Shown here: positions 1 to 64,000 of the stretch, in pieces
How positions within the stretch are numbered: the first letter of the stretch is position 1
Layout: each line of letters begins with the position of its first letter
From: Haliotis cracherodii
Taxonomy: Eukaryota
Direction: 5' to 3'
NCBI RefSeq assembly: GCF_022045235.1
Contig: NW_027266286.1
Span: 75,516,001-75,580,000, forward strand
Length of the DNA: 64,000 nucleotides
Program-made: the position numbers and the translations under genes
The notes under the pieces: generated by a model
Seen by the model: only the letters and a program-made list of their open reading frames with translations
Databases searched by the model: none
Told to the model about the DNA's origin: nothing

Positions 1-178
1 CATAGGACAGGGTTGTACCGTTTACTGTCAGTGCTGTGTTGTATTTCAGAACATAGGACAGGGTTGTACCGTTTACTGTCAGTGCTGTGTTGTATTTCAG
101 AACATAGGACAGGGTTGTACCGTTTACTGTCAGTGCTGTGTTGTATTTCAGAACATGGGACAGGGTTGTACCGTTCAC
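1..178. repeat. 51-bp tandem repeat (runs off the window start)
   Basis: cataggacagggttgtaccgtttactgtcagtgctgtgttgtatttcagaa x ~3.5. Confidence 0.9.
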
Positions 179-470
179 TGTGAGTTCTGACTTTCGTTTC
201 ACAACATTATACATGATTGATACATTGCCTGTCAGCACTGGGTTGTATTTCAGATAGGTCTTGCCATCAGTGTTGACATGGGTTTTAAAACATAATTAGA
301 TATTGGTCGTAGAGGAGACACTATGACTTGTTCCACGTGGTCAGTAGGGCGCACAGTTACAGATAAGTCTGATAAGACCAACTAGTATACTAAAGCCCCG
401 ACCTTGACATATTATATCTATCGTCAGCTGCACCCACGACGTGAGAAGTAATCTTAAAACTGTTATTTGA

Positions 471-631
471 TAACAAAGTGGAGATTATTTATGGATAAGT
501 ACTTCATTATTTACATCAAGGTGCGTTCCGGTATACATCCTTGTCTAGCAACGGTAGAAAGATCTATACCGAAACGTTGCCTTTACTGTAAATATAGAAG
601 CTGTTATCCATAAATTATCTCCACTTTGTCA
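471..631. mobile_element. Inverted pair of Penelope-type pLTR fragments (hairpin)
   Basis: acaaagtggagattatttatggataa... (473-537) is the imperfect reverse complement of ...ataccgaaacgttgcc...ttatccataaattatctccactttgt (563-629). Confidence 0.55.
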
Positions 632-1004
632 TCCGTCAACTGCTAAGTAACGCCTATCAAACAATTCAATTCAAGTCATTTGATTTGTCAACTGAGCATT
701 AAAAACAGTTTTGTTATGTCCCGAGAGTATGTGAATCTGTGTACATACCACAGTCCCTCCACTCCAGAGTGCCAGTGGATTGGAATCCTGGACGAACCCC
801 GAAGGCAGGAACAGTCAGAGCAAGAACCAACAGGAGCATGGTGACTCTTGCACAGACCAAGTTATGACGCTCATCGACTGGGAAATACTATTCAATTACT
901 GATAACAAAGTCTAAATCACGTGACATGTGCCCTGACCTGAATTTGTCAGGGCACATTTATCTTTTTATAGCATATATCCTATTCAATTGTTCACCTTAA
1001 CAAA

Positions 1005-1425
1005 ACTGGAACACATGGTACACTGGAACACATGTTACACATGGTACACATGGTACACTGGAACACATGGTACACTAGAACACATGGTACACGTGGTACA
1101 GCTCGACACGTGGTACACATGGTACACTGGAACACATGGTACACTAGAACACATGGTACACATGGTACAGCTCGACACATTGTACACATGGTACACTGGA
1201 ACACATGACACACATGGCACACGTGGTACACATGGTACACTGGAACACATGGTACACGTGGTACACATGGTATAGCTCGACACATCGCACACATGGTACA
1301 CTGGAACACATGACACACATGGCACACGTGGTACACATGGTACACTGGAACACATGGTACACATGGTACACATGGTACAGCTCGACACATGGTACACATG
1401 GTACACTGGAACACATGGCACAGCT
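1005..1425. repeat. Minisatellite based on a 9-bp acacatggt motif
   Basis: Repeated acacatggt / acactgga / acagctcg units; source of several spurious ORFs. Confidence 0.9.
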
Positions 1426-2639
1426 TGACCAAAGATTACAGCGGACAGCATCTGTAGTCACTGACTTTTTGTCTATTCTCAATTTAAAAACATTACTCTT
1501 AAACAGGCGGATCCCAAAATGTACTTTCTGAAGTTCAATACCTGATCCATGTATCACCAAACGTTTTCAAACTTTGTCCTCCGTTACTCCAGTTACTATA
1601 GGTTAGGCCAAACTGTATCATACAAGAGTAATTGTCGCTGCAACAACAACATGGAAACCCAAGTGTGCATGTTTAGATAAATTATTGATACACAAACAAA
1701 ACTAGAAAGACAAATTGGCGGCTCCCTTAATGATTCGGGCGGTAGAACCTGCCGCGTGTTCAACTAGTTGGAGGTGAGTTGCACGATATAGCCTCAGGAC
1801 ATGCACTGTTCGCAGTTTTTTATCCACTGTGTCACGTAAGTGTGCTATAAACGACTTGCTAAACAATGTCCAAGGAAAGCTACAAGGGAAGTTCAATTAC
1901 ACAGCTACCCGGGTGTGCGCTTGATTAAACATCAAGTCAGACAAGTCTCCAGTGATGCTACATTAGTTCCAGAAAGGTCGTAAACACGAACGCAGAAAAT
2001 GAACCTCAATGTTGGATATTGTCGGCAGCAACATGTTTCCTATTCGTACGTATGCCAGTAAAGAGAGGCACCTAATCACATCACATACATACGGTGCATA
2101 CATCTCTGACTTCCTCATACCTGTAGCAATTAAATGACCAATCTCTCATTATCACTTTTGGTAGTGATTCATAAACGCAGGCTCATGAAATATTTGGAAT
2201 CGTACTATCGTTTCTGATTAGGGCAGAAATTTCCATGTCGTTTTCATTTATTATTTATTATATATTATCATAAATTTATTATATGTCACAAACACACCTG
2301 GTCAAAATGATATCAACGTGAATACATCAAGTGTGAAGTCAAACTCTGTGGTGTGAAACCTGCTGGTGGGAACAAGTCGAGAGAGAAAACGCCTGGTGTT
2401 ACACACTAACGTGTTATATCACTTCCAGAGAGCCACTCCTCCAAGTTGTTCAGCACATTGTCTGGGGCAGATTATAATGATTAGGATACAAAATACAGAA
2501 ATCGTGAGATGACGCCATGAGAGACGTGATACCACGTGCAGCGGAGACGGTATTTATGATCCGTCCTATCATAGTAATCTCACGGTTAGAATAGACGTCA
2601 TACAAACATATTGAAACACGCTCATGTTTGGATTGAGAC

Positions 2640-3300
2640 TGATTACTAACATTACTCAGTATGTACATACGATTACTAACATTACTCAGTATGTACATAT
2701 GATTACTTACATTACTCAGTATGTACATACGATTACTTACATTGCTAAGTGTGTACATACGATTACTAACATTATTCAGTATGTACAGACGATTACTTAC
2801 ATTACTGAGTATGTACATACGATTACTTACATTACTCAGTATGTACAGACGATTACTAACATTATTCAGTATGTACAGACGATTACTCACATTACTCAGT
2901 ATGTACAGACGATTACTTACATTACTCAGTATGTACAGACGATTACTTACATTACTCAGTATGTACAGACGATTACTCACATTACTCAGTATGTACATAC
3001 GATTACTTACATTACTCAGTATGTACATACGATTACTCACATTACTCAGTATGTACATACGATTACTTACATTACTCAGTATGTACAGACGATTACTTAC
3101 ATTACTCAGTCTGTACAGACGATTACTAACATTACTCAGTATGCACATGCGATTACTAACATTACTCAGTAAGTAAATGCGATTACTAACATTACTCAGT
3201 AAGTAAATACGATTACTTACATTACTCAGCATGTACATACGATTACTTACATAACTCAGTAAGACTACACACGTTACACATTATGTACATACGATTACGT
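2640..3300. repeat. 30-bp tandem repeat
   Basis: gattact(a/t)acattactcagtatgtaca(t/g)ac x ~21. Confidence 0.95.
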
Positions 3301-6300
3301 AATGAACGAATATTCGCTTCTGATAATCCCGCCTACATCTGCCAGTGAACACACCAGTTGTGCTAGAGGGTCTCCCCAATTAAGTTATACGTGAACATTG
3401 ATGTACATATTTGGTATTTACATTAATGTGTTAATATATAACAGCCATATGACCGCGGTATGTACATAATCGTGTGCGAACCAGACAAACCAATCGTTGA
3501 TATCATGAGCATTTCTCTGCTTGACCGGATTGTCAAGGGGGTATTTTCTTTTCTTTACAGTTTCAGTCATGATGTGTTGTTTGGGTACCCCTGAAGGTTC
3601 CTTTTCCCTCAATACATTTAACTACAGATCAATTTAATGCTATTTCATGTTCAAATTACTGGTGATGACTTCATGAATGTAATGGTACCAGGTCTTCGGT
3701 AAATGAGAAGGAATTTTCTTATCAACTGGCACAAAAGGCATTTACTGTTTTTATTTGAAACAAAAAATAATAATCAATTACGTCTTAACATAACCACAAT
3801 ATTCTTTCATTCCATGAGGGAAAATATTTTTCAGATATACTTGTCACTTTTACATCTCCTTGAGACATATAATTTATTTGTTGTAACCTTTAAATACTCT
3901 AACGCCGAGTGATGGGAGACTGTGTGGTTTAAGTTGGGAACAATACTTTTGTGAATGAATTGTGTACAATGCTGTTATAGAATATCGATCAAACTAAATG
4001 CAAATCATCCATTTACAGTAGCATGCGATACATAAATTTCAGTAATAGAAACGATTATTTGTATATCCATGATTGCACTTTCAGTGATGTCACCAGGTGT
4101 TTGTGAGACTCGGAGTATTGTACATCATCAATATGGCATGCATTCGCTATGTACGTAAACACATAGGTTTACTACTCATGGAAGAAGTGTGTCGGACACG
4201 CAGCACATCTACAGAGCCACAATAGTCGGTATGGTGTTCTGGGTTATGTATGCCTGTTTTCTGTTTCCGGTTGACAGATAATCCATGTGTTGTTTTGACA
4301 CTCGGCTGCTTGGTCATGCCAATCTGTACGCGTGTTGTGGTTGAAGATGGGAACGTTAATGTTGTGAATAAAGGATGTACGCTACGCTAATTCAACGTTG
4401 AGGTTATTGTATACAAATTATACATATCTAGTAACATGTCATATTTCTACCACAACAGAGGGAACTGAAGTTATCACAACCTAAGGGAAACAACAAATGA
4501 TGAAATGGTTTGAACGTGACTACTTGCAGTGGCGATACCAGGAGTTAGTGGTACTCGATACAGTACAAACTAGCACTTTGCCAAGTGCCTCTCGGGCTGT
4601 ACACGTGGCCTGTCTGCTACTGCATACATCAATGAGAGGTGTCATACCTTAGCGAAAGCATGCCACTTTCAGATGTACCCATAATAAGTAATTTCCCCTT
4701 ACTTTAATATATATGATCAGTTCAAAATGTTTCAGAACAGGGAACATACATTTACAAACCTCATACCAAATTCAATCAAATGGTCATTGTGCGTTTTTCT
4801 TTTGTATACAGGAAAACAATTTGCACGAAAAAACAACCTGTTAATAAAGGGGCGGGCATGTCTTGATGCTCATGATGTCATTCACTGGATTGTTTGGTCC
4901 AGACTCGATTATTTACAAACCGCAGTCATATAGCTGGAATATTGCCTAGTGCGGCGTTAAACAATAAACAGACACACATATCTATCTTCAGAAGTTATAC
5001 TATACCGTATACGGTTATAACATTCAAGGCCTCAGTATAACTTACATGTCCGATGCAATTCCATATGTTGACTTCTACTATATGTCCCCGCGTTGTTTTC
5101 AGACGAACAATTGACTTGCCTTTGCATGTGTGTGTGACGTGTGCCTTCGGTGTGGCAGGATATGCTCACCTTTGCGCGGAGACCTGGCATCATCACTGAT
5201 GGTGATTCATAAACACATGCTCGTGTTATTATGAAAATGTTTTTCTTTATTTATACCAACAACATATTTAATATATCTATTGCTGTAAGAATGAATTGCT
5301 GTTAATCACTTATTTAATTAGACGCGATGACAAAATATATGCTGACGTTTTTAACAAGCACATTGTATGTACTCAGTGGTATTGGGAGTGTGGAGCATTG
5401 ATCGTGTCCTATGGACATAACGTGGGCGATACAACAGACAGACATCTGCAGGTATATATTTTAGGATCAGAATATTGCATAAAATAAGATAAATTTAGGT
5501 TTTGCCGCTTTGCATATGGCATGATGTAACTGTCTGCGTGAGAATGTACATAGTGTATTTGTTATTATGTAAAAAGTGCTTTTGTACAATGTACTTTTAG
5601 TAGAGATTTCCCGTCGTTGTGAAGCGAATTTTGTCGCTTATATTTCATTGTATCTTTTTGGGTGTTCAGTCTGGCTGCAGGTTGCACTGGGGCTCTGTGT
5701 TCATGTTCATGTTCATCACCGTTGCAAGGTGATTTGTATTTATAAAAATGCAGGCTTATATTTTTAAATAAATAAATACACAGTTTTGCCCCTGAAGCTG
5801 AAAAATATATAATCTCGGTACAAAATCCCAGCATCCTCCCGACCCCTCCCCGCCATATCAAATAGTTGGCTCCGTAATATGTCCTTTGATTTGATGCTAT
5901 CACAATCATACATTGAAGGTGAAAGTACATGCATTAGGTTTCAACAAGGTTGTAATTATATACAATTAATAAACATGAAACATAAAAGCATGTAACATTA
6001 CTCTTGAAAAACATTTTCACTGACATACATAATATATATAGTCATCGTCAGAGAACAACTTGTCTCGATTATCCGACGAAACAGATTCCACTTGGCGTAA
6101 TATAAATTCTACCATGAATTTGGAAATTACTCGATTCTGACTGGTCAATCAGAGGTGGTAAAATCACAATAAACACCCTCTGATTGAAATAGCCAATTAG
6201 ACATCCCAGCATAGCTAATACTCATGGAAAAAGTACTTATCCTTAGTCATTGTCGATAAGCATATTTAAATAATTATATTTGTAATTATAGGCTACAAAA

Positions 6301-6959
6301 TGCAAAAATGCGGTTATTACAATATTCAATGGATGTTTGTCAATACTTTTCGTGCAAAAAGAAGAAGAAATAAGATAGCAATCGACAGAGAGAATGTATC
6401 TAATGTTTTGAGGGGATAAGAGAACTTACAATTTGGCGCTTTTCTATATACGACTGTGACGTCATATCGCGTGCCTTACAATGAACGGCATTATGACGTC
6501 ATGATGGTGACGTGCGGTGTAGAACAAAAGCATTTCAAGGCTTGCTTAGTTTTCTTTAGGGGTGTCCACCTCATGTTCGCTGACCAAGTTGCCGTGCTTA
6601 TTTGCTTTGCCTGTCATATGTTCGAGTGAAGTATTACTTTGTAAACAAACTACTTGAGTAAATATAAAGAGAGCGCCAAATTTTGTTAACGGTTCTTGTC
6701 GGTGATACTTCCCTATTTCATGTCGACAATACACTCAAAATACTGGATTCGGTGTTCGGTTCCAAATTCATTTTAGCGCGGTTAAATCTACAGGTAACCT
6801 AGCTCTACTTTGAAAACACAGTTTGCTTATCTCCAAATTGATAATTGAAAATCAGTGATGAAACCAGGTGCCCGCGCGAATGGGCAAGTGTGTCCTGACC
6901 TACAGGACAGCACCCGCCTCCCACAAAACATGCGGTACAAAGTATGTGTGTTGCCTGAC

Positions 6960-7076
6960 AAAACAGGTTACGGCAATACAAACAGTTTACGGCAATACAA
7001 ACAGTTTACGGCAATACAAACAGTTTACGGCAATACAAACAGGTTACGGCAATACAAACAGTTTACGGCAAATACA
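6960..7076. repeat. 19-bp tandem repeat ~200 bp upstream of the CHST15-like ATG
   Basis: cggcaatacaaacagttta x ~6. Confidence 0.9.
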
Positions 7077-7270
7077 ATCGATTTCAATACAACTGTTTCT
7101 TCTCTTATTTCTTAAGAATAACTGCATCACCTGTACATTGAAGTAAAAACACTATGTTTCATATTGATTGACGTTATCGATCCCTTTACAACGTCTGTTG
7201 GATTAGCTCGAGAAATCCACACACTGACAGAGTGCAGGTCCGACTGTTCAGTGCCTTACTGTATCGCGCC

Positions 7271-10200
7271 ATGCTGGGAAGAGTGCATCTGAACCTAACA
7301 TGTCTGGGCCTTCTCGTCCTCGTGTCTTTGTTGGTCGTTGCACTCTTGAACGACAGTATCATCCATAACATATCGTTTTCCACGCTTTCGGGACAGAGGT
7401 CCAGTCCTGGCCATGCTGTATCAAAGCCTATGCTGCCTGACTTGTACGATCAGCAGAAACGAAAAGCACTTGACATCATGAACACGGTGAGATATAGTAG
7501 TTACACAGACATTTTCACTACCCACAATATCATACTGTCAAGTCAAAGTGAAAGAATATATATTTTGAGTTAGCAAGGACGGTGTCCTGGCGGACTACTT
7601 TAACAACTGATGGATGCATGTACAGATGTACCCTTAGGTTACGCTGGAAGTACGTAATGACAGTATATACACTAGGCGGACTACTTTAACAAGATTCGGG
7701 GAAAACATGGCATCCATGCGGGCCTCGCTTACGAAGTGTCACGATTGCTTCCCAAGTGCCAAGTTTCCCAACTCCCCAATGGTCTCGGTGCCTTAAGTTT
7801 AATACCTCCCAATCTGTTGACTGACATTGAGAGAGTACCCGGGTACTCTCCGAAAAGCTGTTCGACCAGTCAGCGCTTCCTGGGAGAAGTACCATTCGCT
7901 GTCTGGGCTGCGTGTAGAGGGGGCAAGGCCCCTGAGCTGATAATGAGCCTAACCAGCCTGTCTGTGCCAGGATCATCCGAACCTTCTTTTCTGCATTTAT
8001 GCTTTTACTTATAATTATGATGATGGTATATGATGATGATGACTCCTTGCTTTCTGGCATTGAATGTTTCATTGCAGTCGATGTTTACATTCAACCAAGC
8101 ATTCAAAAATCCATGCTGGTGGGAAACATCACTTGATGACAGCAACTGTGTTGATCTGATGGAAGACGCACGGAAACCACTGCAACAAGCGCACAGAGAC
8201 CTCAGGGCCGACAAGAGGATCCTGCGATGCCTACCGTATTTCCAGATAGTGGGTCAGGCCAAATGTGGAACAACTGATCTCTTCAGTAAACTTCTCATGC
8301 ACCCACACGCTGTACCGACCATGCTGAAGGAGACGCAGTGGGTTAGCCGCGTGCGAACAAGTACGTTTCTGTAGCTGATCTATATCTACGAGCTGTCAAC
8401 ATTTGCTCAACGTATAACCATCAACGTATAACCATCAACGTATAACCATCAACGTATATATATATCCCTACCCCCATCTCTTACATGAGTAAATGATGAA
8501 TCGACAAACAACTTCATATGAAAGCTCTAGAGCTGAGCTGTGTTGGCTGCTGTAATTAATAAATATATTTGATTGTTTCAGACCAGTTTTGTTCTCCCGT
8601 AAACACGTACGTGAACTACTTTCAAAAGAGTGCCAATAGTATCAGACAAGGATTGCAGGATAAAGCTATAATAGGTAAACCACTTTGTCTATGATGTTTG
8701 ATCATAATTTTTCATAGTTCTGTTTTAGATATTGAGATTACTACACGAGTGTCTGTCAGATACGAGTTGTAAGATCAATGGTATCTGACAGGCACGACTG
8801 CAGTAATCTGTTTCTCGCACCTTTTTAGCATCGAATCGATCCATTTTGTCTATTCTCATGATCGCAGTAGCGCATTAATATATAACACCACTATCATAAG
8901 CGACGTCATCCTATGTACTGCTTACTACTCATTAATAATGTGACCCTACACAAAAAGGTGACCGCCATATCTGCGGATTATCAAGGCATTGATGATAATG
9001 CCAAACTATACAAAAAAAGAACGCGCTGGGTGCCGAGTTTAAACAATGTTTACTTCCGTATGAGTGAGTGAGTGAGTGAGTTGGGTTTAACGCCGCTTTT
9101 AACATTATTCCATTTATATCACGGCGTGTCAGCTTAATGCGGGAGGAAAGCCCAAAGTGATGCAGGTCTCAGACGTTAACCACTTCGGTGAAACCCACGA
9201 GCACGGGTATGGTGCTGACAAACCTAGAAACATAATCGGGGTGAACCGGGATTCGAACCCACAATCATAGGTTTCTGGCGTGTCCAGGGGACGCAACTCT
9301 GCACAGCGAATCGCGGCGCCTTAGACGACTGGGCCACCCGTGTCCCCACTTCCGTATGACATCCATACCGGTGACCGACTTTTACAAAATGTCTTCTTCA
9401 CTGACAACAGTACGCGGAGTTTCTAGAGGAGGGTTTTCGTTGATTGAGGGATCGTATACACATAAATGTGTGACGTAGGTAATCAAAAACATTCTGACAA
9501 TCTGCCTACTGTTATTTGTTACCATGTTTTCCAATGTAACAAAGAGAATTGGTCAGAAATGCAAATAACTACCGTCTTCGTTGAGCGTGATTTAGCATCA
9601 GTTATAGCGTCACACAGGACGGAAACTTTTACGGCTTCTGTTGAATTTACCACATCATTGTAATGTATATATGTGTAATTCCATAATTAGGGCAACATTA
9701 TTCTTCCCGTGAATAATCCCAAACGCATGATCGAGCCAATGTATGCAACAATTAAACGAAAGTGCCTCTAAAAATGCTACACAGTGTAAAATCTGAATTT
9801 TGCTTTGTTTATATTTCAGCAAGTACAGTTTTCGTTTCCATGCCTAATTTATTTCGCATGATTTCATCTAGATTATTTGCATTGGTGACAAAGACCATTT
9901 GTCACTTGTTTCTAAAATGTATGAGGAATTCAGGGATGCATGTATAGCAGCTGAGTTTGAAATATACCTGATGAAAAAGGAGCCTCATAACCGGCATTGT
10001 GTAAACACAATCCAATATGGCGGTACACTTCGCATTCTACACGATTCTAGGCTTATCAGCGACGTTTCAGAATTATCATTAGTGATTTGATACCCGTAAT
10101 TACTAATATGCTATTTTCCTACTCTAATTATTCGAGTAAATATCGAGTAAATTAGATTTCTAAACACACAGTAAGTAACGCCGTGAATTGTGATTTTGCG

Positions 10201-13200
10201 AGATTTACAAATTAATGTACCTAATTTTCAGAAGTCACTTTCAGTAATTTTTATTTGCCTACAATGACATTAAATGACAAACAGAAGGGAGAATACACTG
10301 TGAAGTGTATTAGTTTGCGTGATGTATTTTGAATCTTATTCGACTTCGAAGTGAGGGTTGAAGAGGAGGGACATATGTGTCGCTGTGGCATCCAGGGGGT
10401 TTTCACTCTGAAAAAACGATAATGTTGACATAACAACAGATTATGTAAGTGATCATAATAACAAACTCGCTGACGAGGACGAGTTTGTTTATTTTTACAC
10501 GGTCCTGTGGTTCAATGCAGACGCAGGTGAACATTCGACTGAAGAACAAGCATCTTATGAATGACTTACACTCAGGAAAGTAGTCCGTTATCATCTGACC
10601 TCAGTTCAACACCATGGAGTAGCCAATCACGGGCCTGGAATTCGATCTCACACAATAATTTGATACCAGTTATCTCAAATGGGTTTCTCACCCACAGGTG
10701 TGTAAGAAATAGAGAATCTAACCCGAGTCTTATTTGATATCAAATATATCAACACGAGTTTTTTTCCACTTTTATCGACGAGTGTTGATATATTTGATAT
10801 CAAATAAGACTCGGGTTAGATTCTCTATTTCTGCCACTTTTATCAACGAGTGTTGATATATTTGATATAAAAAACACGAAGGTGAGATTTTATTATCATC
10901 CAACATCATTCTTTCAACTTTTTCAATTTGTAGACAGTACTTAGCAGTGTCTTCAGTGTAAAAAGTACTGCAAACAGCTTCAGTAGCAGAGCCATTAGTG
11001 ATGTCATTTGATTGTGACGTCATGGTAACCAGAGACGTCACAATAGTCTGCAAAGCATTGTGATGTAATTTCATTGCAGCGATATCTACAGTGTAGATAT
11101 CGCTTGACCTCACCCAAGCGATACCTCCTGTGGGAGCCAGTTTTGGATGATATCTTGGATTGACCCCTGATCGTATCCATGTGAAGTACATGCCGTTGTG
11201 TTTATTTCGCACAAACACCTTTGTAAAGGGTAGTGGTCTCATAAGCGAGCTATGTATTTGCAATTTCGAATTCCGAAATATATGCAAAAAGTTAACGTAA
11301 CCTAGGTTTATCTAACCAATAAAAAATGTCCATTTAAAAAGCGCCTAACTCAACATCGATAATATTCTGATGTCGCATACGATGTTAGTTTAAAGAGACG
11401 TTAAAAAGATAAGTCGTAAGTTGCGCTTGAAAGCAGAATGGGTTTGCATTATCCGAGGATAGTCTGGAAGATTGTTCCTCTTCCTGACTGCTGCTAGACT
11501 GAAAGATCGAAGGCCACGTGATTAAAGTGTCAATCCGGGGACTTCAAGAAGATGCTTAGGTCCTGAAAGCAAGACCCTGGTGGGTCAGGATTCAGTAAGT
11601 AGATCACAGAAGTAGCCAGAAACAGAGCCGTGCACACGTCAAGGACAGCATCTGTAAGTCCTCTCCTGCTCTCACTGACCGACACTGATGTGCTGGAGTG
11701 AAGCTGTCAAAGCTGAAGTGTTCTGAATCAGTTGCAGTCGAGGGATTAGGTCCTGAGCTATATTATGTAGCAAACTGTTGCCACAGTCACGGCAAGACAA
11801 TATCAGGAATCGTCCGCATTGGACGCATGTCATTCCTACCAGTTGGAGACGGGTGGGGTGTTGAAATCGCTTTATTAATTATGTATATGTTTTTATTGAA
11901 CACGGACTAATTATTTTTCAGGGGAAGCTACTCCAAGCTATTTGTCGATAAATCGATTGTGGGACCTGTTGCCAGGCAACGAGGGGTGCTGGGAGCCATG
12001 TGTCACTAATGCTGACATTATCCACCACCTGAATCCAAACACGAAGATCATCATAATTCTCCGCAATCCCACTGACAGGTGACTGGTTGTGGAGCGGATC
12101 GTGTAACAGACAGCGTTATAACCAAGCTGACCCACGGGCACGACTCTGTCGGGATGGGTCTCTCCTTGAGCTGTTCCACGATGTGCTGGCGTTCTAATCA
12201 CATATTTGTCCCAATCCCCTATCTATTCATTCAAACTCGTGCTCGTATGTTTCGTAACAGAACCAAACGTCTGAACTCACTTAGCAGATATGCACGTCCT
12301 AATATTATTGACACGCCGCCCTGAGCATTGTTAAACTCATTCTCATCTCCGTGATTTAGTTTAGAGAGAAGAAGTGTTTTTGATAATTCCTTTGAAGCAT
12401 TTCTACATACAACCGTGAATGCAAATCATGCACTTCCTGATGCGTGTCTGTTGTTACGGTTGCAGACTTTACTCCTACTACTTCCACGTGGAGCGAATAC
12501 GTCAAGAAAGGGCGTATAAGGGTGAGTTCCACCAGCTGGTGATGCGGGAGGTGGCAGAGTACCAGGACTGTCTCAAAACCAACACGCCCCGGAGATGCGC
12601 TTACAACTACACGTCTTCATCTGTACCTACGAAAAAGGTACTTAGACACTTTGGGGATGATTTCGTCATCTTCATATGCTTCAAATAATTATACTATTGT
12701 AAGTTAAGAGTTTTTGCCTAGGAACAGATGCACCCAATACTCAACATTCAAGTTTTTGGTCTTTTAATACGCTTATCTGCTTTCTCAGCTTCATCTTTCA
12801 GAGTATCATGGCATGTTACAGATCGACCTCAGAAGAGGGTTATATTCGATATTTGTCACAGACTGGATGAAAGTATACCCCTCGGAGCAGATGCTCATCC
12901 TCAGGTTCGAAGACTACAGAAACAAAGTAGAAGAACACCTCCAGCAGGTTTTCTCTTTCCTCGACCTCAGTGAGAACTTGTTCATTTGAATCTGCCAAAA
13001 CGTGTTGAATAGCAATGCATTTAGGAAACAATCCTAACGGTAGCCGTGAACCAAGCGCATGACATTGTTCATATTTCATACACACGCACAAATATATTCA
13101 AAGTTTAAAAATATTTTGTTCATCTTTCATAAACTGTGAAGTGTGTATTTTCTATATATTAATCTAATGGCGCTTGCAGTCACACGGGTCGGACACGGCG

Positions 13201-14115
13201 CCACATTACCTGAGCAGTCCCGTAGCTAAGATGTGATGATTAAGCGTCTTTAAACCCAACTCACCCACTCACTCACTAGTTTGTTTGTTTATTGTTCAAC
13301 GCCGCACTCAGCAATATTCCAGCTATATGATGGCAGTGTGTAAATAATCGAGTCTGAACCAGACAATCCAGCGATTGACATCGTGAGCATCGATCCACGC
13401 ATCTCGGATGCGATGACATGCATCAACCAAGTCAGCGAGTCTGACCAGCCGACCCCGTTAGTGCCCTCTATCGGCATAGTCGCCTTTTATGGCAAGCATG
13501 GGTTGCTGAAAACCTATTCTACCCCGGATCTGCACGGGTCCACTTGCTACAAGACGAGAGTTGGGTGATCATGAGTATCTCACCGAAGGAAATGAAGAAA
13601 TGTCACTTCCTGTAGCATACACAAACAAACCTTAGGACAACATGACGGAACCTGATCCTCATCAGCTTTCAGTCAGGAAACCAGGTGTTCCAAAATCGTT
13701 TGACAATATCCTGCTCTGAACAACTGATTCAGTGTTACTAAATTATATATGTCTCCGAACATTTTGCCACTCATATGCCTTGTATATCACATATATAGAT
13801 ATAACAATTCAATCGTTCATATAAGATGAAAACCACGTGCGTATGTACAAAGATGTTACATGCACCAACGTAACGATTCAATTCACAGAGCTCGTAACCT
13901 GGCCATCTTATGTTTCAGTGCCACTTTCCCAGAAGAAGATTACATCAATAGCTAATTCCGCAATCCAAAATAAACGTCAAGCATCCAGTAGAAAGTTTGG
14001 TGACATGTGGACATCGACAAGGGAGGTTCTCGATAGGTTCTACAAGCCATATAATGAACAGTTGTCTGCTCTACTACAGAACGAGCGTTACCTATGGCGT
14101 AAAACTGTGAACTGA
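7271..14115 (+). CDS. CHST15: Carbohydrate sulfotransferase 15-like (GalNAc4S-6-O-sulfotransferase family), type II Golgi membrane protein, 421 aa, 7 coding exons
   Basis: Exons 7271-7486, 8078-8360, 8582-8674, 11922-12078, 12466-12637, 12822-12969, 13919-14115. All introns are GT-AG with consistent phases (0,1,1,2,0,1), total 1266 nt. N-terminal TM segment LGLLVLVSLLVVALL. Family motifs: NPCW, RCLPYFQIVGQAKCGTTDL (5'-PSB), KETQW, GEATPSY, IIIILRNPTDRLYSYY (3'-PB), GLYSIFVTDWMKVY, RFEDY, LDRFYKPYNEQLSALL...YLW. May be one of several paralogues rather than the strict orthologue. Confidence 0.9.
9064..9347 (-). mobile_element. tRNA-derived SINE (family A), full length
   Basis: Pol III A/B boxes (TGGCCCAGTCG...GGTTCGAATCC), tail GGCGTTAAACCCAA(CTCA)n, 12-bp TSD acttccgtatga at 9052-9063 and 9348-9359. 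Lies in CHST15 intron 3. Confidence 0.88.
10705..10832. mobile_element. Hairpin/MITE-like element with perfect 51-bp inverted arms
   Basis: 10705-10755 and 10782-10832 are exact reverse complements around a 26-nt loop. The adjacent 10860-11095 segment has an inverted homologue at ~20400-20650. Confidence 0.7.
11390..11700 (-). mobile_element. L2/CR1-group LINE 3' fragment
   Basis: Minus-strand remnant resembling GLRSFSLAAVRKRNNLP...FKRNL, the typical end of L2 ORF2. Confidence 0.5.
13278..13540 (-). mobile_element. Non-autonomous retroposon (family D), RTE-like 5' motif and (CAAA)n tail
   Basis: 5' CCCGTGCAGATCCGGGGTAGAATAGG...GCTTGCCATAAAAGGCGACTA; 3' GCTGGAATATTGCTGAGTGCGGCGTTGAACAATAAACAAACAAA. 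Fragments also at ~4860-4975, ~16860-17050 and ~34345-34400. Confidence 0.7.
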
Positions 14116-15009
14116 AAGACTTTAGGTTAAACACTCTCATAGAAATCACGAGAAATTAATTTACATTCGTGTGAATGAAATATTGATTCTCGTAAACAAT
14201 TGCGCTTTACAAATGCCAACTAAATGGTGGTACCGGGGATTCCAAAACACTTTAATTATCTACTGAATACTGTCATGTCAAATGTGCCTCTTCTCAACTC
14301 AAAACAATATTGCCAATAGTTTATGTTTGTATCAGATTGCAATACGTCTTTGTGGGCGTTAAATCGCAATATTTCTAGTATTTCAAGATCAGCTATGATA
14401 AAAGTGCCTGGTATGAATCATTCTTATATCTGACGCCTTTTCATTTTTTATACTATCTACATGCTTGAACACTTACCAAATATAGAAGGTATTGATTTCC
14501 TTGATGCAAATGCAATACTGAAGGAGTCCGTGGTATCGACTGAATCCACCACGTGTCCATGCATACTAGGAAAACGCCTGCATGCATTGAATCCCGTTGC
14601 AACATCATGGGAAAAGGGTGGGGCATGTTTGAGTCTACTAGATACACGGACCGAGTAAATACCGAATCCCCAACTTGTATACAGGGGATGGAGTAAACAT
14701 GATACATATATTGAATGCCTCAGGTGCTATTGCAAAATCGGAAGAGGGTGGCGATCCCATACCATGAATAAGGCACTCGGGAATCACTAAAGAACTGCTT
14801 TTAGATATAAAGTGTTTTACAATAACCGAAACAGTTTACATTAGAAACGGTGATACTACTATTGTGATATAGCAGCCTTGATGACATCTGAAAAGATATA
14901 AACATGTCAGTTATTGAAATATGGCCCAATATATCGGGAACATATCGGGATCATATCGGAATCACAACTCTTGATATTGATACTGTCGAAACAGGCCGAC
15001 AGTGATGTC

Positions 15010-15680
15010 GTTTTCAAGAGAAGTCACAACATTCAGAACGCTATAAAAGCCACAGGAAAGCCACCATCCAGCCACAAGCTGGGACCATCAGGATCAGTGT
15101 ACCACATTCCCTGCAATTGTAGACAGCCTTATATTAGCGAAACATCAAGGCCCCTCAAAACCCGAATCAAAGAACATCAAAGCTCAGTCTCCAAAGATGA
15201 CACTAAGTCAGCGTTATCAGACCATATCCGACAACCCAAGCCACATCATCCAGTGGGACAAAGTCAAAACCCTCACCACCAACCTCAAAGACTTCAAAAT
15301 CCGAAGACTACAAGAAGCCATCGACATCAAAAGACTCCAATCATCAATCATCATCAATGTAAGCTATTACATACCCCAGGCGTACCATCAACTCATCAAA
15401 GATCCCAATCAGTCATAATCCTTTTGCTTATATTACTTGCTTCACCCTTTTGGGTACATAACAGGCTTCTCCACTCCAGAGTACTACACCTTAAATCTAC
15501 TGTTCTGTATACACACTGCCTCCTACCCATATATACGAGTACTTACCAACACACTCTGTACATCACTTGCTTGATAACTATCTTAGGACCTACACCGAAA
15601 CGTCGCTCCTAATTGTAAAAAAGAAGATTTTCATCCATATGTCTTATCCTTACTCAGTACTCAAACTTCTAAATGCTTCT
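15010..15680 (+). mobile_element. Penelope-like element 3' fragment: frameshifted GIY-YIG endonuclease plus pLTR
   Basis: GSVYHIPCNCRQPYISETSRPLKTRIKEH...KSALSDH / IIQWDKVKTL...RRLQEAIDI. Followed by the pLTR with TTGATAA...CCGAAACGTCG. Confidence 0.82.
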
Positions 15681-15837
15681 CAAAGAAGGTATTCTGGAGT
15701 TTGACTCTTAACCTGAATCCCTAAGTACGTACAGACGTGACCTTCGACGAGATCAGCAATGACTCTTTCCCCAAGTAAACTGACCGATCCTCCCTCTTCT
15801 TCTTCTTCTTCTTGATAACTTTTTTTTACGGTAGTGA

Positions 15838-16000
15838 TTGAGTGAGTTTGGTTTAACGCCGCTTTTAGCAATACTCCAGTAATATCGAGGCGGGAGATAC
15901 CAGACATGGGCTTCACACATTGTACCCTTGTCGGGAATCGAGCCCGGGTTTTCGGCGTGACGAGCGAACGCTTTAACCACTTGGCTATCCGACCGCCCCC
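15838..16000 (-). mobile_element. Short tRNA(Asp-like)-derived SINE (family B)
   Basis: Head GGGGCGGTCGGATAGCCAAGTGGTTAAAGCGTTCGCTCGTCACGCCGAAAACCCGGGCTCGATTCCC; shares the GCGGCGTTAAACCAAACTCACTC tail with family A. Confidence 0.78.
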
Positions 16001-16014
16001 TCTGATGATCCGAC

Positions 16015-16700
16015 ATCAGAAGTTGGCATTGCCATTGGCACCAGTTGTTCCCACCTCCTTGCTGATCTGCTTCTTATGCAGATAATGGGAACACAGGAAG
16101 AAGTGGCCAAGAAATTTAATAACTTAATTTTCATGTATATTGATGGTCTGATATCGATCAATAATTGTCAAATAGACAATTACCTTCAACGATCCGTGAA
16201 TAACAAAGAACAGTGACATTTGGTTCATGTTTAGATTGGTGCAGTCAAGTTACTTGTAAAGTATCCACAGGACTGTAGAACAAGAGGGATAACTTCAACT
16301 TTTCAAAAGTCAACTTTATGTCGAGCAATATTCCAGCAGCTCCAGCCTTTGGTGATTTCATTAGGTTTGAAGTACAATCGAGCCTGCCTTTTCAATGAAG
16401 ATTTCAGCGTCATGTGATTGTTGCTAAAAATGTTTGATTAGGGTTATAATGACCGGTGCCATTCCCTGTACCACATGTTCCCATATTTAGTTGAAGGTGA
16501 GCAGCTGACTTGCCCTTGAATGTGTTTGTGACGAGTGTCACCCCAGGGGAAGGGTATGCACACCCCTTTGCGAACACCTGGTGTCCTCGCTATTAAACAG
16601 TGATTCTTAAACACAAGCTCATGATACACTTACAATCGTACAATGGACTTTCTGCTTTTAGAAGTGATTTCTTATCATTATGGTTATTGTGTGGTTTATA
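16015..16700 (+). mobile_element. Degenerate Penelope-like (Naiad-type) RT fragment and 3' region
   Basis: Broken frames read VGIAIGTSCSHLLADLLL, FMYIDGLISINN, RDNFNFSKVNF.SSNIPAAPAFG. A second fragment lies at ~29820-30010. Confidence 0.62.
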
Positions 16701-16976
16701 TTCACATCATTCGATGCCTCAGTAAAGCTTTCGAAATGTTTTATGTGGAGGACATTTCCAAATTTCACGCGCCAGTAACCACAATTATGTTTTTCAGGTG
16801 AAGACTGTTCTTGCCTTTTCACGTGTTTGTGAAAGATGTCATGGGGATGAATACGCTAACTGTGTGTTTGTTCTTTAACGCCGTACCCAGGAATATTCCA
16901 GTTATATGACGGTCGTCTGTTTTCAATGGACCCTGGACCCTGGACCCTGGAGCAGACAATACGGTGGTTATCATCA

Positions 16977-17397
16977 AGAGCAACAATGTGTGGAGTTGGG
17001 ACACGATGACATACATCAATCAAGTTAGCGACCCTGACACCCGATCCCGTTAGCAGAGCAACAATGTGTGCAGTTGGGACACGATGACATACATCAATCA
17101 AGTTAGCGACCCTGACACCCGATCCCGTTAGCAGAGCAACAATGTGTGGAGCTGAGACACGATGACGTACATCAATCAAGTTAGCGACCCTGACACCCGA
17201 CCCTGTTAGCAGAGCAACAATGTGTGAAGTTGGGACACGATGACATACATCAATCAAGTTAGCGACCCTGACACCCGACTCCGTTAGCAGAGCAACAATG
17301 TGTGCAGTTGGGACACGATGACATACATCAATCAAGTTAGCGACCGACCCTGACACCCGACCCCGTTAGCAGAGCAACAATGTGTGGAGTTGGGATA
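16977..17397. repeat. 78-bp tandem repeat derived from a family D retroposon
   Basis: agagcaacaatgtgtg.agttgggacacgatgacatacatcaatcaagttagcgaccctgacacccga.cccgttagc x ~5. Confidence 0.9.
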
Positions 17398-17499
17398 CTA
17401 ACAAACACCCAGTGTGATCGCTGTTTGATAGTGATTCTTAAACACATGCTAATGATATTGTCGGAACAGTACAATCGACTCTGTTTTCAGCCGTGAATA

Positions 17500-18925
17500 T
17501 GAGATGTGAGTTTGATATATCTTTATTTGGGCTTATGTAGGTGTCAGGTACAGATGTGAGTTTGATATATCTTTGTTTGGGCATGTGTAGGTGTCAGGTA
17601 CAGATGTGAGTTTGTTATATCTTAGTTTGGGAATATGTGGGTGTCAGATACAGATATGAGTTTGTCATATCTTTGGGCATATGTAGGTGTCAGGTACAGA
17701 TGTGAGTTTGATATATCCTTGTTTGGACATATGTTGGTGTCAGGTACAGATGTGAGTTTGATATATCTTTCCTTGGGCAAATGTAGGTGTCAGGTACAGA
17801 TGTGAGTTTCATATATCTTAGTTTGTGAATTTGTGGGTGTCAGGTACAGATGTGTGTTTGATATATCTTTGCTTGGGCAAATGTAGGTGTCAGGTACAGA
17901 TGTGAGTTTCATATATCTTAGTTTGGGAACATGTGGGTGTCAGGTACAGATGTGAGTTTGATATATCTTTGCTTGGACATGTGTAAGTGTCAGGTACAGA
18001 TGTGAGTTTCATATATCTTTGTTTGGGCAAATGTAGGTGTCAGGTACAGATGTGAGTTTCATATATCTTTGTTTGGGCATATGTAGGTGTAAGGTACAGA
18101 TGCGAGTTTGATATATCCTTGTTTGGGCAAATGTAGGTGTCAGGTACAGATGTGAGTTTGATATATCCTTGTTTGGGCATATGTAGGTGTAAGGTACAGA
18201 TGCGAGTTTGATATATCCTTGTTTGGGCATATGTAGGTGTCAGGTACAGATGTGAGTTTGATATATCTTTGTTTGGGTAACTGTAGGTGTCAGGTACAGA
18301 TGTGAGTTTGATATATCCTTGTTTGGGCAAATGTAGGTGTCAGGTACAGATGTGAGTTTGATATATCCTTGTTTGGGCAAATGTAGGTGTAAGGTACAGA
18401 TGTGAGTTTGATATATCCTTGTTTGGGCAACTGTAGGTGTCAGGTACAGATGTGAGTTTGATATATCCTTGTTTGGGCATATGTAGGTTTCAGGTGGAGA
18501 TGTGAGTTTTATATATCTTTGTATGGGTATGTGTAGGTGTCAGGTACAGATGTGAGTTTGATATATCCTTGTTTGGGCAAATGTAGGTGTCAGGTACAGA
18601 TGTCAGTTTGATATATCCTTGTTTGGGCATATGTAGGTGTCAGGTACAGATGTGAGTTTGATACAACTCTGTGCATATGTAGGTGTCAGGTACAGATGTG
18701 AGTTTGATATATCCTTGTTTGGGCGTATGTAGGTGTCAGGTACATATGTGAGTTTGATATAACTCTGTGCATATGTAGGTGTCAGGTACAGATGTGAGTT
18801 TGATATATCCTTGTTTGGGCATATGTAGGTTTCAGGTGGAGATGTGAGTTTTATATATCTTTGTATGGGTATGTGTAGGTTTCAGGTACTGATGTGAGTT
18901 TGATATATGTTTGTATGAAAATGTA
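17500..18925. repeat. 50-bp tandem repeat
   Basis: gtaggtgtcaggtacagatgtgagtttgatatatccttgtttgggcatat x ~28. Confidence 0.95.
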
Positions 18926-18959
18926 TGGAAATGTTTTTGCTTGTGTTCGTACGGGAAAT

Positions 18960-20290
18960 TTAGAAATTTTAGAACTGACGCATTTCAGACCGATTTAGAT
19001 AATTGTTGCAACAAAAGGTATTTTTGTGAATGAGTTTATTGATGAAATCAAATTGTTGCTGTTTGCGGATGACATTGTCTTAGTAGCAGAACTCTGTAAT
19101 TGAGCATCTTTTTGTGATACCTGGGGCCTGGGAGTCAACCTGGATAAATAAAATATAATTGTATTCAAAATTGGTGGTGTTATTACACCACTTGAAAAAA
19201 TGGTTCTATAAAAATACAGAACTGAAAATAGTGACATATAATAAATACTTGGGCATTGTCTTTTCATCACGTCTTCTGTTGTCTTAGGTCTGTGACACCC
19301 TAGCTACACAGGCCAAGAAAACATGTTTTCCTATTTTTAAGTTGACTAAGCTCTATCCGTACATGCCATTTAAGGTAATTGTTTCTATATTCGATAGTAA
19401 AATAGCTTCGATTGCTTGTTATGGAAGTGAAATTTGAGGATTTATATTTGGAGAAAGTATAGAAAAAGTCCAAAGTGTTTTAAAGATATTTACAAACAAG
19501 TAATGAAGCATCATCTAATGCGGTTCTTGGTGAAGTTGGCCGTTATCATCTGAGTGTTATTTATTTCAGCCGATGTATAAGATATTGGTGTAGATTGATA
19601 CGCATGAATTCAAATCGACTTCCACATGCTTGTTATAAAATGCTGAAAGTACAAGATGATAATGGCGGTGTAAATTGGGCTTCTCATGCGGGAATGCTTT
19701 TGTTTAAATCTGGTTTTGGTTATGCGTGGATATCAAAGGACTGTGGACATATACATTGTTTTATGGAATTATTCAAGAGAAGAAGTATTGTCATGGTTGT
19801 ACAAAGCTGGACTCTAAACATTAACAGTTCTGTGTTCGTGAACCATTATGCGTCATATAAATCACTATTTGAAACTAAACTCTGTATAACCTCATGCTTT
19901 GATAAGGATCTTGTAAGAGTTTAAGCGAAATTTCGATGTTAAGCACATGGTTTAAAAGAACAAAAACAGCGCTTTAGCAAGCAGTTTATGCAACCGGAAT
20001 TTGTATTCTGTGAAAAGTGTGATTTATAATAATTAGAAAATGAATATCATTTTGCACTAGTTTGTACATATTACGAGAAAAGCAGAGAAAGTTTAATTCC
20101 CCGTTATCTTCATCACTGTCCATAAAAACAGAAATTTGCCTACCTGATGTCCCCCAAAAATGTTAATGTTATAAGGGGGTTTGCTCTTTATCTAAAGATA
20201 AATTTGCCAGTTTATCATTCAACAGAAGTGTTAATCTGTATTAAAGATAGTACGCATGTTATATGAAAAATATTTGTACTCTTGGCCACG
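18960..20290 (+). mobile_element. Decayed LINE RT fragment, RTE-X-like
   Basis: LLLFADDIVLVAE, FCDTWGLGVNLDK, ACYGSEI*GF, LGEVGRYHL, CIRYWCRLIRMNSNRLPHACYKML, ENEYHFALVC; many stops and frameshifts. Interrupts the 50-bp satellite. Confidence 0.75.
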
Positions 20291-20649
20291 AGGCCTTCAA
20301 TACTGAGTAACCTCTCTCTCTGTAAGGATATGTGCAGGTGTCAAGTACTTATGTGAAGTTCATTTATCATCCAAAACTGACTTCTAGAGGGAGATATATT
20401 GTAGAAATCGCTGCAATGAAATTGCATAACAATGCTTTCAATTGCAAACCATTGTGATGTATTTTGGTCCATGACGTCACAATCAAATGACATCACTAAT
20501 GACTCTGTTACTGAAGCTGTTAGCAGTACTTTTTACTCTTAAGACACTGCTTATTACTGTCTACATACTGAAAGTGGAAAAAACTCCTCGGGAAGTTTCG
20601 TGTTTTTGGTTGATATTTGATATCAAAAGACACGAGGGTGAGATTCTCT

Positions 20650-22400
20650 ATATATCTTTGTTTGGGCATGTGTAGGTGTCAGGTACTAATGTGAGTTTGA
20701 TATATCTTTGTCCGGGTACATATAGGTGTCAGGTGCAGATGGATATGTCATTGTCTGAGTGTCTGTAGGTTTCAGGTGCAGATGGATATGTCATTGTGTG
20801 AGTGTCTGTAGGTGCCAGGTGCAGATGGATATATCATTGTGTGAGTGTCTGTAGATTTCAGGTGCACATGGATATATCATTGTCTGAGTGTCTGTAGGTG
20901 TCAGGTGCAGATGGATATGTCATTGTCTGAGTGTCTGTAGGTGTCAGGTGCAGATGGATATATCATTGTCTGAGTGTCTGTAGGTGTCAGGTGCAGATGG
21001 ATATATCATTGTCTGAATGTTTGTAGGTGTCATGTACTCTTAGATACACTAATTAAGACGGGCCGACCTTGTGTTCATGGTCTGGTGAACACAGGTCAAT
21101 GGCCGCTCATTAACTCACTGTTTTGATTTATCTCACTATCCACTATCTCACTATCCATTTGATATATTTTCCTACTTCAACTGAAACCCGGTCCCCTGTT
21201 ACATGCATGACTCACGCGTGCTCAACGGGTTGCACACGCGCTGCACACCCGTTGCACGCGCGTGTTCAACGGGTGCTCAACCCGTGTGCAACTCGTTGAG
21301 CACTCGTGTCATATGCGTGTTACACGCGTTCTCAACGCGTGTTAGGGGAATGAACCTTTAGGCAGTAGTGTATGTCATTGTCTGAGTGTCTGTAGGCGTC
21401 AGGTACAGATGGATATGTCATTATCTGAGTGTCTGTAGGCGTCAGGTACAGATGGTTATGTCACTGTCTGAGTGTCTGTAGGTGTCAGGTACAGATGGTT
21501 ATGTCACTGTCTGAGTGTCTGTAGGTTTCAGGTACAGATGGATATGTCATTGTCTGAGTGTCTGTAGGTGTCAGGTACAGATGGTTATGTCACTGTCTGA
21601 GTGTCTGTAGGTGTCAGGTACAGATGGTTATGTCACTGTCTGATTGTCTGTAGGTTTCAGGTACATATGGTTATGTCACTGTCTGAGTGTCTGTAGGTGT
21701 CAGGTACAGATGGTTATGTCACTGTCTGAGTGTCTGTAGGTTTCAGGTACAGATGGATATGTCATTGTCTGAGTGTCTGTAGGTGTCAGGTACATATGGT
21801 TATGTCACTGTCTGAGTGTATGTAGGTTTCAGGTACAGATGGATATGTCACTGTCTGAGTGTCTGTAGGTGTCAGGTACATATGGTTATGTCACTGTCTG
21901 AGTGTCTGTAGGTTTCAGGTACAGATGGATATGTCATTGTCTGAGTGTCTGTAGGTGTCAGGTACAGATGGTTATGTCACTGTCTGAGTGTCTGTAGGCG
22001 TCAGGTACAGATGGATATGTCATTGTCTGAGTGTCTGTAGGTGTCAGGTACAGATGGTTATGTCATTGTCTGAGTGTCTGTAGGTGTCAGGTACAGATGG
22101 TTATGTCATTGTCTGAGTGTCTGTAGGTGTCAGGTACAGATGAATATGTCACTGTCTGAGTGTCTGTAGGTGTCAGGTACAGATGGTTATGTCATTGTCT
22201 GAGTGTCTGTAGGCGTCAGGTACAGATGGATATGTCATTGTCTGAGTGTCTGTAGGTGTCAGGTACAGATGGTTATGTCACTGTCTGAGTGTCTGTAGGT
22301 GTCAGGTGCAGATGGTTATGTCACTGTCTGAGTGTCTGTAGGTGTCAGGTACAGATGGTTATGTCACTGTCTGAGTGTCTGTAGGTGTCAGGTGCAAATG
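20650..22400. repeat. 43-bp tandem repeat (interrupted at ~21035-21370)
   Basis: tgtctgagtgtctgtaggtgtcaggtacagatgg(a/t)tatgtca(t/c); shares a 20-bp core with the 50-bp array. Confidence 0.95.
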
Positions 22401-23038
22401 GACAGACGAAGTCTTCGTTTGTTGACAAATTCACTTTTATTTGGTTGTGAATATTACACTAATTAGACACCACATAGGACATACATCTGATCTTGTATCA
22501 AGACTTTAATCATCCCTTACTTGTGTGTTAATATGTTTTTCGTATTTATGAAAATATACCAATTATTGATAAATTTGTGTTCCAATGAATAACTGCTAGT
22601 GTACTAACACAAATACAAATAATTACTCTGGATGAGGTCATTCCAGTTACTTAGCTGCGAACCGAAAATGTTAGTGTACCTGACGCCATCTTGTTTTCTC
22701 GTTGACGGGTCCATGTTCATCACGTGACAGGTCAAAACCGATCATGTTACGAGTCAATATTCGAGGCCAGCGTCAGTCACACGATTTGGGGGTCTTCATT
22801 GAAATGTAATGTTTCGTCCCGTGGTACGGATTAACCAATGGACTTTCAAGATTCTCAATCTCTAACAATGTGAAATGATAGAAACGGTTTATATACATGA
22901 GAAAGTCTTGAGAACAACTTTATCACTGCAGACCGTCTGACATCACTACCTACCAACTATCGCTACACCAAGAGTCCGCCATACAGACAAGGTGCTGAGA
23001 CTGCTGAACCATCCTTGCTGGATGTCGGGATGAGATGG

Positions 23039-26000
23039 TCAGCCCGCAAACGCGTACTTCGTGTAAGTGATAATTGGGTGTTCGCAGACTTTGCAAGCAC
23101 CGCAACATTTGCGATTTCCCGGGCACTGATAGTCGAAGGTACATTCCGGAGGTTGGCCACACAACACACGGCCCCTGTGATAGTGATACACAGCGGCTGG
23201 GCAGAAGCCTCGTCTCACTGAAAGAGATGGAATATAATTGCAGACACTGAGTACTGACAGTGACGTGAACAGTTTACATATTAGTAGGTCGTGTCATTGC
23301 TACAACAGAAATGGAGCGTATTGCTGACCGGTTAAGTCTATTATGCCTTGTTGAATACGTGTACTAGTCCGGAGTGATGCCGATGTATAGTGCTAACTCA
23401 CTGCGATACCATTCTCAGACACAGTATACTGACTCCGAGCCGACCAGTCCTTGTTTTAGCCCCTTAATGCCGAGCGCCAGACAGGGTAACAACAAGTGCC
23501 ATCTTTTAACGTCTTTTGGTATGACGCGCCCGGGGAACAAACCCCGGGCCTTCCGCTCTCCGGTCAAGTTTACCAACGGTTGATTAAAATTCAACATGCC
23601 ATCCAACGACTACAGAACGTTATATCGAGTGAATCCTTTGAATTCACAAATTGAATGACATAGTTTGCTCCAATAGAGGAGTTGTCTGCCAAAGTGGCTG
23701 CTGTGGTGGTTATAAACAACATTCAAGCTGCCAGCTGTAACATGCACGTGGCTATTTTATAATACGTTAATTTGATGTTAGGCGATTCCGAGAAACGATC
23801 ATCGCTGGCATAACGGAGAAAACAGGTAGTATTTTACTGGAAACAACAGACACATATCTTTGTATATTTTGCGGAGAATATTATACTTCTGTAATCAGTT
23901 GAAATACCTTTGAGGACACACTCGGCCTGGGGGGTGCAGTACTGGGGTGTCGGGCATCTAATGCTACGACACAGTTGGCCGCGTGGGCATCGCACATCCT
24001 GCAAGGAAAATGTTCAGTGGAGATACTGGGAACTCAACGACTGCCACGAGGTTGAAAACATATTCCAAGATGACATCCATGACAAAAGCGACACGTAAAA
24101 CCACTTACATCAGGTATTGTTAATGTCAAATCTTCAAATTTAAAATAGCCTATGACACAATAAAACATACACACAATGTCATCAGATGCATCCAGGCCAT
24201 CTGTCGAATTGAATAGATGTTGCCTTCGCTTATACATATATGTTGATACATGGCGAAATGAAATTGTGTCAAAATCCTACTTGTTTCTTTCGTAAATACT
24301 GATATGACATGTAAATGACAACACGGCGTCTTCCGGGGGGCATATAAATATAAATACTATAATGCCTATCGTTACACAAGTTACCGAGCCGACGAAACTC
24401 CAAATGAATTAATATATCAACGTGTTACATTTACGAAATGAGGCACTTTGGTACACCAACTGAAAACTAGAGGAAAAAATAAGTCAATGTTTTCATATCT
24501 TATAAGATTGAATTTGTATTTATGTAACACATACCGCACAGGGATCCGGCTGTGCTGGCCTTTGTCCTGTACCTTGTGTTGGAGCAGGAGGCAGTGGATG
24601 TGCTAATCTTTGTCCTATTCCTGGAGCTGGGTCTACTGGTAGTCCACTTCCTTGTCCTATTCCTGGTGCTGGGTCTACTGATAGTGCACTTCCTTGTCCT
24701 ATTCCTGGTGCTGGGTCTACTGATAGTGCATTTCCTTGTCCAATTCCTGGTGCTGGGTCTACTGATAGTGCACTTACTTGTCCTATTCCTAGTGCTGGAT
24801 CTACTGATAGTGCACTTCCTTGTCCTATTCCTAGTGCTGGATCTACTGGTAGTGCATTTCCTTGTCCTATTCCTGCTGCTGGATCTACTGACAGAACACT
24901 TCCTTGTCCTAATGCTAGTGCTGGGTCTACTGGTAGTGCATTTCCTTGTCCTATTCCTGCTGCTGGATCTACTGACAGAACACTTCCTTGTCCTATTCCT
25001 AGTGCTGGGTCTACTGGTAGTGCATTTCCTTGTCCTATTCCTGGTGTTTGATCTAGTGGTAGCGGATGTGCTTGTCCTATTCCGGGTGTTTGATCTAGTG
25101 GTAGTGGATGTGCTTGTCCTATTCCTGATGTTTGATCTAGTGGTATCGGATGTGCTTGTCCGTGAACTGTGCCTAGTGCTGCATCTTGTGGCAGTGGCTG
25201 TATCTGAGTGTGTGCTGCTGACGGTACTGCAGCCGCTGCTGGTTGTGACGCCGATGCTGGTGCTGCTGCAACTGCGACTGGATGTACGTGTGCCGCTGTG
25301 TGTGCAACAAACAGCGGCTGTCCGTATGTAACCATGTGGTCAGCTGGGTGGGTCATCCACCAGTGGTGGGGAACCATCTTAACAAGCATCCCATAACTTG
25401 TCGCCCACACAGAGGCAAGTATCTGCAAGTCAGGAGAATGACAATGTTATCTAATGAGTTTTTTCCAGAATATTTATCATAGCACTATTTCTATTAATAG
25501 ATTAACTTAATTTACATAAGCATGCAATGCTAATAATTTAACTTTAAAAACTAATTTTTATTACAGAACTTCGATTGTCGACCTGAGTGTATATCACAAT
25601 ACTGCTTGCCACCCTCACGAAACAATCACACCCTTCCATGTCACTGTCAACAGGTGTTTGGGTGTAGGATATGAAACTCTTATCTTAACTTTTGATTTGT
25701 CGGTGACAAGAAAATCTACCAAAATGCTGTCGATCGGTATTTCTTTACATGATCCAATAATTGTATAACACCATCATTTCTTTAAAGTGTAAAGGACAAG
25801 ATTTACATGCCATTCTAGAATTTAGAAAATTCCCCCATATTCTGTGAATATAAGTGCCATTGTCCATTACAGTATAGAATTTATCACATTGTCTATTACA
25901 TTATAGTTTTTAAGAAAAAAACGACAGGGGAACATTGTACAACGAGTGAATCAAGGGGTTTATATACATTGTGTACGGCATCAAGGAAAACCAGTTTTCT

Positions 26001-27201
26001 ATTTGTGGATTGATGATGAAATAACATGGGTAGTTTCCTGTCCTGCCTCCCTTCAAGTGTTACATGAGAAGTGTTCATGTTCATCCTTTATCTTAAATGT
26101 AAACAAGCTTCAGGTCAAACTCACATAGAGGTACAGCCACTGTACGGAATATAACGATGACTCGATACACCCAGGAATGGAGTTGAGTTTTCATGGTACT
26201 AATGTTGTATTCAAGTATTATTCTGGCTATAAATAGGGGAACACCGGACATGGAAATACAACGTTGTACATATCCGAACGCTTGAGTGAGTGAGTGAGTG
26301 AGTTGGGTTTAACGCCGCTTTTAACATTATTCCAGTTTTATCACGGCGTGTAAGCTTAATGTGGGAGGAAAGCCCAAAGTGATGCAGGTCTCAGACGTTT
26401 ACCACTTCGGTGAAACCCACGAGCACGGGTATGGTGCTGACAAACCTAGAAACATCCCGAACGCTTGAACCACTAGACCACCCAACCGATCCTTCTTACA
26501 TATAGACATATCATAAAACAACTGATGTCTGTGTTTGACAATAGCCACAACTTCTGCTACAGCTAATCAACTCCAACGAAAAAGGTGGAATTGAAGTATC
26601 AAATTGCAGGTCACACCGCCCGACGTCGCCCAAAGATAACCGGTAAATATAAAACAATAACGTTACACTACGAAAGGTAACGTGATGTTATTTGCACATC
26701 TTCCATGCTAAAGGTGCACCTAAACAATCTTTTCAAATGATTTATAAAGTTGACTTAAGAATTTACTGACTCTAAATTATGCTTAAACATTAAAACCAGC
26801 TGTTGGTTATGATCAGCCTCACCTCTATCGACGTTTAGTTTTGTTTTCAACAACCAAAGTGAAACGTATTCTACATGCTACCGTTGAAAAGACAATGCTG
26901 CTACTGGCAATAAACTGCTGAACAGACAATATTGCTGCTTACAAACTACAATAGGAAAGACATTGTTGCCACTTACAAACATCTGTAGGAAAGACATTGT
27001 TGCCACTTACAAACATCTGTAGGAAAGACATTGTTGCCACTTACAAACATCTGTAGGAAAGACATTCTTCCTACTTACAAATAACTGTAGGAAAGACATT
27101 GTTCCTACTTACAAACATCTGTAGGAAAGACATTGTTGCCACTTACAAACATCTGTAGGAAAAACATTGTTCCTACTTACAAATAACTGTTGGAAAGACA
27201 T
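23039..27201 (-). CDS. Secreted repeat-containing WAP-domain protein (signal peptide, His-rich segment, 13 x 14-aa GQG..L.VDPA.GI repeats, FOLN-like Cys module, C-terminal WAP), 392 aa; probable shell-matrix/mantle protein
   Basis: Exons 27201-27181 (MSFQQLF|gtaagt), 25422-24535 (ILASVWATSYG...PDPCA|gtatgt), 23998-23908 (DVRCPRGQLCRSIRCPTPQYCTPQAECVLK), 23217-23039 (VRRGFCPAAVYHYHRGRVLCGQPPECTFDYQCPGNRKCCGACKVCEHP...FAG*). Phases 0,0,1 join in frame. 8-Cys WAP pattern. TATAAAAG lies 63 nt upstream of the ATG; AATAAA at 22441-22436. Confidence 0.88.
23360..23575 (-). mobile_element. SINE family C copy (intron 3 of the repeat-WAP gene)
   Basis: Shares the core ccttaatgccgagcgccagacagggtaacaacaagt with the 44.9 kb and 56.6 kb copies. 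Confidence 0.72.
26286..26456 (-). mobile_element. SINE family A, 5'-truncated copy
   Basis: Nearly identical to the 3' half of the 9064 copy. TSD ccgaacgcttga at 26274-26285 and 26457-26468. Appears nested in an older SINE remnant in intron 1 of the repeat-WAP gene. Confidence 0.85.
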
Positions 27202-27207
27202 TGTTGC
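26935..27207. repeat. 34-bp tandem repeat overlapping coding exon 1 and its donor site
   Basis: aggaaagacattgttgccacttacaaacatctgt x ~7-8. Confidence 0.9.
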
Positions 27208-27256
27208 TCCTCCGTATAACTGTGTAACCTTGCTCCGATCTCTTGGTTGACGTGGT

Positions 27257-27264
27257 CTTTTATA
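27257..27264 (-). promoter_or_regulatory. TATA box of the repeat-WAP gene
   Basis: TATAAAAG on the minus strand, 63 nt upstream of ATG 27201. Confidence 0.7.
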
Positions 27265-28699
27265 GGACCTCCCCCATAACGCCATACATGACTGGTCCTT
27301 CGTCGTCCAAGGAGGCCATGTCGTTCATGTTCATGACGAACATTGACACATGATGACGAACAATGACGCGATTGTTTGGGGAGGAGGACATAAAATGTCA
27401 ATGCATCTTTTTTTATCGGAATAGCTGTCAGTTCGTCTGCCGGCAATGCGACCACATAAAGAACTGGCTTGGTACAATCGTAAGATCTGTTCAAGACTGC
27501 CGTTTGAAGGGTATACCTTTTAGGTTAGTTTAACATATAATTCGTTTGAGAAAGAAAGACGTTTTGTCATCCACTGTGTGTTGCAAATAGTTTTGTATAT
27601 TTTGTATAGGTTTTTTTATATTTTATATATATCAATGTATAAATGCAATGCAATAGCAATGCAATATAGCAATATAGCAGTATATGTAAGTAACAAATAA
27701 AAGATACCAAATTAATAAAGTGAAGTCAGTTTTAAACTTCATTTTGATCTGAATTCAACACTTTATATTTCGCTATCACTCGGAAGGTAGGGTTGGGCAG
27801 TGGTCGCTGCTATCATTGTTAAGAATGTTTACACAGATTTAGATAAATGATATATTGTCATGACCTGATTTGCTCCAATGACTTATTTTAATGATAAACA
27901 CGATTAACCTTTGGCGTATACGAGTATATCTTGAGAGAAAGCAGCAATGGATGACTGTCGTGTTTTTTTACTGAACTTGACCTTTGTTGGAAGTATGAGA
28001 CAGATCGCCAGTAGGTAAACATTGATGCATTGCTTTTTTATTATAGCTTATCAATTATGTCTCAACGTAGTTTTCAGCATATGCAATAAAGTCGCGGTCA
28101 AGTCAGTAAGTGACACGGAAGTCACGCGTGATGATCTCATGTATGGGTTCTCTGTAACTTTCACCCATTACCTGTATCAGGCCATGAGCGAAGGACGGTG
28201 AAAACATTAACCTGTATTGATGTTGTGAGAACAATTAAAACATTTGGTCAACATAAATAGTTAGGATCTCATTGTTTATTACCTCTGGGTCATGGTTCGT
28301 TTCTCTGGATTATGTTTTGTGATCTCAATAACGGTAACCTCTATGTAACTATATAACAGAATAAATCGCAAACAGCTGAAACAGTACATTAATTAACCAG
28401 TGTGCTGCTGATAAGGTTTCATCGCGATAACGGCAACCCCTTGAAAAACTTGTGTTACTATGTGATTTCCAATTCTGTTTGTCTTGAAATTTCATTTTCA
28501 GCTCTTTCGGTTCAATTACCTTCTTATTGTTCTTCAATTTCAGCAATTCAAAATCAGCAAGAGGAATCAAAATTTTCGAACGTTCAGAATTTTGTCACTG
28601 TCTTAAAACCGGTCTGTCTCCGTTCTTTAATCTGGAATAGTGTTGGAAGCTGGTATGAATTCGGTGTTTTCGAAAAGACATCGAATCGTCAATTAGCAA

Positions 28700-29045
28700 T
28701 TAAGTAAGGATAAGAATTTATGGATGAACAACTATTTTTGAAATAAAGAGCGACGTTTCGGTGTAGGTTCTAACACCGTTATCAAGCAAGTGATATACAG
28801 AGTGTGGTTGGCAAGTATATATACAAGTAGGAGACAATGTTTATACAGTAGAGTAGATATTGTTACACTGGAGAAGCCTGTTTTGTACACACAAGGGTAG
28901 TGATGACAATCATCGATGACGTCAGTGACATAAACAAAGGATTAAGCCAGTAATATAAACAACGGGATTGGGGTCTTTGATGAGTTGATGTTACGCCGGG
29001 GGTATGCCTTGGTCACGGTTTATTGACGGCTGGAGTCTTTTGGCC
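28700..29045 (-). mobile_element. Penelope-like pLTR / 3' end, same family as the 15.0-15.7 kb copy
   Basis: Reverse complement matches 15360-15660 (cataccccc..gcgta.catcaactcatcaaaga..ccaatc...cacttgcttgataac...acaccgaaacgtcgctc...tcttatccttact). Confidence 0.78.
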
Positions 29046-30574
29046 ATCAAGTCCAGAGACTCTTTTCATTTTCAAAAAGTGCAGTAGTCTAGACTTGCTC
29101 ACTATAGACTGGATGTATATAGTGGATATATTTGTTTCCTTGTAGAGGATGATATAACTTTCACTTGGTAGAGACCCCGGGGCATCCTAATGGCAGGCAC
29201 ACACATCCGTGGCTTCAGTTGACTGACAAGCTCGTGTCGAAAGGTATACAAATTTTCACCGCAGGTTACAACACCTGCCTTCACGACCCCTCGTATTATT
29301 TGTTTGTCTTTGAGTGATCTTCTTTTGACTCGACGCCATGCAATCTATTTCCCAGCCTAAAAAATCGAATAAATGAAATAATCGCGACAAAAACAAAGAT
29401 ATATAGTGCGATTCCGTTCAAGTACTAAAACTTAAGGACAGTCACGTATGACTTAATCCTAGCTGTCAAATCTGTTGTTTTTCAAGTTGATACATTTGCG
29501 CTGATAAGCCACGCATGGGACGGACGACTGACAGCACGTCAGTTCATATTTCGACTGAATACATAAAGATTCGGGGTGACGAAACCCGCAACACTGCATG
29601 ACAAGAGGAATGAAGTCAGTCAACTGTGTGTATATCTATTGATTATCAAGATTATGAATGGGTGACTTTAGCCATCCAATAGTAAATAATTGTGAAACAG
29701 CCCATCATCTTTCACAAACTTAACCTGAATTAAAGAAGCCAGTGACACCGCCTCATCTGTTTCATATTTAGATATGTGCATGCCACATTCAGAGTCTCAA
29801 TAACGTGCCCAGAAGAGTATGAGAAGAGGGATAACTTAAACTTTCCAAAATTCAAGTTGTCCTTCCTGTCGAGCAATATTCCAGCAGCTCCAGCCTACGG
29901 TGTCGACATGTCACAAGGTTTGAGGTACAAACGATCGTGATCTTTCTACGAAGATAACTAATATCGTCATGCGGCTCTTGCTCAAAGGTTGTTTGATCAG
30001 GGTTATAACAATTTATAACTTTGTTTTACCAGTGAGCTAACATTAAAGTGTAGGCCTGTTCAGCATTAATGTGTAGTTTCCACAAGAAGTACATGAAAAC
30101 AGTAAAAGCTTAAAGCACACATTTGCATGAGGTCATGGGCTCATCGCCACGACATCTGCAACTTTATTGACCGATCTACTGATAAAGATATCCATTTGTG
30201 TTCTCATGATGGTCACAAGCAACAGCATTTGTAGCCAGGACAAGTGTTTTGTTTAGACATTTGCTGAACAGTTGTTGCCACACAACATCAAATCAGAGGA
30301 TATTCTAATTACGATTGATTGACGTTTATTCTGAATCACGGACGCTAAGACACGGTTATACAACGTAAGACTTCCCTTCTGTTTGCGGAACAGCAAAATG
30401 TTTTAATCGGAACTCGGTCAGTCAGGATGAACTGGCATCGTAAGGTTCCTGCTAGATCAGATTTATTTGAATTCCCACAGAACAATTCCAATTTTGCGTG
30501 CTTTTGGCTTACTCAAAATATCTCTTTCTGTCTAATTCGTCATCATTAGTCCAGAAAAGGAGTGTCGTGCATTC

Positions 30575-30870
30575 GTGTTACATGGCCAAACAGAGGGTAC
30601 ATCACATGGTATACTCGGGGTACACGGTCACACAGAAGATACATCACATCGTATACTCGGGGTACACGGCCACACAGAGAATACATCACATTGTATACTC
30701 GGGGTACACGGCCACACAGAGGGTACATCACATCGTATACTCAGCGTACACGGTCACACAGAGGATATATCACATCGTATACTCGGGGTACACGTCCACA
30801 CAGAAGATACATCACATGGTATAATCGGGGTACACGGCCACACGGAGGGTACATCACATTGTATACCCGG
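30575..30870. repeat. 39-bp tandem repeat
   Basis: ~7 copies of a unit containing acacagagggtacatcacat..tatactcggggtacacgg; 13-aa periodicity in the ORF track. Confidence 0.9.
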
Positions 30871-30879
30871 GAACGAGGA

Positions 30880-33527
30880 CAAGTGTAAGAGTATGAAGAT
30901 CACAAGTGTGAGAGTATGGAGAACATCAGTGTGAGAGTATGGAGAACACCAGTGTGAGAGTATGGAGAACACCAGTGTGAGAGTATGGAGAACACCTGTG
31001 TGAGAGTATGAAGAACACAAGTGTGAGAGTATGGAGAAGAACAGTGTGAGAGTATAGAGAACATGAGTGTGAGAGTATGGAGAGCACGAGTGTAAGAGTA
31101 TGAAGAACACAAGTGTGAGTGCAAGGAGAACACCAGTGTGAGTGCATGTAGAACACCAGTGTGAGAGTATGAAGAACACAAGTGTGAGTGCAAGGAGAAC
31201 ACCAGTGTGAGTGCATGGAGAACACCAGTGTGAGAGTATGGAGAACACCAGTGTGAGTGCAAGGAGAACACCAGTGTGAGTGCATGGAGAACACCTGTGT
31301 AAGAGTATGAAGAACACAAGTGTGAGAGTATGAAGAACTCAAGCGTGAGTGCAAGGACAACACCACTGTGTATGCATGGAGAACACCAGTGAGAGAGTAT
31401 GGAGAACACCAGTGTGAGTGCATGGAGAACAACACGAGTGTGAGAGTATGGAAAACACCAGCGTGAGTGCATGGTTAACACCAGTATGAGAGCATGGAGA
31501 ACACCAGTGTGAGTGCAAGGAGAACACCAGTGTGAGTGCATGGAGAACACCAGTGTGACGGCATGGAGAACACCAGTGTGAGTGCATGAAGAACATGAGT
31601 GTGAGAGTATGAAGAACACGAGTGTGAGAGTATGAAGAACACGAGTGTCAGAGTATGAAGAACACGAGTGTCAGAGTATGAAGAACACGAGTGTCAGAGT
31701 ATGAAGAACACGAGTGTGAGAGTATGGAGAACACCAGCGTGAGTGCATGGAAACACAAGAGTAAGAGTATGAAGAACACCTGTGTGAGAGTATGGAGAGC
31801 ACGAGGGTGAAAGTATGGAGAACACGAGTGTGAGAGTATGAAGAACACGAGTGTGAGAGTATGGAGAACACCAGTGTGAGTGCATGAAGAACACCAGTGT
31901 GAGAGTATGAAGATCACGAGTGTGAGAGTATGAAAACACGAGTGTGAGAGTATGAAGAACACCAGTGTGAGAGTATGGAGAACACAAGTCTGAGAGTATG
32001 GTGAACACTAGTGTGAGAGTATGCTTAACACCAGTGTGAGAGTATGGAGAACACCAGTTTGAGAGTATGGAGAACACCAGTGTGAGTGCAAGGAGAACAC
32101 CAGTGTGAGTGCATTGAGAACACCAGTGTGAGAGTATGGTTAACACCAGTGTGAGAGTATGGAGAACACCAGTGTGAGTGCATTGAGAACACCAGTGTGA
32201 GTGCATTGAGAACACCAGTGTGAGAGTATGAAGAACACAAGTGTGAGAGTATGAAGAACACAAGTGTGAGTGCAAGGAGAACACCAGTCTGAGAGTATGG
32301 AAAACACCAGTGTGAGAGTATGGAGAACACCAGTGTGAGTGCAAGGAGAACACCAGTGTGAGTGCATTGAGAACACCAGTGTGAGTGCATTGAGAACACC
32401 AGTGTGAGAGTATGAGGAACACGAATGCGAGAGTATGGAAAACACAAGTATGAGAGTATGGTTAACACCAGTGTGAGAGTATGAATAACACGAGTGTGAG
32501 AGTATGGAGAACACCTGTGTGAGAGTATGGAGAGCACGAGTGTGAGAGTATGAAGGACACGAGTGTGAGAGTATGAAGAACACGAGTGTGAGAGTATGAA
32601 GAACACGAGTGTCAGAGTATGAAGAACACCAGTGTGAGCGTATGGAGAACACAAGTGTGAGAGTATGGAGAAGAGGAGTGGGAGTGCATGGAGAACACCT
32701 GTGTGAGAGTATGAAGAACACAAGTGTGAGAGTATGAAAAACACCAGTGTGAGAGTATGAAGAACACCAGTGTGAGAGTATGAAGAACACACGTGTGAGA
32801 GTATGAAGAACACGAGTGTGAGAGTATGAAGAACATGAGTGTAAGAGTATGGAGAACACCAGTGTGAGTATGGAGAACATGAGTGTGAGAGTATGGAGAA
32901 CACCAGTGTAATGCATGAAGAACACCAGTGTGAGAGTATGAAGAACACGAGTGTGAGAGTATGAAGAACACGAGTGTGAGAGTATGAAGAACTACAGTGT
33001 GAGAGTATGAAGAACACCAGTGTGAGAGTATGAAGAACACCAGTGTGAGAGTATGGAGAACACAAGTGTGAGAGTATGAAGAATACGATTGTGAGAGTAT
33101 GAAGAACACGAGTGTGAGAGTATGGTTAACACCAGTGTGAGAGTATGGATAACACAAGTGTGAGAGTATGGAGAACACCAGTGTGAGAGTAAGGAGAACA
33201 CCAGTGTGAGTGCAAGGAGAACACCAGTGTGAGTGCATTGAGAACACCAGTGTGAGAGTATGGAGAACACAAGTGTGAGAGTATGAAGAACACATGTGTG
33301 ATTGCAAGGAGAACACCAGTGTGAGAGTATTGAGAACACCAGTTTGAGAGTATGGAGAACACCAGTGTGAGTGCAAGGAGAACACCAGTGTGACTGCATT
33401 GAGAACACCAGTGTGAGTGCAAGGAGAACACCAGTGTGAGTGCATTGAGAACACCAGTGTGAGTGCATTGAGAACACCAGTGTGAGAGTATGAGGATGAC
33501 GAATGTGAGAGTATGGAGAACACAAGT
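30880..33527. repeat. 23-bp tandem repeat, ~2.6 kb
   Basis: gagagtatg(g/a)agaacaccagtgt and gagtgca(t/a)ggagaacaccagtgt variants. Confidence 0.95.
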
Positions 33528-36135
33528 GGTCCTTCTTTGTTTGGCCGCTATTGTTTGGGTAGCCTACTTGATGTATGTTCAGAGGGGATTTTGGAAGAAT
33601 GTCCCTGTTTCAGAAATGATCGACTTATGAGATGAACGTACGCATTCTGAGTGTCTAACAAAATGATTTGCAAATCCTGGGCCCAAACCAATCCCAGAGA
33701 GGTGATGTGTAGATATGACATAGGAACTTCTGCTCACACACTTGGATGTGAACACCATGTGAGCCCGTGTATTTTCTCATATCGTTTAACTGTTACCTGC
33801 TGTATGAACTAGCAAACTACTCTTGTTATCTTACACGTGGGTTGTTGGAAACAGCTTGCATCGTGAGTTGGGTTATATGACCTAATGTCAGGTTGCACAT
33901 CCGTGTAGCAAAACGGAACAATGTGACCAGTACGTTGAAGCTCCATAAAATATTCCATCTTCCATATTCCATCACTAACTAGAAGCGTATCAAATCAAAG
34001 GATTGTTTTACTATCTCAGAATAGAACCAACAGCAATTCTGACACCGGTTGTGGAGGATAGTTACGCTCACCCTTTCGCGAACACCATGTGTCATCACTA
34101 TTTCATAGTGATTAATCGACACATGCTATTGATCGGACTCGTACAAAGAAATCTGCATTTGGAAGAGAATTTCGTTTGATTACGGGAAGCGTTTTGCCGC
34201 TTACATTTATGACAGCAAGGAAATACTTCATGTCGTGGTGCGTTAAAGACCAGTAAACTTTAATATCTTTGTTGCTATAAAATATTATCAAGGGTAGATA
34301 GGTAGGGCTACCACATTATTACATGGCGTGGTTTAATCATTGTTGTCTCACGACAAGCAAAGTCGTCTTTCATGGCAAGCATGGGTTGCTGAAGACCTGG
34401 TTTAATCAACGCCGATTGGATCATTCAAACGCTTGCCCTGGTTCTTAATTAAAATCTGCATTTCACATTCACCCTTTGCACCAGCAAGACTGTTCCAGAT
34501 CAGAGTCAACAACTGTAAATACTTCACAGTAAGTTTAGTCTTTAAAACTGGTTTATAAGTGTGTAACCTTTACATGTTATAGTTGTATTGTTTGTGTATA
34601 AATATAATCAGTAACTTCAACCTTAACAATAGCAAATCTAACCTAAGTGTAAATAATACTTTAGTCGGGTTTTAGTGAATTTCAAAGAATAGAATTTATA
34701 GAACTATCAAATAACTCAATAAATTCTTTATCATATCTATTTTCCCTGTGAGTGAATGTGAATCTAAGTACAAATGTGGTTTTAGCCTAAGCAGTTTTGA
34801 TGTGTTCCAACGCGTTTGTAATGACAATAGATATATTGATTTGTAGTTAGTGTAGAATTACTGTTGTATCGTATTTACACAGATTGTAGGTACGCTTGGT
34901 ACATATGGCCTGGCGGCGCTAACACCTGCACCCCAGTGCGTTACACCGGGTAGGACTGACTCTGTATTCTGGTATATGTTTATGGGTTACTGAGTATCAC
35001 ATCTACTGCATTTGACCAGAGACCATATGATAGATGGTCTCTGATTTGACCTGCACATTAAGGCGTCTGTGTCTGTACCACATCTATTTGATTTGAATGC
35101 ATAGTCAATCAAGGAGTTATCGTCCCTTGTGTTAATTGTCATATTATTTGTCATATACATTTCATCTAATTTGTGTAATGGACTGTTTTGAAGCCCCAAG
35201 TATGTTGTATGACCCTGTATTTATTGAATGTTATATTGTTTCAGTGTGTGTTGTAAGACACGTGGAATAGAAAGTTCTCATCCCGTAACCAGTGATTTGG
35301 AAATGTGTTCGTCTCCACCTACTTATTCAGTTATACCTGTGAATCACAATTCTGCTCGGATTGGAAAAATGAAAACACGGAAGCTTGGAATTAAGCAGAA
35401 GGCATGCTTGATTCTGGATCAACACAACGTCACGTTGCAAACGACGTTTGCGGCAACTGAGAGTTTTGTTTTTGGTTTTCGTGATTTTTTGCCCTTTCAA
35501 TTTTGATCACATGTTGTTTCTTGTCATTATCCGGCAGGTGAAAACGGACATTTGTAAATTAAACATATTCTCACTCAATATTGTCTTTGGCTGTTGCAAC
35601 AGATGCACACACGGACCACTTTTGAAGTGGTGATCCTCTGCAAACTTTGAGTACTTTTATAAATCAATCGATTGTTAAAAGTAATTCTAAATTTGAAAGT
35701 ACTGAGTGTGACGAAGAGAAACAGAAATCGGAAGCGTCTTATTTCAGAATATATATACTTTGAACTCAATATTTACACAGTGCTTTCATTCACTATTCAT
35801 ACATTAACAATAACTATTTTGGGGTCTTAATTTGGTTTGAAGAACATGTTCCGTAGTTCACTGTTAACCCTATGTTTTCCACGACTGTTCTGAATGATGG
35901 TGTGAACGAGACCTCATGTCATCTGTACGGTGGGGCTGAATTGTCAGAGCGCCTAAAACTAAACATTCACCCTAGACGACGCGTATCAAAAACAATAAAG
36001 ACCAAGTCAATCTAGCCGAACGTGTTTTCTAATCTCCCACTCTGGCTTTTATGTAACCATTTCAGACATATTAGAACTCTGGCCTTGTAAACATGACTTA
36101 AACGTTTCTAATAACTGTCTAATTTAACAAGCATA

Positions 36136-38835
36136 CCTGCATCCCCTGGATCTCCCTGCATCCCCTGAATCCCCGGCATTCCCCCTGCATCCCCCCACAT
36201 CCCCTACATCCCCTGGACCCCCCTGCATCCCCCTACCCCCCCCCCCCCCCCCCGGATCTCCCTGGATCCCCCTGCATCCTCTGGATCTCCCTGCATCCCC
36301 TGGATCCCCCTACAACCCCTGGATCCCCCTGCATCCCCTTCATCCCCCTGCATCCCCCTTGATCTCCCTTGATCCCCCTGGATCCCCCTGCATCCTCCTT
36401 TATCTCCCTGGATCCCCTGCATCCCCTGGATTTCCCTGCATCCCCTGGATCCCCCTGCATCCTCCTGGATCTCGCTGGATCTCCCTGGATCCCTCTGCAT
36501 CCCTTACACCCCCCTGGATCCAACTGCATCCCCCTGCAACCTCCTGAATCCCCATTGATCCCCCTACATCCCCTGGATCCCCCTGCATCCCCCTGGTACC
36601 AACTACATCCCCCTAGATCCCTCTGCAGTCCCCTGCAGCCCCCTGCACCCCCCTGCATCCCTGGAAACCCTTGCACCCCCTGCATCCCCTGCATCCCCTG
36701 CACCCACTGGATCCCATTTTGCACCTCCTGCATTCCCTGCAACCCCTGCATCCCCTTGCACCCCCTGCAACCCCTGCAACCCCCTGCATCCCCCTGCATC
36801 CCTGGAAACCCTTGCACCCCCTGCATCCCCTGCATCCCCTGCACCCACTGGATCCCATTTTGCACCTCCTGCATTCCCTGCAACCCCTGCATCCCCTTGC
36901 ACCCCCTGCAACCCCTGCAACCCCTGCATCCCCCTGCATCGCCCTGCACCCCCTGCATCCCCTGCATCCCCTGCATCCCCTGCACCCTCCTGCATCCCCT
37001 ACACCCCCCTGCATCCTCCTGCATCCCCTACACCCCCTGCATCCCCTGCACGCCTACACCCCCCTGCATCCCCTACACCCCTACATCCTCTACATCCTCC
37101 TGCATCACCTACATCCCCTACATTCTCCTGCATCCCCCTGCTTCCCCTACATCCCCCTGCATCCTCCTGCACCCCCTACAGCCCCCTACACTCCCCTGCA
37201 TCCCCTGGAACCCCTACATCCCCTAGATCCCCCATATCCTCTTGCATCCCCTACACCCATACATCCCCCTGCATCCCCTGCACCCCCTACACCCCCCTGC
37301 ATCCTCCTGCATCCCCTACACCCCCTGCATCCCCTGCATCCCCTACACCCCCCTGCATCCTCCTGCATCCCCTGCATCCCCTGCATTCTCCTGCATTCTC
37401 CTGCATCCCCTACACCCCCTGCATCCCCTGCACGCCTACACCCCCCTGCATCCCCTACACCCTCCTGCATCCCCTGCACCCCTACACCCCCCTGCATCCT
37501 CCTGCATCCCCTGCATCCCCTGCATTCTCCTGCATCCCCTACACCCCCTGCATCCCCTGCACATCTACACCCCCCTGCATCCCCTACACCCTCCTGCATC
37601 CCCTGCACCCCTACACCCCCCTGCATCCCCTGCACCCCTATATCCCCTACATCATCCTGCATCACCTACATCCCCTACATCCTCCTGCATCCCCTACACC
37701 CCCCTGCATCCCCTGCACCCCTACATCCTCTACATCCTCCTGCATCACCTACATCCCCTACATCCTCCTGCATCCCCTACATCCCCTACATCCTCGTGCA
37801 TCCCCTACACCCCTTGCATCTTCCTGCATCCCCTACACCCCCTGCATCCCCTGCATCCCCTACACCCCCTGCATCCCCTGCACCCCTACATCCTCATGCA
37901 TCCCCTACACCCCCCTGCATCCCCTGCACCCCCTGCATCCCCTGGAACCCCTACATCCCCTAGATCCCCCTATATCCTCTTGCATCCCCTACACCCATAC
38001 ATCCCCTGCATCTTCCTGCATCCCCTACACCCCCCTGCATCCCCTGCATCCCCTACACCCCATGCATTCTCCTGCATCCCTACACCTCCCTGCATCCCCT
38101 GCATCCCCTACACCCCCCTGCATCCTCCTGCATCACCTGCATCCCTTGCATCCCCTGTATCCCCTGCACCCCCCTGCTTCCTCCTGCATCCCCTACACCC
38201 CCTGCATCCTGCTGCATCCCCTACACCCCCCTGCATCCCCTGCACCCCTACATCCTCTACATCCTCCTGCATCACCTACATCCTCCTGCATCCTCCTGCT
38301 TCCCCTACATCCCCCTGCATCCTCCTGCATCCCCTGCACCCCTACCTCCCCCTGCATCCCCCTGCATCCCCTACATCCCCCTGCATCCCCCTGCATCCTC
38401 CTGCATCCCTACATCCCCCTGCATCCCCCTGTATCCCCTGCATCCCCTACACCCCCATGCATCCTCCTGCATCACCTGCATCCCTTGCATCCCCTGCATC
38501 CCCTGCACCCCCTGCTTCCTCCTGCATCCCCTACACCCCCTGCATCCTGCTGCATCCCCTACACCCCCTGCATCCCCTACACCCCTACATCCTCTACATC
38601 CTCCTGCATCACCTACATCCTCCTGCATCCTCCTGCTTCCCCTACATCCCCCTGCATCCTCCTGCATCCCCTGCACCCCTACATCCCCCTGCATCCCCTA
38701 CATCCCCCTGCATCCCCCTGCATCCTCCTGCATCCCTACATCCCCCTGCATCCCCCTGTATCCCCTGCATCCCCTGCATCCTCCTGCACCCTCCTGCAAC
38801 CCCTGCATCCCCCTGGATCCCCCTGCAACCCCTGG
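36136..38835. repeat. C-rich 9-10-bp minisatellite, ~2.7 kb
   Basis: ccctgcatc / ccctacacc / cctggatcc units; strongly G-rich minus strand. Confidence 0.95.
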
Positions 38836-39834
38836 AGTAAATCGTGTTGCGCAATTTATTCATCCACGGATCCATTCATTTTGTATGCTTGTAACTCGAC
38901 TCTTAGAAATATCCTCCTATTTCAGTTACTCCAAACTTGTATAACTGAGCAGGGATAGAATGTCACCGAATTAATGTTTCGTTATGTATGTTAAATGAAT
39001 GGGGAATTAAATATTGATAAAACAAAGTTTCATTCAAGGCCTCAATGAAGCTGTCAAAAGGTATCATGGCAGACATATGGACGTAATTTCCAAATATGGC
39101 GCATGAGGGGCAAAAATGACGCAATGATGAAATTTCTTATTTAACGATATGTTCCCATGTATTATTCCTGTGAAAATTTCACTTTCCTTTCCACGTTTAT
39201 TTTTTCAAGTGAAGAACTGACTTGCCTTTGCACGTGTTCATGACGTCGGCACGTATGCCATGTATTGGCTACAGTGGACCACATGTTCCCGGACCCCTAC
39301 ACGGGTGTTGTCTGTAGTGTGACCTGGCTCTTGTACTGGGCTGAAGGGAAACAAACTCCCTAGTAGGAGGCTGTAGCTCGACATTGACAGATGATGACAG
39401 TTGGGTTGATTTCCTCCAAAAAGATATTAATATGATTTATTTCCGTCCCTGGTAGAGTAAGAATTGTCGTCACTTTTGATAGTTTTTAATGTGCTGTGGA
39501 ATGATTGACATCAGAAAGTGTTTTAAGATTGAATTAACTGAGAAAGAATAATGGACTCGACTGTGGGAATGTATAGGGATGCATCAGTGGAGATTGTCAA
39601 CGCCCAATTGATGGCTGGACGCCTACAAGGTGGTTTGGCAGATGTTGTCGACTTCAGTGGTATAGTGATCCGTGAGTGTACGTTGCTATGAGTGTGACCA
39701 TTGCTCGTGTAGGTATTGTGTATCAATAGCCCTTTACGTGTTATGTACAGCGTCATTTCTCAACGGATGCCACCAGTGAGAAGCATACAGTCACCGCCTA
39801 GACTACCAGTTGTCGGACATTCATTTTTTGTGGA

Positions 39835-39935
39835 AGCCTCGGTGGCTGAGTGGGTTAGATCGCTGACTTTGTGTGCTGGCGATTAGGTGCCTCACTCTGG
39901 CAATGTGGGTCCGAATCCCGGACAAGACTCAAAAA
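39835..39935 (+). mobile_element. Degenerate tRNA-like SINE head
   Basis: A box TGGCTGAGTGG and B box GGTCCGAATCC with an over-long spacer; not a cloverleaf tRNA gene. Confidence 0.5.
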
Positions 39936-40567
39936 GTACGGGAATCTGTACTGTATAGTGAATATTTGACACAGTGTCATCACAAAAAATACTTTTGAGG
40001 CTCACGTGGATTTACATCTGTATTTCCACGACCAAGACATTGTCATGCAAGTTCTTAAATCTATCATAATGGCATGACACACACATATGGCATGTGTCAA
40101 ACCTAACAGTACTTGTTACCGAGCATCCAGCAAATATCTGATTGGAGACAAATACATGGTTCGAACCTCGTCCACCTGATGAAATGGTGCAGAGCACTAA
40201 AATTTACAAACTTCGACGACAAATTCCTATAACTCTGAAACTAAAGGAACTATATTGATTATAAAATGTACCTTTTAATATTTTTAAGAGAACTAATTGT
40301 GTTGCATGTCTTAGAATGACAATCAGTTAATTAACATCCATTTATCTGACTTGCATTGGATTATTTGCCATTTACACATTTGTCTATTCTTACTTTCACG
40401 AGGTTACTTTTAATATTTCTGTGGTTTACACATACAACCTAAGACTATATTAATATCATACACATCATGTCCAATCTTATCATGTGCTTGAAACCGGTAA
40501 TCAACCTAATGACAAAATAGAGAAAATAGGGGACTAAAACTTAATTACTAACACAGCAGCCCCTCCA

Positions 40568-41645
40568 TCTGTTGACACAGGGACACTTACATTGTTGACA
40601 CAGGGACACTTACATTGTTGACACTGGGACACTTACATTGTTGAAACAGGGACACTTACATTGTTGACACAGGGACAGATACCTTGTTGACACTGGGACA
40701 CTTACATTGTTGACACAGGGACACTTACATTGTTGACACAGGGACACTCACATTGTTGACACAGGGACACTTACATTATTGACACAGGGACACTTACATT
40801 GTTGACACAGGAGCAGATACATTGTTGACACAGGGACACTCACATTGTTGACACAGGGACACTCACATTGTTGACACAGGGGCACTTACATTGTTGACAC
40901 AGGGACAATAACATTATTGACACAGGAGCAGATACATTGTTGACACAGGGACACTTACATTGTTGACATAGGGACACTTACATTGTTGACACAGGGACAC
41001 TCACATTATTGACACAGGAGCAGATACATTGTTGACACAGGGACACTTACATTGTTGACACAGGGACACTTACATTGTTGACACAGGAGAAGATACCTTG
41101 TGACACAGGAGCAGATAAATTGTTGACACAGGGGCTGATAAAGTGTTGACACAGGGACAGATACATTTTTTGTTTTGGCACAGGGGATGATACATTGTTA
41201 ACACAGGGAAAGATACCTTTTTGACACAGGGACATTTATATGTTGTTGACACAGAGACAGAATTATTGTTGACGCAGGGACACTTACATTGTTGACACAG
41301 GGACAGATACATTGTTGACACAGGGACAGATACATTGTTGACACAGGGATACTTACATTGTTGACACAGGGACAGATACATTGTTGACACAGAGACACTT
41401 ACATTGCTGGCACAGGGACAGATACATTGTTGACACAGGGACAGATACATTGTTGACACAGGGACACTTACATTGTTGACACAGGGACACTCACATTGTT
41501 GACACAGGGACACTTACATTTTTGACACAGGGACAGATACATTGTTGACACGGGGACAAATACATTGTTGACACAAGGGCTGATACCTTGTTGACACAGG
41601 GACACTTACATTGTTGACACAGGGACACTAACATTGTTGACACTC
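40568..41645. repeat. 23-bp tandem repeat
   Basis: cattgttgacacagggaca(ctta/gata) x ~45. Confidence 0.95.
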
Positions 41646-42723
41646 TCAAACCACAGCCATATGTTTTGTGGACTATCTGTCCATGTTGTACAGTCACACA
41701 GCAGCAGACTTAGTACAGAAGCACATGTATATGTACGGCTCCAGTGGAACGTCGGTAACATAAGCGTGTTTCCTTGAGGACAATGTGAACAATACCTGCT
41801 TAGAGTTACGCTACTAAATTTGGTGATTTTATGAATGATCTGAAAAATACAAAACTAATACGTGTCTTTATGTGAGAAAATACAGGTTTATGAACAACCC
41901 ATTTTTCATCATTTTTCAGAAGCGACTAATCAATAACAGTTGGTGTTGTTTGGCTCATGCGTCAATCAACTGTCAGCAGTATTTTTATTCATGATTGTTA
42001 ATGACATTATATGACAAATTAAGCCTTCTGGCAGTATTCAAATCGTCATATAAATCATTGTCTCGGGCTCCCTTTGTAATTAATTCACGATACACACGTG
42101 GTATTCCGCTCATCGTGCATGTTTACATCATTCAAATGTTATGCATTGAGAGCTGGAGAAAACAGATACCTCCCAAAACCCGAGGAGGCAGCCCGGTGTT
42201 AATAAGAACTATCTCAGTGTCCCTATAAACACTTGCAGTGTGATCCCACTCAGGGAAAGTAGAAAATTATCTTTCGCATTTATACTAAAATTGATAGTCT
42301 TTATAGAATCATTTTAGCCTTCAGATAATTTGGATGAATGAATAAAATGGGTATTAATCATTGATTCATAAAGTGAGGGTAGGGTCTATTGTAAATAAAA
42401 GCGACAAAATCCTTGCCATATTATTTATCGTAAGACATCTCTGCTAAAGTCATATCTTGAAGCAAGTCTTAATGTCTTATTGGGTGAACATGCTATTGAT
42501 ATAGAAAAAACATAGAGACAAACACGGAATAGGTTACTTCATAAACTTGGGACAAAAACCTCATCATAACCATGAGAAATAATATATGAAGTTCCAATGC
42601 GGCAATATTGATAAAAGCGGCGTAAAACCGAACACACTCTATCACAAAAACCTCGAACGCAGCCACGTGTCACGAAACAGAAGAGACTTTGATGATATCG
42701 GGGAGCAAAAGCCTGTTTATTTT

Positions 42724-44345
42724 CTAGTTCGGGCAACAGACAGCGAACCTGTCAGTCGGGTCGATGTGACAGTAACTTTGTACAGGGCAGGTCACTCTGG
42801 AAGGACCACGCCCACAAAACAGGGTTGTTCCATCGCTGCTCCTCAGTGGTTGGGTGTTACTGGGACACAGCTGGAGTTCTGAAACAGGCGAACGTCATGA
42901 CGAGCTACTGACGCGTGTGTCGTTTCACCAGGAGTAGACCAGCTTTATATTTGGCGCTAAAATGAAAGTCTACACGCGCAGAATATTAAATATAGCAAAA
43001 TGCACTCAGGGGAACAACATAAACGGTTCACTATCATCTCATAAAAGATCCACTTCTCTTGGTGTCTATTGGGGGCACGGGTGGCCCAGTCGTCTAAAGC
43101 GCCGCGATTCGCCGTGCAGAGTTGCGTCCCTTGGGCACGCCAGAAACCTATGATTGTGGGTTCGAATCCCGGTTCGCCCCGATTATGTTTCTAGGTATGT
43201 CAGCCCCATACCCGTGCTCGTGGGTTTCACCGAAGTGGTAAACGTCTAAGACCTGCATCACTTTGGGCTTTCCTCCCACATTAAGATGACACGCCGCGAT
43301 ATAACTGGAATACTGTTAAAGCGGCGTTAAACCCAACTCACTCACTAGGTGTCTATTAGCCTAGTAATCATTAATAATTCAAACATCCACGTCTTCAGGT
43401 GTCTATAAGTCCTGTTATCATTAATACGTCGAACACTCTCTCATTCATTCGCCATATAGTCGACACTTCTTGGCAACGGAACATTCGTGGCACTTAACAC
43501 TTGATTGTTGTAGCAGGTTTTCTGTGAGATAAATTGGTTCCCGATTCGCTGACATTATGACCATTGGTCTATCAGCACCATGATTAGGATAAGTTGATAA
43601 CCGTTTAAACGTTACTCCCACTCAGCTGACTTTCCTTGAAACGATTAAAACGACTCTCAAGTCCAGATGACAGGACCTTCCAGGTACATGATGTTCGCGT
43701 TCGCCAAGTCTCGTTTTCCATGACGTCATAACGCCAGTTGCAATTCATGACAGAATAGCATAGATTTCTATGAAAATGATTATATATCACAATACTGTGC
43801 ATCGAGAATATTTTTCAGCAAGAGCTACAAAAAAGGACATTTTTAAAAATTTAAAACTATGAGCCTTTAAGAAACACACATTGCAAAAATGTAAATTTTG
43901 TGGCAGGCAATTTCTTTTTTGTTATACGTCTGAAGACAATGTATTTTTTGACAACTTACTACAACCCACTTCCCCCTAGTCGGTCCATAGGAACGTTCCG
44001 AATAATAAAATAAGTACGGATTGTGTCAATAATCAAAACATACGTCTCTCTGAACTTGCATCGATGCCCCTGAGAAGACACGGAGTTAGCAGCTGTGGAG
44101 ACATAAAACAGGTGATGTAGAACACACAACACAACCAAATTGTTGAAGACGAAGCTAAGTTCATAACTTAAGGACTGTGCTTAAGATGAAGCCTGAGTCT
44201 TATGCTGAAAGATCACAAGGGAACACACATTGTCCATCCCCTGGTGCCCCAGGTGTCACGGCAAAAAATAACACAGTTGGATGTAGATCAACGAAACACA
44301 CATAATACAGAATTTGCTTACCAGTATAAAATACAAATATTTCAT
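42724..44345 (-). CDS. Small secreted peptide with a single lustrin-type cysteine-rich module, 75 aa
   Basis: Exons 44345-44322 (MKYLYFIL|gtaagc), 44092-44044 (LLTPCLLRGIDASSER|gtatgt), 42878-42724 (QLQLCPSNTQPLRSSDGTTLFCGRGPSRVTCPVQSYCHIDPTDRFAVCCPN*). Phases 0,1. AATAAA at 42721-42716, just after the stop. The C..PL..FCGRGP.R..CP..SYCHI.P.DRFAVCC pattern resembles the lustrin cysteine-rich repeat. Absent from the ORF track. Confidence 0.82.
43071..43347 (+). mobile_element. SINE family A, full length
   Basis: Same head, body and tail as the 9064 copy. TSD ggtgtctatt at 43061-43070 and 43348-43357. Confidence 0.88.
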
Positions 44346-44764
44346 CGTACTCCTTCTGTTTTACACGGCAGGTTACTTGTGTGCTTGTTTCACTGTAGTC
44401 TTATCTGGAGGAAACAGATTGTGTATTGGGTAGGGCTCGGTCAAAGTCTACGTGTTGATATTATATATCTGAATAACCAGAGTACAATAACCTAGATCCT
44501 AGATAAAAAATCGCAATGTCAAGTATTTCTTTCTGTTTTCTACATTTGCAGCGTAATCATACATAGAAGATATTTCACGAGACATATGGGTTATCCTATT
44601 TATTATATACATATTGTGCAGCTGTCTACCGGAAAGTTATTTTTTACCATTACAAATGTAAAACCTTAGAACGTAAATTCCCCCTTCCTAACATGCAGGG
44701 ACGTTTCACCACACCTTGTAATTGCGACTTAACAAGTAGTTCGGAGTTTGCAAAATCTTAAATA

Positions 44765-45055
44765 TAGGTGAGGTGAAATTGGGTTTAACGTCGCGTCCAA
44801 GATTATTGTACTTATATAGCCACGTGCATGCACGTGTGTGTGTGTGGCTGCTTGTACTAGTCCGGACTGATGCCGATTTATAGTGCTAGCCCACTGAGAT
44901 ACCAAGCCGACCAGTCGTTGTTTTAGCTCCTTAATGCCGAGCGCCAGACAGGGTAACAACAAGTACATCTTTTAACGTCTTTTGGTATGACGTGGCCGGG
45001 GATCGAACCCCGGACCTTCCGGGCGGACGCTTTACCACTAGACCACGGAGGCGGT
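44765..45055 (-). mobile_element. tRNA-derived SINE (family C) with a Meta-SINE-like central domain
   Basis: Head TGGTCTAGTGG...GGTTCGATCCC; central GTCATACCAAAAGACGTTAAAAGATG..CTTGTTGTTACCCTGTCTGGCGCTCGGCATTAAGG; related copies at ~23360-23575 and ~56410-56700. Confidence 0.72.
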
Positions 45056-47656
45056 TCTTAAATATATAAACAAAAGCAATACAAAAGTCACTACAATTCT
45101 TGATCATACATTTGGATATGATTATATACAAAATCAACTTTAAAAAAATATGCTTGGAAGTTACGATACCGCTCTTGGAATACTCGCTGGTCAAATAACA
45201 AAAATGTCTCTCTGCGAAACGACCAGCTATATGAGTTAGTTCACAAGAACAACAAAAGAATAACAAATGGGAAGAAGCGATATTAACTCCCTAAATGACC
45301 GTCTGTCCTCATTGTGTCTTCACAATTTGGAAGGAAGTCAACAGTTTGTGTACGAACCAGACACTTATGATAACTGGAGATTATTTGCGGGGTTGTAGCT
45401 CTTTTATGACAATGGTTCCGTCAAAGTATTATGTTCACTACAATAAAAAATATCACTTTTCTCAACCCCAGACACCTCAGTCTTTCACACGGAGGTATAT
45501 AATAGACTTCTATCTTTCAATGTATATGTGAATGGGCGTGAAGAGACGCCGCCAGCACACATGACTGGAACATAAAGACGAAAAGAATAACATTCGCTGA
45601 TATACAGCAAGTATGCAGTGAGAAAAGTACCCATTACATGTATATACAATAACACTAATGCTCATTTAAGAAAACAGTCTCCGTATAATAGCATAAGCGA
45701 GAAAAAAACACTTTCCATAATCATAAGAAACATCTGCTAAAAATGTCTAATGTACAGCGACGAAAACTTTTTCCACAATCACATGCAATCCATTTAACGA
45801 TTCCAACTGTATCAAAGGTAGTTACGATTAACAGCCATAACACAAAGTGCTAGCGAAATGGTGAAACAAAATGCCCAACCGATGGCATTCGTCACCAACA
45901 CATGTAAAGGCAAGTCAATTGATCAACTAATAAAACACAGGAACGTATGGTACAAGTCAAAATATGGAATTGCATAGGACATCATTTTTGTCATAAAGAT
46001 TTGGAAATGTCCATCAAATGTCTACCATACAACATTTGAAAATAATTTTGCTGTATGTTGTAACCCTGATCAAACAACTTCTGAGCAATAGTCGTATGAT
46101 GCTCTTTGTAATTTTGGTTGACAGCACATGCTCGATTGGACCTCAAAAGTTATGACATGTAGACACCAAAGGCTGGAATCGCGGGAATATTGTTCGACAG
46201 CTAACAAATTAAAGAGTGATTATTAGAAAGTTTAGGCCTTCCTTCGTGTCATGGTGTCTGGTGGATAGGTTATTCATCCACGGTGGATATCTTGAATGCA
46301 TATTAATTAATGTACATGCTACTATGTACATTCATGCCAATCAATAGATTTAAACAAACTTTGGCAAGCATAGCGCTACGGCTCCTCCTCGCCATTGTCA
46401 CTCATGACCTTAGAATAGGGCATGTTATTGCGAACATCTGGTGTCATCTCGGTCACGTGTCCCGGACTTTATTCTATGATAACACACGGTCAATGATGAA
46501 GATATATTTGACGTGTTCCCGCCTGTGCATTTCATTTCAGCAGGACACTTACATAAGGGTGGTGCCGTGTATGCAGATGTATGTTTCCATCCTACTTCAC
46601 GTTGCGCGGGCTGGAACTCTGTCTGGACTGGCATCAACTGTAATGGATGACAATTACCAAAACATATATCTTGTCCTACATCAGCTGCTATCACCTTAGA
46701 GACGTGACACCATATTCAACATCGAAAGGTAAAAGATTGTCTGTGAATATACATAACTCGCTAACTTCTAAATACCATGCAATAATACAGGATAACATCC
46801 CTGTTACAATGATGACCAGCGTTCCAGTATCAGCTGTACACCAGATGACTTCAACAAGGCTTCGTAGCAAGATGGCCTTCCTTAATGGTATGCATATACA
46901 TATGCGCTGTGATGGACTTGTGTTCAGCATATATTCGTCCCTGTTAGTAGAGGTGATAGTGCTCTCGGAAATGTACTTTAGTTGATCTTTGGAAATTCAA
47001 TCTTCCTATTACTTCAGCCCGATCAGGGTCGATTGACGTACAATACTAGCATTATCAACAGGTGTGCAATCATTATTATTGAGGGCCACCGTGCCTTCCC
47101 AAGCGTCTAGTGGAATTGTTCAGACTCCAAGAAACATGTATCAGCTGTACAGCAGACGACATCGGCTCTGTAAAAAAGAGATTCAAAGTACTTTTGCAAC
47201 AGCCACTGCACATTGGAGACCCGACACACATGTAGAACTACTCGTACCTCGGTATCATTCACACAAAGCTTCAGCTTCCCAATATTTAATTTGTGACTTT
47301 TGATAGACAAAATTCCTCTGTTATAAGCACACAAGTAGCATGTTTGTTGCTATGTTCTAACATCAAGAGGGAGGGAAACGCCGTGCATTTTTCAGCAATA
47401 GAAGTTAACATCCATACACCTTTCTGTTCTAAGATGTTGTTCTTGCAATTTGAGGTGTCACAGGGGTAGATTTGACCTCTTCAGTTTCATCTTCAATGAT
47501 GAACACGCGGAAGACAGACGCTGGACAAGAAGGTCATGGCATACGCTCACTGTACAAACAGTTGCGTAAAAACACAAAGTCAAAAACTGAAATCAATTTA
47601 GGTTTATTGTACATGTTATTAATGTGGACATTTTTGTATCAGCAGCAGGGTTGGAC

Positions 47657-50600
47657 TTAACCCTTTTTAGGGTGGAATGTGGGGTTTTGGCAGGTGGAAC
47701 ATCTTCCACAACACTTCTGTATGCCGGGACAGTCACTGTCACGGTAACAAGGGCGGCCGTGGCCGCAGCGGATGGCGAGCACCGAGGAGACATGGCAGTA
47801 ACCTGGTTTATCTGAAAGTGAAGGTGACTTAGTCAGTCTAGAGTTTTCGTGACTCGTGGACCTGCAACTGTAACCCTGGCCCTACACACATAGACAGACA
47901 GTACGGTAGGATGAGATGCAACACATATAACAGGTTCTACTGAGATGCAACATATATAACAGGGTCTCCTGAGATGCAACATATATAACAGGGTCTCCTA
48001 AGATGCACCATGTATAACAGGGTCTACTGAGATGAAACATATATAACAGGGTCTCCTTAGATGCAACACATATAACAGGGTCTATTGAGATGCAACATAT
48101 ATAACAGGGTCTCCTAAGATGCAACATATATAACGGGGTATCCTGAGATGCAACATATACAACAGGATCTACTGATATGCAACATATATAACAGGGTCTC
48201 CTAAGATGCAACATATATAACAGGGTCTCCTAAGATGCAACATATATAACGGGGTATCCTCAGATGCAACATATACAACAGGGTCTACTGAGATGCAACA
48301 TATATAACAGGGTCTCCGAAGATGCAACATATATAACAGGGTCTATTGAGATGCAACATATATAACAGGGTCTCCTAAGATGCAACATATATAACAGGGT
48401 CTACTGAGATGCAACATATATAACAGGGTCTCCTAAGATGCACCATATATAACAGGGTCTATTGAGATGCACCATATATAACAGGGTCTCCTGACATGCA
48501 ACATATATAACAGGGTCTCCTGAGATGCAACATATATAACGGGGTATCCTGAGATGCAACATATACAACAGGGTCTACTGAGATGCACCATATATAACAG
48601 GGTCTACTGAGATGCACCATATATAACAGGGTCTCCTAAGATGCAACATATATAACAGGGTCTCCTGAGATGCAACATATATAACAGGGTCTCCTAAGAT
48701 GCACCATATATAACAGGGTCTATTGAGATGCAACATATATAACAGGGTCTCCTGACATGCAACATATATAACGGGGTATCCTGAGATGCAACATATATAA
48801 CAGGTTCTACTGAGATGCAACATATATAACGGGGTATCCTGAGATGCAACATATACAACAGGGTCTACTGAGATGCACCATATACAACAGGGTCTATTGA
48901 GATGCAACATATATAACAGGGTCTCCTGAGATGCAACATATATAACAGGGTCTCCTGAGATGCAACATATACAACAGGGTCTACTGAGATGCAACATATA
49001 TAACAGGGTCTACTGAGATGCAACATATATAACAGGGTCTCCTGAGATGCAACATATATAACAGGGTCTCCTGAGATGCAACATATATAACAGGGTCTCC
49101 TGAGATGCAACATATATAACAGGATCTACTGAGATGCACCATATATAACAGGGTCTCCTGAGATGCAACATATATAACAGGGTCTCCTGAGATGCAACAT
49201 ATACAACAGGGTCTCCTGAGATGCAACATATATACCAGGGTCTCCTGAGATGCAACATATATAACATGGTCTCCTGAGATGCAACATATATAACAGGGTC
49301 TCCTGAGATGCAACATATATAACAGGGTCTACTGAGATGCAACATATATAACAGGGTCTCCTGAGATGCAACATATACAACAGGGTCTACTGAGATGCAA
49401 CATATATAACAGGGTCTCCTGAGATGCAACATATATAACAGGGTCTCCTGAGATGCAACATATATAACAGGGTCTCCTGAGATGCAACATGTATAACAGG
49501 GTCTCCTTGGATGCAACATATATAACAGGGTCTACTCAGATGCAACATATATAACAGGGTCTACTGAGATGCAACGTATATAACATGGTCCCCTGAGATG
49601 CAACATATATAACATGGTCTCCTGAGATGCAACATGTATAACAGGGTCCCCTGATCTGCAATATATATAACAGGGTCTCCTGGGATGCAACATATATAAA
49701 AGGGTCTACTGGGAAGTAGCATATATAGCAGGGTCCCCTGAGATGCAACATATATAACAGAGTCTGAGATGTAACATGCATTTTTAAGAAAGGAACAAAT
49801 TTGACTGTTTGCCTTTTGTTTGTTTGCGTATTTAGCTGCGCAACCTACCTGTGCTCGAGTGTAAAAATGTCAAATAACACGTCTTACCGATCGGAACGCA
49901 GGTTGCCGTCGGGTTTCCTAGCTTGCCATATATCACCTTACAGACATCCCCAAGATGACATTCGTAGTTCTGCAACAGGTAAAATAATAAAAAAACAGAG
50001 CAACAAATCATGTGACGTCTTCAGATATGGTAACCCTTTAATGATCTTAATGGCAATAGGAAATCTTCACAACACAACACTGGTGTCATACTCGATTATA
50101 GTTCATAATATCAAAAATCATAAACATTAACTTCTTGTGTGTTCATCTTGATTTCAGATTGGTTGTAAATACAATGTACTTACGTGGCATGGGTCGACGA
50201 TGGTTGCACAGCATACACCACAGAGAAGAGCGAGCACCTGGTAACGATGATATCGTGAGGAAACAAATCCGTGACAGTTACAATTTGATAAAAATGCACA
50301 CTTGCACTAATGTCTGTAAATGAACCTCTTTTACAAATCCTACATGCTTGTGATTATACCGGAACTGCCCTGTGCGTTGGATCACCCCCGAATTAAGCTC
50401 ACATGTTTAATTGATATACAAAAATATACATAGGTTTTGGGACATTTTTCAAACATCTTCAAACCACACCTCTGCCGAACACGTTCATTTTTTATTATCA
50501 AACATTGACATTGGAAATCATCTTTCGACAAACAGTCAACCGCAACACAAAGGGACCTACGCAATACTTCGAGTTTTCCGACGTTCGACATGACGGTGTG

Positions 50601-50784
50601 TAACTGTATTTATTTACTTTCAACAGAAACCCCTTTGACATCTTGGACAAAACTTTATACAGACAAAACACTACAGAGCTGCGTCATTTTCGAACAAATA
50701 AAACGATCGTTGCAACGGGCAATGAGTATTATGTACAGCATCGAAAACCTGATTCCTTACCAGGAATGATAAGAGTGACATCAT
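47657..50784 (-). CDS. Small secreted FOLN-like + WAP domain protein, 104 aa
   Basis: Exons 50784-50761 (MMSLLSFL|gtaagg), 50237-50184 (VLALLCGVCCATIVDPCH|gtaagt), 49969-49888 (NYECHLGDVCKVIYGKLGNPTATCVPI|gtaaga), 47811-47657 (DKPGYCHVSSVLAIRCGHGRPCYRDSDCPGIQKCCGRCSTCQNPTFHPKKG*). Phases 0,0,1. TATATAAG at 50835-50828; AATAAA at 47608-47603. Absent from the ORF track in the correct frames. Confidence 0.86.
47905..49770. repeat. 29-bp tandem repeat filling intron 3 of the FOLN-WAP gene
   Basis: gagatgcaacatatataacagggtct(c/a)ct x ~63. Confidence 0.95.
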
Positions 50785-50827
50785 GTGTCTTCAGATCAAT
50801 GCCTGTACGACGTGTGGCTTAGCCTGG

Positions 50828-50835
50828 CTTATATA
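50828..50835 (-). promoter_or_regulatory. TATA box of the FOLN-WAP gene
   Basis: TATATAAG on the minus strand, 51 nt upstream of ATG 50784. Confidence 0.7.
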
Positions 50836-51854
50836 GTTTTGGCGAATATCTCACCCACCTCTCACCCCAACCCCCTCCACATATACCCATCTGATAGGAC
50901 TATAGCCCTATTTTTCATAAAATAATGAAAACTCCTTTGTCTTTGACATATTTTAAATGTATCTGCATGAACGTACATCGTGACCTTTTAAATGATTTAA
51001 ATGGATAGGGAATGTGATTGATTAATCTCTCTGAAGTGTATATAGCGAATGTCAAGGAAGAGAAGATACTTACTTTTGTTGTTATTGGCGTAGAGAGGCC
51101 ACCGGCCCATTATACACGTATAGGATAGTACGAAGTCAATCTCAGCAGAGCGCCAAGTATCAACTAGTACAGCCTGCGACATACATTATACTGTGAATAT
51201 TGATTACATAATACAAAAATACTGCAAGTAACAATTTCCCTGTGTGCAGTACATACAAAACAAAACATATGCCGTCAAGGTGTTGTGGGATCTGCTTGAT
51301 TGCGAGGATTCTATTTCTTTGTCGCATCGAACATCATCACATGGTCTGCATCACAATCTAACTAAATGTCCTGCTTCTTTTATTTTGTGGCAATGCACCA
51401 CACGGCAATATGAAACTGCTTCATTTGGTAACAAAGCAACACAAGAGGGATATGTCGCTGATGTACACCGCTTTTTCTTCTCAGACATGGCGTTTCACCA
51501 AGGCAGTAGCCGAGGTCCTTAAAGCGGTGGTGTCATTCACGAGTGCTCTAGCATACGAATGTTCTACTGGGGTCATAGTTTAACTGACATGCTCGGGTAT
51601 TTTTATTTTTCGGGTACTTTTATGATAAATGGATTTTAAGTTTATGTATTTCCCAGAAGCAATGCATCAGTTCTAAAAATGACGCAAGTTATGGTTGCAC
51701 TCGCAGTCAGCTTATTGTAAGTTTTAAATAAATAATATGAAACACCCCATGTGATTCAGGAAGTGAAATGGCTGTGTTTTAAGGGCGGTACTGACCAGAT
51801 TTGCCATGTGCTCGATCGATACCTGGTGTTTAAGGGAGGGAGTGATAGAACTTG

Positions 51855-52645
51855 TCATGTGTTTGATGCTTGTTTTTTTTATGCAGGAAGTGAAAGGTCA
51901 TTTCTTGTGTTTAGTTCTGGAATTGTAGCCCCTCGCTGGTGACCTTGAAAGGTTGATACTGTACAACGGCTGGGTAGCATTGTGCGGGGTTTAGAATGGG
52001 TTGAAGAGACAACACAACGTGCTGCAGACGAGCTCGAGTACAGTCTTGATGAGAAGCTCATCCTATATCAAACATAAAATAAGGTTGTTAAGATGCCATG
52101 TCTTGACACGTGTCGTTATAGATGTTATTGCTGAGGTACATTGTGTATCGTGTGTATGTCCTCTTATATATGCGAAGACTGGTGTCTCTCGCTGTAACAT
52201 AAAAGTCAAGAGTACATGTTAGTTCATTTTTAATTGCATCTACATGTAAAACATCGGAGAGCATGTCCTTTCGTTACCCTACCAGCATTCGGTCACAGCG
52301 CCCTAACTCGCCCTGCTTCAGGTTTCTACGGCTTGCAGTTGACAAGGTGCAATGTCAGAACCAAATATACAAGGAGCGAGAAAGGTGTCAGTTTAATGCC
52401 CCGGGCCGTGCTTCAGTGATCAACTGACCACTTGTTGTATTAAATGTGTACACAAGTTTCTACATGTGGTAGTTGTAAACTACGTTCAAACGCCATCTTC
52501 AAGTGGTAGTCAACGGTGATCTTTAAAATGGATTTATCTGTCAAGCTACACAAGTTGAGGTTTAAATTAAATACAGTTATATGTAGGGCAATTTCCACTA
52601 GGGCTTGTAGCACATTACCACTGTGTGGAGCTATAGTATCCATGT
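51855..52645. repeat. Dispersed duplicated block, copy 1 (homologous to 61410-62092)
   Basis: Collinear matches: gcaggaagtgaaagg, tctggaattgtagcccct, tgccatgtcttgacacgtgtcgttatagatgttattgctgaggtacattgtg, tgtaacataaaagtcaagagta, gtgcttcagtgatcaactga, cacattaccactg. Confidence 0.85.
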
Positions 52646-53339
52646 GAGTAATGTTGGGACTTGTGCACGAAATCGTGCACATAATACATGGAATTAAACG
52701 ACCACGTTAATGAAATACCGTTAGCATCTTTAGTTTAGCAAATCTGATGACGCAGATGTCGCCCCGATTTCTCCTATTGTAAAGTGGTGGGTTTAGCGGA
52801 GTTATTGAACGCCCAGTATAATAACCAGAAAAAAAACAACACTTTTGATCCGTAATAATGGTATTTAATGATAGGGTCTGTCATTGGTTCTGACATTTGG
52901 CCTTTGGATTTTATTCACATGAAAAAACATTTTTTTGGCATTTGTGTTCTTATTACACAATGAAATTAAATAGATCTAATAATTTTGGAAAAATAATTCA
53001 TTAAATCAAATATAGTGTTTGTGCTTGTAAACCGGATGCTTGTCGGATCTGAATGGCATAATAATAAAGAACATGTTAATTAAGTAGTAGTAGTAGTAGT
53101 TAGTAGTAGTAGTTAAGAACAGTAGTCATGATGTGGCATGTTATAATTGTACATATTATTTATTGTCAAAATTCAAATAATGCATTTTTAGGAAGGAACA
53201 CACATGCAAGTTAAAAAACAACAACTTTCAAGCGAATTGTAAATAATTGTAATTTTAGATGATTCTACTGACCATTCTACATTAACTCCAAAAGGTTTTC
53301 ATGTCACGTGACGTCGCACGTTCGCATCTCTGTAGATGC

Positions 53340-54047
53340 CGGAACATGACAGAACATGGCCGAACATGGCCAAACATGTCAGAACATGACAGAACATATC
53401 AGAACATGACAGAACATGGCAGAACATGGCAGAACATGGCCGAACATGGCAGAACATGACAGAAAACGACAGAACATAGCAGAACATAGCAGAACATAGC
53501 AGGACATGGCAGAACATGACAGAACATAGCAGAACATAGCAGAAAATGGCAGAACATAGCAGAACATGGCCGAACATGACAGAACATAGCAGAACATGTC
53601 AGAACATGACAGAACATGGCCGAACATAGCACAACATGACAGAACATAGCAGAACGTGGCCGAACATAGCCGAACATGGCAGAACATAGCAGAACATGAC
53701 AGAACATAGCAGAACGTGGCCGAACATGACCGAACATGGCAGAACATGGCAGAACATGACAGAACATGAGAGAACATAGCAGAACATGACAGAACATGAC
53801 AGAACATGGCAGAACATGGCCGAACATGGCCGAACATGACAGAACATGGCAGAACATGACAGCACATGACAGAACATAGCAGAACATGACAGAACATGGC
53901 AGAACATGGCAGAACATGGCAGAACATGACAGAACATGGCAGAACATGGCAGAACATAGCAGAACATGACAGAACATGGCAGAACATGGCAGAACATGGC
54001 AGAACGTGGCCGAACATGGCCGAACATGACAGAACATAGCAGAACAT
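53340..54047. repeat. 10-bp tandem repeat
   Basis: agaacatggc / agaacatgac / agaacatagc x ~70. Confidence 0.95.
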
Positions 54048-54134
54048 GTGCATACATATGGTGTTTACACGTATAACCACATCGTGTTTATTTCAATAAC
54101 GCCTTAGTTTGTACGTGCATTTTGACATATTGTT

Positions 54135-54380
54135 TGCCTGTGTCACGACATAGCGTTTAGCTCATGACAACATAGTTTTTACCGGTATAACGACATAGTG
54201 TTTTGCTCATGACAACATAGTTTTTACCGGTATAACGACATAGTGTTTTGCTCATGACAACATAGTTTTTACCGGTATAACGACATAGTGTTTTGCTCAT
54301 GACAACATAGTTTTTACCGGTATAACGACATAGTGTTTTGCTCATGACAACATAGTTTTTACCGGTATAACGACATAGTG
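54135..54380. repeat. 45-bp near-perfect tandem repeat
   Basis: gctcatgacaacatagtttttaccggtataacgacatagtgtttt x ~5. Confidence 0.92.
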
Positions 54381-56409
54381 GGAACCGTGTTCAAATTAAC
54401 GATTCACCTGGATTATGTTTCTTGGTTTTTCAGGACCAATCTGTGTTCCTAGATTTCATCAAAGGGGCGTCCGTCTATGGCCTGCACCACATTTTGATTT
54501 CCTCCCATATCAAGTTCACGAGACAACTTATAACTGAATCAGAAATACTGTTCAAAGCGGAGTGAGTTTACCTCACTCACTCAATGTACATATATAGTCT
54601 CCATACAAAATACCAGACCCCAGCCTCTCCAAGAATATCTCAGCACCACCAGAACAATAAAGGGTGCCACCGATGGGGCAGGATACGCCCACCTTCTCGT
54701 GAACACCTGGTACCATGAATATTTGATATTTATTCATAAACACATCCTCATGATTTTGTCGAAATCGTACAATCGACTTTACTTTAAGCAGAGATTTCTA
54801 TTGGATAGGGAAAGGGTTTTATCGCAATATTTATTTGAAATCTCAACAGAAACGACATATATTTGTTGTCTACGTATCCTATCTTGTGCTATTGTTCATA
54901 AAATGAGATACGTTATTTTGTATTGAAACCACTGGAATTTTGTGGTGGTTACACATCTAAAAGGGTGTGTGGTGGTTACGCTTATCCTTATCTGTGAAAA
55001 CTTTCCAATGTATCATAGTGTTGATTCAGTATTGTTCAGCATACTCATGTTTTTTAGAGAGCGTCTTTTTATTTGAAAGTTTTTTCATCAATAAGATCAT
55101 CCATATAGTTTACCACTTTTCCTTTCCAGTCTTCCCACATGTATCACCTATTTGTTGTAGTCGTTATACCAAACTCCCCATGACAAAGTACCAAATTAGC
55201 AATATTCTTTCACCTTGATGTTTTTTTAAAAATATTCCACTACGTATAGAGTACATCCTCCTAGTATATACACTTGACCTGTACTCGTCACTTTGTTTCT
55301 AAATCACAACTATTAATTTCGAAGCACTGACGTTATTGATACTTTAAATACATTAAACAAGTGCGATCACTTTGAAGTAAATGGCAAATGCCCTGTGTGT
55401 CATTGATACCGTTTCAGACTGCATTATTTCTTTTACTTGTGGGCATCTAATGCCCCCATCTCAAAATCACATACAATTAAACTTCCTTTATTTGATCTGG
55501 TTTGCTTCCCTAAATGAAACTGATCTATAACACAGTCAGGCCTAGGTGGGTCAGGTATTGCTCAAAACAAATGATTCAGGTTTGGCAGTACTAACGATTT
55601 TAACACTCTTCCCATGTGAGTCATATTTCTGATTGACACTGTTTAAAGTTAGTTTTGTAGATTGCTTCGATCATTTCCTTACCGTCTGTGTGGAATTACA
55701 CACCTGACAATTCCAATGGTTCTTGGCCTCAATAAATGTCAAATCTCAAGTTATTTTCAAGTCTAAAACTGCACAACGTACGTCATGATGCCATAATATC
55801 CTTCGACACAGTGTCCTTATGGCTTAAAGATTATATATGTATACATATGTATTTGATAGAATGTTTGAACTTACATTGTAATGTTTATTAAGTAAGATAA
55901 ACAACCACTGCTGTCCACCAGGACACGAGCAGACCAATTCCTTGCAGACACCGATGAGGGTGATGCACCGTTACAAAGGGAGGAAATCGTGCTTCGCCAA
56001 TAAGTGGGGTTTTATGACAGAAACAGCATAGGTTCGTTTGCACAGCTGTCGACTGACAGAAGCACAGGCGGCCTGGGTATTCAGTGGATGTAAAATTAAC
56101 AGAAATAAAGCAACGCCAAGGGACAAATTGGCAAAACTGTTTGAGTTTGCAATTGCACAAGTGCATGTCTAAGAGGTATAGTTCCACAATTTCTTCGTAT
56201 TGTCTTCAATAGGCAAATTTCATATGTGAGACGTTTTTGCTGGTTTCGTATGTAAAAGTACACACACGTGTTCAGTACTATTAAACACATTCTTATTTCT
56301 TTTCCGCTTTCATAAATGATCTGAAGGGTAATTCGTTGCACAGTATTATGACGGGTATACACGCTGGCACGACCCTCGAAAATAATACGGTGCTTCGGCA
56401 TAGTTTCGC

Positions 56410-56700
56410 CAGAGAGGTGAAAAGGAGTTTAACGTCACGTTCAAGATTATCGCACTTACATAGCAATTTGCATGCACGTTTACTACTCCGGACTAATGAC
56501 GATTTATAGGCTAGCCCACTGACACACGCAGTTTAACATTGATACCACACTCAGACACAGTGTACTGACACCGAGCAGACCAGTCCTTGTTGTAGCCCAT
56601 TAATGCCGAGCGCCAGACAGGGTAACAACAGGTACCACCTTTTTAACGACTTTTGGTATGGTCGAACCCCCAACCTTACACTCTCCGGGCGGACGGTACA
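56410..56700 (-). mobile_element. SINE family C copy downstream of perlwapin
   Basis: Shares the core taatgccgagcgccagacagggtaacaaca. Confidence 0.7.
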
Positions 56701-56900
56701 AAAACTCGAACAAGGAGACGGTCCATAGTCTCTCAAGAAATAGTGCATTCAGAGGGGCCATACGAGCCTGCACGCCATGCCAAAATTCCACACAACTTAT
56801 ATTATTTCTCATAAGAATAATTTACTAAATTGCTAAGATTGTTTGTCAAGTCAACGTTTCAACAGTAGATATTTATTGACCAACATTTACATCATTACAT

Positions 56901-59544
56901 TTAGTCATAGCATGGTTTTTCACACTGTCTGGGGCAGCCTCCGCAGCACTTCTGGTCCCCGGGGCAGTCAAAGTCACCAACACAGTACGCAACGCAGACC
57001 CCCGCATCATACTTTCTCCTTGGACAAGTTCCGGGCTTTTCTGGCCTGTAGCACCCCTTACATCCTGGCTTGCCGCAGCACTTCTGGTTTCCGGGGCAAT
57101 CCTGGTCGTTGTAACACGCATTTCCTTTACAAGGGCCTCGTTTTATCACTGGGCAAATCCCTAGACAATATAAATATGAACTTATTAGCATATTTCAGTT
57201 TTCAACATGTCAAGAGTATTTGTTATACAGTACATCTGCGAGGGTATATAAAAGAAACAACGTGTTTTGTAATGTATAGTTTGTAAAGTGTGTAACGGTT
57301 CTTGGTCCAAGGTTGTGTCCCTTTGTCGTGGACGGATCCTGATCAACCTAAACATGATCCTTTCTTTTCGAACACTTCACAGGTTATGGTGTAATTATTT
57401 CATTCTGTGTAATTGAGTGAGAAAATGCTCACAAGCAGATATGTGTCGGCTCAATCAGGTCAAATCCTCTTCAATGAGCTCTTACTCGAACGCAAGGCGA
57501 AATATCAGGGACTAATGTTACCTCAGGATGCCAAACAGAAAACAACACATTCCCTCAAACTTTCATATTAGCAGCTTGACCTGTCTTTGAATGCGTTTGT
57601 GACCTGTGCCACCGTTTAATTTACCTGGCTTGGGTTTGGGGACACAGGTGATGTAGCACCCAGCTCTACAGCAGTAGTATCCAGGACGGCAGTAACGGTC
57701 GCTGTAGCATCCCCGCTCGCACACATCAGGGAAGTCCAACCCAGGAGGACAGCCTGGAACAATTGGTACCGGTATATTGTTATTATGCACTGTTACAGAC
57801 CTGTATGTTCAGCTGCAAGTGACACACACATATATCAAGATGAACAATTAACTGTTACCCCATCATCGGCACTATGATGCTAATTAAATTCGTATGTTGA
57901 GATAAAGCATTTTGGGTTTGTTTTAGTTTTGTAAAATATTAACAGTAAGCCTTAAGTGTTTTATGAAATTAATAAAACTGTGTGCATGGACGTGCAATTA
58001 GAAGCATTTCTTTATATTAGAAGATGTGAAGTAAACCAGGATAGCAAACTATATCAACAACAAAACATAACCATAATATATGGCATTTTCATTTCATAAT
58101 AAAAGTACTTGGTGAATGACCCTTTTTGAAGTGACACGGTAGAATTAATTTATGTTTCACCTTTCACCTTCCCCAAGCATGCCAATCATATATCATAACA
58201 TTGTTACACATTGAGGAACGAATGTTGTTTTGTGTTAGTCAGAAATAGATGCTATCGGACTGTAAGTAATCATGTTTTGACTGGGCGGACACGTGTCGCT
58301 GGTACATTTATCATTGGACCAATCAGGAACAAACATTATTGCCACCAAGGGTGATAATTTATTATATACATATGAATGAAATACTGGAATATATCAGTGA
58401 CGATAGATCAAGTTATCAGTCACTAGTGACTGATATAAACAAGGTGCCGGAACTACTTTCTCCTGAATCAAAACATTACGTTTACGTCAGATGCCGACTG
58501 TCTCAACCGCAGGTGCATAACTTCTCTTCAACTGACCACAGGCACTTTTTGACGAGTCTGATGTCTGGAAATAACATCTATGGCAATGTTAATATCACTC
58601 TTGCGCCGGACATGCTTCGCCAGACATTAGGCACAACTGGCGACAGCGAGACGTACTGCCGAGGCGAGAAGCGCCCGCTTGAATTTTCCGAGAATTGAAC
58701 TTTCCTAATTTAATTCATGACAGCAAGCAACAATGTTACAGTTAAAATGTTCGGGGTTCACGAACGAGTGAAAATATTAGACTCTCCCCACTTCACTCGA
58801 TTTCAATGTGTATCAATATTGTTGTAAAATAAACATTCATGGATAAACATAGTGTTAGTGTGCTCATTGCAGATGCGCATGAACGCGAACGTTTAGTGAA
58901 CTAGGAGCTGGCCGCAACCTAATGGCGCTTAATGTGAGCGGCATATCCTGATAGTGAGAGTCAGTACATGTGCACTAAGGAATACCAAGCTACCTGACAG
59001 TAGGTAACATATATGTAACAGTGGTCAACACTGGGCAGAAGAAGAGACAATGCCAAAATATAAATAACAGTAATTAAGCAGAGACATAGTTACACAGCTC
59101 GTTTAGGATGGCAGACAGTCAATGTACAATGAAATGGCGATTAATAATGGGGATGAACATTTTAAAGAAATTTCGATAAAGTGATTCTTGGCAAAGAGAG
59201 CTACAGAGTAGTTAACCTTTTGTTCATTCAGACATTCAAATCGGTCGCTATGACAGTATCAGTATCAATATCTGGGGTGATTTGCTTTACCTGGGAGCTG
59301 TGGCCCATAACCAGTGGCAGTTCCCACAAGAACCGCTGTACAAACAACCTGTAGACGTCAAACAAGTGATATATGCCATGCAAATACAACAGCTTGAATT
59401 TTACAACAAGATTTATGTTCAGCCAAATTGCGACAAAACTGTTGATTCTAAAACTGTTAGCAACACACCCAACAAGAGAAATGACCATGTTTACATTGGT
59501 GAGTTTACGACAGCTGTACGTACCAAACACAGGAGGAGATGCAT
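56901..59544 (-). CDS. Perlwapin (or a close paralogue): secreted nacre-matrix protein with three WAP domains, 155-aa precursor
   Basis: Exons 59544-59524 (MHLLLCL|gtacgt), 59348-59291 (VVCTAVLVGTATG-YGPQLP|gtaaag), 57753-57625 (GCPPGLDFPDVCERGCYSDRYCRPGYYCCRAGCYITCVPKPKP), 57160-56901 (GICPVIKRGPCKGNACYNDQDCPGNQKCCGKPGCKGCYRPEKPGTCPRRKYDAGVCVAYCVGDFDCPGDQKCCGGCPRQCEKPCYD*). Phases 0,1,1. The predicted mature N-terminus YGPQLPGCPPG and WAP2/WAP3 closely match Haliotis perlwapin as I recall it. AATAAA at 56877-56872. Confidence 0.92.
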
Positions 59545-59563
59545 GTTGCTGGTGGTGACATGA

Positions 59564-60263
59564 TGTTGTTGTTGCATTAGGTGTTTAAGAGGTCGCCTTC
59601 TGCCTAGGCAATTTCGGCTGACCTGTCCCTCTTTGGGACTCCTGTGTGTGAGAAGGGTTCACATATCTATTGTGGTTTCGGTGTTCACATAATTTCTGTT
59701 TTTGCATTGATATGATTTCTATTTTCTTATATTGATATGATTTCATTTTTATCCTTGGCTGCTCTGTTTATATACGTTCGAGCAGCTGTCCATCTCTCAG
59801 AAATAGAGTTAGTTTGGCCTTCGCTATTGCATCTCTTGGCTTTAGGAGATCTATGACAGATAGCGGATCTAACTGCAATTCTTGTTTTAACCTAGCCCGG
59901 GCTGGGGCATGGTCTTGACATTCTAGTAACAGGTGGTCAATGGTTTCAGCCTGATTGCAAGATGAACAAACCTTGTCATAGAGCTTTTTGTGACCAAGTC
60001 TGAGGCGTGAGATAGCAGTTTCAATTTTCCTTTCATTTGAGTATGAGTTTGGCTTTTGTTGGACCTTGGGTTGAATTTTGTATAGCCATCTGCCGATCTT
60101 ACTTGCGTCCCATTGGGCTTGCCATCTTTTTGCTATGGAGGCTTTGATTTTGCTTTTTATCTCTAGTTTACTAAAGGGAATAGGCTGTATATCCGCTTTG
60201 TCTAGAGCTAGCTTCGCCAGTGAGTCTGCTTTTTCATTTCCATGAATATCTATGTGAGAGGGG
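59564..60263 (-). mobile_element. 5'-truncated I-group (RNase H-bearing) LINE with 10-bp TSD
   Basis: Intact ORF2 C-terminus: RNase H end PSHIDIHGNEKADSLAK, ISRLRLGH, and zinc-binding CSSCNQAETIDHLLLEC. 3' UTR ends in (CAA)n. TSD ggtgacatga at 59554-59563 and 60264-60273. Confidence 0.88.
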
Positions 60264-60286
60264 GGTGACATGACGGGAGCTGTTTG

Positions 60287-60294
60287 CTTATATA
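60287..60294 (-). promoter_or_regulatory. Probable ancestral TATA box of perlwapin, now displaced by a LINE insertion
   Basis: TATATAAG, the same motif as the 50835 box. It would lie ~40 nt upstream of ATG 59544 if the insertion and one TSD copy were removed. Confidence 0.6.
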
Positions 60295-61409
60295 GGAGTC
60301 CAGAGTTGAAGGTGCCATTGTCTGACAGATGTCACAGGTGTCAGCGACTCATCTGTAGGATTACTTTGCGTATTCAACAAATATATTGTTTTTGCTTTCT
60401 TCCAAATGAGCAGTTAATGATTCAACATACAATCCCTCCAGGTAATGCATGTTGTTTTAAAACTAATGTGTGTCTTACGCGATCTGGCTGAAAATGTGGG
60501 TCATTAAAGCCAGTAAGTTCTTTTCGTGGCATCACCTCTGGTATATATTGGCGTGAAGTCTGCACACTGAACAGTAGATTTGTCACTTTTCCGTATACTA
60601 TTAGGTGTTTGTTCTTAAAAATCAAATTTACAGAAAGGTGTTTTCTCAGGTATCATACAAAACAGTTTTTTGTTGTGTTTAGAACAACGTGTTGAAAGCG
60701 TATCGGCTGCCACTTTGTCAACATAGTATGTTGCGGAACCTACTGTTTTATGTCAGTGTATGTTATTGTTTAACAGTGATTATTGTTGTGTTACATTGTT
60801 TCTGTTGGGATTCGGTTGGCGCTCATTGCATTGTGTTTGGGCAGTGATCAGTCGGCAGGAAGTTACTATGTTCAGATTCTAATGCGGTGTGTGAACTTCC
60901 GGTCTGGTTTGCCGCGGACGTTGATCGTATGTTATGGAATTTATTTAATGTTCCAGTGACGATGTACTGTTGATGGCACTATGCAGAACTTTCCAGTGGC
61001 TGGGTAGATGGTATCTAAGGAGACACTGGCGTGTTTAATGATCTTTAACTCATTTCATCGCTTCGGAACAAGCTTTCATGTGAGGATCGTTCATCATCCC
61101 TGATTCCCTGCCTAGCCCATCTCGGAAGCTGATCACTGTCGCCGCTGGGTGAATATATATTATTTTGACTGACTTTTGCTATCTCCTCTGTATTTGTGTA
61201 TTTAATAGTTATCACAGCCAACATATTATATACTGTCATTGAATATTGCGTTACCACTCTATTGTGTATTGTCATTGTGATGGTGCTGATGTGTAAACCT
61301 AGTAAATTTGGTAATACATTTGTTGATTGTATACCACTTGTTGGTTGTGTGTTGGTTTCTGTCAGGTACAGATTGTTTCAATTTGAGGATCGACACGTGA
61401 CAGGTCTTT

Positions 61410-62092
61410 CCATGTTTTGGATGCCTGGTGTTTGATGCAGGAAGTGAAAGGACATATCTGGTGTTTGATTCTGGAATTGTAGCCCCTTGCTGGTGAAAGG
61501 CTGCCACTGAACAACAGCTGTGGAACATCGTGCGTTGTTTAGAATTGGTTAAAGAGACAATCCAACGTACTGCAGACGAGTTCGGTCTTGGCGAGAAGCT
61601 TATCCTTGCCTTAAATAGAAGTGTTGTTTAGCTGCCATGTCTTGACACGTGTCGTTATAGATGTTATTGCTGAGGTACATTGTGCATGGATTGCAAGTCC
61701 TGTTATATAATCGAAGGCCGGTGTCTCTCGTTGTAACATAAAAGTCAAGAGTATATGTGAGTTCATACATTGTTAGTAGCATCTACATTTAAAACATTGG
61801 ACAGCATGTCCTTTCGTTACCCCACCAGCAGTCGGTCAGGGTGACCTACCTCGCTCTGCCCCAGGTCACATCAGTTGCAGTGGACAAGGTGCAATATCGA
61901 CCCAAAAAGGTGAGGAAGGAAAAAAGGTGTCAGTTTAATGCCACAGGATCGTGCTTCAGTGATCAACTGAGCTTCTTATTGGGGTAGTTGTAAACCACGC
62001 TCCTAACGCTAACTTCATGGGATGGTCAACGGTGACAATTCAAATAAATAGAGGTTGTAGCACATTACCACTGCGTGGAGCAACAGTTTCCC
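61410..62092. repeat. Dispersed duplicated block, copy 2
   Basis: Same orientation and collinear with 51855-52645. Confidence 0.85.
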
Positions 62093-62571
62093 TGAGAGGA
62101 TTGATGGGGTTAGGGATAGAGCAGCTTGCCGAACGAGACGTGCACGGGACGTCTGGCACTGTGCAATAGGCTCTTTGTGTTCTGACCTCGTGGATTACAA
62201 TTCATGTGAACAAGGCAAGTTCGGCAAGTACTCGAGTAAAACTGTATGTTGAAAAACCCGGGTATAATTTTTATCAAAATGAAATCGACCCATGAGTGCA
62301 ATTTCTGAAGGAAAGTTATAATAGGCGCCACAAAACTAAATACATGCTATCTACGACTGAAAGGTGTGATTGGGGACAACAGACTCTGGTTTCACTGACG
62401 AGTTGTTTGGGTTTCTTTGTAGCTATTCTCAAAATGATATCAATTATTCTTCTTGACTATGTTTCTAGGCTTATCAGAACACAATTGTGCTATTCGTCAA
62501 TGACCTGCATCACTTTTGGATTTACCCCCACATCAAGCTGACGAGACTTGTTTTATAACTGATTCAGACCT

Positions 62572-64000
62572 GAACAATGACACAATACATACCTGTACAA
62601 TGAAACAATGCATACCTGTACAATGACACAATACATACCTGTACAATGACACAATGCATACCTGTACAATGACACCATACATACCTGTACAATGACACAA
62701 TGCATACCTGTACAATGACACTGTATACCTGTACAAAGACACAATGCATACATGTACAATGACACAATGTATACCTGTACAATGACACAATACATACCTA
62801 TACAATGACACAATGCATACCTGTATAATGACACAATGTATACCTGTACAATGACACAATGCATACCTGTACAATGACACAACACATACCTTTACAATGA
62901 CACAATGTATACATGTACAATGACACAATGCACATCTGTAAAATGAGACAATGCATACCTGTACAATGACCATGCATACCTGTCCAATGACACAATGTAT
63001 ACCTGTACAATGACACAATGCATATCTGTACAATGAGACAATACATACCTGTACAATGACACAATGCATACCTGTACAATGAGACAATTCATACCTGTAC
63101 AATGACACAAAGCATACCTGTTCAATGACACAATGCATACCTGTACAACGACACAATCCATACATGTACAGTGACACAATACATACCTGTACAATGACAA
63201 AACACATACCTGTACAATGAAACAATACATACCTGTACAATGACACAATGCATACCTGTACAATGACACAATGCATACCTTAAAAACGACACAATTCAAA
63301 CATGTACAATGACACAATACATACCATTACAATGAAACAATGCATACCTGTACAATGACATTGCATACCTGTATAATGACACAATACATACCTGTACAAC
63401 GACACAATGCATACCTGTACAATGACACAATGCATACCTGTACAATGACACAATGCATACCTGTACAATGACACAATACATACCCGTACAATGACACAAT
63501 ACATACCTGTACAATGACACAATGCATACCTTAAAAACGACACAATTCAAACATGTACAATGACACAATACATACCTTTACAATGAAACAATGCATACCT
63601 GTACAATGACATTGCATACCTGTACAATGACACAATGCATACCTGTACAATGACACAATACATACCTATACAATGACACAATGCATACATGTACAATGGC
63701 ACAATGCATACCTGTACAATGACACAATGCATACCTGTACAATGACACAATGCATACCTGTACAATGACACAATACATACCCGTACAATGACACAATACA
63801 TACCTGTACAACGACACAATGCATACGTGTACAATGACACAATGCATACCTGTACAATGACACAATGCATACCTGTACAATGAAACAATGCATACCTGTA
63901 CAATGACACAATACATACCCGTACACTGACACAATACATACCTGTACAATGACACACTGCATACCTCTAAAATGACACAATGCACATCTGTACAATGACA
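62572..64000. repeat. 23-bp tandem repeat (runs off the window end)
   Basis: acaatgacacaatgcatacctgt x ~60. Confidence 0.95.

Follow-up and report, generated by a model that had tools for sequence, protein, structure and literature searches.

A predicted secreted WAP-domain protein with a 42-bp repeat expanded within one exon, and its unexpanded paralogue in the same gene cluster

How does a small secreted protein come to carry, inside a single exon, a long tandem repeat that its paralogue in the same gene cluster lacks, and what could the repeat do for the protein? This question is raised by three WAP genes, all on the minus strand, in the window (i.e., the whole 64-kb stretch of DNA that was analysed). 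Two of them are copies of one small gene type consisting of a signal, a Cys module and a WAP domain, and in one copy, the repeat gene, exon 2 is 888 nt long versus 54 nt in the other, paralogue B, which adjoins it in the cluster at a distance of 25 kb. Relative to paralogue B, a low-complexity repeat has been expanded within one exon, as an earlier sequence-only reading of this DNA had proposed. The third gene, farther upstream (56900..57753), is perlwapin-like, with two exons and three WAP domains by Pfam, its 5′ exon not being located. Its translation closely matches the Haliotis laevigata PWAP_HALLA peptides in the supplements of PMC6003135, with several 5-mers in common, and judging by this neighbour, the cluster is probably of the abalone or mollusc type.

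The repeat gene is described by a four-exon, minus-strand model encoding 392 aa, in which a signal peptide and a His/Met/Trp-rich tip are followed by 13 repeats of a 14-aa unit, then by a six-Cys module and finally by the WAP domain; all features below lie on the same strand. The coding part of exon 1 (27181..27201) comprises seven codons, which start the signal peptide and end at a GTAAGT donor in phase 0, the slot and the phase being those of exon 1 in paralogue B. This exon is itself embedded in a 34-bp × 8.4 minisatellite (26924..27208), whose unit consists of the end of the 5′UTR, the ATG, 18 coding nt and the splice donor. Seven copies are intact from ATG to GTAAGT, and the eighth contains a stop. 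If a donor farther down this array were used, the first ATG would either lose the reading frame or start a short upstream ORF, whereas the one closest to that donor would remain in frame. A putative TATA box (27258..27264), which may function as such judging from its sequence, lies 63 nt 5′ of the first ATG.

Exon 2 (24535..25422; 888 nt, 296 aa, phase 0–0) is supported by its frame and splice sites and, at its donor, by spliced contigs. Frame 0 is free of stops from 25422 to 24535, and the exon is preceded by a pyrimidine-rich tract with an AG acceptor and followed by a GT donor, so the 888-nt exon of the sequence-only reading holds. Among the 20 pyrimidine-rich acceptors between the array and exon 1, only 25422 is both open and in phase 0, and it completes the hydrophobic signal peptide begun in exon 1. 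From this acceptor phase and signal peptide, we infer the placement of the tip, the array and the joint between exons 1 and 2; the predicted signal peptide of the 392-aa model also supports the earlier view that the protein is secreted. Exon 3 (23908..23998; 91 nt, phase 0–1) contributes five Cys, and the coding part of exon 4 (23039..23217), spliced in both X1 and X2 (see below), contains the eight-Cys WAP four-disulfide core and the stop. The 3′UTR (22436..23038) ends near an AATAAA at 22441, and the X2 contig extends to 22446.

Paralogue B (47657..50784) encodes 104 aa in four exons (50784–50761, 50237–50184, 49969–49888 and 47811–47657) and possesses the signal, a four-Cys module and the WAP domain, the insert being absent. 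The intron phases 0, 0 and 1 are common to both genes. The 54-nt exon 2 of paralogue B (phase 0–0) does occupy the same slot as the 888-nt exon, as had been noticed earlier, and both exons end in DPCx. When the mature part of B was aligned with the last 96 residues of the repeat protein, a score of 122 was obtained, versus 22.7 ± 7.7 in 1000 shuffles (maximum 61). Over their first 14 codons, the two exons 2 can also be juxtaposed without gaps, with a weak identity of 19/42 nt.

Evidence for splicing was provided by an alignment of public reads, for which 4 of the 19 listed runs were compared with 22410–24609, a stretch that covers both downstream exons together with the final 75 nt of exon 2. 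Two of these four, X1 (organism A) and X2 (organism B), come from two organisms other than the window's species. Their contigs skip 23218–23907 and ~23999–24534, with CT..AC ends, showing that both downstream introns are spliced as modelled (23217/23908 and 23998/24535, GT–AG). A spliced contig reaches 24609, and one record each in X1 and X2 overruns an end of the aligned stretch. Since two GT–AG introns have been removed from them, the X1 and X2 contigs are probably cDNA, the runs themselves being RNA only by guess. Run X13, of unstated kind, reads straight across both introns, and run X9 gave a single 206-nt piece without any splice joint. In three runs labelled as the window's species, sequence words of this stretch were almost lacking, a result that does not demonstrate absence. 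The exon on whose transcription the sequence-only reading had made its model depend is probably transcribed, at least at its 3′ end, which is spliced in the contigs of two other organisms. The open frame of the array was also considered as proof of coding and was rejected, since three of the array's own six frames are stop-free and a stop-free frame also occurs in 2 of the 13 other arrays counted. The coding status of exon 2 rests instead on splicing and on paralogue B.

Exon 2 begins with the remainder of the predicted signal peptide (residues 8–18; 25390..25422; hydropathy peak 2.9 in a 7-residue window), after which cleavage would occur at a putative site. The tip that follows (residues 19–62; 25258..25389) contains 7 His, all within residues 26–54, 2 Trp and 4 Met, and belongs to no Pfam family. 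An Ala/Pro/Gln tract (residues 63–94; 25162..25257), containing one degenerate repeat unit, leads to the array of 13 units of 42 bp (residues 95–276; 24616..25161). The exon closes with a Pro-rich basic link (24535..24615), in which degenerate units run in register into the DPC motif and which is present in the spliced contigs of X1 and X2. The array was detected by TRF with period 42, 12.8 copies, 87% matches and 0% indels. Counting over 25161–24616 reproduced the 13 tandem 14-aa units that had been reported with one Asp each (13/13), as well as the 84-bp alternation in units 4–8: the sequence is the same in units 5 and 7, only 1–3 nt separate units 4, 6 and 8 from one another, and between the two types there are 7–10 nt differences. 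The unit consensus proposed earlier was correct overall, except that unit 6 ends in AL instead of GI and unit 10 opens with GQV. Unit 10 is also the only one of the 13 with a GTAAGT (24772..24777), a potential phase-0 donor close to the 5′ splice-site consensus that arose by a G-to-T change and whose use would remove 81 residues including the first Cys.

The array consists of 19.2% Gly, 14.3% Pro, 12.6% Ala, 11% Leu and 7.1% Asp (Pro + Gly 33%), and its units carry GQ and DP. It contains 13 Asp, 16 Gln and 6 PG dipeptides, no Lys, Arg or Tyr, and has a net charge of −13 and a GRAVY of +0.2. Charge is divided along the protein, with a pI of 4.05 in the array versus 8.3 in the Cys module and 8.9 in the WAP exon. 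Residues 23–278 are free of Lys and Arg, and the protein would therefore be mostly invisible to tryptic proteomics. A structure prediction of exon 2 by AlphaFold without an alignment gave a mean pLDDT of 47 and no confident fold, in agreement with the earlier suggestion of possible disorder. We infer, with good support, that the insert is a spacer of ~220 residues that is rich in Gly, Pro and Ala, weakly acidic and mostly disordered, and whose exact sequence is little constrained.

The origin of the insert can be approached from its edges. Beyond the 13 units, three degenerate ones were found at 24609, 25209 and 25293, with position weight matrix (PWM) scores of 9.8, 8.6 and 6.3; in 1000 shuffles that kept base, not codon, composition, the best score had a mean of −21.6, a 95th percentile of −12.1 and a maximum of 11.2. 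Of these, the unit at 25293 makes up the end of the His tip. The link aligns with the repeat unit in register up to the DP codons that precede the first Cys, where paralogue B has VDP. Because of this register, the VDP in B and the three degenerate units, the simplest history is that the insert was built up by slippage, recurring in the segment directly ahead of the first Cys. On this comparison, which is unrooted, the short form is probably ancestral and the long form derived, the alternative being a loss in B. The degenerate outer units suggest an old array whose frame was kept.

Changes between the units are near neutral, with 17 non-synonymous changes on 30 sites and 7 synonymous changes on 12, and the lack of stops among the 24 distinct changes is unremarkable. 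The near-neutral variation of the array fits a functionless expansion equally well. Between organisms, at least the 3′ end of the insert is kept in frame in all three, and the sole coding indel observed is a multiple of 3; the X2 link carries an in-frame insertion of 24 nt. Among the 40 of 141 differences listed, those in exon 3 are synonymous (3/3), those at link coding sites are non-synonymous (4/4), and no Cys is lost. A constraint on the WAP head is weakly indicated, given that 3/4 of the exon-4 coding sites among the same 40 of 141 differences are non-synonymous and 1/4 synonymous.

The Cys-rich end of the protein had been read as a FOLN–WAP cap. Its WAP part stands, with a Pfam PF00095 score of 28.9 bits versus a cut-off of 20.8 and eight Cys at spacings 13,5,5,5,0,2,2. 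Its FOLN part is unconfirmed: exon 3 alone, in this gene and in paralogue B, gave no Pfam match to FOLN (PF09289) at E ≤ 1, but the first Cys of the module sits in exon 2. This Cys and the five of exon 3 form a six-Cys module with spacings 4,5,4,5,5, bringing the total of the gene to 6 + 8 = 14 Cys. The leading 4,5 agrees with the FOLN pattern, with six Cys here and four in paralogue B. The reactive-site Met of inhibitory WAP domains lies after the second Cys. The elafin-type Met is absent from the repeat protein, in which Gly-Gln comes after Cys353 and no Met occurs anywhere in the WAP exon. Met at the WAP reactive site is catalytically important (PMC2831891).

Our preferred reading, for which we see about an even chance, is that of a secreted, two-ended tethered WAP protein with an anchoring tip, a mostly disordered spacer and a surface-binding head. 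The His/Met/Trp tip might, in the more tentative part of this reading, anchor the protein in a secreted extracellular layer such as the mantle edge, periostracum, mucus or shell matrix. Anchoring could proceed via His–metal coordination or oxidative cross-linking, and the one Gln per unit offers a possible transglutaminase site. The spacer would keep the basic Cys and WAP head clear of the matrix, and the head may bind a surface (a carbonate crystal, as perlwapin does, or microbes) rather than perform canonical elastase inhibition. The lack of Met after the second WAP Cys was counted in support of this non-elastase reading of the head. The split charge (acidic array, basic head) and the perlwapin-like neighbour were likewise counted for a tethered head.

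The rival that survives best, although we regard it as unlikely, is that the insert is a coding minisatellite that expanded neutrally and is merely tolerated, so that the Cys and WAP head does the job of paralogue B and the spacer and tip add nothing. Tandem repeats are frequent in the window (34 TRF rows in 64 kb), and the gene's own exon 1 also lies within an array. The near-neutral unit variation, with its unremarkable lack of stops in 24 changes, the derivation of the tip's end from a degenerate unit and the further slippage in X2 all point the same way. However, a frame kept at the 3′ end of the insert in three organisms, with a lone coding indel that is a multiple of 3, argues against mere tolerance, as do the degenerate outer units, which suggest an old and frame-keeping array, and a tip whose 7 His, 2 Trp and 4 Met set it apart from the remainder.

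A different role, in line with the possibly elastomeric, Ca/metal-binding matrix protein of the sequence-only reading, is that of an elastomeric, Ca-binding structural part of nacre or prisms whose periodic Asp holds calcium, and this we consider improbable. The hydrophobic Gly/Pro/Ala repeat, with its 6 PG dipeptides and net charge of −13, and the perlwapin-like gene in the cluster are consistent with such a role, as is the presence of WAP domains in two nacre proteins, perlwapin and lustrin A (PMC2989941). However, the 14.3% Pro and 19.2% Gly of the array give 0.48, which would fall below an elastomer line of about 2P + G = 0.6; an array that also has neither Lys nor Tyr leaves the elastomer claim weak. 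Acidic shell proteins contain 25–36% Asp in H. laevigata and up to 75% in aspein and asprich (PMC6003135), versus 7.1% in the array, and the claim of calcium binding is correspondingly weak. As for a location in the shell matrix, the motifs CGQPP, CCGAC and HPLPL of the repeat gene and CCGRC and CGHGR of paralogue B, among them the tryptic WAP motifs, had no occurrence in 27/27 H. laevigata shell-proteome supplements (PMC6003135), where perlwapin peptides are plentiful. Species divergence or a gap in the database of that study could explain this absence, and the stretch free of Lys and Arg would hide most of the protein from tryptic proteomics in any case.

A more ordered array was also considered. 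It would fold, alone or on a mineral face, as a two-sided β-roll with one 14-residue coil per unit and an Asp ladder recognising a crystal face in the manner of ice-binding β-rolls, which we judge quite doubtful. When units 4–13 alone were predicted by AlphaFold from the single sequence, one of the five models was a β-roll with two strands per unit (pLDDT 63, pTM 0.50; no control fold), whereas the other four had pLDDT values of 35–41. The top VIA match of this β-roll was the ryegrass ice-binding protein 3ULT (Z 13.3, 111 residues aligned), with an rmsd of 7.7 Å; YadA-type heads tie with it (Z 12–12.8), and a Z near 13 is common among repeats. Foldseek returned no match at E ≤ 0.001 for either model. 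The Asp in 13/13 units and the 14-aa register free of indels would suit such a coil; however, every unit contains at least one Pro, in some cases within a modelled strand, and the variation between units is near neutral. The boldest combination, in which slippage gave rise to a β-roll de novo, its ladder of 13 Asp templates or poisons a carbonate face much as ice-binding β-rolls act on ice, the tip serves as a His–metal anchor beside the WAP head, and the minisatellite of start codons and donors tunes output, would be just as long a shot. If the β-roll were true, the unexpanded paralogue B would represent the state before the birth of the fold.

A last rival, which we consider very improbable, is that the window's species mainly makes a product other than the modelled exon 2, through the unit-10 donor, a downstream exon-1 donor or another acceptor that shortens the exon. 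It is favoured by the consensus-like phase-0 GTAAGT at 24777, by six more GTAAGT donors within the exon-1 array and by a read alignment that covered the 3′ end of exon 2 in organisms other than the window's species. Against it, the X1 and X2 contigs are spliced at the 24535 donor and continue past 24609 into the array, and none of the 6 other candidate acceptors within exon 2 matches the phase of exon 1.

The repeat protein is apparently undescribed in the literature searched; a Haliotis annotation may well list it as an uncharacterised protein. The five peptide motifs were absent from the full-text literature searched, the scope of which excluded subscription papers, figure images and bioRxiv supplements. 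The seven supplements of PMC4944945 gave no match for the query terms, and a topic-level literature search returned nothing describing the protein by title or abstract start. Exon 2 had no match among 8000 scored candidates of 162–518 aa in the protein database, and exon 4 had none among longer database proteins. However, the perlwapin-like exon, used as a search control, was also unmatched despite several 5-mers in common with published perlwapin peptides, and because this control was blank too, the database blanks carry no weight on novelty. With exon 4 as the query, phmmer returned four matches among 1.84 billion representatives: two are multi-WAP proteins of amphibians, and the other two, unnamed repeat proteins, appear to be spurious. 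In the ESM Atlas, exon 2 had no usable match and exon 4 matched generic chordate WAP clusters (0.76–0.85), and Pfam gave nothing above cut-off for the array alone or the tip alone.

The locus is a tidy example of a known route of protein evolution and overturns nothing unless the β-roll is true. The secreted repeat domains of molluscs are thought to be born by slippage and grafted onto old domains, but their point of departure can seldom be seen. At this locus, one cluster with a perlwapin-like gene contains both an expanded paralogue and an unexpanded one, alike in intron phases, and the array can be followed back to the residues preceding the first Cys, so that the pair provides a natural control for the contribution of the repeat. 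The pair is also a further independent case of a repeat joined to a WAP domain, parallel to trappins and type II crustins. About 30% of the shell matrix proteins in Lottia, Haliotis and Pinctada carry such repeats, and slippage may drive their evolution (PMC4897951).

Among known systems, perlwapin (PWAP_HALLA, P84811) is the nearest in place: it is likewise a secreted WAP protein, represented in the same cluster by the perlwapin-like gene, and the WAP core of the repeat protein is identical to its third WAP at 13/24 positions. However, perlwapin has three successive WAPs versus one here, and is without the six-Cys module and the 280-residue low-complexity N-terminal part. Lustrin A is likewise long and modular and includes a WAP-like domain (PMC2989941), whereas the lustrin Cys-repeat family was unmatched here by Pfam.

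Trappin (pre-elafin) shows a similar arrangement of a signal, a tandem repeat in exon 2 that contains Gln and varies in copy number, and a C-terminal WAP, and its repeat anchors the WAP in the matrix (PMC2831891). In contrast, the trappin repeat is a KGQDPV hexapeptide of 6 aa, whereas the units here have 14 aa, with no Lys and 16 Gln. Trappin genes have three exons, with both the repeat and the WAP in exon 2, whereas the repeat gene has four, with the WAP in exon 4. Trappins are eutherian, the WAP here has no Met after Cys2, and the trappin transglutaminase-substrate family gave no Pfam match at E ≤ 0.1 or at E ≤ 1. The resemblance is one of analogy only.

Type II crustins have a four-Cys region and 12 Cys in all, versus the six-Cys module and 14 Cys found here. 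They share with the repeat protein the order of a signal, a Gly-rich repeat, a Cys-rich region and a WAP (array Gly 19.2% here), although the present repeat is much longer and consists of Gly, Pro and Ala with Asp. Crustins are reported from crustaceans and a few insects, in contrast to the mollusc-type cluster considered here. It has been proposed that type II arose from type I by a Gly-rich insertion (PMC7401287), a step that mirrors paralogue B versus the repeat gene.

Acidic Ca-binding shell proteins (aspein, asprich and Asp-rich repetitive low-complexity domain (RLCD) proteins) differ from the array in an Asp content of 25–75% versus 7.1%. A likeness in kind is offered by the molluscan RLCD secreted proteins, which have units near 10 aa, a Gly/Ala bias, fusion to an ancient domain and evolution by slippage (PMC4897951). 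This particular unit and combination were unmatched in the searches made, and the unexpanded paralogue 25 kb away probably shows the starting point. Failing the defining features of trappin, type II crustin and perlwapin, the repeat protein is a member of the WAP domain family and of the loose molluscan RLCD class.

The coding part of the first exon of gene A, the four-exon minus-strand gene modelled as a 392-aa secreted WAP protein, lies within a minisatellite (26924-27208, minus strand), the 34-bp unit of which comprises, as read from the sequence, the ATG, the coding bases and the splice donor of exon 1. Seven copies of this unit are intact, with codon 4 specifying Gln in the first copy and Leu in the others. 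When the fourth exon-1 donor is considered, the sequence predicts that the first ATG opens a 30-codon upstream ORF, the stop of which is 9 nt before an in-frame ATG. Copy-number variation of this minisatellite could affect expression. In exon 2, an in-phase GTAAGT in repeat unit 10 of the 14-aa array (24777-24772, minus strand) is a candidate splice donor; splicing at this site would shorten the protein by 81 residues, and the count of Cys remaining would be odd.

Intron 3 of gene A contains a short interspersed element (23360-23563), judged to be of very high copy from the contig depth, which is huge over this element in all four public sequencing runs compared. Further copies within the window are found at about 44853-45021 and about 56476-56660, and a second repeat is located in the 3′UTR of gene A, near 22680-22855. 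Downstream of the gene, 50-bp and 43-bp arrays (17502-18914, 20723-21032 and 21371-22401) are identical to each other at about two thirds of positions and seem to share an origin from one unit. A GC-rich 9/19/28-bp array of 2.7 kb (36136-38834) has long open frames reaching 799 aa, which are probably noncoding.

Open frames at 7172-8374 (plus strand) have the appearance of candidate exons of a membrane-anchored carbohydrate sulfotransferase, a resemblance that we presume from a PAPS-binding-loop-like motif; the two frames scanned in this region gave no Pfam match at E ≤ 0.1. The frames at 14902-15612 and 19484-19924, which we take to resemble retroelement remnants, had no match in the Pfam scan. 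Upstream of the perlwapin-like exons, a fragment of a non-LTR retrotransposon-like ORF (59768-60331, minus strand) is suggested by a weak zf-RVT match (E 0.009, under the Pfam cut-off).

Paralogue B (50784-47657, minus strand) encodes a 104-aa protein in which a WAP domain follows a four-Cys module, and the third intron of this gene is mostly occupied by a 29-bp array (47912-49765). Two motifs of this paralogue have no match in the supplements of PMC6003135. The perlwapin-like gene (57753-56900, minus strand) encodes three WAP domains; the exons assigned to it do not include a signal-peptide exon. Compared with the Haliotis laevigata perlwapin peptides in the same supplements, its first WAP domain is more divergent than the other two.

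Follow-up and report, generated by a model that had tools for sequence, protein, structure and literature searches.

The perlwapin gene of Haliotis cracherodii carries a 5′-truncated non-LTR retrotransposon, confirmed here as an insertion between a consensus TATA box and the perlwapin ATG, and the best explanation of this arrangement, to which we give somewhat better than even credence, would be a strongly hypomorphic allele read through a leader of ~720 nt with 17 upstream AUGs. Along the minus strand of the window (the whole 64-kb stretch of DNA analysed), the TATA box TATATAAG (60294-60287) is followed by 13 nt, a 10-nt repeat (60273-60264), a 700-nt insert in sense orientation relative to perlwapin (60263-59564), a second copy of the repeat (59563-59554), 9 nt and the perlwapin ATG at 59544; the positions that the initial annotation had given for duplication, insert, TATA box and start codon all hold to the base. 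The two copies of this target-site duplication (TSD) are exact over 10 nt, the match is not extendable on either flank, and the 10-mer occurs at just these two sites on the minus strand of the window. As background, a shared 10-mer at such spacing (with generous slack) was seen at 80 of 36,732 non-tandem start points (0.2%). Furthermore, all eight tblastn alignments to ORF2 relatives start at 60262, 2 bases inside the edge of the upstream repeat, where ORF2 homology sets in abruptly before continuing to the ORF2 stop; the insert consists of the 3′ end of ORF2, the 3′ UTR and a simple-repeat tail, and the 5′ part is absent. We found no earlier report of this insertion in the literature.

The coding part of the element comprises the C-terminal 164 codons of ORF2 and the stop, unbroken (59768..60262, minus strand), and includes the last part of the RNase H domain as well as a C-X2-C-X7-H-X4-C knuckle that is also conserved among relatives. 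This segment forms codons 4-167, the only LINE-derived part, of a 167-aa ORF (60271-59768) for which Pfam gave no curated-level match. The 204-nt 3′ UTR (59564..59767, minus strand) ends in a (CAA)3CA tail (59574-59564) and contains two adjacent predicted hairpins (59639-59590; z = -2.4, with equally good folding in 2 of 200 shuffles). A word-based search returned no long ORF2 relatives among 727 candidates, and these were subsequently recovered by exhaustive search. Of 22 relatives scanned for domains, 15 contained endonuclease, reverse transcriptase (RT) and RNase H, two RT and RNase H, four RNase H only and one none, placing RNase H in 21 of the 22; the insert itself retains only the end of RNase H and the part downstream of it. 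A C-terminal CCHC zinc knuckle is typical of I-group LINE ORF2 proteins. The I-group identity that had been proposed for the insert is thereby borne out by the knuckle and by the domains of its relatives, through which the class is assigned. The clade would be Nimb or Ingi, either being compatible with a copy that lacks the clade-defining RT domain and whose relatives, unnamed, are endonuclease-RT-RNase H proteins with a terminal CCHC knuckle. Zebrafish Nimb-2_DR shows TSDs of 10–15 bp and many 5′-truncated copies (PMC4245944), and the 10-nt TSD observed here falls at the low end of that range, a feature that is not Nimb-specific. Mollusc-wide, the I-superfamily clades reported are Nimb and Ingi, plus one unassigned octopus clade (PMC10294476), and in H. 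discus hannai LINE/I elements are abundant, with a recent expansion reported (PMC5439488). No second copy of this LINE was found within the 64-kb window.

The copy looks young, as first annotated, because its frame is open and 22 of 22 highly conserved ORF2 columns are retained. In simulations run at an indel ratio of 0.1, the chance that frame and TSD survive together was 0.43 at 1%, 0.09 at 3% and 0.015 at 5% neutral divergence (0.0005–0.04 at 5% across the three indel ratios tried), and the copy is probably under about 5% diverged. Youth in this sense does not show polymorphism. One sibling protein (P0002) is 90% identical and frameshifted, and the family thus has other copies; at nine sites where P0002 and the window copy differ, the relatives, themselves chosen by likeness to the window copy, agree with the latter at eight.

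The consensus TATA box (60287..60294, minus strand) is likely the native perlwapin core promoter, a use that we infer. Removal of the insert leaves 40 nt between TATA box and ATG (in a reconstructed empty site that presumes zero target-site deletion), compared to 51 nt (50835 to 50784) and 63 nt (27264 to 27201) in the two neighbouring WAP genes, and these recomputed distances agree with those of the initial annotation. Both sister loci are genuine WAP genes with a first coding exon of 21–24 nt, as in perlwapin, and a consensus TATA box stands just ahead of the short coding first exon in all three; a 45-nt slot would hold such a motif by chance with a probability of 0.024. Under a spacing rule derived in mouse (TATAWAWR, with a pyrimidine-purine start 29–32 nt downstream; PMC1779604), the native +1 is predicted to fall on the duplication edge (59553), followed by a predicted native 5′ UTR of 9 nt (59545..59553, minus strand). 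Pyrimidine-purine steps after the TATA box occur at -31 in the empty site, at -29 and -31 in sister B, at -28 and -33 in sister C and at -28 in the filled allele; the exact +1 is only weakly fixed by them, since 28 of 51 background TATA motifs also show such a step at -30/-31. The implied native UTR (9–12 nt) is short compared to the 93 and 71 nt of two other abalone shell genes. In the empty site, 17 nt ahead of the real ATG, there is also another ATG that is out of frame and has a purine at -3; it would be best tolerated if the native start lay downstream of it, as the TATA box predicts. Promoter homology was dropped as a line of evidence, as alignment of the three WAP genes' proximal promoters was unconvincing (1–92 of 100 shuffles reach the score).

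The insertion at the predicted start site would create, in keeping with what had been proposed, a ~0.7-kb leader rich in upstream ATGs, 17 in number and 10 of them with a purine at -3. The initial annotation had stressed an ATG in the upstream TSD copy (60264..60273, minus strand) in frame with the 167-aa ORF. That ORF exists, and the weight placed on its ATG is unsupported: the codon, at 60271, lies 23 nt from the TATA box, upstream of the expected start, and is probably not transcribed. Translation of the 167-aa ORF from the TSD was rejected on this spacing. Further signals lie beyond those first annotated: the downstream TSD copy and the tail each hold an ATG, and the LINE also contains a TATA-like motif as well as cryptic splice sites. 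The downstream TSD copy (59554..59563, minus strand) puts into the leader an ATG at 59561, with a purine at -3 and 17 nt before the real ATG, which opens a 79-codon ORF that overlaps perlwapin out of frame on the spliced mRNA. The tail ATG (59575..59577, minus strand) is in the perlwapin frame and, if used, would extend the protein by 11 residues ahead of the signal peptide; its context is weak (no purine at -3, no G at +4). The TATA-like motif TATATAAA (59767..59774, minus strand) is formed from the last ORF2 codons and the stop, and is a possible internal promoter, probably accidental in origin. A possible cryptic intron inside the LINE (59642..60102, minus strand) is suggested by rough scores for a donor after 60103 and an acceptor before 59641. 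Of 17 GT sites, the donor has the best score (5.7), which lies close to the 95th percentile for 3,100 background sites and, with a matrix built from just nine sites, between the extremes of the nine local true donors; the acceptor has a pyrimidine fraction of 0.69, equal to several true acceptors. Neither AATAAA nor ATTAAA occurs within the insert, on which ground premature polyadenylation there was rejected; variant hexamers are present, and the rejection applies to the two canonical forms.

Downstream of the insertion, the four perlwapin coding exons are intact, as had been stated. On the minus strand, they comprise the coding part of exon 1 (59524..59544, 7 codons), exon 2 (59291..59348; the remaining signal peptide and the start of the mature protein), exon 3 (57625..57753; WAP domain 1 by Pfam) and the coding part of exon 4 (56901..57160; WAP domains 2 and 3 by Pfam, in two stretches, and the stop), with AATAAA at 56877. 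The first 12 protein residues equal those of H. rubra perlwapin (model P0001), by homology to which the signal peptide was assigned; overall, 119 of 155 columns are identical (77%) and 27 of 27 cysteines are shared. The same secreted three-WAP layout is found in the perlwapins of H. laevigata (P84811), H. asinina (P86730) and H. rubra. A protein search at E ≤ 1e-10 retained 3 of 146 candidates (the H. rubra cluster, a fish protein and an H. asinina two-WAP protein), with no identical protein and with H. rubra as the only close cluster; a LINE-derived N-terminal extension is absent from these three matches, which is uninformative about the insert. Intact exons are weak evidence for function, since a young insertion gives little time for decay. 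To our knowledge, genetic work has yet to settle what perlwapin does in the living shell. In H. laevigata, perlwapin is among the most abundant nacre proteins (about 2–4% of nacre matrix protein) (PMC6003135), and the same source describes it as a shell matrix protein that inhibits CaCO3 crystal growth in vitro. The label “nacre gene” is uncertain for the present species, because H. asinina perlwapin was detected only in a prism-containing extract (PMC2989941). Perlwapin is not mentioned in PMC5850307.

We propose a germ-line insertion, through target-primed reverse transcription, of an active I-group LINE from the Nimb or Ingi clade, an event that would have left a 5′-truncated copy and a 10-nt duplication with its edge on the predicted perlwapin +1. 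With the TATA box and upstream promoter undisturbed, polymerase II would still start ~30 nt past the TATA box, at the boundary of duplication and LINE, where a C-run takes the place of the best initiator and the remaining one is poorly spaced at -28. Transcription would then read through the insert, given its lack of a canonical poly(A) signal, extending the first exon from ~30 to ~740 nt and the leader from ~9 to ~720 nt. Scanning ribosomes would encounter 17 upstream AUGs, two hairpins and lastly the duplicated ATG, whose frame overlaps perlwapin out of frame and would preclude re-initiation. Such an allele would yield much less perlwapin, and would most likely be a segregating, mildly deleterious insertion. 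Against a hypomorph, sampling would be somewhat more likely to turn up a mild allele of an abundant nacre protein than a strongly deleterious one, and the TATA-like motif and usable splice sites in the insert could bypass most AUGs. A precedent also counts against it: in Drosophila, only one of nine roo insertions in one promoter consistently altered expression (PMC4982627).

That bypass is possible, at a probability we consider low yet appreciable. Transcription would start inside the LINE 3′ end (near 59744, from the motif at 59774, or near the tail), or the cryptic intron 60102-59642 would be removed, and moderate amounts of perlwapin would be made from its own ATG or from 59577. The pyrimidine-purine step of TATATAAA at -30, the likeness of donor 60103 and acceptor 59641 to local true splice sites, the longer signal peptide offered by the tail ATG and the intact exons with all 27 cysteines are consistent with this route. 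However, a TATA-like motif such as TATATAAA is expected with a chance of 0.32 per 700 nt, the donor is simply the best of 17 on a nine-site matrix, and ATG 59577 has the poor context noted above; whichever way the bypass ran, the overlapping ATG 59561 would persist, among five upstream ATGs left by an internal start or six left by splicing. A related proposal, to which we attach little probability, is co-option: the insert would be fixed or common in the lineage, with the LINE 3′ end supplying a new start or a spliced leader and the 11-residue longer signal peptide. If true, an altered dose of a crystal-growth inhibitor would be expected to alter shell microstructure.

It is unlikely that TATA 60294 is not the main promoter, and that an upstream start and non-coding exon are instead joined at an acceptor at 59548, leaving the LINE intronic and either neutral or weakening to that acceptor. 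A candidate CAG (pyrimidine fraction 0.62) does precede the ATG by 4 nt, such an exon would account both for the apparent shortness of the UTR and for the out-of-frame ATG, and perlwapin and sister B are each preceded, at a distance of ~1 kb, by a ~700-nt block of 80% identity with its own TATA-like motif, a possible site of that start. Nevertheless, no exon is assignable in this block (1.1–1.8 kb upstream of perlwapin), which has no Pfam or Rfam match, and the consensus TATA boxes at promoter distance in 3 of 3 WAP genes (chance ~0.024 each) argue for the proximal start. Also improbable is that the allele is disabled without consequence because another perlwapin copy elsewhere does the work: the WAP genes are in tandem here, the window stops 3.7 kb upstream of the TATA box, and the identity to H. 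rubra perlwapin is incomplete, whereas the gene product matches perlwapin in its signal peptide, its length, its arrangement of three domains and every cysteine, the 64-kb window holds no second copy and the protein search gave a single close cluster. Misplacement of a repeat into the perlwapin locus during assembly is very improbable; the existence of other family copies such as P0002 and a window rich in tandem repeats would favour it, but the exact duplication, simple-repeat tail and clean 5′ truncation are marks of retrotransposition and not of misassembly.

Transposon insertions at core promoters and 5′ UTRs are a well-known kind of mutation. The roo solo-LTRs at Drosophila CG18446 (PMC4982627) are likewise natural core-promoter insertions that change spacing and may move the start site, as are P elements in heat-shock promoters. 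The present case, seen once, differs from these in that the inserted element is a sense LINE fragment lacking a 5′ promoter of its own, the affected gene encodes a mollusc shell protein, and the TSD itself is predicted to create the overlapping upstream ORF. If the insertion segregates, it would provide a natural perlwapin knock-down in a farmed animal, genotyped by a single PCR, in which the effect of perlwapin on nacre would be directly testable; should the allele prove rare, or be bypassed, it would be one among many such insertions in a LINE-rich genome. The general point is that a TSD can carry a harmless promoter ATG into a leader as an overlapping upstream ORF. We additionally observed that the duplicated 10 nt correspond to positions -10 to -1 relative to the predicted start. 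When polymerase II has opened a promoter, the melted DNA covers roughly these positions, and the element could, given this position of the TSD, have cut an open promoter.

The locus was as the initial annotation had described it, with every coordinate correct on re-examination of the sequence. Along the minus strand, the TATA box TATATAAG (60294-60287) is followed by a 13-nt spacer, a 10-nt repeat (60273-60264), the 700-nt LINE insert (60263-59564), an identical second copy of the repeat (59563-59554) and, 9 nt beyond that, the perlwapin ATG (59544). This 10-nt target-site duplication is perfect, as claimed; its 10-mer occurs only twice on that strand of the window and the match cannot be extended. 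When 31 by 21 offsets were allowed at this spacing, 80 of the 36,732 non-tandem start points (0.2%) showed a shared 10-mer. Both insert ends are fixed independently: alignments of all eight ORF2 relatives begin at 60262, and a (CAA)3CA tail adjoins the lower repeat. Removal of the insert and one repeat yields a TATA-to-ATG distance of 40 nt, in line with the ~40 nt proposed. The insertion is real, exactly as first described.

An exhaustive protein search with the 167-aa open reading frame that enters the insert (60271-59768, minus strand) matched 2,993 proteins at E <= 0.001, the top matches beginning at residues 3-5. Domain scanning of 22 relatives (the five best matches plus 17 long proteins from the 150 listed) found endonuclease, reverse transcriptase (RT) and RNase H in 15, RT and RNase H in two, RNase H only in four and none in one. 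Within the insert, the end of the RNase H domain and a CCHC knuckle precede the ORF2 stop, after which comes a 204-nt 3′ UTR predicted to form two hairpins. This content and the relatives' domain make-up fit the suggested membership of the I group, an assignment that stops short of a clade within the group because the insert lacks the RT domain. Published work reports Nimb and Ingi as the I-superfamily clades found across molluscs (PMC10294476), duplications of 10-15 bp for zebrafish Nimb-2_DR (PMC4245944) and abundant, recently expanded LINE/I elements in H. discus hannai (PMC5439488); PMC4758252 supplies background solely for Haliotis SINEs. The two hairpins, predicted side by side immediately ahead of the LINE tail (59639-59590, minus strand), are possibly a 3′ recognition structure of the family.

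The LINE copy retains every one of the 22 columns with 80% or more conservation across 149 relatives. One close sibling protein, P0002 (88/98 identical), has lost 2 of 17 conserved columns and carries a frameshift near its end; relatives agree with the window copy at eight of the nine differences between the two, a count biased by their selection for likeness to the window copy. Simulated joint survival of frame and duplication (indel ratio 0.1) falls with divergence, from 0.43 at 1% to 0.18 at 2%, 0.09 at 3% and 0.015 at 5%, so "young" here means a divergence under about 5%, which does not imply segregation. Since the same arithmetic holds for exons of similar length, the intact perlwapin exons are no proof of a working allele.

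Perlwapin encodes 155 residues in four minus-strand exons (59544-59524, 59348-59291, 57753-57625 and 57160-56901) with GT-AG introns, and Pfam places a single WAP domain in exon 3, with two WAP stretches in exon 4. The closest relative of the product is Haliotis rubra perlwapin (119/155 columns identical, 27/27 cysteines retained), which marks the window as abalone DNA. Perlwapin is listed among the most abundant nacre proteins of H. laevigata (PMC6003135) and as detected only in the prism-containing extract of H. asinina (PMC2989941). Two neighbouring minus-strand WAP genes, sister B (50784-47657; 104 aa, one WAP, secreted) and sister C (27201-23039; 392 aa, a His/Ala-rich part, 14-residue Pro/Gly repeats and one WAP, secreted), lie in a tandem cluster and probably encode shell-matrix proteins or protease inhibitors. 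In sister C, a 34-bp minisatellite (8.4 copies; 27208-26924, minus strand) has as its first unit the coding part of the first exon together with the splice donor of that exon. An ATG and a donor-like GTAAG recur in most units as possible alternative starts or donors.

All three genes have a first coding exon of 21-24 nt with a consensus TATA box just upstream, including the boxes 51 and 63 nt from the sister ATGs that had been noted initially. Because this arrangement is common to all three and TATAWAWR is expected by chance at only 0.024 per 45-nt slot (51 in 47,072 unmasked nt, two strands), the box at 60294 is likely the native perlwapin promoter. In mouse CAGE data, TATA-driven starts fall on a pyrimidine-purine step at 29-32 nt from the first T, with an optimum of 30-31, and boxes nearer than 28 nt are mostly non-functional (PMC1779604). 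Under this spacing rule the reconstructed empty allele has steps at -31, exactly the duplication edge (59554|59553), and -28, and the filled allele keeps only the latter because the LINE starts with a C-run; by itself the step carries little weight, as 28 of the 51 background motifs also have one at -30 or -31. An mRNA starting at the first LINE base would open on C, the first of eight pyrimidines (60263-60256, minus strand), which resembles a 5′ TOP motif. The empty site contains an out-of-frame ATG (purine at -3) 17 nt ahead of the real one, harmless only if upstream of the start or intronic, which agrees with the TATA-predicted start. Counting against that start is the native UTR of 9-12 nt that it implies; it is short beside the UTRs of 93 and 71 nt given for two other abalone shell genes (PMC10741955, PMC11591584).

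The initial annotation had placed weight on the ATG in the upstream repeat, an emphasis that did not hold up: this ATG lies 23 nt from the TATA box, before any expected start, so the 167-aa frame it opens is probably absent from the mRNA. Of the two duplicated ATGs, the one that matters is the downstream copy at 59561, with a purine at -3 and within the predicted leader. It opens 79 out-of-frame codons on the spliced mRNA, with a stop 15 nt into the last exon, and a ribosome using it cannot restart at perlwapin because the two frames overlap. In plants, overlapping upstream frames are predicted to be the strongest repressors (PMC13405301). The predicted leader, anticipated at ~0.7 kb with upstream ATGs, holds 17 of them, of which ten have a purine at -3; its predicted folding is somewhat stronger than that of its shuffles (z = -2.4, 0/20).

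We narrowly favour a strongly hypomorphic, probably segregating allele, every functional step of which we infer. The promoter would be retained, with polymerase initiating at the duplication/LINE edge and continuing across the insert; read-through is expected because the insert contains neither AATAAA nor ATTAAA. Exon 1, about 30 nt long without the insert, would reach about 740 nt, and its leader would sharply reduce translation. Upstream stops may also destabilise RNA.

The insertion could instead be bypassed through an internal start or a cryptic intron, which we consider unlikely but deserving of weight. At the end of ORF2 the sequence reads TATATAAA, suitably spaced from a possible start near 59744, but such an internal TATA is within chance (0.32); a candidate cryptic intron (60102-59642) uses a donor that is likewise within chance, the best of 17. 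ATG 59577, in the perlwapin frame, would add 11 residues, but every route retains ATG 59561. The effect could plausibly be mild, since among nine roo insertions in one Drosophila promoter, with varied effects, only one consistently changed expression (PMC4982627). Improbable is an upstream promoter that would leave the LINE intronic, to which two features point: an acceptor candidate at 59548 and, about 1 kb upstream, a conserved block containing a TATA-like motif. Compensation by a redundant perlwapin copy seems still less probable, and misassembly very improbable.

Two minus-strand stretches, 62108-61397 and 52658-51842, share a block of ~700 nt at about 80% identity that contains a TATA-like motif and a core of 52 identical nt. 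The first lies 1.10 kb ahead of the TATA of perlwapin and the second 1.01 kb ahead of that of sister B. The block had no match in Pfam or Rfam, and blastn found no DNA similarity between the exons of the two genes; the block may represent a common enhancer or an upstream promoter, or else independent copies of a repeat.

Alleles created when a transposon inserts at a core promoter or in a 5′ UTR are well known as a class, and this insertion is a new instance; literature listings on perlwapin in abalone and on abalone structural variants, mostly outside subscription journals, yielded no report of it or of the perlwapin promoter. Its value is practical, as the allele may knock down a major shell protein naturally and can be genotyped by one PCR. 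Among other repeats, 19213-19497 (plus strand) weakly matches, by tblastn, the part of one LINE ORF2 relative that follows its RT domain (29% over 100 residues, E = 0.001, one of eight queries), perhaps an old LINE fragment. SINE-like short interspersed repeats occur at 9098-9348, 26320-26455 and 43070-43320, and also at 56660-56414, 44989-44770 and 23523-23357, one family being 94% identical between copies and another 67-78%.
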